Positions 1 through 64,000 of a DNA stretch of 64,000 bases are shown here, piece after piece. Below the pieces are notes generated by a model. The model saw only the letters and a list, made by a program, of their open reading frames with translations, was not told where the DNA came from and searched no databases. Position 1 is the stretch's first letter, and every line of letters begins with the position of its first letter. A program made the position numbers and the translations under genes. Source of the DNA: Perna viridis (Eukaryota); contig CM074511.1 in the NCBI GenBank assembly GCA_037379345.1, positions 4,092,001 to 4,156,000 of the forward strand, written 5' to 3'.

Positions 1-1213
1 TGTTAAAAAAAAATACTGATTTCATATTCAGTGTTAAGAAAACAAATTTCTTGTTATTTATTTATTTTTGTTTCTTCTTTAAATGAAGGATAAAATTTGT
101 TGTAAATTGTTGGTCAGAATATTGGATACAAACAACTTATGATCGATTAACGCTGTAACCTAAAATACTTCTTGATTTATTCAGCGTAAACCGATCAAGT
201 GTACAATATTCTAAACAACAATTGAAAACGATCCTTAATTATTTCTGAATGATGGTACTTCAGTTTTTATGGATCATTGTAAACTTAATTCTAACTGTGA
301 TGTCACACGATTAGGCAAAAAAAAAAATGGTGTCTGTTTAAGTTAACCCTACCCACCATAGCACATTTTATTGGTATTTTTTTTATGAAATGCAGCAATA
401 CTATCATTTTCAGTTGAGTATTATTAAAATAAAGAAATCCTCCCTTAAGTGCCTATATAAAATAATTTAAGTAAAATGATTTGACCTACCTACCTACCTA
501 CCTACTCTATTTTTTTCTTGGCCTTAAAAACCCCAATTTTTAAGTAATATGAAATAATAATGAGGTAGCAATAAATTTTGTTTATTTAAACTTAATACTT
601 TACATACACTAGAACTAAACCTTCCCATTTTTATTTAAAGAAATAGAAATGTGTCTCTGCAGCAAACACACTACATTTTGATCATGTTTTTCGTGAAATT
701 GAAGGCTAGTTCACTTTTAGTAATGTAACCTTGATGATAGCCCAATTTAACTGGACCAATCAATTAAGTAATATGTCTCCACGAATCAGCTGATCACATT
801 GAATGTAACTTGTTGATCCACCCAAGGGCTCTGAATTGGAGAAGACACTGTACAAGCCAAAAGCCTTTCCTAATGGGTTCAAAATCGAGGTCATTGCATA
901 TACATGTTATTTGCATTACTGTCTAGGAATCACCATTCAAACAATTCATATCCATTAAACGAGTTGAAGACCTTAAAAATATTATGCAAATTACTTTAAG
1001 ACACAAAGTATTTAGTAAAGGTTTATGGAGTGAATGAAATTATTTCTCATTTACTAACTACTTATATTAATGGGAACACAACACTATTGCAGGTTCTTAA
1101 ATCATGTTTTGGGCATCATATTATTATATTAATCATGTTTTGGGCATCGTATTTTTATGATATTAATTCTCTACAATTTTATTACATAATTATACATGTA
1201 CTTAATTTTTCAG

Positions 1214-1548
1214 AAAGTTGGATTGGTACAGATAGAATCACACTTGAGAAAAAGAAGGCCCAACTGTCTGATCTGCACTTGCTCCATTTCAGCAAAGCAT
1301 TGAATCCTGCACATTTGAACATCATTGGAACCAGTTTTGAATTTTCACAAGTGGATGTACAGAACATTGAATATAAACACAACAGGGCACCAGAAGCTGC
1401 CAGTCATGATCTTCTTGTCAAATGGCGAAACAAAAAAGGAAATAGTGCCACCGTAGGTTGTCTGTTAGAAAACATGTTAAAATCTTATGAAGCTTTTCCA
1501 CAATCAATACATGAAGAAAAGGTACGAGATGCAGTTGATAGATTGTAG
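1214..1548 (+). CDS. Terminal coding exon encoding a Death-domain-fold module (gene begins upstream)
   Basis: Acceptor ttaatttttcag at 1202-1213; translation ...LSDLHLLHFSKAL..HLNIIGTSFEFSQVDVQNIEYKH..EAASHDLLVKWRNKKGNSATVGCLLENM.. fits the death-domain pattern (W-R..G..AT...L...L); stop at 1546-1548; AATAAA at 1969-1974. Confidence 0.75.
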
Positions 1549-2241
1549 TGTTTTCTTACCAAAACTTATAATGATATCATTGATACAGTGTAAAATTGAA
1601 ACAACTTTTTTTTTATGTAAGGTAGGATATATCCAATTTTCTATAGTTTTAACTGAGAAGTCATACTTGATAACAAATTCTTATGATTATGTTGAATCAA
1701 ATATTTTAGCTTATTCTGACTTGTATATATGAGCTATTGTCATCACTTGTCAATTGTATCGTTCATCCTTTGTCTGGTCTCACTAACCACTTCTAACATT
1801 TCCATTACATTACATGTTAAAAAAGTAATTTTCAAAGTTTCACTGTGAATTCCCAGGACAAATGACATCTTAAAGTTGCATACCGTTGCGAAGCTTGGAA
1901 AATAAGGCTTCCAAAATCATTATGCTAATGGTACGATGATTGTAGAAATTCTTCACAAAATTTACTTGAATAAATAATACTGAAATCCACATTTTTACCT
2001 GTTCTGCTAACTGACAGCATGGAGGCAAATTACTCACACATGTAAACGATATTCATACACTTTTGTAGTTAATTACATATATGATTTTAAAGTACACATT
2101 CTCAGCTTTATTTTGACTACTTTTAATCATAATACACACAAATAATGCTCGTACAACGCATATGTCTAGGTTCAGTGTGTTTTTGGTACTACAGAGAGGG
2201 GTGGCTATATGACCCAGAAGTGGTTAGTGAGACCTCTGGAT

Positions 2242-2451
2242 GGGTGGACAGGGGTGATAGGGATGCAGGAGTTAAGGGACAGGAATTGGTGGTTGAAGGG
2301 TGGGGAGCAGAGTGAAAAATACAGGAAGCAGGGATTATGATTGGGAACCATAATTGGGGGTAAACTGAAAAGGGTTTGGAAGCAGTGGTAAGGAGGGTGT
2401 GAGGTGGTGTTCTAGGGGAGGGAAACGGGGAAGAAGTACCCCTGTCCACCC
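2242..2451. mobile_element. MITE-like element with G-rich interior
   Basis: Perfect 14-bp inverted termini GGGTGGACAGGGGT (2242-2255) / ACCCCTGTCCACCC (2438-2451). Confidence 0.55.
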
Positions 2452-3039
2452 CGTCTTGCATCTGTCATTTTAAATGTATAAAGTCATCTCCTGTAAACTT
2501 TAAATTTGACCTGCATCATCCTTAATGTGATATTTAATTAATACTGATCTGGCAACCAACATATGGCTGTTCTGTCTATTTATAGAACATGCGGGTTAAA
2601 CCGCTTATTCTATATCTTAAGTGGATTCTTGTTAATCATGTAACCTATTTGTTAGAATAAAATATGCAATTAATAGAAATTGTCATTTGGAGGGAAAATA
2701 CGTGATGTTTTTAATTTTTAAGTGGGATACATTCCAGTATATACAGACCTTCCATTGGAATGGAAGTGTGTACATAACATCTTTTTGAATTAAGAGATCA
2801 TTTATGGCTCCAGCAGAAAAGTGATAAATTATACATTTAATTATCGAAAAAATGTACAAAAATGACCCATTGATAAATGACAGCCCATTGACATAGAAAA
2901 GGAAACATTTATGACCCAATCATATACTTTAACTCTAGAAAAACAGACCCATTCCAGCGGCACATCTGTATGTACGCTGGAAAGAGAAAATCTTGTTGTA
3001 AAAACAAATTTCTGAAGAAAACCGAGATATTTCACTAAC

Positions 3040-3235
3040 AATGTATTGTTATTTTACCTGATTTAGGTACATTTTTGAGTAAATTTTGAAAAATATTTAT
3101 ACAATTAAGAGGAATTTTCTCATTTTTGGCAATATGTTATGCAAATAAGAGGATACTTTCACATGGACGAGATGGGAAATGTTTTTGTTCTTTGAGTTTA
3201 AGTAACAGGTATGTGATTAAGTGGAATCCACTGTA
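3040..3235. mobile_element. Interspersed MITE fragment (Tc1/mariner-like ..CACTGTA end); second copy at ~9790-10022
   Basis: Both sites share gttatgcaaataag...gggaaatgttt.tgttc.ttgagttt...taagtggaatcc. Confidence 0.5.
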
Positions 3236-5758
3236 TTTGAAAAAAAATTAAAGACCATAAATGTGATTTCTTTTTTCTGTTTGAAGAGCTCTTCTAAGGC
3301 TCCATTGGGTGTGGAGATGCACTTGAAAGGAAAAAAAAATGATGGTTTTGTTGTTTTTGCTACTATCTTGAAAATCACAATAGATTGAAAGAAACATTCA
3401 GTGATGATATGATCATATAATTAGGCCTACTAAATTCTATGATGATGACGAGGAACCTTTGTATATAAAAACAATCTTTATTTTTGTTTGTTCAAATAAT
3501 AAAGCCACCATATTTCCATTTTTCCCAGTGAGATATGCATGTCATTTGAGCCTCTAGTTTGTGTTTTATATCCTCTGAACATGCAAAAATTATTTTTTAA
3601 AAAAGGTTTACATAGTATCAACTTTGCAATACCATTTCTATGTATGTCAAATTTACATAGGAATTTATTATCTTAGTAGCATGCATTTGCTCTTCTGTTA
3701 ATTTAATTGATGGATGTTAGCTGTGTCAAGACTATTACTGTCTACACTTTTCATTGTATTTTCACTAAATTGCCTTTCTAATATCAGGTTTTATATAATA
3801 AAATGAAGAAAATGATTTGGTTTAATTTGTTGCAGAATAGCCTATAATATTTTAATGTAGGAGTTATTTTTCTGTCAAAAAAGGTAGGATCTATAATAAA
3901 ATTATTTTTGCCTCAATTTATGAAATTTCAGTTTTGTTCACCAAAACTATGGGCTTGTTTTACCTAGTATTGCACAAAATTTCTGTACATACATGTAATT
4001 AAGACATTGTCAGGGTAGAATGGGGCTTAAAGCTGTGTTTAAACTTGTCAAAGATTTTTTTTGGTGATCTCTGAAGGGGTTTAGGTTTTGCTGTGTTTGC
4101 CAGTAAGTTCTTTTTGCATCATTCTAATAATTTGGTGTTTTCTTGAAACATTGTTACTTAGAAATTCCTTTATTTTACATTCAGGTGAGCAAAATAAGTA
4201 ACTCTAGGTTCTTCCACCAACACAACATTGTTGAGCCATCAGAGGTTTTGTATTATGAAAATAATTCGCAAAAAATGGAGTTTGTCTGTCAGATGTTAAA
4301 TGACATCTGTATTAATGAGACCCAGAAAAAAATTGTATATGTTGGAAACTTAAAGCCTATATAACTCCTACCTAAAATAAATTTATGGCTATTATGGGGT
4401 CTTGTTGTCATTTGTGGTTATATAACTGGCTTTCTTGTCTACATTATACTTAATATTTTGTGCAATAACTTATTCTTATAATTTTTCGTTATCAGCATGT
4501 GTTATTCCCTTAGACCAAAAGTTTTTGTTATCTTATTTGGACAAAAGATATGGACATAAAGGCTTTTTTTTATCTCCATTTGACAAAAGGCTATTGGATT
4601 TTGTTTAGGTACTTATAGCTTCATAATGCTAGAATTTAAAATCATCTTTTAGACTGGTTATTTTAAAATAGTATCTGTCATGTTAATCATAACTAAAAAC
4701 TTGACATGTCATGCCTTTTTGACCAAATTAGATGCAGAACATTTTTTTCTGTTCACGTGTTGTCAAATGCCCAATCACTTCAATAACTACTGTCCACTAT
4801 TACAACTGCACCGACAGTTGGCCATGTGTGAAATGTAATAGGATTCTTTTCTGTTTTCATTCCAATTCCTCTTTTATCAAAAACATAAATGATTTGTAAC
4901 TTATTCTATCAATTACATGCACACGGAAGAAAAATATGGAAATTTGATCTCCCAGTACTTGTCTTCCAGTAAAACCTGATCTCTATGGGAGAACATGTTT
5001 ATTTCTAATGCTTGTTACTAACTACACAGACGATCAATCGATACATTGTACATTTAATATTCATGTCAGGAGACAATAATAAAAGTTTTATGTGAAGAGA
5101 TCAATTGAAAGTGTACCTATAAATTCTAATCATACACATGAGAACAAATTATAGTAAACATGCAATAATGATGTGTTCAGGTATCTCATTGACTTAATTA
5201 GGGTGCCATTTCCTGTCATCACTTATATGTGTACATGTATACAATAAACTCTTCACCTGTTACACTCCCTGACAATGGCCATTATAGCTGTAAATCAAAC
5301 ATAGTGACAAATCTCATCACTTTATAACATACCCCAATTTTTAAAAGTCTAATATGCAATCTCACTGCAGTTCCAACACATCTGTGCTACTGCATCAAAA
5401 GGAGAACGACAAATTACCCTTGTCCTGTCATTATTGCATCATATACCTCATAACTCAAAAATTTCATACTGTGATTTGCCTAGGAGTATAAAATATATAG
5501 CTTAAAATAAGTAAACTGGTCCTATTTTGAATTATGTATATTTTTCATTTACAAATAAACCATTCTTATAGTATGAGAACTTTTATCCCGGCAACTGGTA
5601 CATTTATTTTCAGTTCCATCCATACACTCATATATTAGTTTCCTTTTGTGATATTTTAAATTGCTATATTGTAAGTCTTTATGTGTTCGTTTCCTTGTTG
5701 AATTATTAAAGAGCTGTTTAGACAGTAATTTCCTGATTCCACTTTTGATAAAAATGTA

Positions 5759-6590
5759 AACAAGAGGTTCCCAGGAGCCTGAATCGCTCACCTGGTTTAA
5801 TTTTTGCCTTTCAAGGGCAATAACTCTTAACAAAAAGTTGTCCGACAATTTTGACTCCATGGAGACTTTGGTAGGACTTATCATGAGGATCATTTCATCA
5901 ATCGGAAGTTTCATTCAATCTATCATAGTTTTCAAGATATAGGCTGAAAACTAAAAAACAAGTCATTTTTCACTTCTCAAGGGCATTAACCCTTACATGG
6001 TATCGTCTGACAACTTTGATCCCTGAAGACTTTTGTAGGCCTTATAATAAGGATATTTCAGCAATTGAAAGATATTGGCCAAACCTAATGGTTTTGGAGA
6101 TATATGCAAAAAACTACTGTACAACTCCTATGTTCTTTATTTAGTAAAGGCAGGAATGTTTTTTAAAATCAAAAATCCAAACAGTCATTTTGTTAAGGAT
6201 ACCCTAAAAAACAAAAAAACAAACTTTCATTGAATTCTGTACAGTAGTTTTTAAGAAGAAGATTTTTGGAAGTAATAACATCAAAAACAGCAAAAAACAT
6301 CCAAAAAAGGGGAAAAACCCCAACATGGGTCAACAGATTTTAACCAAAATTTGACCACAGATAGATCTCACCATGCTGAATACTTCTACCCAGTCACAAC
6401 TTAGCTTAACCTAACGGTTTTTGAGATATATGCAAAAATCTGTCCTATTTTTAGTAATGGCGGCCATGTTTTTTAACTGATCAAAAATCCAGTCATAGTG
6501 TGCAGGATTCTCTAAGGAAAAATCAGTATAAGTTTCATGCAAATCTATTCAGTAGTTTCAGAGAAGATATTTGAAAAAATTGCTAAAAAT
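5759..6590 (+). mobile_element. Non-autonomous Helentron/HINE (pearl-like) element, 3'-truncated
   Basis: Starts ACAAGAGGTTCCCAGGAGCCTGAATCGCTCACCTG like the copy at 55503; internal tandem subunits shared with 52046-53026 and 55503-56104. Confidence 0.65.
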
Positions 6591-6599
6591 AAACATTTA

Positions 6600-6936
6600 C
6601 CGCACAGATATGTCTCACCTGTCGTACGTGGTTGCTGTTAGACAGTGACAGAGGTAGCATAAATTAATGCATGAAAGAGATATGAAACCATGATGTTAAG
6701 ATGCTTATTCAAATACAAACCAAATAAGATTGACCTAGCATAAGCTGTTTGGGCTAAACTAACCTAATAAGAAAACTAAACGCTAAAAAGACATTTTAAT
6801 GTAAACAGACTGTGACTAATGCAACCACATACCAAATTTGACCGAACTACCACAAGTGATGTAATCCCAAAACTTTACATTAAAATCTAAAGTGGGTCCA
6901 GACACCCGAATAACATTACCTGCAGGCAAGACAAAA
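6600..6936 (+). mobile_element. Second HINE-like family fragment
   Basis: Ends GCAGGCAAGACAAAA and shares the ctagcataag...gaaaact core with 24339-24605. Confidence 0.45.
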
Positions 6937-6967
6937 TTTAAGAATGACTAAATAGAAGAAATATTGG

Positions 6968-6973
6968 TTTATT
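6968..6973 (-). terminator. Candidate polyadenylation signal (AATAAA) of gene A
   Basis: tttatt on plus strand ~1.35 kb past the gene A stop, at the end of a repeat-free AT-rich tract. Confidence 0.4.
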
Positions 6974-8315
6974 GTAGATTATTGTATATCACTATTTACA
7001 TTTTTCATTTATAAAAAAAAAAAAAAAATTGAGTAAAATTTGATATGTATGATAAGAATGGAATGTGTGTACAAAATGCATAAAAATTATACCAGATCTA
7101 TTTCTATTTCAGATACAAATAAAAATCCTTAAAAAAGCTTGATATATTTCCCAGCACTTTATACATGTTAAGGTGATACTTCATACTATTACAATATATA
7201 CATTAACAACATTCCTTAAAACCGGAAGAAAAAAAACTGGGCTTTTACACAGAAAATCTCGCATTAAGTTGAGTAAGGCAAAATATAGGTATTGTCCTAG
7301 TTAACTATTTATACCATGTACCTTTCAGATATTATCTAATAATTTGATGAAAAAAAAAAGTATTGCATTTCAATAAGAGGTTAAAAGATTCACCTTCATC
7401 ATACAACTGAAGAAGTATACCATTGGATTCAACCGCCTCTTTTAAAATGTTAACTATCAAAATTAATATTATGCATTACAGACACAAGAGTATTAGAAAT
7501 AAGACTGCTGTAAAATTTCTCATAATAATTTGACAGGACAAATAACAACTCACTGAATAAACAAGACCCACATAGATAACATGTATGAGTATGGAGTATC
7601 TCAAAATGTATCACCAAATATAAAGGAGTATAGAAACTAATGGGAGTATTTAAGAATAAAACAATGACTAAAAAGAACTGGAATGAAATGCTTTAACCAA
7701 CACACAGCTCATGTATATACAAGCTTCCTAATACTACTTACAAAATGGCACTAAGGTATGATAACCTTATATCTTAACTATACATTAATAACATTTTAAA
7801 TATAAGTGAATTACATTTTATGGTGACAAAATAATGTCAGTATAGAATGCATTAAACACTAGTAAACACTTCTTTAAATGAATAAAAAAAAAATTCACAT
7901 GGAGCTGCAAAAAAAAATTATACCAGAATCTCAATTCGTAAATAATATAACTATTTCTATAAATTTGTCCAAAAATATATCATATAAACAAAGGAGTGTG
8001 TAGAAATATGAAACTGACAATATTAACAATGTAAATAAATTTTCTCAAATTTAGTAGTAGTATCCTTAAGGAAACCTAAAACATAAAAATCACACAGATT
8101 ATTTCTGATACACCATAAACATGTTAAATATTTATCAGATTTTCACAACTTTTAAATGCTTTCATTTCAACACAACTATAATGAACAATACCAAATACAA
8201 CCTGGAATGTTTGTTTAAAAATAAAAAATGTAAAAGTTTCAGATCTAACCATGACAATACTTGCACTTAAAAAATGAATTATACACAAATGTAAGTCCTA
8301 GATGTTAGTTAATGT

Positions 8316-8910
8316 TTATACGAAGCTGGATGTACCAGGAGTAGTTGAAGGTTTGGTCTCCACTCGAGGATCATCAATAGGATAGCCATCAGCATCAAAC
8401 TTGGCTGGTTCCTTCAAATCTACTTCTCCGTAACTTGGTGGGCGCTGGTCATAACTTGGGGTCCTATCATACTCCGGTCTTCTAGAATAGGGCTCATAAT
8501 CATTACGATCATCATCATCATATCGCTTCTTGTCATCGTAGTCACTGTGGCGTTTCTTGTCATCATAGTCATTGTAGCCTTTCTTGTCATCATATCTATC
8601 ATAATCATCATCATAACGCCTGTCATAATCATCGTCATCACGACGGCGATCATAATCATCATCTCTATCATCGTATTTTCTATCATAGTCATCATTATCA
8701 TAGCGACGATCATAATCATCGTAGCGGTCATCATATCCTCTCCTGTCATAATCATCCTTATCATCATAGCCATTGTAGCGGCCTTTCTCATCTCCATAGT
8801 AGTCATCATGGTAGTCTCTATCATCATCTCTATATTCTCTTTCACTGTAATTATAATTGTCGTATCCCCTGTTCAATGAATCTGAACTCTTATGGACAAT
8901 GTCCTGAGTA
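8316..8910 (-). CDS. Gene A last exon: D/Y/R-rich cytoplasmic tail ending SSFV
   Basis: Acceptor ttttacag; phase 2 matches the upstream exon; EPAKFDADG resembles L1-family xPxxFNEDG; TAA at 8316-8318. Confidence 0.85.
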
Positions 8911-11900
8911 CTGTAAAATAACACATAATGTATCTTAGCTTAGAGATGAGAAGTTAGTAAGCAACAGGACAGAGATCTGTGCTATAATGCTCTATGATGT
9001 GGAATAACACAGTCTGGCAATTGTACTGTTATTTCAAATTCAATTAGTAGAGAGAATATTATCTATAGAATGATTTCTATGGCATAGAAACAATCATTTC
9101 TATTTTCATTCAAATATTATGTAAAATGTCTTCCCTTAAATGATTTATTAGCAAGTATAACAATTACTTTTAAATACTTTTGATATCAATAACCTGCAAA
9201 AATTTGATATCATTCCTACCAAATTAGTTAAAAACATTATTGTGTAGATAAAATTTCAGTCAGGTTCCTGAAAATGAGACAACTAACATGTATTCAGATT
9301 CTAAAAACATTTCTTGTTAATTTTTTGAACCAATTAGTTTGTATTTTGTTTGGTATCTCAGGAACAGTTTTGAAATGCTAAATTATCACAAAATTGTTAA
9401 AAAATAAAAATTCCATGCAGTTCTCCACAAATCACCACAATGAACATTCAAGTGATGGCTTCTGCGTGCTAGATACATGTTTAAAGCCTAAGTCTCAACC
9501 AGGAAGTACATTAAATAACATTACAACTGCCACAGAGAATATGAAGCATTAGTAAGCAGTAAGCTACACACAGGTATATTGGATTCCTGTTAATCACATA
9601 GCCTATTTGTCAAAAAAAAAAAAAAAAAATACAATTAACAGAAACTATCATTTCAAGGGAAAATACCTGATATTTTCAATGCTCTTTTATCACATATATT
9701 ATATATATTAATTAGATTCCTGATTTAGTGTCTAGTCAAAAGAAAGAGAAAATATTTTTGTTAAATCCAAATTTTTTTAGAAAACTGAGGTATTTACTAA
9801 TGATGTATTGATGTTTTACTCTTTAAGGATTAATTTATAAATACTTTTTTTTTTTTTTAAATTATGCAATTATGAGAAATTTTCTAATTTTTTGTCTAAT
9901 GTTATGCAAATAAGCACTTTGTGCAAATAAGAGGAATTTTTTATATGGAAAAGACGGGAAATGTTTCTGTTCCTTGAGTTTCTATGCAATTAAACAGATA
10001 TGTTTTTAAGTGGAATCCGCTATAGTCCATTATATAAATGACACCAAACAATTATCAGCTATCATCAGTTTGATAACATTCATGTAGCTTTATCAGTACT
10101 TATCAATTTGTGGTTAGCTTTTAATCTGACTTCTCAACAGTTTGGCTCTTTGGGTATCATAATTCAGCAAAGGGAGACAACAACTAGCTGAGATCAATTC
10201 AGACAAAAAATTGTGCTTTTAGATACTGCCAAATACTTAACTTTATTTCTGTGGTTAGAGAAAGTGAATTTGTAAGTTGAGTTAAAGCTAATTTGTTTAA
10301 TATACAGCCAGTCTCAGATAAATATTCAAAATTATTAAGTTAAAAACTTGAATAGAAATTTAAAAAGAAAAGAAAGTTATCCTTATTAACCTAGCAATTA
10401 TGTCCACAATATACCACATTGAAAAGTTTAAACATTGCCTTGATGTTAAAATTGCTACTTCACAGTTAATTTATTTATTCTTGATAGTATTCAACATTAA
10501 TTTTGTAATTAAGTCTGATTTTCTATAACAGACCATAATTGGGAATATTTTAGCCCTAATTTTCATAAAGAGAAATAGAAAAATTTTGCCTGCAACAATC
10601 CTGAAACAAAATTAGTCTTATGTAAAATGCACAGTGAATTAAGTGTTCTATCCCCAAATTTAAGGTAAGAAATTCAAGCCGGGATCCACCCTCTCTGAAC
10701 ATCAAAATTAATGTGAATACACAAAACCTTTGGAAGCACTTATGACAAATGATAAATGAATTTCAGTCAAAATTATCTAAAATATTTGCATGAAAGTTGT
10801 GAAATACAAGATTAAGGGAGAATGGTAGCCACATTATAATTTAATTATTGCAAGTTTAATCTTGATGCTTGCACTTTTGCAAACTTGATAATACTGAAGT
10901 AAAGGTTACTAGTACAGGGCAATTAGTAATGAGTTTCCAGTCTGAGGGATGATAATTTTGTCCATTAATTGAATTAGCCTGTGCATTATTATATTGTGTT
11001 TATACGCATCTATTTGAAATAAGACCAAAAATATTTATAGATATGATAAGTGATAATTTTTTTTTATCATATTCACTAGAGTAAAGCTATTGTTCTCCAT
11101 CTTGTTTATATTTACATATCGTAGTTTATTTGATTTTTAATTACTACATATTTATATTTAAAGCCATAAATATGTTATAAAAAGTTTACTCCATAGCATT
11201 TTCCATATTGCCCTGGTTTCAGCCCTAAACTACATTTTAGATGTGATAAGGAAAGGTCAAGCTGAAACTGGGATGATATGAAAAATGCTGTAAAATAACC
11301 TCTAAATATAAATAACATACAATTTAAACATGATTAAAAATAAATATAAAATTTATCAAATTTTCGAAAACTGTTTCTAATTGACCTCAATTGATAAAAA
11401 AATTAGAGAAGTTTTTATTTGCATTTTGTTGTTTACATTTTAAAAGTGGCTACCCTTTTACTAGTTGTGTTCAGCCTATTATTCAATATAAGAACTTGTA
11501 CAGTATATATTCAGTAGATATAGAGTGTAAACACATCATGAAAGTGTAGAAAAAAGAAGAAAGCAAGTGCTGGTACCAGATGGATGAGATGAGGATGTGG
11601 TGGTATCATAAAACATTCCAGTCGGCTAGTATTCAATACAAACAAATATAGGTTCTATAATTGAACTTTAAATAAATCAAATATCTTTATGTACCATATG
11701 AAATATTGTAGCAATTAAACTCGGAATACACCCCCCCCCCCCCCACCCATCAAGTAGCTATTGTTAAACAGAACTTTCAATACTAAAATAAACAAATTTA
11801 TTGATTCTGGTGGATAGACAAAATTTTATAATAAAAACAAGAGAGATGAGATTTTGCCTGACTTGAAAATGTTTTATAATGAATTGAGTGACAAAGGGGG

Positions 11901-14900
11901 TACAGTACTCATACACTGTTCACATAACAAAACTGATGCAAACTAATTAAGTCCTTATGATATCATGCAACATTTAAAGTTGTAAATTTGTTTCTTTATA
12001 AAGCTGAAATTCTCCAAAGCCTTATTTCCATGAAAAACTTCAAATATTATAATCAACATTTTTAAACTACCAACCTCCTTACAATCCAGTTTCACAGACA
12101 AGTAAAAATGGTAAGAAAAAAAATGAAACAGATTTAAATAAATGACAATGAACTATCTACAAACTAAAGCCAAGCTCTGGCATTTATAAGATATGTGTAT
12201 CCAGTATTCAAGTACTACTGTTGCGATCCAAAAACAGGTCATGAAAAGTTAATTTAACAATGGAAGCCTTTCTTTTATGACTATGTTACATTTAATAATC
12301 AATACATGAAGTGTCTTATTTATTTGGTTCTTTTATTAGCAACCTTTTTTTCATGGTGGTTTTAAATTATTTCTGAATATCTGGTATTATCTTTAAATGA
12401 AATATGTTCCTTGGAAATTCTAACAAACATGTGATTTGTATCTGGACAAAGATTTCAGATAAAACTCATGACTATATTTATTCAGCACAGGATACACATA
12501 AAAAAGCATATTACTGCAGTCACATCATCAGTATCACTTTGAAAACCTGGATTTCACAGATGTCCCAAAGGTCATGTTTATATTCAGAAGAAATATGCCT
12601 CTATCTACCCATAGCCATTTTTATGAAAATATTTTTTTTTCTATCTATCAAACAGTTTTCAGTATCTTCAACTAGAAATTGAAAACATGATTTTTTTTTA
12701 TACAACAAAGTTATCTTGAAAAAAATATTTCAGAATATATGATTTGTTCTTGATATATACAAGCAAAATAACTTCACATGAATTTCATATGATATTCACC
12801 TGAATTGAGTAAATAAAATTTGTGCAGAGTTCATGTGAAATTAATGTGAATCCAGCTTCATCATGAATTTCATGTGAACTTTTTACAAGTTATTAAATGA
12901 ATTTTATGTGGAAATCATGTAAATTTCATGTGAATCTCACATGAATAACATTTGCCTGTGTACATAGAGACACTGAAAAAAAGCAATCAGATCACAAAAG
13001 CAGAGCATATTAGCAGATCTAAAGGCAGTTGATAACCTTATAGAATCTTGCCTAGTTGGAGAATATTTAACGTCCCTGAAAATACCAAACACATAGTTAT
13101 AGAAACTAAATCAAAAGAAATGGTTTCACTACAGGAACATTTTACCATTATCAGTCATTATTTCTCAATGTAAATATTTTGGAAGAAAGTTAAAAAAAAA
13201 ATTCTTTGCTTTCTATAAAGACAGGAGAAGATGAGATACAGTGAAACCATTTCTCTTTGTTCTATAAGATAATCAATCTATATTTCAAGGGTCATCTTTT
13301 AGTCATGCAGTTTGGAAGAAGCTTCAAACAAAACAAACATAACATGTATCAACTGAGTATTATTTGAAACAAGGATGTTCATGCCAATTACAAAATATAT
13401 GGGAAATAATGAGAGGAAACTCTGGAATTACTGTTTATATAACAGAAAATAAAAAACAATATTACAATAGAAAAATAAAAAAGTATCTTAAAAATATGTC
13501 AATAGTTCCAAAGATATGAACCTTTTCCAGGGACAAGCCTTATATATTACCCAGAACAATTATAGTTAGGATGCAATTTATTCTCATATGACATAAATAT
13601 TTATAAATTAAATTCAACCAATGAAATACAAACCTTCTATCATCTCCATATTCATCACGCCTTCTGGGTGGAGCTAAAATAAGATATGAATATTAAGAAA
13701 ACTTCACTAACCGATAAAAAAATAGACAATTAAAATAAAATAAAAATGGCTATACTAATAATGATAAATTCAGTCTTAAAGGCAATTTTCATCTTAGAAA
13801 CTAACAGATGGACATGATTATCATACAATGATCCCGGTAAAATTAAAATTATTGTCTTGAAAATTTCTTTAACTTTAAAACATCAAACATTTTCAAGACT
13901 TCTTTAAATAATTTACCTGTATATGGCTTATGCACTTTAGGTTCTGGTCGTCTTTTGTACATCAGGTAGATTAGAATACCTAATGCTATTATGATCAACA
14001 CAGAGATTATCAGCCCAATAAACCATCCAAAGTTAGCTCCCAAACCATAGGCAGCCGCTGTAACAGGAAAAAACATAAATATTAAAGTTACAAGGCAGCT
14101 GTATTAAAGGAAAAATACTGATAAAAGACACCAGTTGTAACTAACAACCTATGTCTCAAATTTTCTAAGGTACAAAGGTATAAATTAAAGTTGCAACATT
14201 ACAACCACAAACCTGTGTACTGATAGGTGAGTATTCCACAGAACAGAGGGCTCTTACCCCACTTGGCATTAATACATAGCATAATTATAAACATAGTCAT
14301 GAAGTACTGACAATACCATAACATAAGATATACTTACGCATTCCTTTTGTAGTAACCACTTCAGTACCACTAGTTGATGTACTATCCCCATTGGTTACAG
14401 ACAGACGGACTTCATATGATGTACCAGTCTGTAGATTAGACACACCAATCCAGCTCTTCGATACTTCTTGTGGTGTTTGTTGCCAATCTGACACACCTGC
14501 ACAAGTAAATCTAATTCATTATTCAGTTGCTTAATGACACTTTAACTCTTAAATCATAAGATAATACACCAGTATATATCCCAAGCATTCATGAAACTTA
14601 GTTTTTTCTCATTACAATCCATGGTCAATATGTGTCAACTGAATAATCAGAACAAAATACTCCTTAGTAAAACTAAGGAAAGGAAGAACAATGCCCCTCA
14701 TGGGACTGATACCCCCGCAGCCAGTTGAACTTTGTACATTTGAGGACCAAAGTGGACACATGATTCATATTTGACACAATTTAATGGGAGATAAACTTAG
14801 CATTTGCTGCAATTTCTAAAACACTCAATTTCAAACCACAATCAGTACTACTATTTGTTGTTGACAACACAATGACAGATTTTAACTGCAAATGTTACTT

Positions 14901-17900
14901 TAAACATTAATTCTTGACACATGGTAATTTACACCCCATTAAATTTCATAACAATCCTGCAAGTTGTGGACAACACATGTGACCAAGTTTTGATGAAAAA
15001 TGCCTAAGTCCAACAGCCGTCACTTTTACAATTTTTCCCCAAACATTAATTCCTGACAATTTGCACATACCAATATGGTAATCTAACATTCCTTTGAGTT
15101 TGATTACAATCCTACAAGTCATTAAGAAGGAATTGTTGACAATGCATAGACTAAGTTTTGCTGAAAAATGCATCAGTTCAAACAGCTGTCACTTCTACAA
15201 TTATTGCCCAAACATAAATTCCTGAAAATATGCACACCCCAATATGGTAATCTAACATTCCACTAAGTTTCATTACAATCCTGTAAGTCATTGAGAAGTT
15301 AAGGATTTTTTTTTGCTGAAACGCCCCAGTTCAAAAGCTGCCATTTCTATATTTTTTGGATTACATTTTTTTTTATTACAGCTAGAACCTTGGTTCCCTT
15401 GATTACTTTTTGTCCAAACATAAATTTCTGACAGTTTGCACATCTCCATATGTTATATTACATCCCACAAAGTATCACAACAAACCTGCAAGCTGCTTAG
15501 AAAATAGTTCAGACAGACAGACAGACAGGGTGAAACCTATACTAGTATACCCCAAACATCATTAATGGGGGGTATAAAGATAGTTCATCAAGTAGCTCAC
15601 CTTCTTTACGATATTCTACAAAAACAACAGTACCAAACCTCCTGTTGGCTATGGTTGTCCATGTCACATTAAAGAATGTTGAATTTACATGGATGATGTT
15701 AAATCCTGGGACACCTATATAAAACAAATAAAGAAATTATAAGCATTATATTTGTACTTTAGGTTCATTCATTTAAATGTACATTGGATTTGTTCTAATT
15801 CCAAGAAAAATTAAAAACTGAGGTGCAGGGTATGGTGTAGCTTCACTGTTTCAGAGGAAGAGCAACCATGTTACCCTTAACTATTGTTTAGACTGTCTGA
15901 ATACTGATTATAAAGATTTGACTTTTTCATCAAACTTTCTACAAGGAAATTTTCTTTCTTGATTTATTCCATTATGGTCCATTTAGTTTTCTGAAATATA
16001 TATTTTCCATATTGTTATTTAAACATACATGTACTTAAAATGACTTACTCATACTAGCTGTCTTAGCTGTGGTCAGCTCAATAAAGGATACTTCACCACG
16101 TCCATTCTCTGTTCTGCCCCACATATGTATTCTGTATTTCTGATTGGCTGTCAGACCATTGAGTACAGTTGTGTTTAAACGAGAGTCTACAATCTGTGGA
16201 TCTCTCTCCTGCATTTTACCAAGATCTAAACCATCAACTACCAAGGGAAAAAAAACAAATTTATCATTATAGATTTCATGCATATCAAGAAAAGAATATC
16301 CAACCAATCAAAAAGGCAATGCTTTGTACTAATCTAATGCACTTAGCTTGATTTTTTACTGTGCTAGCTCACAGAAGCAATGGCCTGCAGATAATTTTGT
16401 CACTGTCACAAGCTAGTACTGATTGGATATTAGGACCAAAATATATTCACGAGTGCCAAAGAACGCCTAGATTTAACAAGGAATGCAGATCTTGTTCCAG
16501 GCATGATTGATTACATTTTGATTATTCAAGATAAACAATTGATTATCCTATTATTATATAAATTTTATCAATAATTCATTGCTATCTTCAACACAAATTT
16601 TTAATTATTGATATTCGTATTGTGACGTTTTGGCAGGAGAAAGTCCGAGAGTGAAATTACCAAATTTATTTCAGTGTAAATTTTTTGCATAGGGAACGTC
16701 TGATAAATCACTGCTATCTATACAATCAATGTCTTTCTAACTCCAAGTCAACCAGTTCTTTAAGTTAGGTGCTTAGCAAAAGCAATGAGTACTTAACACC
16801 TTTATAGGTACTACATTTATAAGTTTCCCTATATTAATAAATCAATTGTAAATGTATATTAGCTAACAGTACAATATAAATGCAGACTGTATTCCTCTTC
16901 AAACCACAAATACATCAAGTTCTCTGTTATTACCTGTTTGGTATCCTACATCATAACCCTGTAGATATGTATTAGATGCTGCATCAGGCGAGTTTAAAAG
17001 TTCAGGTTTTGACCAGGCTAACTCTACAAAGTTACTTCCAACAACTATAGCTCGTAGTCTTTCTACTGGGCCAGGCACTGAAATCAAACATTTTATCAAT
17101 TCTGTATTACCAAAACATAATGTATCAGAAACAATCTAACCAATGTTCCCAGCTTACTATTGTAGGTTTTTGTGTAATGGACTAAAGTTAAGTTTCCATT
17201 TTCTACAGCAAAAGTTGAGCATTCAAATAATTGTTTTTTCAGTAAAAGCATGGCCACTATACAAATACAAAATTCATATAAAAACCAAAATATAAAACTA
17301 GTACTATTTTTTATTGTACTGTAATGTTAAAAGACAATACCATGAATAAAACAAATGAAATAACATAATTACCTCCCCTTGCAGTGACAAATCCCTGGAT
17401 AGGACTTGGTCCACTGACATAGTGTGTAGTCATCACACAGATTTGGGCCTCCATGTAGGTAAAGGGCAACAGGTCTGTCAACGTATATTTAAACTCTGTT
17501 ATTGAACGTCTCTTTCTTGTCAGAGATCCATAACGAGGTGTGAGGTCTTTCTCAAGGAGCTCATCCTCCCTAAAGGTTTCTCTTTTCTTGCCCTTCACCC
17601 AGTATTGCAACTGAAATGAAAATGCAAAAGCAAATTAAAATAACATTTAACAGATACAATAAATAATACCCATACCTGATACTTACATGTAGTTGCCTTT
17701 CAACTGTCCATTAATTTATTTTTTTCTTAGCTCATATTAAACTCTTTAAATTGTTAATTTATTTTTAGCTCATCTTGACCCTATGAATTGTTTAGTTTAT
17801 ACATGTATTTAGCTCACCATCAACCTTAAGCTAAGTTATTACTATAAACCATGAAGTTTTCCTTACTTATACGGTAAGACCAGTAATACAAAAATTAAAC

Positions 17901-20900
17901 TGTCGTGAGGAACGTAATAATTCAATCCGAGGAATGGTGGCAAAATAAAAACTGTGTGAAAACAGATTGATTGCATAAACCACTGAAAATAGACAAGGTG
18001 AAAATTTCCCAGTACACAGTACCTCAATAATACTCTTAATTGTCCATAAAGAGCATTCCATAGTAATCTCACCTTAAACCCTCTAAATCTTCCATTAAGA
18101 CCAGATCCTGGTCTATCATTGAGGTCCATATCCCAGTTCCAATAGAAAGTAGCAGCATTGTCCTCCATAGCACTTTCATCCACTACGAAAGTCTCCACTC
18201 TAACATTAGCATCCGGTTCTATTAATAGTAGTTTAAATATGTAAGATACACAATGAAAATAAAGAGAAATCTATAAATCATTACACCTTACCACATTTAT
18301 GGTACTGGGTCCATTCACACTAGGAGTCTGCTCGCTACTACATTGAAAATGGTTATATAATTTCAAAGGCAGATCATATGCTGCATAAAGAATGACTGGT
18401 GCCAGCAGGGAGTAATACATTAAGTACCTGGTGCCAGTGAATTATTTTATATTAATTTTTAAACATTAAAATGTGTGTTTTGCTATTAAGTTGAAAAACC
18501 AAGTTGACAAACAAATCAGGATTTTTTTTAAATCATAATTTTTACATTACATGAATTTACACTTTCACAATGAACTGGCCTATTGGAGATATTCTGGGGC
18601 AGGTAATCAATGTTAATTCAATTACTGTGAGTGTGATTATTGTAAAAGTATAAATTTTCACGGAGTACTAATATTTAGTGGTGGACAGATAAGCGCTAAA
18701 AATAGGACCCGCAAAATTGATTTTTGTCAAGGAAGTCTATTTATAGACTGAACTTGACTTAGAGATTGTCAGCAACCAAATTACGTAACCAATGTAGACA
18801 TTTTGACATATAACTACCAAAATAACACTCCTCGGGTTATTCTCCTTGCAAAGTTTGCATTAAGATATTGCTCCACCGCCGATCATACTCCATGTCAAAT
18901 ATGTGATGTTTACTTTATGTACGACATGGGCGTGTAACGATATTGAGGCTATTTAATATGTGTAGAACTGCAAGATTTCAGTGATTATATGATATTAACT
19001 ATTTTGACTCAGAGAGCTGGACTATTCTGTCAAATTGACCCGAATATTCGCAGGGAGGAAAGCTCACACAAGATTTGCCAATTAATTTCTCTCGATCTGA
19101 CCCTTTTAATGAAGATGTCGGGAGCTTCTAATGACGGATTTTCGGAGCTGCAATGTAACCTTATTGTGTAGTAAGTATAGATTAAAGTGGCGAATTCAGG
19201 GGAGGGTGAATGGGGTTGGCACCCATCCTTTTATTAAAAAATTTCACGTGTGATTAATTTGATCCCAGGAATTTTGTACATAAAATGCAAGCACTGCGTA
19301 CATATATGTTAATTACTACAAGTACATGTACATAAATAATATAAAATGGTAAACTCACAAGTACATACATGTAGCTAACAAAGAAGTATTTAAAATAGAA
19401 AATAAACAGAATTGTTAAATTATTATGATTTCAAAGGACAGACATAAACAATATCTCTGTTTCAACAGTAAGGATGAAAGGAGGTCATGTGGCATATTCA
19501 TCACATTCAGTAGGTAATCTTGAACTATCAAAAAGGAGGGGTATCCAGTGAAATAAAGTAATGTCCTTGGGATGTGAGTGGACACATGAGCCATGACATT
19601 ACACATACACTTGTACATGTATATGTTCCTAAAATCCAAACTTCCACACCGACCATAGACCTATATCGCATACCCTTTATCACACCCCTAGACCTGTATC
19701 ACATACCATATATCGCACTCCTAGACATATCACATACCGTATATCACACTCCTAGACATATCTCATACTGAATATCACACCCCTAGACCTATATTGCATT
19801 TTATATCACACCCCTTGACCTATATTGCATTCTATATCATACCCCCTTGACCTATATTGGATTCTATATCACATCCCTAGACCTTTATTGCCTTCTGTAT
19901 ACCACACCCCTAGACCAATATTGCATACCGTATATAACACCCCTAAACCCATTTCAAGTACCCTATATATCACACCCACAGACATATATTGCATACCTTA
20001 TATCAGAGGCCTAGACCTATAGGACCTATATCACATTCTCTAAATCACACCCATAGACCTATATGTCATACCCTATTTCACACCCCTAAACCCATTTTAA
20101 GTACCCTTTATTAACCAACTACCCAAAATATATTAAAGAGTAATCAAGGGAACCAAGGTTATAGCGGTAATCAAAAGAATGCAATCCAGGGGCAAAGACC
20201 AGACATGGAAAACAAACATACACAACAAAGAACATAAAGTAACTAAAATCATACATAAAAAGTAACAAAAGCAAATGAGCAACTCGGACTCCACTAAAAA
20301 CTGGGAGCATGGACCAGGTGCACCGGTAGGGTAAGCGTCAAAAATTGACCAATTGACATGAATTCAAACTGGCCATCTATACGGGGCCAATATCGATGAA
20401 ACCAGGACCAATACGGCATCATAACTTCGGTCGTTTGACACCACTAATATGAAATAACATATTTATTAACATATAATATATCACACCAACAGACATATAT
20501 TGCATACCTTATATCACATGCCTAGACCTATATCACATACTGAATATCACACCCATGGACCTATATCACATTCTCTAAATCACTGTGCATTGAATATGTG
20601 TTGGATATCAAGGCTACCAAAAGTAGACATTTTCTAAGAGCTGATTTTCATGGACATTCTTACATGTACAATGTACTAGGTAAGTGTTGAAGGTATACAT
20701 TATTTATTCATATACTTTGTATGTACTCAGGTATTTAAAATTTTCAAAACTGGTGATAAATATACTGTTTTTATAGCACTACAGAGGAGAAGTGTTTTGA
20801 ATAATTGTTAACGACGAAGACAATGACAGACGCCAAGTGATGGCAATAGCTCACATGGCCTTTGGCCAAGTAAGCTAAAAATAAGTTAAAACTTACTGCT

Positions 20901-23900
20901 TTCTCCTGAATGAATTGTAACAGTGCGTAACTCTGCTGCACTGTCTCCATACTGATTTGATGCTTTGATAGTCACATTATATGCTACATAGATATCATTG
21001 GTCAAGTACTCATATCTCTTCAGTCGCCAATCTGACAAGGTGCGGGTGAAATCTACTGGGGCATTTCCACTACGCATAATTGATAACACATAATGGAAGT
21101 TGTCTCCCCCTTGTTCAATTGGTGGCATTGGCTGGAAAATAATATTTAACAAGTCAGTAAACATACAGATACCACTCGTATATCACTGTGTTAAAGTTAA
21201 GGTTAAATGATTATTCTCTTTCAAAAATAATTATTTTTTTTTATTACTGATCTCATAAATCAATGAAAATTAAACATTAGCAATGAAAACATTCAACTTT
21301 AATACAAGATTAAAATACATACTGTCCATTCAATAACAAGGAAGTTTGGTTTGTCCCCAAGTCCTCGTACATTTTCAGGGTTTTTAACTGGCTTGGCCTT
21401 ATCTGTTATACAAACACCACTATGTTTAGAGGGTTCACTGATCCCTATCTTATTGGTAGCCAATAAACGCCAGCTGTAATGAACTCCAGGCCATAGATTA
21501 AGTGTAATAGTATTCTGTGACTGGTTGGCTGTAGCAGCGAACACCCAGTTATCAGGTTCAACCGAGGTATTAAACTGAATAGTAAAGTACTGAATGGGTG
21601 CATTATTAAATGCTCCTTTTGTCCATGTTAATGTGACCTGTCTGTTAGCACAGTTCTTCTTCTCTATATTTACTGGTGGATCTGGCTTATCTGCCAAAAT
21701 AAATATAATGTACAATGTTAATGACATCATCAGCCCTTGTTAAATCAGTCATTAAACAGTCATACTAAGGTACTAGTAATAACTTTTGTAAACACAAATC
21801 TAGAGATTTTGAAACACTGGATCAAGCTCATTTTGTTCAAAATTTGCAACCCCAGAACCCTGCTCCCACTGGATTCGCAACAACAACCAGTACCATTATT
21901 TTGCTAAAATATATTTCAAGAAATATAAGGAAGTTCTACAATTTCTGATTAAGCTTGTTTCTGAAAAACAGGGTCTCATCAGTAATTCTATCTTCTTACC
22001 TTTAACTGTTAGAATAGCGGAAGCTGTTTCATTATCCAGACCATTAGTAACAACACATGTATATAACCCGGAGTCTCGACTGATCGTTCCACTAATAGTC
22101 AACGAATTGTCCTGAACATTTGTGGTCATTCTCTGATCATTTGTAGTGATTTCTTTACCATCTTTCAACCACAACACTCTTAGATTTGCAACTTCCTCAA
22201 AATCTGTAGTACCAGAGCACGTAAATTTAGCATCAGTTCCTGCTGTGTTCTCAAGATCAGAGGGACGCTGTTCTATCCTAGTTTTTCCTGTAATCAAAAT
22301 TATTCAAGTTTTTATACAAAACAAAAATTTGATAAAAGCTCCTTAATAAAGATTTGTACGATCAGGTATATTTCATACAATACTAATAAGGCCATAAAAA
22401 AAATATAGGTTCTCAGGCCACTTTTATAAATATGGAGGAGGGAGGTGTTTTTTTTTGTTTTTTGTTTTTTATTAGACTTGTTTGCAGTGAATGAGAAATA
22501 AAATATGATACAAATATGAAACATGTCTGCCACAAACAATTTGGCACAAAATAAGTGCCATTTTCTCGGGGTCTAAAATCACTCAATGTAATTTCCTGGC
22601 AGAGTAGGTGTAAATTACCATTATATCAAACACTGGCATGATTATGAATAGGAGTGGGTAATAGAGGAACGGATCTAGATTGGACACAACCAATTTCCAA
22701 ACTCTTACAGAATGGATACGAAAACATTCTGTATTTTGAACTTCATACAAATTGTTGACGCGAGTGCTTGAGAACCTAGGATATTTTTAATTGCCTAACT
22801 CAGCTATACTTCAGTGACATAAAATGAAAGTTTACTCAATACCATCATCAATCGATTTCTTTATCTGAGTATTTACCACTTACTTCTGACAATGAGAACA
22901 CCCCAGTCCTTATCAGATCCTTCCTGATTTTCTGCCAGGCAAGTGAAGTTTCCCGCATCTGATAGTACAATTTTCTGTAATTAAAATTGAATATAGTGAA
23001 ACTCTTTGTTGTAGGTTCAAGACTGTAAACTTCCTTACTTTTGAAGTTTACTTATTTTTGCTCTTTTCAAGGTGGAAAGAAAAGCACAAAAAATATTTCT
23101 GGTGAAGTTGATTTGTATGTAACACAACTCACTATTTATAACGGCAAAAATTGATACCAACGAATATGTTCACAGAATCCACGAAAATTGATACCAACAA
23201 ATATGTTCACAGAATCATTGATACCAACGAATATGTTCAAAGAATCCACGAAAATTAGCAACCGCAAAATATAATATGTTTACAGTATCTAAACCTTTAA
23301 CCACATCAACTTTAATGAAATTAATATTGAAAAAAAAATTACAAAAGAAGAGTATAAGAATTTCTTCATTAAACTTCACAAAACAATTACAATGATAGTA
23401 ATAAGTTTTTTAATAAATCACACAACAATTTAAGGCAGAAGTTGACCTACAGTTATATGTAAATCTCCATTTGGCATGATCTGGTACCTTCCTCCAGTGA
23501 TTTGTTGTGTTCCTTTGAACCAGGTTATAATTGGATCTGGTTTCCCACTGGTCTGACAAGTCAGGAATACATCAGTTGTTTCTGCTACTTTTAGTTCTTT
23601 CACTGGTCTCTTTATAAACTGAGGTTTCTCTTCTACAAAACCATAATGATAGATAGAAATAATTATTATCCATTCTTTCTTTATTCTATCTTTATATAAT
23701 GTTTTCTTAGATCAGTTCTTTCAAAGCATGCAAATAATTTTTGGTACATAACTTATGAAAATCTACTAATATAAATACCAAATATGATACCGTGTAGCAG
23801 ACAATTTTTGTGGGTTGCTAATTTTGGCATTTTTTAACAGACTGTCTAAAAATGCTAAAATAAGTTTCACAAAATATTTAATCTGGGTGTAAGTAATAAG

Positions 23901-26900
23901 TGCACCATTTATCATCTGCAAAATTTTTCACATACATTTTTGCTTCAAATGGCAAAATTTTAAAACCTCAAAACAAAACCACCATATATTTAGATATAGG
24001 TTCATATCATACTCCCCTTAAAAACTTTGCAATTCCTATACTTAACATAAAAACATTTACTAGAGATATTAATCATACATTTTTTTTAAAATATAACATC
24101 CCCAGACAGTGAGAAATACTTACTTATAAGAGAGTAGTTAAATAGAAGTCTCCCCATTATAGTTACTAGTCACTTACCACAGATTCTTAAAAGATATGAA
24201 TATCAAAGTCTACCCAAACATAGCCGTAAATATTTGCAGCTCAATAATACATATTACTTACTTAGAACATTAAGATAAAACTCCCCCAAAATGTAACTAT
24301 AGATATTTACGGCTCAATAATACATATCACTTAAAACACTTGAACTAGCATAAGGGATTCATGCTGAAATGAACTTAACAGAAAACTTAACTGTGAACTT
24401 TAACATTGAATTTTCTAAGTCACCTGATCATGACTATAGGGGTACATGCGTAAAATTGGCATTAATTTGTGATACAATGATGATAATGCATCTGTACACC
24501 AAATATAATTAACCCAGCATAATGGGTTTATGTTTAAATGAACTTATCAGGAAAGCAAAACCTAAGTCTCAGCTCCGGCAACTTTTGTCGCAGGCAAGAC
24601 AAAAATCTCCCCAAACCCTTCTCGAAGTTATTTGCGGCTCAATAATAACATATTACTTACTTAGAACATTGAGATAAAAATCTCCCCAAACATAACCATA
24701 GATATTAGAGGCATTGCATTGTAGAACCATAACATCACTTTTCTGTAGATTAGTTATTGTAACATTGTTATCATTTGGCTTCTGGAACCTTGCTGTCTTA
24801 ACTGTTGGATGAGTAGAATCTGTTCAAATATAATACAAGTCAATTAGAGAAATATATATATACCATATTCTTCCATGTATTACATGCATCTGTGTATTCC
24901 TTGCATCCCCTTCTTGGCAAGGGAGATCGGCGGAAAAAGTTAGTTTCCGTGTAAAACGCACACTGGGAAGCAAGGAAAAATCACCAACAGAAGACCACAT
25001 TGAGATGAAAGGATTCCGATAAATTCTCTGAAATGTGTATCTTTTCACCATTAATCTTTTAAATAAATGTATTTTCTATGTTTCCCTGTGTTTGCAAGCC
25101 ATTTATTGTTTAAAATAGTTTATAAATAGCGATGTAATGGATCTGAGTCGGTTGAAATGTTTACATTTCCTGTTCAAATACAAATCATTCACTAAAACAA
25201 TGGCGTCAAGTCCGACCGCTTATAAAAAGATGTTTTAATTTGCCAAGTTGTGTATTGATATCTGACATCTGGAAACAGTTCATCAAAGGATTAGTAATAA
25301 TTGTTTCACCTTTTAAATTGATCTTTTGTTATTTGATAATTAAATGACAATGGGCCCGAGGAGAGGTTGGCACTCCCGGTATTGTGTATTAAACGCTCCA
25401 CTGCACACAGGTAAAGAAGTTATAATCAGACGACTTGATTTGAGAGAGCAATAAGAAGCTAGTCTTGGGTTTTCGTACAAACTGTGAAATGCAAGGAAAC
25501 GCCATTGTTGGATAAAACAACTATTAAATAGCAGTAAAACTTTATTTGTTTATTTCACATAAAACTGTTCTCAAAAATACAATGGCTCGATGTTGTCTTT
25601 AGTTGACGACTTTGGTTCTGATTCCTGAAAATTACAGACCTGAAAATCATCTCTAGAAAAAAAATCTAGAAACTCATTGTTTTGGTGTATACCACGCATC
25701 TCTCTTCTGGAGCAAAGAATAAGTTGAAAAAAGTGTGCAGTATAAATGGAAGAATACGGTAATACCAAGGTACTGAATCACAATTTTTTTTTTAGTAATT
25801 GTTACTAAAACCTTTGACCTAAAATATGTCAAAGTTTTATCAAGAATTTTCATTATTTGTTCTGAACAAGTATATGGAAAGCATTAAATATGAAAGGACT
25901 TATATTTAGACTGACTTGGATAAAAAAAATCACTTACAAGCAATGTCATACCATTTTCCTTCATATGATTTAGCTCATGAAAAATATAGTTAATTTTACA
26001 AAAAAAATTGATGTGAAAGAAATTTATAACCTCAGACATCATAAAATCTTATTACCAAATATAAAATGATGAACATTTCAGTCAGGGGTAGATCAAGAAA
26101 TAAGAATGGGAGGTTGTGCTGACTGATTAAAGAGGACCATAATGCAACAGTGATTCTCTATCATTTTGACTATTTTCCCAAGAAAAGAAGGAAGATGCAT
26201 GAACATGGATCAGCCTTTGTGTTTCTTATATCATCTTTACCTTCAAGTGGCACACCATTTATAAACCACTTCAGTTCAGGTTTAGGATCACCAGTAGCAT
26301 TGCAGAAAAATGTAGCCGACTCTCCAACCCCCTTTTCGATATCTTGAGGTTCACCATCCTCAGTCCAATATGGTTTAGCTAAAAAAATCAGTTAGGAATG
26401 ATTTTTGTTCTTAAATTACCTTAAATTGAGAAATTTTTTACACATTTTCAGGATATTCAAACAAGTACAAAATTTTAAACTAAAAAATCAAAGTTTATCA
26501 AGAATTCCATAATGACATTCTGAAAAGCATTTAATACAGTAGACAGTTTTTGTATTTCATGTCATATTTACCAAGCTATTAATAGATTGATTTTAGAGAC
26601 CATTTACTAATGGTCTGTCCATTCAGATATTAGCACATTATTCCTATTACATTGAATTTTGTTACATTGTACTATCTTCAAAATCTATATTCAAGTATTT
26701 TAATTAAAAATCTGTCGTAATTGACAAAATTCAAGTCAACAAACAATTATGTAAGTTAGGATCAATTTATTATACAGGTTGAAATAAGAGCTAATAGAAT
26801 GACAGTATACTGACTTACATTTGACAAGGATTTTAATTTCAGTCTGTAAACGATTCCCTGATGGACTGATTGCATAACAAGTGTAACTTCCCTTGTCTTC

Positions 26901-29900
26901 TATGGTCAGCTGTGAAATTAATAGTTCTTGTCCTCCCAGAGATAGTATACGTCGATTATCTGGAATACGGCCTGGTGTTGTACTCTCCCAATGTATTTCA
27001 GGAGTAGGACTATAATTTAACAGAATATATGCATAAAATGACTGTCTGATTACACAAGAAAGTCCAGAAGAAAGGTCTTTATTAAGAAAGTTGACTGACT
27101 TGCTGAAAACTTAAACAGTAAGAATACTAAAGCATTATCTATACATTGTAAATCTTAAACCTACAGAAAAATATAACACAAATAAAGCTAATGCATAAAA
27201 TACTTTTAACACTAAATGAACTTTTTGATATCTCAACTCTCCCTTAGTAGAATTAGTAGAAACACTAAATAAAAAATTTAAACAAGTTGATTATAAAGAT
27301 ACAAACTTACTTTCCACCATAAATACATTTGATTCTTATAGTTTCTCCAAGTAATCCAAATACTTCATTGGGTGATGTCCATAAGTAATGAGGATCACGA
27401 TTGGAATCAGTTCCTGTCAAAATAATTTAAGTAAGGATTGTAACTACTGCTATGTACATGGTTCTCACTAGGATTCTTACATGGTGAGTCCTGGGACTCA
27501 TCACTTTTTGGAAAGGTGAATCCCAGATTAACTTGGTGGATCCCACCCTTTTCCCTGGTTTAAAATCAGTTCAAGTGCTACATTGATCATTTTAGTGTGT
27601 ATAGTACTACATATGTACATGTATTTATAATTTCCCATGTTTCCTGTGTACAATCATTGGCTGTCTTCATAACTCTGTATATAGTGTATGTTTAGTTACA
27701 AAACTACTGTAACATGTATAATACCAACAGTCTTAGGAATTTTGGAAAAAAGTTTATTTCTGGAAAATGTGGGAAAAAATAATTTGACTTATCACTGAAG
27801 AAAAAAAAGTTTGTTTTAAAAAATTACTGAAAAAAAATAATTGTTGCCTAATTTAAAATTTGTTTTTGAAATTACTAGATATTATTATATAGACAGCAGT
27901 GTTTTATCGAATGGTTGCAGCTTTATTCCATATTGATTTTGAGACAAGTGTAGAAGCCACATAAAACCATGACTAGTTCCTGTGCATTATTCACAGTTAA
28001 ATGTTTAAAAAAAAAACAAACAACAGATGTTCAACCTGCCTGAATTAAATGAAGATCCAAACTCACAAATGTCAAGTAAAATTGCAACATTTATTTGAAA
28101 AACATGTCTTGCACCTGCTACTTCACATATTATTATTTTTTTTTTATCTTTAAACCCGTCTTTATATTATAAAATATCAAACTAAGAATGATTCTTTAAT
28201 TAGCAATTAGGGAGTGTGCATGAAATCTGCCTGTAACAAAAGTAAAATGATATACAAGTCACAAAATATCCAGTTCTGAACAGATTTCATGGTGAAATGT
28301 ATCTAGTTCTATCTAAAAGAATTTGTTTTACTCATTTTGAAATTATTAGACACAATTTTATATCAAATACTTCATTACTTAATTTTTTTGTAAAAAAATC
28401 GTATGATGAACATCATGTGTAAATAACTCTGTAAACTTCCGTTTCATGTCCGCTTGTCAAATGTTGAGCAAAGTTTTTCCATGATTTTTGGGAAAGTTTT
28501 AATAATTTTTAAAAAATTTGGATGTTAGATCACAGTTGATATTAAGAAGATTCATCCAGCAGATGCACAGAGTTTTAACTTGACACATCCTGCAAGTTTT
28601 TCATGTGTCAAAAACGCATGTACACGCTTTATTAAGAACCCTGTATCTATAGATGTTATAAACTTACTCATTTATAAAGGGATAACAGTTTATCATGCCC
28701 ATGATTGAAAACACTCACACAATCAGATGAACACTCAACATCACAAACAATAATAGTCATATTTCATTAATAGATACAATTTAGAATCAAGCCTTACAAT
28801 TCTAAAATCATATCTATCAAGTATGTTGTTATATTTTAATTGCTGGTCAATGAAAAGTATATCTGTATTTATCTAAATGATAATGCTATAAAAATATGAT
28901 ATCTTTAATATGGAATACATACCTGAGCTGCCATAAGGAGTGATTATGTAACCTTTGTCATAGGTGTTCTTTCTCATGAAATAGTTGGTAGCCATACAAA
29001 CATAAAATTTCCCATCCTCTCTATCAGAGGCTGTTACATGGGTAAAATATAAATTACCTGAAAAACAGATATATAAACCATACATACACAGGTTTTTCTC
29101 TGGGAACCGATCACATTTGCAAAAGCATATTATGAAGGGGCTTTCCCCCCCCAGAAAACTTGATTTTACTGAAAGTCTTAATCAACAAAAATACAACAAT
29201 AATGCATATTATCATGATGAAAAGAATTTATATTTTCTCTGACCTGGAAAGGATCTGAAATCCTCATTTAAATTTGGATATTGATTTGTTTTGTTAAGGT
29301 CAGAACGATATGCCATACAAATACTTGGATTTTGCAAAATCAAAGATTATCTGGTTGAAATCTACATAGTCTGATTCTAGATTCATTTTCCTTCATACTA
29401 ATGCCATACTTTTATTTGCAATTTTGTTTTATGTTGAAGTTTTTTTTATAATTTTACATGATAATGCCTTTTTTTACAATTTAAAAGTGATACTGTACCA
29501 TTATATGATAGATTTTTATTTCTGGATGTATAAAATAAAATGTGTAATGTACAGGTAAGAAAATGTTGAGCTGATTTTACTTTAAATAGTGTTGATCAGA
29601 TCAGTGCAAAAGTAATGATAAAACAAAGAGACCAACAAGATGGTTAAGTATAGAAAATGAATTAGATGTCAGCAAGTCTATAGGTAAGGACATACAAATG
29701 ATGTCACAATCTCCATAACGCACAATAAACTCATGATAGACACTTTACATTAACCAGCAACAAACAAGAATATTGAATTTTTGTTGCTTCCTACATTGAT
29801 GATACATTTTTTAACAAACCTTCCAAGTCCATTGTTATTCTTTTGTCAAAGTTAATTGCTTCTATACGCCCTGAGCTGGGATCCTTCAATACCCATTTTA

Positions 29901-32900
29901 TTTCAGCTTTTGGAATACTAGTAGGAGGTATACATTCCAGTTTTAGAGAATTCCCTCGTTCAACAGACACTGGTTTTGGATCCCCAAACTGAAAATCTTC
30001 TAGCATGGCCTCCCTCAAGTTAATATTAATTGATGTTGAAATTCCATGATCATTGTATGCATTACATTGAAATATTCCTTCATCTTTATCCTCTGGTCGA
30101 TTCATTACAATTGTTCCTTCATTAGGAAGCATTACCATTCTGTCACCATTACCACTTGGATCAAAAGCATCTTCATTTCTTGTCCATGTATATCTATAAA
30201 ATAATATCAAAAGCATCTTCATTTCTTGTCCATGTATATCTATAAAATATGATCAAAAGCATCTTCATTTCTTGTCCAATTCTTTGTTTAATAGCATAAG
30301 TCATTGTACAAGGCTCTTTTTTTCATCAGTCAGTAAATAAAGGTTTTTCCTTTACTTTTATTAAACTGTCGATAACAACTCAACCAAGTTCGATGTCATG
30401 TTATTTAGATGCTATCATGTATTAAGGAGAAATCAAGGAATCCAAGATTCTAGCGAAAATTAAAATTAAATTAACATTTAAAAATGTTGAATACAAATAT
30501 AAAAAAAGGAAGGATACAACAAGAAATATTTGAGCAATAATACATAAAAATAATAATTTTAATATATAAAATATATGCCCTTGCTGAGAAAACTGTGACA
30601 AAAAATATTGTTAGGAACACACAGACAAGGGTAAAACAGCATACCACCTCCTTCAGAGTAGGGGTATAAAAACTTAATTTCTAAATCCCAATCCCATTAA
30701 TGGGTGAAGAAATAAAATTATAATTACGTAGGGGCAGGAACTCCATCGGCTTTACACTGAATCTGTACGGTTTCTCCTACTTTGTAATAAACATCAAATG
30801 GAGGCTGTAAATATATTGCAGGTGGTCTGTTCGGAACTGAAATTATAAACAAAAACAATCTTGCAAATTTCAAAGTTATCAAGGGTGTCTACATTAAGGT
30901 GAATTTAGAAGAAATTGTCAAGGAAGACATTGTATTATATATATAAAGTGTTAGAAGTCAAAGGTTCATAATTAAAACGGACAGCCAATTGAAACAATCT
31001 AAACATAGTGTTAAATCGAGGATTAAAAGAGGGCATGGTAATTTTTTTCCCGAAGGGCACTTTTTGTTGCAATGTTTGATTTTTAGGGCACATTGATTTG
31101 TGTAAAAATTGTTATACGATTTAAAAAAATCACAGACCCTTCTGAATTAGAACCTTTTTATTTGAACTAAAACTTAATTAGAGAAAGTCACATACTTTCC
31201 AACTTTTAAAAATCCCCATGGAAAATGTGACAGCACGATGCTGTATAGTTTTCTTGGCACAGATAGAAGGAAACTTGGGCAATTTTTATTTTTCATTCAA
31301 TGCATACCATGAGGTGCAGTATATTAGAAAATGTAAAAAATATTCGAAAATGTTGATACTGAATTTCCAAAATCATCACTATTTGAAAGGAATAGTATTT
31401 CTATTAACTATTACATACAAAACTTTTGGGGGAAATACTGCATTGTTGAAATTACTGGAAATATAAAGACTGCAGGGGAGGTAACTCAATGATAATTTAA
31501 AAATTTGTTTACACACATGGTTCTACAAATTTAAGACCTTTTAAAATGACTGCATTGTCAAATTAATTGTGGAGTGTAATTTAATATTTAGAAAATTATT
31601 GGATGTTCATAAAATAGTGGTAGATCCAATCTGGATTTGTTTTCTAATTGTCAAACCCGGATCAGATGATTGCTCCTCGGAAATTATACATGTCAAAAAT
31701 TGACCCTTACCCTTTAGACAGCAATTAACACCTTTTGTCAGATTAATGACTCTTTTAATTATAGAAATGAGAATGAAAGCGAATAAGGGGTTCGATTTCG
31801 GAGTTTTAAGGTAATTTTGACAAAATCCGGTTTTGTGTAAAATTTGACCTAAAAATCGTATACGGTAAACAACAAAAATGGCAGTGAAGTTTTGTGATTT
31901 CAAGAGGGCTAAAATTCTAACAGGTGCACATTTTCGTGACTGAAAAGGGCATTTGGCCTGTTGGAAAAGGGGCATGGCATTCAGAAAAAAGAGCATGGTG
32001 TTGCGCCATGATACTTTGCTTTAGATTTAACTCTATAACACTTTATCTGTAGCAAGGCACCATCACACAAAATACTGTAGCATACCAAGGTACCATCACA
32101 CAAAAAACTGTAGCATACCAAGGTACCATCACACAAAAAACTGTAGCATACCAAGGTACCATCACACAAAAAACTCAAATACAAAATAGTTAAAACATGA
32201 CACGACTCATTGTGATATTGATACGAAACTGTATGGATTTTTCCCCACAAGACATGTCCTACTTTTCTATTTGCATAGTAATTCATCAATAATTTGAAAA
32301 AAAGTTAAATTTTGACCTGTACCAAGGACCAGTAGTAAAGTAGGACATGTCTTGTGAGGAAAAATCCATTAATCTTTGTTAAGATCAAAGTTATAGACTC
32401 TAAGAATGAATTCTGACTTCAACAAAATTCCTCACTTTTAAATCTGTTGATACATTTTCATTCCAAATTGAAGAAAATATATAGGACAACATGCTGTTGT
32501 GTATCACACATATTTTGTTCAATAATGAATTGTGCCTTAGATCATACAATATTTTTACAAGGAGCAGACAGACATGAAATAGTCAGGAAAAAAATGCCAT
32601 AAAAGATTGAGGCAACCTGTTTTCTTTGGATATAATCACAAAAATGGGAATCAGCCTGTCTCCCCTTTTGTGCAGAGCAAGATATTAAGACCTGATTGAT
32701 AAGAGAATATTAAGGTCCTCTCCAAAATCTAGTATCATTGAGTAATTTAAAATAATTCTTTAACTGCGTCTAAACAACAATTCATTTAAAATGCATCTTT
32801 CAAATGAAATACTCATTAGACACCCCAAGACAACTCATTTGATATCATATGTTACATAAACAAACTTACCTGAAATAACACACAAAAGGAGTGCTGATAT

Positions 32901-32927
32901 ACTAGTGAGAAATAAATGGATCTTCAT
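8316..32927 (-). CDS. Gene A: L1CAM/neuroglian-like adhesion molecule (SP, 6 Ig, 5 FN3, TM, divergent D/Y/R-rich tail), ~1398 aa, 22 coding exons plus 1 candidate cassette exon
   Basis: All exons bounded by AG/GT and phase-consistent; summed CDS 4197 nt; six Ig Cys pairs, five FN3 repeats, one TM helix. Confidence 0.92.
13037..13075 (-). CDS. Gene A candidate 39-nt cassette exon (R)DVKYSPTRQDSI
   Basis: Acceptor ggtattttcag, donor gttatc, phase 2-2, no stop. Confidence 0.55.
13634..13673 (-). CDS. Gene A cytoplasmic exon (A)PPRRRDEYGDDR
   Basis: Acceptor cttattttag; 40 nt, phase 1->2, required to join the TM exon to the last exon. Confidence 0.8.
13917..14057 (-). CDS. Gene A transmembrane exon
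   Basis: GWFIGLIISVLIIIALGILIYLMY followed by KRR stop-transfer; AG/GT. Confidence 0.92.
14338..14496 (-). CDS. Gene A FN3-5 C-half
   Basis: VSNLQTGTSYEVRLSVTN; donor gtaagt. Confidence 0.92.
14687..15578 (+). mobile_element. HINE/pearl-like element with internal tandem units
   Basis: 5' ATACCCCC and 3' GGGGGTATA subterminal inverted repeat, (ACAG)n microsatellite near the 3' end, repeated internal subunits. Confidence 0.6.
15601..15714 (-). CDS. Gene A FN3-5 N-half
   Basis: VPGFNIIHVNSTFFNVTW...FVEYRKE; donor gtgagc. Confidence 0.92.
16049..16237 (-). CDS. Gene A FN3-4 C-half
   Basis: LNGLTANQKYRIHMWGRTENGRGE; donor gtaagt (alternative in-frame donor ending at 16055). Confidence 0.92.
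16434..16715. mobile_element. Interspersed repeat, copy 1 (copy 2 at 61330-61655)
   Basis: Both sites share gagtgcc.aagaacgcctaga and ggagaaag..cgagagtgaaattac. Confidence 0.6.
16934..17077 (-). CDS. Gene A FN3-4 N-half
   Basis: VPGPVERL...VELAWSKP...LQGYDVGYQT. Confidence 0.92.
17373..17610 (-). CDS. Gene A FN3-3 C-half with RKRR site
   Basis: LQYW...TRKRRS...LTDLLPFTYMEAQICV...SGPS. Confidence 0.92.
18073..18218 (-). CDS. Gene A FN3-3 N-half
   Basis: ATFYWNWD...LNGRFRGFK; donor gtgaga. Confidence 0.9.
19645..20585. repeat. Degenerate ~32-bp minisatellite (atatcacacccctagacctatattgcatac..) interrupted at ~20135-20470
   Basis: Directly visible tandem units. Confidence 0.85.
20135..20340 (-). 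mobile_element. Fragment resembling an abundant bivalve retroelement-associated (Penelope-like) terminal repeat
   Basis: Minus strand GCTTACCCT.CCGG.GCACCTG...CCCAGTTTTTAGTGGAGTCCGAGTTGCTC followed by a T-rich tract; family assignment from memory only. Confidence 0.45.
20783..20881 (+). mobile_element. 3' terminal fragment of the HINE family at 55503-56104
   Basis: gacgccaagtgatggcaatagctcacatggcctttggcca.gt.agctaaaa. Confidence 0.7.
20897..21131 (-). CDS. Gene A FN3-2 exon
   Basis: PMPPIEQGGDNFHY...YVAYNVTIKASNQYG...HSGES. Confidence 0.93.
21323..21690 (-). CDS. Gene A FN3-1 and start of FN3-2
   Basis: DKPDPP...LTWTKGAFNNAPI...LWPGVHYSWRLLATNKIGISEPS...NPENVRG...LVIEWT. Confidence 0.95.
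22000..22287 (-). CDS. Gene A Ig6
   Basis: FTCSG...WLKDG...DSGLYTCVVTNGLD. Confidence 0.95.
22884..22974 (-). CDS. Gene A Ig5 C-half
   Basis: KIVLSDAGNFTCLAENQEG...LIVR; donor gtaagt. Confidence 0.92.
23451..23632 (-). CDS. Gene A Ig5 N-half
   Basis: LTCQTSGKPDPIITWFKG...GGRYQIMPNGDLHIT. Confidence 0.93.
24339..24605 (+). mobile_element. HINE-like insertion inside degenerate exon-end repeats
   Basis: Ends tcgcaggcaagacaaaaa as at ~6920-6936. Confidence 0.5.
24661..24819 (-). CDS. Gene A Ig4 C-half
   Basis: ITNLQKSDVMVLQCNASNIYGYVWGDFYLNVL; QCNASNxxGY is typical of L1-family Ig4. Confidence 0.94.
26241..26378 (-). CDS. Gene A Ig4 N-half
   Basis: KPYWTE..EPQD...FFCNATGDPKPELKWFINGVPLE. Confidence 0.94.
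26819..27009 (-). CDS. Gene A Ig3 C-part
   Basis: PTPEIHW...LLISQLTIEDKGSYTCYA. Confidence 0.92.
27311..27413 (-). CDS. Gene A Ig3 N-part
   Basis: LLGETIRIKCIYGG(N); donor gtaagt. Confidence 0.92.
28923..29057 (-). CDS. Gene A Ig2 C-half
   Basis: GNLYFTHVTASD...YVCMATN (L1-family GNLYF motif). Confidence 0.94.
29820..30193 (-). CDS. Gene A Ig1 C-part and Ig2 N-half
   Basis: YTWTRN...DEGIFQCNAYNDHG...LKLECIPPTSIP...RITMDLEG. Confidence 0.95.
30728..30836 (-). CDS. Gene A Ig1 N-part
   Basis: RPPAIYLQPP...VQIQCKADGVPAP. Confidence 0.92.
32048..32174. repeat. 33-bp tandem repeat, ~3.7 copies
   Basis: tgtagcataccaaggtaccatcacacaaaaaac units. Confidence 0.85.
32233..32369. repeat. ~32-bp inverted repeat (mini-MITE-like)
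   Basis: atggatttttccccacaagacatgtcctacttt / aaagtaggacatgtcttgtgaggaaaaatccat. Confidence 0.75.
32870..32927 (-). CDS. Gene A start exon, signal peptide MKIHLFLTSISALLLCVIS
   Basis: ccaaaATGA context, hydrophobic 19-mer, donor gtaagt in phase 1 matching the next exon. Confidence 0.88.
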
Positions 32928-33150
32928 TTTGGCAGTCTACAAATGGAAAAGTATAATGAACTGTAAGCAAAAGAAACGAAGTCACTAAGTAACAATAGCT
33001 GCTTATAAAGTAAGATATAAAAAGTAAAATTTTAATGCAAACCTGAAAGTCTCAAGTAGAATTTACTGACTTGCACATGTCTAGAGTCTCTTCACAACCA
33101 GCTGACATATAATTTCACAATGAAGTTGTGTTAAAGTGAAAAAAAAAGGT

Positions 33151-33198
33151 TTAATCATAGCTTCAGTGGAATTTCAATTCCACTGAAGCTATGATTAA
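33151..33198. repeat. Perfect 23-bp palindrome with 2-nt spacer
   Basis: ttaatcatagcttcagtggaatt-tc-aattccactgaagctatgattaa. Confidence 0.9.
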
Positions 33199-33699
33199 GT
33201 GAATATTGACAAAAAAATGAAATTATCTGATGAAAACATGAAAGATAAACATAAAAATGTGTGGTTTTATGTTATAGGACTAGTCATATCATCTGTAAAT
33301 CATACATACAATAATATTGAAGGCAAGTTTGAAACAGTTTGTATGAAGTAAAAACTTTGAATAAAATGCATAGTGGACTGTTCACGTTACATCATTTGGA
33401 AATCACAAAAAGAACTCAGGATAAAAAACAGGGAGACTGAAAACGAATTTGACTTAGTCAACAAGTAATACGTAGTCAAATGTTTTATGCACATAAAAAA
33501 AAGTGGACATAAGTGTTTTGAATTTTATAAAAATACCGGAAGTAAACGCGTATTCTTCATTTGCAAATTTCTTCAATTATTTTCGGCTGACCACTTTGAA
33601 AAATGAAACAATAATTAATTTGTAACCTAAATGTGATGTATGCTTAGTTTGAAAGAGCATTAATATCTGTATCTTCACATATGTAAATGTTTATCTCAC

Positions 33700-34335
33700 C
33701 TGTAAACACCTGAGTCAGGTCGCCATTTTCAAATTAGGTCATCCTCATTCGGAATATACTCGTGCTAATTGAATCGGAACTCCTCAGCCTTTCTACTTAC
33801 AAAGAAAAAGCGGGAATGGCAGAGTAGTTCCGCACTCGTCGCTACTATGGCCGAGTCCGTACCCTCCTTGAGATAGAGTAGCGGAGTCACCCGAGGTCTG
33901 CCGATTGGTGGGAATGGAAATTATCGCCAGTTTCTATGTCCTCGCGTGACATACAAGCAACAGCGTAGGAATATTTGACGACCCAAATAACCGTCTCTTT
34001 GTTTACTGCGTATGAAATAATGGCTAATTTGTGGCAAAATTGTCTAGTGTACAATGGAAAGTGATTAAATACAGTAACATATTAGTAATATAAAGTTCCA
34101 GACGAAAAGTACAAAAATTTACAACAAAAACCGTTGAAAATGCATTTCCGACATTTTTGGTCTAAATAGAACATCTTGAGTAGATAAGAATTCGATAAGA
34201 AGCACATCTGCAACCGCATATTTTCCAGGTGTTTCCCAATCAACCAAATATATCATCGATTCGTGACGTATTTCAGGGGCGGGTCTAGGTATAGACAGGT
34301 CTATGGTCTATGCGAGGGCGTTGTGCCATTTTTCG
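33700..34335 (-). promoter_or_regulatory. Putative non-coding exon 1 and promoter of gene A
   Basis: Donor CAG|GTGAGA at 33700/33699; local CpG enrichment; YY1-type AAAATGGCG 33721-33729, TGAGTCA 33711-33717, CCAAT 33904-33908, TGACGT 34264-34269, GGGGCGGG 34276-34283. Confidence 0.55.
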
Positions 34336-35397
34336 GGCGAACATTTAACATTTTTGTTTTCGCCACAAGTGTGATTATTGTGATAAAGGCGGTATTTTTA
34401 AGTTTGACAAAAAATTGATGTACAATGGTTTAAAAAGTATCATTTCTATTGCTACCATTTTATTTGTGTCATGTTTTTAGATATAGTACGTACGTTGTTA
34501 ATCTTATCGAGTTATATGAAGTAACTTGTGATCTGTGTATATGGAAGCCTATATCGGCCAGTGTTTTTTAATTAAAAAAATCAAGATAATATGTTGAAAA
34601 TTCAAGTTTAAAAGGAGTGGCCGATAGGCACCCGTGTCTGTGCATCCATTGGTGTTATTTTTTATTTTATTTTATCACTTTATACTAAAGTGATAATAGA
34701 AAAAAATAGGGCAAAAATAATAATAAATAAAACACAAACATTTATTTCTAGCAACTGATATTTCAACTAACTACTGAACTGCAATCTTAAAAGACAAACA
34801 ACTAATTGGGAAAATGAGGTTCATGTTAACCAAGGATCATATATTTAAATGAATGCATGTACACTGTTTGTTGAATTCATTTAACTTCTTGACTAGCCCT
34901 AAGGGGTATACAAGCATTTCATAAAAAAATATGTTTTAATAATTATGATAACCAGTACATGTAACAGCATCAAGGAGAAACTTGTTGATGTTAGGCCCGC
35001 CAATCACCCAGCCAGGTAAATTGAAAATTGATGAAATGGCTGACGAAATACCAACATTTTTCTTTATGGACCCTTCCTTTTTTGGCTCTCAATGTCACGT
35101 TTCGTCATCACAAAGGCCTTGCTACTGTGACGCCAAGGAAACAACAAGTTTTTGACTGGGCCGATGCATCGGCCCTCTGGCACTGAAAGGAGTACTACTT
35201 TGGGCCGATGATCAGCCCTGTGGCACAGAACTCGTTAGAGAAAAAAAACAAAAACACAAAACTTACGTAATCTGCTGAATATTGTATTGACTATGGCCAT
35301 TTATCATATTCATTCATTAAACATGTCATAATATGGTTTTCTTTTATACTGATTCTCGTAATTACGCCCTCGATCTATTGTCTAATGTTACAAATTA

Positions 35398-35650
35398 GAT
35401 TTCTTATATCACAAAACACTTTTTTTGTATTGAAAAATCATTTTTTAATATTGAAAATTCAAATGAATTTCTAATATTAAAAAACTATTTTTGAATATTA
35501 GAAAATGATTTTCTGATACTGGAAAATGGATTTGTCGTATTCAATGACGATTTTTCAAGATTAGAAAATAATTTTGTATTATTAAAAAATGTGACTGATT
35601 TTCTAATATTACAAATTCATTTTCTGATATTAAAAATTCAATTCCCAATA
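35398..35650. repeat. AT-rich ~21-22-bp degenerate minisatellite (tttctaatattaaaaa..)
   Basis: Visible periodic units directly abutting the LINE. Confidence 0.7.
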
Positions 35651-37275
35651 CAGGAAAAATTCCTACGAATTGGACCCAAGGAACTATAAAACTGATTTAC
35701 AAGAACAAGGGAGAAAAAGGTGACCCCAAAAACTATAGACCAATAACCATTGTTAGCTGTTTTGGAAAAGTTTTTACAGCCGTATTAAATGAGCGCCTCA
35801 AGAATTTCGCTGAGCAAACATCACTGTTGAAAGAAAACCAAAACGGATTCCGAGAAAACTACTCAACAATTGATTGTGCATTTATCCTTAATTCCCTGAT
35901 AGAAATTCAACAACACTCTAAAAAGTAACTATTCTGCGCATTTTTAGACTTTGAAAAGGCATTTGATACTGTTGATCGTAAATCTCTTTGGAATAAATTA
36001 TTAAGCAGCAATATAGACGGTAAAATGTTCCGTATTATCCACAATATGTACCAGAATATAAAATCAAGCCTAAGTTATGATAATCAAACATCGGCATTTT
36101 TCCCATGTAAAGTTGGCGTTAGACAAGGAGAAAATCTGTCGCCTTTTCTGTTTTCTTTGTACTTAAATGACTTGGAAGATTACCTCATTTCCGAAAATAT
36201 TGCCGGATTGAACAACATAAGTTCAGATATTGAAGAAAAGCTAGGAATATTTCTTAAACTTTTTATAATCTTGTATGCCGATGATACAACGATCTTAGCT
36301 GAAACACCAGAACAACTGCAAGAAGCCTTGAACAAGTTTAGAAACTATTGCGAGACATGGAAGATGAAAGTTAATGTTAACAAAACTAAGATAGTTATTT
36401 TCTCAAAAGAAAGAACAAATTATCCAAATTTCTACTACAACGGCCGTCAAATCGAAGTATTAAACAACTTTAATTATTTAGGAATTACCTTTAGTAAATT
36501 TGGCAGTTTTAAACAATGCAAACAGCAACTCAAGGACAAAGCAACTTGTGCTATGTATGAAGTTCTAAGTAAAGGTCGACTGCATAATCTATCTATAAAG
36601 TGCCAAATAGATCTATTCAATATACTTGTCAGACCGATATTACTATATGGATGTGAAATATGGGGACTTTAAAATATTGACATTTTGGAAAGAGTACAAT
36701 TAAAATTAAGATCCTCTTACACCTAAAATCATCGACTCAGAATGATGTCATTTATGGAGAATTGGGTTGTTTTTCGATATACATAGACATACAAACCAAA
36801 ATGATATCGTTTTGGACAAAACTGATAACAGGAAAAGAAAACAAAATTGCTTCAATCATATTTAAATACCTATTTAGATTAACGCAAATATCTACAAATA
36901 TCTAATAGACCACGACTTCTAGACAAGATGAAAAATATTCTAGATAATTGTGGATTTTCGTATCTTTGGACTTTTCAAAATACAACTAATATAAAACACG
37001 TAATAAAACAAAGACTAGAGGACCAGTATAAACAGAAATGGACAGGAAACAACAACTCACCAAAAACTATTAACTATCGGTTATTCAAGAATTCACATAA
37101 CTTCGAACAATATTTTAACATACTAAACGACAAAGATATTATTACATTTTCGAAGTTTAGGACAACGAACCACAAACTACCAATAGAAAGCGGCAGATGG
37201 CAAAATATAGAGCGTAATCAACGAACATGCCCTGTATGCAGAGATGCCATTGGTGATGAGTACTATTTGTTTCTA
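35647..37275 (+). mobile_element. 5'-truncated, inactivated non-LTR retrotransposon (LINE) RT region, possibly RTE-X-like
   Basis: KG...DPKNYRPI, QNGFR, FLDFEKAFDTV, GVRQGENLSP, YADD (36274-36285), YLG, C-terminal RWQNI..R.C..C..GDEY; in-frame stops at 35926-35928 and 36670-36672, plus frameshifts. Confidence 0.9.
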
Positions 37276-38334
37276 AAAAGAGTTTTCATTTATACAGTGT
37301 TACAGTTACAGAGCCCAGTCCACGAACGTACCACACAACGGGGTGTCTTAATAAGGTTATTTTAGTCTGAATATAAGTAGTTGATATGGACACGTAAAAT
37401 CTAGAAAAGCGAATGCATTAGTGAATGTTCGAACATTTTCCTTCATTTATTAAAAGAATAGCACACCACTTATATGGTTAGATTGGTATTGCTGTTTTCT
37501 TAGTCAGATTTCAAAGTGATAACTGGCCATTTTCACTGAGAAACTTGCACATACAGAAGACTCCCGTTACAAAATCATGGATTCACCCCTGTATTTAAAT
37601 GCCTAATTATATCATTTACTTGTTAGTACGTTTCAATGAACAAAATACCGGGAAAGTTGGCCGAAGACCTTTACTTTCTTTGGTGGGAGGAGTACAATAT
37701 AAATATATTCAGATTATTGAGATTTTTTTGCTTGTGGTTCGAAGTTAAATGGATATTTGTGTGGGAAAGATCAGTTGAATGCATATTCGGAGAGTTATTA
37801 TATTTCCACCACTTTTACATAACTTCCAGACCCCCCCCCATCGAGAAGAAAATGGTGTGTGCCTAAGGGAACAGGATTCACACAGAAAGCAGATGTATGT
37901 ACATAGACCTGTAATTAAAATTAATACAAGTCTCTGATATGCACTATAGTACTTAATGGTACATTAATGTATGTAGCCGACTTCAGATATTCACAACAAG
38001 AAGTTTTTTGTAAGAAAATGTTTGCAAAAGAAAAATTAAATAAAAAAATCCAAAAAGATTGGTGTGTGACACCATAAACCTGTAATTTAATTATAGGTCT
38101 CTTGTGTCACTTTTATATGCATCCAATGTTTATTATGGAAGGTGGAAGTAGAAAATAATAGCAGTAATAAGGTCTATACTGCTACCGCACTCTCCAAAAG
38201 AGGAGATAGTGGAAACCCACAAATTTGCTCAATCCTCCTTTGGTCTACTAAAGACAACGAAGTTGTGATCTTTTATCTTCATAGCATGATCTGTAAAATT
38301 TCCTACCAAGCCTCTTTCTAAACTATTAACTTCT

Positions 38335-38830
38335 GTACAAGTAGAAAAGAACCAGAACAACATTGTGTTTGTCTGCAAAACGTATTACATTCAATGTTTA
38401 TTATCAGAGGTAGTCAATTCAGACAACTAAGCCGTAAAATTTCGATTTTTAATTAGATGCTTTTAGAACTATTAAAACAACTTTTAATGTTGTAATAAGC
38501 CTCTGGTCAAATAACCTTTGCATGTGTTAATTATATAATGGCATTAGGATGTTTATATTATAAATCAAATCTAAAAATTAAATTGTACGGCAAACGGTAT
38601 AGCGTTTTTAGTATTCGATATTCGGAACTACCGACGTTTAACCGGTTAACTGTTTTTGGTATACGATATTTGATACTACCGACAGTTAACCGGTTAACTT
38701 TTTCCTTCTCTTCTGTAGTGATAACTTAAATCTTGTAGAAAATTTCTACAAGATTAAAGTCATCACCACAGAAGTTTTATGGTCGTCATCATGAACTCGC
38801 GGATCGTTATGGTGTATCCATCTGCACGAT
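38335..38830 (+). mobile_element. Penelope-like retroelement relic fragments
   Basis: Peptides NNIVFVCKTYYIQCL (38335-38412) and RLKSSPQKFYGRHHELADRYGVSI (38750-38830) resemble bivalve PLE-type RT ORFs; recognised from memory. Confidence 0.5.
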
Positions 38831-39621
38831 GCGACTCCTCATAATCCACACACAAGTCGTAAACAAACACCGTCACATTTCATGGGGAGTGGTGGGGTAC
38901 ATGTTGTGCCTGGCTGACAATACTTTTAAATTTGCTATAAGTGCTTTACCAATTATATACGAAAAATGTGGTCCCTGTCCAATAAAAAAAATTGACATAT
39001 CACAAAGTTTTGCTTGTACAACGAGGATCTGTGGGTTGGTGCTAGTTATTAAGGACAACAGCATTGCCGTTCATGAAATGTTGAAAGGTACTTACAGTAA
39101 GCTATTACTAGCAATTTATGAAGAACTTAATAGTACACATAAACAAAATTCCTTTTCCCAATTCGCCAGTATTGAGTAATACGTTAACACATGGTAAGCA
39201 GGCCAGGATCAAATACCCACACATTCTTAAGTCAATAGAATAACCAAGTAGTAGTCTGGACAATTTATCATGAAGAAAAACCTTAAGGTCAAAGGTCTAG
39301 GCCACATGAAGGTCATCATGATACAGGTTATTCGGCCTCATGGGAATACCAGTGATTGGGATTAAAAGTTTGAGAATGGACCATTAAAATGATTTTCAGT
39401 ATTTAAACAAGCCATTCTTATAACTAAGTAAACATTTCTGATTTTAATGGGACATTTTCAGTTTGAATGTGATAAACAATGCATGGCTCCCTCTAATCCT
39501 GGGACTAAATAATACTTTCATATAATGCCTGTCTAATCCATTCACTGTAATATATCCATATGTTTAAGATATCAGGCCTATGTCAAAAGACATACAAAAA
39601 GGACAAAAGTGAAGATTGTAG

Positions 39622-39627
39622 TTTATT
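39622..39627 (-). terminator. Candidate polyadenylation signal of gene B
   Basis: AATAAA on minus strand at the end of a ~3.9-kb TE-poor AT-rich tract after the stop. Confidence 0.4.
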
Positions 39628-42600
39628 TGAATTTTTCAATACATCAAACAAATACATAATGAAACATGATAAAAATAAATGTAAACAGAATCTATACATT
39701 GCATTACTAACACACTACCACTATTAAAAAAAGCTCAGAACTATAAACAACGACATGATTAACTATATAATGGTTGGATGGGACTATTGAAATACCATAT
39801 AGATGACCATTTTATGGGGATGTAAAAGTTTTCTGGAGGAGCTAAAAATTCATTTAAAACTATATACTAGAAGCATTGTTTATATTTTCATTTTTTCTTA
39901 AAAATCAATATGAAATAAAGATATGATTCTTGTACTTAAAATGATTTTTTTTTAGAATTTGTTTGAATTAATCACACATTAAATTTTTTAACTAAGCTTT
40001 TTGTGAATAAGAAATTTGTTTTCATGACTGCAACCCAAGTCACCAATTCAAATATTTGCACCACAAAAATATTTTGTTGTAATTGATAGCCCCATAAACA
40101 TCCCTACAAAACTTTTCATCTATATGTTAGGAGACAGCTTCACTATTTGTTCACACAAGCGACAATTAAATATCAATTCTTCTGGTTCTGAATGATGATA
40201 GTTCATTAGTAGTTCATAGATGTGCTATAAGCATGGCTTTATTAATTTTTCACATGATCTAAAATTTGCAATTTGAACTTCTTTAGACCATATGGAATAA
40301 GAAAAAAATACCATGAAAGAAAGACTTCCAAATTCTTTTAATAAAAAAAAAACAATATCCTATTCCATAACTACACTAATGGAAATCTGATCTTGTAAGT
40401 TTGCCTGAGAGAAAGAATGAGACAGCCCTGAGCACCTACATAAATCTATAAATAATTTGTTACTGTTAGATAACAGATACAAACTTCATAAGCTTTCTGA
40501 GGGCACCAAAAAAAAAAAAAAATCTATATTAGTACCACATTCTCAAAATCAGTGCAATTTTTAAGCTTATGACAAGTTTGATTTTAAACTAGGATCACAG
40601 TACCGAAGTCTACCTGAAAAATGTACTATCTACACTAAAAAGTTTTGTTGAAGCCTAATCTTGTAACTCAGGTAAATCGAGCAAATAAGAACATATATTG
40701 CATGTTGTATACAGCAGTATATTACAACAAAAGAAAGCAGAAAAGATAAAAATGCTATACAACCCTTTTTATTAAACTCCAAAGAAAAAAAATCTTGACA
40801 ATATTGTTCAACCATGTGAGTGTAAAAACATAGACTAAAAAAATGTAAAATGAATTTTAAAACAACACCTAAGAAGACAAGATGGAAGAATATACAGCTG
40901 AATTTTATTGTGACCTAAAAATAAATGTCATCAGATCTATAAATAGAAAGAGCTACTGATGTAAAATAATCAATAAAATGAATTAATGCATATAAAAAAT
41001 TTAATAAATAAAATCTGTAACATGAATGAAAGATGTTAAAACATGTGAATTTGATCAGAATGGCACAACACAATAGTATCCTTAGTTACATATCACAAAT
41101 TATTATACAATGGTTGGATGATGAAATGAAATAAAATCTGTATTTCTTATTTCTCTACAGTATTAAAACTCGAACTTTCCTAATTTGAAAAGCTCTCATC
41201 CAATTTTATCTAAATCATTAATAAACTGATATTATGTAATCAATGAAACAATATTACACCAGCACTTTCCAACTAAAATACTTACGTTTTTAAAATATTG
41301 TTTGAAGGAACAAACCACTAGAATGAAAAACACACAAAAAATTCTACTTTTTTTTCTGATCATGATCATGTCAAACATGTGCTAAGTTTTCCTCTTGTGT
41401 AGTAATGAAATGTGTGACACAACACTTACATATGTAAATTGCACTCGTCCAAAAAAAAAAAAAAAAAAAAAGAGGAAGAAGAAGAATTTAAAGCAATAAA
41501 AATAATATCAATTGGTAAGAGTACATACAGACCAATGCAATGGTTCAAAAAATGACCTTGGACAATTACATATCAGAATTACTGATAAAATGGTCCTAAA
41601 ATGACCTTGGACAATTACATATCAGAATTATTGATACAATGGTCCGACCTCAGACAATTATTGACACATATAGAACTTAATAAGTACTTCTTTCACTGAG
41701 GTTCATGTATGTTTCAAAAATCGTATTTCATGTCTTTTTATGTTAATTTTTGCATAACATTTATTCAAACCTAAAAAAAAACTTGTTGTAATCAGTACCA
41801 TGTTACCAGTACTTCATAAAAAGGTTAAATTATTTAGAGATTAAAAAGTCAGAAATCTAACATGGTAAAAATTGCGAAGTTGGACAATAAGATTGTCACA
41901 GACAAACACATATAAATAAACATTAAGCAACTTTTTGATCAATATTTCTATATTAGTACAATGTTTCTTCACAACACACTTTAAAGCACATTATGTTAGC
42001 ACAATAAAAGCTGAATATCAATAATTATACAACCTGTAATATACAAAACAGTCATAGCTTAAATAGTTGTAAAACAATATATATATACATTCACAATAAT
42101 AGTTCATTTAAAGGCATATATGTGTTTATTTGTAAAAGCAATGATAGGATGTATTGCTTACATGAAAGTGGAACAAATGTTTACCTACATGTTATGATAA
42201 TCCTTGTTGCAAGAAAAAAAAAACATGGCATAGTAATGACCTCACACCACCACATTTTACTCATCTTGTGGTTTTTAAAATCTAATGTGAACTCAATATC
42301 ATTAAATATATCAAGTTTTGGCAAATTGTTCTTGGAACTAGTCTGACAAAAAATGAATTTAGAATTTTACTAGACAACAATTTAAAACATCTGAAATTGT
42401 CTGTCCAAAAGGAATTTTGTCTTCTATGTTGGACAGCTTATGAATTGTGCCATGTCTGTATGCTACATAACTACTGTTGGTGTTTGTAAGTAAATAATTT
42501 ACCAAGTAAGAATTGAGGTATGAAATGGTAACTAAAATGTTTGATTTGTTTTTAAATGACTAGTAAACATAAATATTGTAAATTCAACTATATTTTATAA

Positions 42601-43535
42601 CTAACAACTGGCCAGCATTACTGACAATAAACAAACAATTAATTTTTTAGCCTACAGCAAAATGTTTTACTTGACGAAAGTAAATCAATTATAAAGTCAA
42701 GCTTAATTAGCAAAGAAAATCAACTTGATCCATTCAGCTAGATCATATATATATGTGTACTGGTATATTTTAAAATTTCTCTTTTTCTGAATACCATTAC
42801 AAAATGTACTGGTAATTAAACAGTCCTCTTGTAAAATATACTTTTTTAAAAGACCAGCTTTTGATGGTAAATGAAATATGACTGTATGAATGTGATATTG
42901 CATAAAATACAGATTAATTAACAAAAGGTGGGAGAATCTTCTTGCTGCATTATTGGCTAGAATAATTCATACATCTTCCTGGAAATCTAACACAAGTGAA
43001 ATATATTCAAAGGAAGAACTTGAAGATAACATATCTCTTGTAGCAAAAGTTTAAGGTAACATTATAACATATTTACAAATTAACAGAACAAATAATTTGC
43101 AGTTCAAATCTCATTCATTCCCTATTCATTAACAAAGCACATGCTAGTACATGATTACTTTGTGGTGACATTATCTGGCGACACAACCTCTAACTACAAC
43201 ATCACTGGGATTAAAGCAAAATGGTCCCTAGAGCAGTGTGGAATGTAAAGCAGGATAATCTCTGAATTACCTCCCCTTAAGACAGGGTTATTGTTATATG
43301 ACTCAGATATTTAGCACTATGGAATGCAAATGAATTGTCTACTGCAAACTCATTCCACACTAAAAGTGTAATAAAGCATGATTCTTTTATGTTTCAGCTG
43401 TCTTTTTTGGAAAGTTCAGCTAATTAGATGAAATCTCAATGATTCCACATCAACATCACAAGATATAACCACAACATCAATACTTCTCCACTCACATGCA
43501 TCAGTATGTAAAAATGAAGACACAGTAAATGAATA

Positions 43536-43740
43536 CTACACAAATGTATGCATGGCTGACGGAGCAGCAACTTCAGAAGCTGTCATTTTTTCTGCACCGT
43601 ACTGTCCTATAAATGATCCATCCTCATTAAATCGACTAGGATCAGGATCTGCATACTCTTCTAAGCTATCTTTGTCACTCTCTAGGGGACCATATCTATC
43701 AAAGTCATCTGGACTACCAGCTAAAGGTTGTGTCTCACCA
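43536..43740 (-). CDS. Nrg: Gene B last exon with FIGQY ankyrin-binding motif, ending HTFV
   Basis: GETQPLAG...DKDSLEEYADPDPSRFNEDGSFIGQYG...HTFV*; FIGQY at 43599-43613. Confidence 0.96.
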
Positions 43741-46700
43741 CTGAAATAAAAAGAACAAAGAGTTTATAATGCTGGACTTTACTGCAAGCAATGTTTTGGC
43801 AATGTTATCACAACTGCCAATGAAATTGAACTACTTTAAATAAGACAACAAGTTTTCATTTAGATTAGAATTGACCAAGTTCTATCTGATGACATTGTGA
43901 AGAATGTATTGCTGGATAAAAAGTCAAAGACTGTTTCATTCTGAGAGAGTGAATATGTTTCTACGTTTAATTGAATTGTATAATTAAAATCTAAACAAGT
44001 GCTGACCATTTACCAACTACATGTTAGATTATTTCCCCTTCACTGCAAACATTATTTTCAATATCTAACAGGATCTGATTAGACCTGTTTTACACATCAC
44101 AAAGCTGCTTGTAGTATTAGTTGCCAAGTGCGATATACATGTTACAGGAAGTAGTGAACCATGCTTGATAGAATGAGATGTAACGGTAGTTTCTTTCCAG
44201 CAGATCTGCTTGATAGAATGAAATTTAACGGTAGTTCCTTTCCAGCAGATCTGCTTGATAGAATGAGACTTAATGGTAGTTCTTTTCCAGCAGATCTGTA
44301 CAACATTTCAGTATGATTATACAGCAATATTTTCAAGAAATGAAAAGCTCAGATTTACTACCCTTACTCTGTAGATCAGGGCATCATTTCATAACGCACT
44401 TGTACGACTTACCTATACGTAAATCCTTAACAAACCAATGGGACTTATGAGCACATAGCTCTTATGTAAGCTTTGTGAAATGGTGCCCTGGAAGTTTCAT
44501 ACTGGATGTTGCCCTAATTACTACAGCTCAGAACAATCCATATGATTTTCATATTGTATGTTTGAAATGTAGGCCATTGAATACTTTGGCATAGCTCTTA
44601 TATGCCAAGCAATTGTAGGTTGATGTGATTTAAATTTACCCTTATTTTGTAGTTTGGTGTGGTACTATATCGTACAATAAAGAAAATACAGCATCAGTGG
44701 AAAGGAGGCCATACCTGTAGTCCAACGGTCCAAAAGTTTGATGGTTTAATTGTCCACCAGTTTAATAGTCCCACAATTCAATAATCTCATGGTTCGATAG
44801 TCTGACAGCACTATAGTCTGACTGTTTCATAGTCTGACAGTTCAATAATTTTTCAAACATGTTTCCTAACTAAGAGTTATTAACTATGGTTGTAAGCCTA
44901 TTGCTAGAATAGTTAACCATAACCAAAGTAATTTAGTCATTACATTGAGGGTGGTGAAAGGAAGGGCTGAGCTATTTTCTAGTAGCATTCATCTATGTAT
45001 GTTTTTGCCTTTTTATTTTTTTCCCTTCAATGTTCTCAATTTTTGTCATCCTTACTGTTGTTCACTCAGACTATACCAACCACCAAACGAACTTATATGT
45101 CTAAAATATTCAACAAATCTCATCTCTCTTATCTCGTCAGTGCTACATCCCATATCCTAGACTAAAGTTAACTGCTACATACCGGTATCTAAGATGTATA
45201 ATTTTTTTGTTTTAGTAAACACAAAACTTTATTCTCATAGTTTAAGATATATACTACTAGTTATAAATTTTAATATCAGTATTATTGGTAATCTTGTTAA
45301 GATTTCCTAGGTGCTTGGCAATGACTAAAAGTAGGCGTTTGGACCCAGTTTGTTATATCTTTATTAAAGAACTCTAAGTCTCTTCTGTCGTTTGGGTACC
45401 TACATTTTGCAGAATATAATGTCGATTGTAAATATCAATACCAGTGAATCATAGATTATTTAAGAGAAAAAATCTACAACCATTTGTGAGATGGACTGAT
45501 GAAAAACCATGAAACAATAATACTCAACTAAAAATATAGTGCGGTACCTTGTATAACCTAAGCCTTTTTGTTTTCCAAGTACAATGTTGGCTTTCATCGA
45601 ACCTTCGGATAATCAAACTTTGGACAATCAAACTGTCAGACTACTGAACTGTTGGACTGAAGAGGCACTGAACTGACAAGCAGACCCCATGGAAAATAAA
45701 GTTTAATTTATTTCCTGTTTTAAAATAATTTTGGTAATTTCTTTCTTTAGAAGCTGTTGTATTTCAATGTTCAATATTTGATTAACAACAATAGCAAGTC
45801 TTATGATTCATACCACAATAGTTTTACATGCACATGGTTACATGTATGAACAATCTCCTTTTAACATTTGAAAGACACTGTTTGCACATCTTCAGCTTAC
45901 ACACAACACATTTATGAAATAGCTTTCCCCTCATTTGAAGAGGATGACAATTTAGTCAGCCTTTCAATGATAGCTACATATTAGGTGTTATAGTGCATCA
46001 ACCACACTGTGATATACTACATTCCTACTTTCACTTTATGTCAATCATCAGTTGTCTCCTTTCAATGGCACTAACATAAAATAAGCAACACATATAAACA
46101 GCAGCCACAACAAAATAATTACACTTATATGACAGTATGTACAACATCAAAACTGAAAAACAGATCTGAACTAAACAGAATAAGCAACTACACAAAGTAA
46201 AATCATGCGCAAATTTTTAAAGTGAAACTGAAAGTAGAGCTTTAGAGGGAAGTAAAATCAAAGATAAAAAACACCTGCACTTTGCCAGGACTCACAGCTC
46301 ATCAAAATCCCAGGTGGCCATCCTTAATGGTAGAGGGAAAAATATAATATAATGTCATGTGGATAATACAAAACCATCAACAATAATCTCTCCTTTAACT
46401 TTTATCCCCAATTCATTACATACATAAAGAATTACTGAGGTTGCAAGTACTTTTCATAAAAAAAGTTTTAGGCTTTTCAGGCTAAAAAATACCATCTTAA
46501 CAGCATTAAATATCAGAGGCCTAATATAATAAATAGGAGAATATGCCAAATCTTCTAGATTAATAAAAGTATCAAGACATTCTGTCTGATAGTAAACACA
46601 GCCATACACCTGTATATTATATCTAAGACAATACACATCACAGATAACTTACACTAAAAGACCTAAACTGTCAAAAGTGAGATCTAATCAATTAGGCTTC

Positions 46701-47786
46701 AAATTCTATGCTAACATATTGCTACAAGAATCAACCTCATAATACATGTAGTAAAGAAAGCTTCATCTAACTACACTTAACATCATCTATAGGACAGTCA
46801 CATTTTAAAGGTAATTAATTTTACCTATCAATTGATTGGATTGTAATATACATTTTGTGTTAATGAGGCTATCCTTTCCCTGTTGTCTTTAGTATTATAT
46901 TCTCCTATAGCAACTTTTCAACTACTTTTTTCTTAAGTCATTTAAATCTTCTAATAATAGGATCTTAAATTGAAAACAATTTCAGCAGATAAATATGAAA
47001 TAGAAAAAAAAAAATGATGATACTCACTTTTGACATGTAGATTATGCATGGTTATATGAACATATTCAGACAGACACTTATATATTCAGAAAATGCCATG
47101 CAGTTGTTTTTCTGACCATGAAGATTACTAAGAAAATAAATTATGTTCTGTTCTTGAAGAGATGTGTTAGACAATTTTTAGCTTCAGCCAATGACAAGTT
47201 TTATTTCAAAAGACCAATATACTAATGTATACAAAGGGTAGATAACTTGATAAATTCCAAAATAAAATATTGTGTGTTAAAGCTTGAAAGTTTAAGAGCA
47301 AAATTAAATAAACAATAGAAAAGTTAAGAAATAAAATAAGAGCAGTTGTCAACTAAAGATAGAAATAACAGACCAATTAACAACAGTGAGAAAGCCGAAT
47401 TTACATCAATAATGAAATGTGACTATGATAAGGGGTGTCTATAATGAAATAGATACAGGTAGATGTAAATGGTTATGTTATCCAGTATTCTAAGGGAAGA
47501 CTTGTATTTTCAATTTTTAAGAAAAATAATTGATTATCTGTAATGTCTAATTTTATTCCTCTGATGGGTTTTAAAACTAATTATTTCTTTTTTTTTTATC
47601 TTTAGGAAAAAGAATATAAAAATGAAATATAAGAAAGTGATGACATTACTACCATACATACTAGAACCATCAACAATAGTTACATCTAAATAAGATTTCT
47701 TAAACTTTAACAATAGAAATCCAAGCCTATGAGATGTATTGTAGGATAAAGAGATGAAAGTTTACAAGAAACAGCAGGAGATGATT

Positions 47787-47821
<35 letters not shown>

Positions 47822-50800
47822 CTACATACATGGGATTATACTACAGAAACTTACTTATCATTGAACCCATTGTACTGAGCTGTCTTCTTCTCATCATTCT
47901 CTAATCCTCTCAACTTTTCTTTCTCTTGTACTGAAACAAAAGAAAAACATGTTCATTTCTCCATAGTATACAGCGCAACTTGTATAACCCAAACCCTGTC
48001 TAAACCAGTTAACTGTGTAAACAAGACCCTGGATAAACTAGTTACCTGTAAACCAAAACCTTGATAAAGCAGAAATCTGTGTAAACCAGATCCTGGATAA
48101 ACCAGAAACCTGTGTAAACCAGATCCTTAAATAACCAGTAACCTGTGTAAACAAGACCCTGAATAAACCAGAAACATGTGTAGACCAGATCCTGGGAAAA
48201 CCAGTAACCTGTGTAAACAAGACCCTGGATAAACCAGAAACATGTGTAAACCAGACCCTTAAATAACCAGTAACCTGTGTACATAAGACCCTGGATAAAC
48301 CAGAAACCTGTGTAAACCAGATCCTGGGAAAAAACAGTAACCTGTGTAAACAAGATCCTGGATAAACCAGTAACCTGTGTAAACCAAAAATCTACTGATG
48401 TCCCTTCATATCAGTTTCAATATTTTTAACCTGTATAAACTAAACACCTTAACCAAACAAATCTCTCAGTCTAAAAGGGGTTTGGTAAAGACAGGCAACA
48501 CTGTTTGTCATACTTAACAGATTATCTATGTAGTAAATCATTTAAGTCAATGCCTTACAGAGGAATACAACACATTAAAGGCCAGCTGTATTATAAAGTG
48601 AACTTTTTTTACATTGCTATGATACTTAATATGTGTTCCCTGCAGCTATTGAAAAGGGCAGGGTAATCAAGGTCAAATCAAGTGACTTACTGGATATGGC
48701 ACTTTAAGGTACCATTTCAAAGAAACTCATTTTTTTTATTCAAGTTATCATCCAGACATCAAGAAAACGCTTGTTTCTGGTCCAATTCAGGCCTCCGAAG
48801 ATTAACATCAATGCTAACCGTATCTCCGCTAAAATGCATGAAAGTTTGGCATATGTTAAATTCAGGTTCGAAAACTAATTTCAATAAATGTCGCGTGGAT
48901 ATTCATACCACTAAACCTCAGATGGTTTACGCTCAGGGCATGCTTGTTTAACCTGACAACTTACATGTATAAGGCATTGTCGCACCCCATCTCCGTCGCG
49001 CCTGTTTTTGTTTTTTTTTCCCCAATATTTTCAAGAGGCGCATAACAAAATATTCTACACATGGATTGAATACAAACGTTACACAGGATGCAGCTGACTG
49101 AAATAAAAGACAGCTTCGTTAACATAAAATATAGACACTACAATTTGCATTAAATATTCAAAAGAAGACAAAAAGCTGAACTGCAGACAAAAAATTAGCA
49201 CGACAGGACCGCTTGGCATGAATATTGTATTAGATCTGGCTGTCATTACAAATACTAAAACTGCATGTCAGCTATTAAGCACAGATATTTACACACGAAC
49301 GTGAAGAATTTACATGTACATGCATCCATGATCCCTCAGAGTAGTGCATCATAATACTTCCCTACGTAACAGTTTTGATATAAATACAGGTATTTTAAGT
49401 GCCTACTTCTTTTTTTGGCATATGTGTAGGTGTACACTAAATGTGAAAGAAATGTTGGAAAATTTACTTTATACACAAGAAACTTAAGCAACAGGATTTT
49501 ATACACCCAAAATTGCGTACATATTGTACACATTGTAAATGTATATGTATTGAAGATTTTTTTCCAAAATAACTTTGTTACATAGAACTGTGGTTAATCA
49601 TTGCAATAGATAAATACCCAGAGCCTGGATTTTTTGACAGGCAAACAAAGCGCACTGCTTTTAATTTTTCTACTTTCAAAATAGAAACAGGAGTGAATGA
49701 AAAGCTTTATTTGGGTTTGGTCATTTAACAGTGTTTATGCCAGATCGCATAAGGGAATAAAATGCAAAATTTATTACAAACAAAATTATCTTTAGACAGC
49801 GTGCTACAGGTTTCTATACACTAATGCTCCTATTTTTGTACTACGTTCCACGCAAAAGTAAATCATAATGCAGAACAATCTTTTATCTAGGAGATTTATA
49901 GAAATATTTGAGCTAACAAATATTGAAAACTATAAGATTCAAATATTACACCCACACAAATGACAGTAAAGCGGTTCAAAGTAAGTGCATTCACATACAT
50001 GCAAACATGTTCATAGCAGTGGCTATATCAAAATCGGCATCTGATCAAAGATTATTTCGAACTTTATTTCATTCTTTGGCATAAAGATGAGATAACAGCT
50101 CTTTAGTTAATATATCTACTCCACTTGCTAAAGTGGTAATTAGTGTTTCAGCGTACATTACACTGGTGGCCAGGTGCTTAATCACGTCACAGTAGCTAAA
50201 TCACATGATACATGTACAGGTACGACTGAGTAATATTTTTAGCATGATTTTTGAAGGTTTTTTGTTAAATGCACACAGAGATCCAGCATTAACCAAAAAA
50301 TCCTTTTTCCTGTAGAAAGAATTTATAAATGCACACTTTCAGTTTCAATCTTTTTTTGGTTAACGCTGGATCTCACTATAAAATAAGTGGCAGAAGAGTG
50401 AAAAAATGCTCTTTTTTTTTTACAGAATAGCCTTCCAGGCAGTTTTTGTGCATTTGTTTCTGTATTGTTATTTTTTTAAATCACAAACTAAATGCATAAA
50501 ATTGAAAATTTACAATATGAATTACATTATTATTTAGTTTTATTCCAAATTGATGATAATCTTTTTAACAATTATTTCAGTAGGCAGAATAAGGCCTTAT
50601 GGACCCTCAACCTTTGCTTCCCATATGTTTGTATGATAGAGTTGTCAAATACATGAATTCTAGAATCTATGAACTAATTATGTTCCCTTAATCGCGAAAA
50701 TTCGTATTCACATTAGAAGTACTTTCACAGTATTGTGTAAACATATTACAGATAAACATTTGCCAAGGTGCATCATGCAAACATCTACTTAGGGAAAATT

Positions 50801-53800
50801 AACAGAAAAAGGACAAAGTGCCCATAAAAACACATAAAATGACAGGATGACAGTGCCCTCTCAAAGGTACCATTATAAAAAGACTGTTTTGAAGTAAAGA
50901 TACCATTAATTGATTAACCAGCAATTTGATCAGACATTTAAGTAGGAATTTTAGACAATGCTTGAATGATAGCAACAAGTAATTTGAATTCAGGAAAATA
51001 TCAACATCTATGCATCAAATAAGATTTTAGACTAACTTACCATGGTATTTATCTCCCCTGTTGCGTTTTACAAGGCACACTATTATCAATATAAGTAGGA
51101 GTAATGCTAGGACAACCATCATTATAATAAACCATGTTGCTTCATACACAGCACTGGCTATAGCTGAAATAGAACTTGATAGTAATACATACAATCCTTT
51201 AAACATCTGATTATCTAGATATACAAATTAATTATGGTATATTTCACACAAAGATTTCATTACAAAGATTATTTTTCTTGGTTTACTACCTTTCCATTAA
51301 AAATACCACCAACCTCAACCTGAAATTTTTCTTCTCCAATCGGTTGCCCACATTTTTATACTTTCACCCGAACAAAAACATCTAAAACATCTAATCTTAG
51401 TGGTATAGAATGTTGTGAAACAATATCATGGACATCCATATGCTATTACTGAAGCTAAATTCTATAAAATGCTTGTGTTTGGCCCCTAATTTCAAAAAAG
51501 GTTTGAGCCATTACTTTCACAATCAATACCAATTTTTCCTTTGTGGTATGGATCATTGTTGTGAAATATCATGAAGACCAACCAATATTTAAATTATCAA
51601 ACCTAGATCAATAGACAACAACAATGATGATAACTATGACAATAGCAAAACCAAATCTGTGGTGGTATAAACCACAATATACTTACAAGCATATAAATAT
51701 ATGATTAATACTTACCAACACTGCCAAGTGTAGTGACAAGTTTCTTTTCACTGCGAGAGATATGCCTCCCACTAACAGCTACTACTCTCACTTCATATGT
51801 TTTAGCTTCTGATAAGTTACTGATCACAGTCCATGTTTTTAATCTCTCCAGGGTACCATTTTTAAAATCATGGTCACCTGAAATGAAACATTTTTATATT
51901 CAATATATTGTAAACTTCACTTTGAATTATAAAATAGTTTTGTTATGAGTAAAAACAAATTGGCTGAAGGTTTTCCAAGCTTGTTTCTTTTTCAATATAC
52001 AAATTTATGAGGCCTTTATTATGTGAGAGATATTAATAATTAGACATGAATAACTCCAACATGGCTTAAAAGATTAAAACCAAAATTTTACCAATGATAG
52101 ACCTCATCATGCTGAACACTTTTACCCATGCCAGAATTCATCTAAACCTAACAGTTTTGGAGATATATGCGAAAAACCACTGTTTGACACCTATATTCTC
52201 TTTTAAGTAACACCAGCCATGTTTTTTGACAAATCAAAAATCCCCACTTCAGTTCTATGCAGAATATTCCTAATAACTTTTGCACAAAGTTTGGTTTCAA
52301 TTTTTAAGTAGTGTCAGAGGAGAAGATTTTTGAAAAATAGCCAAAAAACGTCAAAAAAGGGCGATAACTCCAACATGACCAAACGGATAAAAACAAATAT
52401 TTGATCACAGATAGATCTCATCATGCTGAACTTTTTAACCCAGCCAGAATTTATCTAAATGTAACGATTTTGGAGAAATATGCAAAAAACCACTGTTTGA
52501 CCCCTATGCTCTATTTTTAGTAACAGTAGCCATGTTTTTCGACAAATCAAAAATTCCCACATCAGTTCTATGCAAGATACCCCAAGAAACATTAAATACC
52601 AAGTTTGGTTTCACTTGGTCAAGTAGTGTCAGAGAAGATTTTTGAAAGAAATAACACGAAAAACATGTTTTAACAAATTAAAACCAAAATTTGACCACAG
52701 ATAGATCTCATCATGCTAAACACTTTCACCCTGTCAGAATTTAGCGTAACCTAAAGATTTTGGAGATATATGCAAAAAACCATTGTCTGAACCTCCTATG
52801 TTCTATTTTTAGTAATAGTGGCCATGTTTTTTGACAAATCAAAAATCCCCACATCAGTTCTATGCAGGATACCCCAAGGAACATTCATAACAAGTTTTGT
52901 TCTAATTGGTCAAGTAGTATCAGAGGAGAAGAGTCTTGTATAATTGTTAATGACGACGACAGAAGACGATGACGGACGCCAAGTGATGGCATTAGCTCAC
53001 ATGGCCTTTGGCCAGGTGAGCTAAAAATCTCAATTTCCAGAGAAACTAACTAAGTGAACATTTCAAACTTGTCCACATGATTCATGGAAATAATTTATCC
53101 ACATGTAGGCATGAGATTGCTAATACATATAACAAAGGACAACATTCGGTAAGGACCAATTCTGGCCTCAAAATTTGAAATTGTTCAAAATAAAGATTTT
53201 TAGCGTTTTTGTACACATACATGTTTACACCAGCCAGTTTGATAAGCATCTCATCATTGTAGCACCAACAAAACTGCCTTCATGATGAAAAATCCATAAA
53301 ATCTCAGTATTACAGCATATTTTTGACTGTTTTTGTGAAAAACAAATGTGGCCGCATGCATGTTCATTCTTGATCTTGAGATATATTGTGTAGTATTGTA
53401 AGATAAAACAAATATGTCAATATTTTGGATTAACACAGATGTGGCCATTCCCGTTTAAGGCATAAATCATCGTAAATTATGTGCAAAAATGCAACAAAAT
53501 TGAAGATTTCACAAATATGTGTATTGACCGCTATTAGGTCAAAAACATTCATGATATCGCCAAAATTGGCTGAGATGTATTTACTACATTCATTATCCTT
53601 TCAAATAAACTAACTAGTAGAGACAAAAAGAAATCTTTCAAAAACATTGAATACTGGGACCAAAATAGGGCCTTACCAAATCTACTCCTTTTGGAGAAAT
53701 GTCAATTTCCATGAGGGAGATAATTCTCACAATCTCATTTTAGCAGGTTAAAATTGGTTTTAAAACTTGTCCAAAAGATTCACAATGGCCAATATAGCTA

Positions 53801-56800
53801 TTGCCATTTAGAAATATGTGGTTAATTAGATTTACATACCCAATTTTCTGTACTCTACAAAGTAGTGATAGCCTGCAACATCACCTTTGTTGATAAACCA
53901 TGAGACATTAAGAAAGGTTTTCCCTGGTATTGTTTCATGTACTCTAGGTTGGGTAGGCACTGAAAATAGAACAAACATGTAGAAACAATGTCATATCTAT
54001 GAAATTTACAAAATACTAGTCAATAATGTCTTCAAAAATCACTGGTGAAAAACATACCAACTTGAACTGTAATAAATTGAGATACAACTATATACTATAA
54101 ATCAAGTTATATCAGCATGTGTTTAGGCCTTTAGTGACAAGTAAATAACTACCCCCCACAAAATGGCAGGGCATAAAATCCTACTCCTACTTTAAAATGT
54201 GTAATACCAACCCCACAATATAGCAAGGCGTAAAATCCTAAGTATGCTACTTTAAAAGGTGTAATACCAACCCCACAATATGGCAGGGCATAAAATCCTA
54301 CTGCAACTTTAAAAGGTGTAATTTAAAACTCAACTAGATTCACTTTCTTATAACTGCATAGGTTGAATCCTGAATGATTTGGGGCAAGTAGGAACACAGA
54401 ATTTATTAGAATAAGGTAAGTTAAAAACAAATGATTAAATGTAATGTGGATTTTATACTATGATATTGTTCTGCCGAAGGAAAATGCAGTTAGCTTGATA
54501 ACCAATATAGGATTGTGCATACATAATTATCATCTAGAACACAGACTTTATAGTCAGAAAGGACTAAATCCCAAATAAAGCATTTAAAAAATAATTTGGA
54601 AAGATCGAAAACAAGTTGGAAGTGTACACTTTAGACTGCAATAAACTACTTCAAAAATACTTTCAGTTTCTTTAATCAGTGATTGTGTAGTTTTTATAAA
54701 AATATTTATACATTTTAATATGTTTATCAATACAGGCATAAAATTTCAATACGTAAAGTTACAAGATTTTGTGCCTTAAAAAAACTGTCAAAGAACTGAT
54801 AGACAAACAAAGTAGAACCCTTATAAACAAGTCAACTTAAAGTAAGATTTTGATACAAGAACAACTTGAGTTCCAAGACAGTTTAAACTGGTGAGGCATC
54901 AATGCATGCTACAGAATGAAACATTTCCTAAGACAACTACCCCTGTAATGTACTGAGAATAAGTCCATTTAACAGCCTTTCAAACTTACCACTTTCTAAA
55001 GCAGTTTTTACATCTATAAAGTCTTCTACTCCCAATCCAGTTTTAGTTTTACCACAGACAAACACTCGGTATCCAGTGTTAATTCTTAATCCTTCTATTC
55101 TAACTTCATTCTGGTTTTTATATATATTCCACTTTTGTTTGTTTTCATCAACTTTGTAACGCTGATTATCCACACCCATACCAACAACTGGAAAATATCC
55201 AAGTGTAATATAGACAATGACCCCTAATTTTATACTTAACAAGGTAAAAATAGTCCATGCACTAACACTTTGCACAAATTACATTAAAAAAAAGATAACA
55301 ACGGATAACGGAAGTTAATACTACTGTAAAATGTCACCTTGTAAATTACCCAATGTTTTCTTTAACAATGTAAGTAACTACCATAGTTTCTGGCAAACAA
55401 AATTGTAGACAAAAGTTCATACATGTTATTCATAATACTCAATAGGCAATTAGTTTTAAAATGTGTCATTCACTATCAAAAGTATCAATTGTCTAGATCT
55501 GAAACAAGAGGCTCCCAGGAGCCTGAATCACTCACCTTGTTGAATTTTGCCTTTCAAAGGCAATAAATTAAACAAGAAGTTGTCCAACAATTTTGATTCA
55601 AGAAGTCTTTGGTAGGACTTATCACAAGATCTTTTCAACAATTGAAAGTTTCTTTTATTCTATCATAATTTTCTAAGATATTGACTGAAAACTATTTAAA
55701 AAAAAAGTCATTTTTCCCCTTTCAAGGGCAATAACTCTTACAAGAGTCTGAAGACTTTTGTAGTCCTAATAATATGGATCATTTCAGCTACTGAAAGATT
55801 AACCTAACGGTTTTGGAGATATATGTGAAAAACTACAGTCTGACCCCTATGTTCTTTTTTTAGTAACGGCAGCCATGTTATTCAATGAATCAAAAATCCC
55901 CACACCAGTTCTATGCAGAATACCCCAAGGAACATTCATACCAAGTTTGGTTCAAATTAGTCAAGTAGTTTCAGAGGAGAAGAATTTTGTATAATTGTTA
56001 ACAAAAATGGACGACGACGATGACGGACGCCAATGATGGACGCCAATGATGGACGCCAAGTGATGGCAATAGCTCACATGGCCTTTGGCCAGGTGAGCTA
56101 AAAATCATGAGTAGTATGATTCTTTGCCTATATACTGTAAACATAGTAATTTTCGTGGTTGCTGTCAAGTTAACATATTCATGGGTATAAGTTTTCTTGG
56201 TTTCAAAAAATGATAAGTTATGAAGTGTAAAAAATACATTTCACAGGTACTTTTGCGTGCACTTTTCTGACCATAGCCAAAATAGCGAAAACTAGTACAC
56301 CGGGAAAATTAATACATTTACAGTAAAAGTTTTAGCAACACAGATATACTATTAGTGATACAACATGTTTTCTACAAGTTAGAGTATATAAACCCCTTGG
56401 AATGTTCAGAGTTGACAGACCAGTAGAATGGTAAAAACTGAATGAATGATAAAATGATAAAATCATTGCAATATGAAAAATGAAAAAGTGATGAATTGAA
56501 AGCTCAAAATTGGCAATAATTAGCAAAACCTATAGGCCTACAACCGAGACAATTGGTGTGGTACCTCATGTCTGGCCATCGGAATGAGCTGTGTGGGGAA
56601 TCTAACTCAATGGTAGCAAGATCACTATTTTTGTTCATTATAGGCTTGGCACATACAGGCAAAGTTCTCAGTATATTACTTATTCGTATCCATAAATGTT
56701 GCATGTAGTTATTCAATAAGATTCAGTTAATATAGCAAATCTGCATCTATAACCAGTCATTTAGGTGTTTTATAGTTAAGAACTGGAAAATTGTAAAAGT

Positions 56801-59800
56801 GTTTTCAATTCTTAACTATAAAACACCTAAATGACTGGTTATAGGCCAATAAGCACCTGAATTACTCACTTGACAGTAACTTGAATATCTTCGATTCTCC
56901 AATAGTTGTATTATCATGTGCCCAAACACAATATTTCAGTACATATATTGTAAAATGAAGAGACCATGTGTGATGGGTGAACATTGCATGGGACCTTTTA
57001 AAAATGCTTTAATTCTGTAATGTGGTGTGTGTTCATTGAATGAAAGAGCCGAATGTGGTTGAAGTCTAAGGTTGATAAAATGGAGTTTTCATGATTCATT
57101 TCTTTAACATTCAACACTGTGGTAGTTTAAAGTTATACCATATACATGTGATATAATGGTATGATGATGAATGATGGGATACTACAGCCGAACTTTCCAA
57201 GGGGTAGAGAAAGAAAGATAACTCTTTAGGCTGATGCATCAACTCTCAGTTTATACATGCTAATTTTCACCATTAGAGTTTCAGAATATAATAAATAATA
57301 GGAAAATTCAATGTTATATCTTATATTAAAAGCATTTATAGCAATTTTAAATCTCTAAACAAACAGTACTGCAAAATTTCATTTTATCAATTAAAGCTCA
57401 AAGTTTCTATGTGTCAAGGAAGATAAATGTATATACTTTGAAACTCTATTCAAATTGTCTGTTAGTAATTTGTATTAAATAAGCTTTTTTTCTTACTTGA
57501 AGTACCATGAACTGAAAATGAAAAACTTAAATACAGAAACCAGCCAATAAATGGAGAAAAAATACAACAATAATATGAGAAGACAAAGCAAATATTAAAG
57601 TATTGATGATGTTGATGATAATGATGATTAAATCTCTAATATACACTCTCTCTTATAGAGTAATACTAAGTACCTGGTGTAGTGTTAAAACAATTAAAGG
57701 TCAAAAAGTATGGTAGAAATAGTAATCTGATAATCCAGTTCAACAAAACACTCCACTCACTCTAAAGAGGGACTGACAGAGAACACCCCACTCACTCTAA
57801 AGATAATCTAGTTCATAAAACTGAAGACATTTAACCTCTGAACTATATCTGAGTACAATTTACAGGGTAGCCGTTAAAGCTGCATTAGCTGTCATTTTCG
57901 TAAAAGAAAGATTTTGTTGAAATATGCCTTAGTTATACTAAATTGCACTTTTCCTATATAATTTCATTCGATATCCACAAATAAAATGTGTTAAATACAT
58001 GAATTAGGTGTCTATATATTTATCGTCTTGCAAGACAAAAAATCAACCTAGATAAATTCGTATGCATGTGACTTCTGGTGACCTTAATCCATGCATGTGC
58101 TGTAAGGGTCACTTTTTTAAAAACAAATCTGACTGCAAAGCGAAAGTCGTTCGTTAATCAATGGCAAGGAAGACAGTCAGACTCAAGCCGTAAAAGAAAA
58201 AAGTTTGAATATAATGCAAGGATCCTTTTGAAATTTACGTATTGTGATATAATGTGGCACAAATATGGCCAGTAACTGTCATTATTTATTTGAAAACTAA
58301 TCAAGAATTAGATGAAATGTAAACAAGACACATGCTTACCTGTGTATCCATTATTGTTATTTTTTTACTAAGGTTAAAGTATTTTTAACCCAGGTTAATG
58401 TCCTGTCGGCAATCTTCTGAAGTAATGGTGAAAAATAATTAGATCTGAGCTATCAATCTTCTTTGATTGAAAAAAACGTGTTTACAATATTCTGTAGGTA
58501 TTATCGACATTTATTGCTTCAATTCATTACTACAAACTTATTTCATTTTATCAGCAAAATTCAGTAGAATCAAAACTGATCAAATTTGGCAGCTAATGCA
58601 GCTTTAAGAATACTGTGACAAAAATAGTCAAACATGCTATTTTAACACAATCTATGTCTCTTCAAACATGACATAGGTGTTCAGCAATGCTCTTAGTATG
58701 ATTTCATAGCTGTATATTTATAAGCAATCTATCAAGTAGAAGCCCTAAGAAAATATTAACAAACTTTTTATGTTCAGCATGCTAATTTTCAAACATGAAG
58801 TTACAGTTCTTCAAAACTAAAAACATGAGACATTGTACAACTCATCCTGTCAAAGATAATTACCACATGCAAAAACCTTCCATTGAGAAAAATATCATCT
58901 TCAACGAGCAATTGTAGACCGAACTGACAAGAGATTGCAGTATATCCTCCCTCTTATAAGTTGGGGACAAGAGATTGCAGCATATCCTCCCTCTTATAAG
59001 TTGGGGACAAGAGATTGCAGTATATCTTCCCTCTTATAAGTTGGGGACAAGAGATTGCAGTATATCTTCCCTCTTATAAGTTGGGGACAAGAGATTTCAG
59101 TTTATTCTGCTTATAATGAGTTGGGGACAAGAAATTTCAATATATCCTTCTTATAATGAGTTGGGGACAACAGATTTCGGTATATCCTACTTGTAATGAG
59201 TTGGGGACGAGAGATTTCAGTACATCTTCTCTCTTATGAGTTGGAGACAAGAAATTTCAGTATATGCTACTTGTAATGAGTTGGGGACAAAAGATTTCAG
59301 AATATGCTACTTGTAATGAGTTGAGGACAAGAGATTTCAGTATATCCTACTTTTAATGAGATGGAGACAAGAGGTTGCAGTATATCCTCCCTCTTATGAC
59401 TTTAGGACAAGATATTTCAGTAAATCCTCCCTCTTATGAGTTGGGGACAAGAGATTTCAATATATCTTCCCTCTTATGAGTTGGAGACAAGAGATTTCAA
59501 TATATCTTCCCTCTTATGAGTTGGAGACAAGAGATTTCAATATATCTTCCCTCTTATGAGTTGGGGTTTATCACCATTAATGCTACTATTTCTATAAGTA
59601 TGATGACTAATTGCAGATTAAATTATCAAGTGTAGTTTACTTACTTTCTTCATACTCCACATCATATCCTATTATTTCACCATTAGTTATAAGGGGCTCC
59701 TGCCATTTGACTATGATAAAGTTGCCAGCTCTATAAATAGACTCTAAACCTTCAACTTTACCAGGAACTAAAATTGAAAGAAACAATAGTATGAATGTTT

Positions 59801-62800
59801 TTTTTATTTTCTGTCTGTCCATATAGCACAAAACCCCAATTTATATTAGTACAGCAAGTAAAGCAACATGCTAAAATAAAAACTGAAGTCTTCAATGTCG
59901 CTAATCGTCAAATATTCTATGCCACTGATTTTGGCTTGCTCTTCAACATCATGGCAAATTCATTGCTCTACTAAATTTAGCTCCCAATCAATCAGTGATT
60001 TTCTCATTTTCACCATAAACCCTGGTGTAGATTATCAGAATTAGAAAATAATCACAAATTTTAGTGAGCAGAAAACTTGAAAATTTTAGACTGGTTAATA
60101 ATATATATTCAAACAAAAATGAAACCCATTATTCACGCCTTGCCTCTCCATAATTCTTCTGCTATTTGAGTGGTTTTGATTACATTATTTATTGTTCATT
60201 GAACTTCCTCAAAATAATTAGTATTAAATACCTAAAAATCTATTAGGTATCCTTATCATAATTTATTGTTTGCATCAATCCTACACTAATCTAGTGTCGG
60301 CGGTAATTTATGACCGCTACTATTTAGATCATTCACATCAATTAATTCAATGCGCATATAGGCCCGCCATCATCAGGGATTGTCCTACATGTTATGAAAA
60401 CAAGTCATTCTTTTCCACTTCACATCTTTTGATATAGCATACATTTGTAAATTAATAGCAAAGTAAGTGTATTCCTTTTTAAAAAATATACACTTGATAT
60501 TTTAGTTTTAAAAGCTCATTCGAGCTTGTGTTGTAATGTTTTATATGTACAGACATCACTTCTGACCTTTGAACTTTATTGTATAATGCAACAGTTTGTC
60601 AATCTGCTAAGATCGGCAAACTTAAAGTGAAGTTGTGATGTGCTCAATTTAAAATTGGGTGACTTCGTAACCATGATGACCCAAATGTTTCTCAATCAAA
60701 ACAACTTGAAGACTAGACATTTCTCAGCTATATTACAGAAAGTTCAATGCTAACCAATCATTTCATTGCTTCCCGCTCTCATACAAGTGAAAAACACATG
60801 CAGAACACATGTACATGTATGGTATTTAAGAGGTACATTTTGATCTTGTATGAAGCTAGAATTGATGGTTGATACAACACTGATAAGCAGCATAAGGTGG
60901 TGTAGTAATATATAATTATGCAGATCATGTATGAATGTACAGTACTGAAATAACGAGTGAAAAAAGTCCTTAATAATATTAGCAACTTAAAAAGGGGGAT
61001 GTCAGCATGCAAGCTGTAATTTCTAGGGTGAATTTTAGGTATGGCATAATTTATCTATGAAGGAAAATTATTGAAACAGAGGCTTCCATACCTGCTATAC
61101 CACCCACCAAACCCCATAATTAAATAATATTTTATCATTTCCCAATAAAATTTCATAAAAATTACTTTTTTTTTCAAGAGTTGACCATTTTCTGTTTCTT
61201 GCCATGAGTAATCTAAGCATCTCAAACATTCAATTCTGACCATATCAATATTAGATCATTTTTAAATAAATGTAAAATGAAGAGACTTTGAGCAAGAATA
61301 ATAGGATAATTAATTAGAAAGAGTGAATAACCAAAATATTATAATGAGTGCCGAAGAACGCCTAGACTTCACAAGTGTGTGGAACTTGTTCCACGCACAA
61401 GTTAGATCCTCAAGCGTTCTCAGCATGAGTGACCATATTTTGGTTATTCATGATAACTAGTTGATTATCCTATTTATTATATAGATTTTCTTCATATTTT
61501 ATCAATATTTTCAATATGTATTTGAAATTCTATGATTGGTGGATTGATATCAATATTGTGACAATTTGGCGGGAGAAAGCACGAGAGTGAAATTACAGAA
61601 TTTATTTCACAGTGTGAATTATCGAAATTTATTACACTGGGAGCATTTGAGAAACACTATATAATAATCAACATTTATAATTGCCCTTCCTACAAAAAAT
61701 AAGAATTTAAAACTGTGATTGAAACGAAAAAGAATATTTTTATTAGTCATATAACTTTGTAACTGTTACCATCAATTACATTACTATCCTCAATCCTTTA
61801 GAACTGACATCAATAATATTACTGTACTCAATAATTTAGAACTGACATCAGGCTTACCTCCCTCAGGAGTGGGGACATCAATAATATTACTGTCCTCAAT
61901 CATTTAGAACTGACATCAATCTTACATCCCACAGGAGTGGTGATATTAACTATTATATTGTCCCAACTCATTAAGATATGTCTCCAAACTTACCTCCCTC
62001 AGGAGTGGTGACATCAATAATGTAACTGTCCTCAATCATTTAGAACTGACATAAGACCAATACTTACCCCCCCCCCCTTCTACTTTATTGTCACCACTCT
62101 TTTTGACACGACATCAGACTTATCTTCCTCAGGAGTGGTGACATCGATACTATTACTGCCCTCAATCATTTAGACATGACATCAGACTTACCTCCCTCAG
62201 GAATGGGGACATCAGTAATATTACTGTCCTCAATCATTTAAAACTGACATCAAATGTATCTCCCTCGGATGTGGGGACACCAATAATTTTACTGTCCTCA
62301 ATCATTTAGAACTGCTAATCAGATTTACCTCCCTCTGGAGTGGGGACATCAATAATATTACTGTCCTCAATCATTTAGAACTGACATCAAACTTACCTCC
62401 CTCAGGAGTGGGGACATCAATAATATTACTGTCATTAATCATTTAGAACTGACATCAATCTTACATCCGTCAGGAGTGGTGATATTAACTACTTTATTGT
62501 CTCAACTCATTAAGATATGTCATCAAACTTACCTCCCTCAGGAGTGGTGACATTTATCACATTACTGCCTTCAGAGTCATAGTATGTATTTCTAGCTACA
62601 ACATCTAACTCTAGATTTGAGAAGGGTGGTAGGCGAACTGTAGCTCTCACTTTGTCATCTCCTGCCTGACGTCTTCTTCGTCTATTGCTGTTGTCTGCTG
62701 GAACTTCAATTTCTTTTATTTTTTCTGGTAGATTTACCTTCCAATATCTTATCTGAGAAAAATTGATAAATATTTATTTTCAACTGATTTTTCATATTTG

Positions 62801-63841
62801 TTTATCTATTTGAAAGAAAATGTTTAGCATACCACTAGCACTGAAACACTAAATGCCATGATTCTAATTTCATCAAAATATTATATCTCTACATGCGTTA
62901 GATTTTTTTTTATTTCATAATGGATCTTAAATCTATGAATATAGAATCTGCAACAATAAAGAGTAGATTATGAAATTTCTCACATAAAAAATTTCATCAA
63001 GTTGTAGATTCTGTTTCTCTTAATTTTTCCAAACTAATGCTTTATTTTATGTCACGGTGGAAATTCATTTTGACCAATTAGCGTCTTGAGAACTCGCATC
63101 TCTCTAGACATGCAGAATATTTTTTCCACACCGTTTAGGAGGAGAGAAGATTAGATTATTTACTATTTTTTCAATGAGATGATCATAAGAAACTCCCACG
63201 AGTTGAAAAAATATCCAATAATCTGTTTATCGCTGTTTTGCTGAATTGTAAGATATTAGTTTTCTTTTATTTTCAGTTTCCATGACCTAAATATTTAAGT
63301 CTTATAAGCGCTGCAAAATTTCCTTTCGGGACCATTTTTCAGCGACGTGCTACGTGACATCACATGATGTTTAAAAATCGGTTAAATATTAGTCGCGTTT
63401 AAAATTTGTGGAATAATTTGGGATTCATGCATTCTAATCGGGTAAGTTACTGTATTTAATCATTTTCCATTGTAGACTAGAACATATTGCCACAAATTAG
63501 TCATTATTTCATATGCAGTAAACAAACAGACAGTTATTTGGGTCGTCAAATATTCTTATGCTGTTGCTTGTATGTCACGTGGGGACATAGAAACTAGTGA
63601 TAATTTTCATTCTCACTCGACTGGCGTGAGATTGAAAATTATCGTATAGCAAGATCAAAAGGGAGTTTAAACAAAATAGCAATAAAATCAGAAATATGAT
63701 AAAGACTTACTTTGTAGCCATTAAACTTGCCCTGCATGGAAGAATCAGAAGTATCTACAGGATCCCACATTAATCCTATTGTCTCATGAGAAAATGGTGC
63801 TGAGGGATCAACAGAAAAATTACCAGGAACCACTAAAGGCT
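43536..63841 (-). CDS. Nrg: Gene B: canonical neuroglian/L1CAM (NrCAM-like), 3' part only (FN3-3 to FN3-5, TM, FIGQY tail); 5' part lies beyond the window
   Basis: Nine phase-consistent exons; KRNRGDKYHVQEKE juxtamembrane and DSLEEY..FNEDGSFIGQY signatures. Confidence 0.94.
44162..44298. repeat. 45-bp tandem repeat x3
   Basis: tgcttgatagaatga...ggtagtt..tttccagcagatc units. Confidence 0.85.
44377..44490. mobile_element. Short MITE
   Basis: Imperfect 21-bp TIRs cagggcatcatttcataacgc / gctttgtgaaatggtgccctg. Confidence 0.6.
46296..46322 (-). CDS. Gene B candidate 27-nt microexon (K)MATWDFDE(L)
   Basis: Acceptor tttttccctctaccattaag, consensus donor gtgagt, phase 2-2, no stop. Confidence 0.55.
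47780..47821. repeat. (GAT)n microsatellite
   Basis: Visible run. Confidence 0.9.
47855..47930 (-). CDS. Nrg: Gene B cytoplasmic exon (V)QEKEKLRGLENDEKKTAQYNGFND
   Basis: AG/GT, phase 1->2. Confidence 0.9.
47968..48504. mobile_element. MITE-like element carrying a ~33-bp minisatellite (~47990-48390)
   Basis: Units gtaacctgtgtaaacaagaccctggataaacca; degenerate TACAG.../...CACTGT termini. Confidence 0.6.
50278..50374. repeat. 23-bp inverted repeat (mini-MITE-like)
   Basis: gagatccagcattaaccaaaaaa / ttttttggttaacgctggatctc. Confidence 0.7.
51041..51163 (-). CDS. Nrg: Gene B transmembrane exon
   Basis: TWFIIMMVVLALLLLILIIVCLVKRNRGDKYH. Confidence 0.96.
51716..51877 (-). CDS. Nrg: Gene B FN3-5 C-half
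   Basis: ISNLSEAKTYEVRVVAVSG. Confidence 0.92.
52046..53026 (+). mobile_element. HINE/pearl-like element with about three internal tandem units, 5'-truncated
   Basis: 3' end (GAC)n..gacgccaagtgatggc..agctcacatggcctttggccaggtgagctaaaa. Confidence 0.7.
53148..53677. mobile_element. MITE
   Basis: Imperfect TIRs ggtaaggaccaattctggcc / ggaccaaaatagggccttacc. Confidence 0.55.
53840..53959 (-). CDS. Nrg: Gene B FN3-5 N-half
   Basis: PGKTFLNVSW...HYFVEYRKL. Confidence 0.92.
54150..54322. repeat. ~60-bp tandem repeat x3
   Basis: ccccacaa.atggcagggcataaaatccta..ctttaaaa.gtgtaat units. Confidence 0.8.
54990..55187 (-). CDS. Nrg: Gene B FN3-4 C-half
   Basis: IEGLRINTGYRVFVCGKTKTGLG. Confidence 0.92.
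55503..56104 (+). mobile_element. Apparently full-length non-autonomous Helentron/HINE (pearl-like) element
   Basis: 5' ACAAGAGG..CTCACC, 3' hairpin AGCTCAC..GTGAGCT followed by an A-run; microsatellite before the 3' end; four related copies in the window. Confidence 0.7.
56747..56844. repeat. Perfect 36-bp inverted repeat (98-nt hairpin)
   Basis: Arms 56747-56782 and 56809-56844 are exact reverse complements. Confidence 0.9.
57878..58603. mobile_element. Kolobok-type non-autonomous DNA transposon
   Basis: TTAA on both flanks (57874-57877, 58604-58607); TIRs AGCTGCATTAGCTG / CAGCTAATGCAGCT. Confidence 0.75.
58926..59566. repeat. ~40-41-bp minisatellite, ~16 copies
   Basis: gacaagagattgcagtatatcctccctcttataagttggg units. 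Confidence 0.9.
59645..59767 (-). CDS. Nrg: Gene B FN3-4 N-half
   Basis: VPGKVEGL...VKWQEPLITNGEIIGYDVEY. Confidence 0.93.
61330..61655. mobile_element. Interspersed repeat, copy 2 (see 16434-16715)
   Basis: Sequence similarity within the window. Confidence 0.6.
61771..62572. repeat. 68-bp tandem array derived from an exon 3' end plus splice donor
   Basis: cttac-like donor positions at 61853, 61921, 61989, 62063, 62119, 62187, 62255, 62324, 62392, 62460, 62528. Confidence 0.9.
62533..62752 (-). CDS. Nrg: Gene B FN3-3 C-half with RRRRR site
   Basis: IRYW...SNRRRRRQ...LPPFSNLELDVVARNTYY...VTTPEG. Confidence 0.94.
63711..63841 (-). CDS. Nrg: Gene B FN3-3 N-half
   Basis: PLVVPGNF...LMWDPVD...MQGKFNGYK; donor gtaagt. 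Confidence 0.93.
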
Positions 63842-64000
63842 CTGAAAAACAACATTACATACAAAAGCTTCTCTATCAGGATTTTTGTAGAATATGCATA
63901 GAATTCCAATTCATTGATAAAAACAATTTTTCTATACCTATGGTTCTAGGATATGTAATACAACATATTTAAAAGTTTTGATAAAACATTTTGCAGACAA

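Follow-up and report, generated by a model that had tools for sequence, protein, structure and literature searches.

Gene A, one of two neighbouring L1/neuroglian-type genes in the 64,000-nucleotide stretch of Perna viridis DNA analysed here (the window), probably encodes an expressed, noncanonical receptor in which the FIGQY segment has been remodelled and a disordered, tyrosine-rich linker leads to a PDZ-type tether. L1-family receptors are textbook adhesion molecules that the FIGQY–ankyrin link ties to the spectrin skeleton. RNA splice joints, Pfam matches and relatives in other genomes bear out the original prediction of an L1-type paralogue with a Tyr/Asp/Arg-rich tail beside a canonical FIGQY gene (gene B). 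This descriptive part of our reading is well supported; the mechanism of the gene A tail is speculative.

Structure, transcription and splicing of gene A

The ectodomain exons of gene A (positions 14338–30888 of the window, minus strand) were recognized from open reading frames, PDB matches and exon-level Pfam matches, with Ig/I-set followed by fn3 in the order expected for the L1 type. In PDB searches, the Ig1-2 exon matched contactin-2 (3e-19), neurofascin (1e-16) and also hemolin, and the FN3-1 exon matched Drosophila neuroglian (1CFB, 1e-22) as well as contactins. The transmembrane (TM) exon could be read directly, and the predicted architecture of six Ig domains, five FN3 domains and a TM segment agrees with these results, the domain count being put together from half-domains in exons scanned one by one. 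A polybasic furin-like site is present in the third FN3 domain of both gene A (RKRRS, 17386–17535, minus strand) and gene B (RRRRRQ, 62600–62700, minus strand), which is where vertebrate L1-family proteins undergo cleavage.

The TM exon (13917–14057, minus strand) ends with YKRRPEPKVHKPYT in phase 1 and is followed by a 40-nt cytoplasmic mini-exon (13634–13673, minus strand; APPRRRDEYGDDR) that ends in phase 2, and the reading frame of the last coding exon (8316–8910, minus strand) fits both phases. That last exon has an acceptor AG at 8912–8911 with a polypyrimidine tract before it and a TAA stop at 8318–8316. It codes for one split codon plus 197 codons, among them 59 Asp, 31 Tyr, 26 Arg and 13 Lys; sequence, open reading frame and RNA-seq thus agree that the exon is real and carries the 31 tyrosines claimed for it. 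RNA evidence came from two stranded RNA-seq runs and two transcriptome-like contig sets over 8160–14150. Depth was 22–50 in the last exon versus about 1 in the intron, and all reads had the orientation of minus-strand RNA. The predicted 13634-to-8910 junction was recovered in 15 reads and two contigs, and the joint between TM exon and mini-exon (13917 to 13673) in 73 reads; upstream, RNA-seq shows a loose end from the TM exon to 14338, where it is spliced to the end of the FN3-5 exon. Exon phases and RNA joints together give a total cytoplasmic tail of about 225 amino acids (aa), the length first proposed.

Three parts can be distinguished in the last exon, all on the minus strand. The first is a 66-nt (22-aa) alternative block, TQDIVHKSSDSLNRGYDNYNYS (8845–8910), delimited by joints from 8844 to 13634 and from 8844 to 13037 or 13052 and by near-invariance at the DNA level. 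The second, in the centre (8487–8843), is a low-complexity D/Y/R stretch that has 24 Tyr in about 119 aa and is defined by TRF, by composition and patterning and by AF2 pLDDT values below 50; TRF finds in-frame tandem repeats of 27 nt and 60 nt inside it. The third is a conserved C-terminal module (8319–8486), recognized from alignments, from hhalign comparison with the last exon of gene B and from a rise in pLDDT at FDADGYPIDD. This module reads SRRPxYDRTPSYDxRPPSY..VDLxEPxKFDADGYPID..TPGxSSFV and includes a PPSY motif and a class-I PDZ-type C-terminus.

The membrane-proximal part of the tail is alternatively spliced. An in-frame acceptor at 8844 drops the 66 nt (22 aa) of TQDIVHKSSDSLNRGYDNYNYS, and a 39-nt cassette micro-exon (13037–13075, minus strand), identified from RNA joints, sequence and the mapping of a loose end at 13633, adds DVKYSPTRQDSI; a short form of 24 nt (13052–13075) uses a GC donor at 13052. 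The cassette joints were seen in 36 reads (13633 to 13074), 17 reads (13037 to 8844), 5 reads (13052 to 8844) and 3 reads (13052 to 8910), and every combination of the cassette with the 8910 and 8844 acceptors keeps the frame. The two choices are coupled (Fisher p=1e-4): the cassette was joined to the 8844 acceptor in 22 of 25 reads, and cassette-less transcripts to the 8910 acceptor in 15 of 22. Inclusion of the cassette was unequal between the two RNA-seq runs (p=0.002). More than half of the junction reads contain the cassette, and no counterpart of it was found in gene C, a paralogue described below, or in the intron of the Mytilus gene Me2.

The ankyrin-binding segment in genes A and B

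Gene B is one of the canonical L1 cell adhesion molecules (L1CAM, neurofascin, NrCAM, CHL1, Drosophila neuroglian and Caenorhabditis elegans SAX-7/LAD-1). Its tail reads KRNRGDKYH, then VQEKEK and, in the last exon (43536–43740, minus strand), ...RFNEDGSFIGQY...HTFV before the stop, an exon assigned by its acceptor phase and by a Pfam match to Bravo_FIGEY (PF13882, 2.2e-12). This exon gave the sole PF13882 match found in the 723-Mb assembly, a count that is a lower bound. By contrast, gene A, gene C and the Mytilus homologues gave no Bravo_FIGEY match in Pfam with the threshold relaxed to E≤10, and neither the gene A tail nor its 56-aa core had any Pfam match up to the same threshold. The loss of FIGQY from gene A, as originally proposed, is therefore upheld by the scores of the two genes. 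We also looked for a FIGQY-bearing alternative last exon: tblastn with the gene B tail as query found no second FIGQY-like exon in the window, and neither the reads leaving the mini-exon nor the genome-wide PF13882 search revealed one. A 160-aa open frame with a CPVC motif between genes A and B (36883–37362, plus strand) resembles the C-terminal portion of a retrotransposon ORF, and the long open frames at 48041–48410 (minus strand, gene B intron) and 19562–20111 (plus strand, gene A intron) are tandem-repeat-generated and not coding exons of these genes.

Where the canonical FIGQY segment sits, the gene A tail has a conserved short motif, KFDADGYPID. The proposed homology between the two ends (EPAKFDADGYPI in gene A and DPSRFNEDGSFI in gene B) was recovered in the same register by hhalign, which sets EEVDLxEPxKFDADGYPID onto EEYADPDPSRFNEDGSFIG, but the similarity is weak (tblastn E=46; hhalign P=0.003, probability 10%). 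The exon structure is common to both genes: each has a TM exon with a phase-1 end after K(P)Y[TH] and a last exon opening in phase 2. The juxtamembrane segment, described earlier as lost, is not deleted; it has degenerated, with KRR and the exon phase retained. The C-termini are likewise of class-I PDZ type, with SSFV, SSLV or STFV in the subfamily of gene A (pattern S-x-[FL]-V) and HTFV in gene B. A PDZ-type C-terminus is already known for Nrg180 (PMC3627646).

In neurofascin, F1202, E1204 and Y1212 are essential for ankyrin-G binding (PMC9396398). In the five tails of the gene A subfamily, the equivalent of F1202 was kept, E1204 was replaced by Ala, Ser or Asp and Y1212 by Asp, Thr or Pro. 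As only the Phe of the three essential residues is retained, the canonical ankyrin determinants are lost. Judged from these residues, the gene A receptor may be ankyrin-independent; it could also still bind ankyrin by means of this Phe and the conserved motif.

Gene A resembles canonical L1 proteins in its Ig and FN3 ectodomain, its single TM segment, the dibasic site in the third FN3 domain, the tail intron phases in common with gene B, a PDZ-type end as in Nrg180 and the alternative splicing of its short cytoplasmic exons. It differs from them in lacking Bravo_FIGEY, in having YPID[DTP] in place of FIGQY without equivalents of E1204 and Y1212, in the replacement of the KYxVxEKE juxtamembrane segment and in the doubling of tail length by a disordered D/Y/R insert (about 120 aa). 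The loss of FIGQY is not new in kind, because Caenorhabditis elegans LAD-2 is a noncanonical L1CAM without an ankyrin motif, with a 40-aa tail that holds no known motifs (PMC2213605). Like LAD-2, gene A combines an L1-type ectodomain with a tail free of the ankyrin motif and has a canonical paralogue alongside; unlike the 40 aa of LAD-2, its tail of about 225 aa has conserved motifs, traces of its family origin and a repeat-rich insert. Orthology of gene A and LAD-2 is unlikely. Given the LAD-2 precedent and a tail that keeps its exon phases and PDZ-type C-terminus, the original description of an undescribed system was overstated. We found no description in the literature of the conserved D/Y/R insert, the replacement motif or the conserved splice unit, and these three features appear to be undescribed.

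Relatives and selection on the tail

A six-frame search of the genome found one further copy of the tail, on contig C12, with 56–57% identity over 197 aa. It belongs to gene C, a complete, collinear paralogue within about 25 kb whose Ig, FN3, TM, mini-exon and last exons are 50–78% identical to those of gene A. Gene C spans G000:C12:16617633–16641800 (loci L003, L006 and L004), on a different chromosome-scale contig from gene A. A dispersed repeat with an open frame of about 70 aa in an intron of gene A (20122–20363, minus strand) recurs in at least seven places in C12:16600000–16669999, with 64–91% protein identity; as it recurs in and around gene C, it is probably a fragment of a transposable element.

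A profile built from the gene A and gene C tails, run against 1.84 billion representative proteins, returned only three clusters, two from Mytilus edulis and one from an ENA contig. The two M. edulis proteins are Me1 (CAG2213613/14), which is closest to gene A, and Me2 (CAG2213612), an adjoining model of which M. galloprovincialis VDI02191 is the counterpart. In M. edulis the two genes form a tandem pair on a single contig (L012), unlike genes A and C. The mini-exon of gene A is also kept in gene C and in Mytilus, and in the Mytilus loci the last exon is laid out as in gene A, with the 22-aa alternative block present. In the third cluster, from a source that we call species X (ENA contig ERZ25074796 ctg32546, L011:10172–10369), the last exon is just 66 aa long: it has the YDRTPSY...KFDADGYPID...STFV module and a short D/Y-rich seed, without the long D/Y/R insert. 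The presence of the module without the insert suggests that the long insert was a later expansion, and the species X exon may, from its sequence, represent an intermediate state; about 16 kb upstream on the same contig held no TM, Ig or FN3 exon.

Further searches returned no additional relatives. A word-index protein search with the last exon produced 3396 candidates, none at E≤0.01 (full-length proteins fell outside its length filter); a scan of JGI metagenomes with the core motif gave no relatives, and the ESM Atlas held no usable match for the Mytilus homologue. PDB profile matches of the tail core to archaeal RNA polymerase, at E of about 1, were set aside as due to chance. On sequence evidence, the subfamily comprises gene A, gene C, at least two Mytilus genes and the shorter species X relative, and within the protein data searched it seems confined to mussel-like bivalves. 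Gene C and the Mytilus homologues keep the Tyr/Asp/Arg-rich composition and lack FIGQY, a point that the original prediction proposed to check in orthologues.

In the comparison of gene A with gene C, synonymous sites are saturated (ectodomain pS 0.79, tail pS 0.8–0.9), and pN is alike in the two parts (0.23 in the tail versus 0.24 in the ectodomain). Between gene A and Me1, dN/dS of the whole last exon comes to about 0.13 (dN 0.18, dS 1.43), and that of the central low-complexity region is also about 0.13 (dN 0.24, dS 1.8), dN in such sequence being alignment-dependent; for the C-terminal block it is about 0.04 (dN 0.12, dS about 3). The codons of the gene A last exon are mixed (44 GAT and 15 GAC, 21 TAT and 10 TAC, and five different Arg codons), and four runs contained no SNP or indel in this exon, whereas the intron has several variants. 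Taken together, the dN/dS of about 0.13, the mixed codons and the variant-free exon reject a neutral expansion of GAT repeats, the outcome against which the original prediction had proposed dN/dS as a check. Within the central region, residue order is conserved between gene A and Me1 (z=8.9 against composition-preserving shuffles), but between genes A and C it is barely above the compositional expectation (z=2.6). The length of this region stays within 94–129 aa, and the counts of Asp, Tyr and Arg persist among the long tails. Local repeat units differ by lineage, with the 27- and 60-nt units found in gene A. These observations indicate a stable composition, with an order that is reworked by local in-frame repeats.

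The alternative block behaves differently. The 66-nt block, both acceptors and an intronic GAGCTAAGA element are near-invariant at the DNA level in gene A, gene C, Me1 and Me2, and pS of the block is only 0.13–0.30 in every pair. Such near-invariance of the block and its acceptors, set against saturated synonymous sites elsewhere, marks a conserved alternative-splicing unit, which possibly contains a branch point or regulatory element. The near-invariant stretch covers 8845–8990 (minus strand) of the window, L003:8162–8317 in gene C, and L012:1667–1822 and 14209–14364 in Mytilus, with GAGCTAAGA about 25 nt upstream.

Physical character and possible roles of the tail

AF2 modelling with a five-sequence alignment gave the gene A tail a mean pLDDT of 45 and no secondary structure, with a local peak at FDADGYPIDD (72), the pattern that a short linear motif within a disordered chain should show; intrinsic disorder is accordingly predicted for the tail. 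In its charges the tail is a strong polyampholyte (FCR 0.54, rising to 0.69 in the centre; NCPR −0.14; kappa 0.09), and the four long tails share this character (FCR 0.5–0.7, NCPR −0.1 to −0.2, kappa 0.09–0.12). The alternating blocks of Asp and Arg/Lys described originally are not present: at a kappa of about 0.09, the charges are finely intermixed. Aromatic residues are evenly spaced in the central region of all four tails (mean gap 5–6, maximum gap no more than 10), and 0–1 of 500 shuffles were as even; this regularity is partly a by-product of the repeat origin. At least two Asp or Glu lie within three residues of 23 of the 31 tyrosines of gene A, and acidic neighbours of Tyr favour tyrosine kinases.

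We read gene A and its relatives as follows. In-frame tandem duplication inserted about 95–130 D/Y/R residues into the tail, and the FIGQY segment was remodelled into the conserved motif KFDADGYPID. Purifying selection holds the composition, length and Tyr spacing of the insert as its exact order drifts, and two coupled, in-frame splicing events swap short modules at the membrane-proximal end. The canonical ankyrin link would no longer be used by the gene A receptor, which would instead be tethered by its C-terminal motifs, through a PDZ scaffold, through GYPID and, in gene A and Me1, through a WW partner of PPSY. The acidic, Tyr-rich linker would then serve as a long, flexible, multi-site substrate of tyrosine kinases and not as a classical SH2-docking array, and phosphorylation would tune its charge and interactions. 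A more far-reaching proposal, that the evenly spaced-Tyr Asp/Arg polyampholyte is a new cytoskeleton- or scaffold-coupling module, a phospho-tunable 'brush' or condensate former that replaced ankyrin anchoring and whose output modes are selected by splicing, strikes us as unlikely.

Several other readings of the tail have to be weighed. The roughly 30 tyrosines might be docking sites or stickers, making the tail a multivalent phosphotyrosine/SH2 platform or a Tyr–Arg membrane condensate. Nephrin and LAT, with which the tail was originally compared, likewise have many tyrosines in a disordered cytoplasmic region, and nephrin is also an Ig-superfamily adhesion protein. The number of tyrosines (18–31 per tail), their mostly acidic context, their sticker-like spacing and the abundance of Arg fit such a role, as do two or three YxN sites per tail, one of them conserved within the alternatively spliced block. 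However, most SH2 domains need a hydrophobic residue or Pro at +3 (YxN being the Grb2-type site), and only 0–1 of the 18–31 tyrosines in each tail has one. The tails of nephrin and LAT rely on a few tyrosines placed in SH2 motifs (YDxV, YxN, YLxV); YDxV does not occur in the gene A subfamily tails, and the roughly 30 tyrosines of gene A stand in YD[DR][RKD] contexts. Tyr is followed by two or more charged residues at 22–23 sites in gene A, gene C and Me1 and at 11 of 18 in Me2. With almost no Tyr in a canonical SH2-docking context, the analogy to the SH2 arrays of nephrin and LAT is weak, and this part of the original prediction loses support. According to polyampholyte theory, a high, well-mixed, net-negative charge produces an expanded, self-repelling chain; the charge pattern of these tails thus speaks against ready homotypic condensation, and phosphorylation would make the chain still more negative. 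An SH2 platform or condensate is, in our judgement, a doubtful account of the tail. So, at about the same level, is the idea that the tail still couples to ankyrin, with KFDADGYPID as a derived ligand of the ankyrin groove and the D/Y/R insert as a mere spacer. Ankyrin grooves accept diverse disordered peptides, the motif is in hhalign register with RFNEDGSFIGQY and keeps the F1202 equivalent and D-G, and it is the most conserved part of the tail with the highest pLDDT; yet the equivalents of E1204 and Y1212 are replaced in all five tails and Pfam finds no match.

Two further readings would deny the tail a role or question the gene itself. If the tail were decaying or functionless, a neutral GAT/TAT expansion of microsatellite type would account for the in-frame repeats, for repeat units peculiar to each lineage and for the poor conservation of central order between old paralogues. 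It is very improbable and largely refuted: four genes have preserved an open frame and the composition although pS is saturated, dN/dS is low, synonymous codons are mixed, and the exon is free of variants, expressed and correctly spliced. A gene-model artefact, meaning that the last exon is part of a different transcript or that another last exon carries FIGQY, found no supporting evidence. Reads leaving the mini-exon go only to the cassette or to the acceptors at 8910 and 8844, the one loose end is the cassette itself, and gene B holds the only FIGQY-like exon detected in the window by tblastn and the only Bravo_FIGEY match found in the genome; the RNA joints and the absence of another FIGQY exon rule this reading out for practical purposes. 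We therefore retain the noncanonical receptor with a remodelled FIGQY segment, a Tyr-rich linker and a PDZ-type tether as the preferred reading.

Gene A is a duplicated member of the L1 family that dropped the family's FIGQY signature, kept the PDZ-type end and fixed a long repeat-derived disordered insert, with selection acting on its composition and Tyr spacing. The system is small, consisting of the two tails of neighbouring genes and a set of defined splice isoforms. The gene A/B pair offers a test case for how the disordered tails of adhesion receptors evolve, and the gene A tail one for evenly spaced tyrosines in a context that is highly charged and not prion-like.
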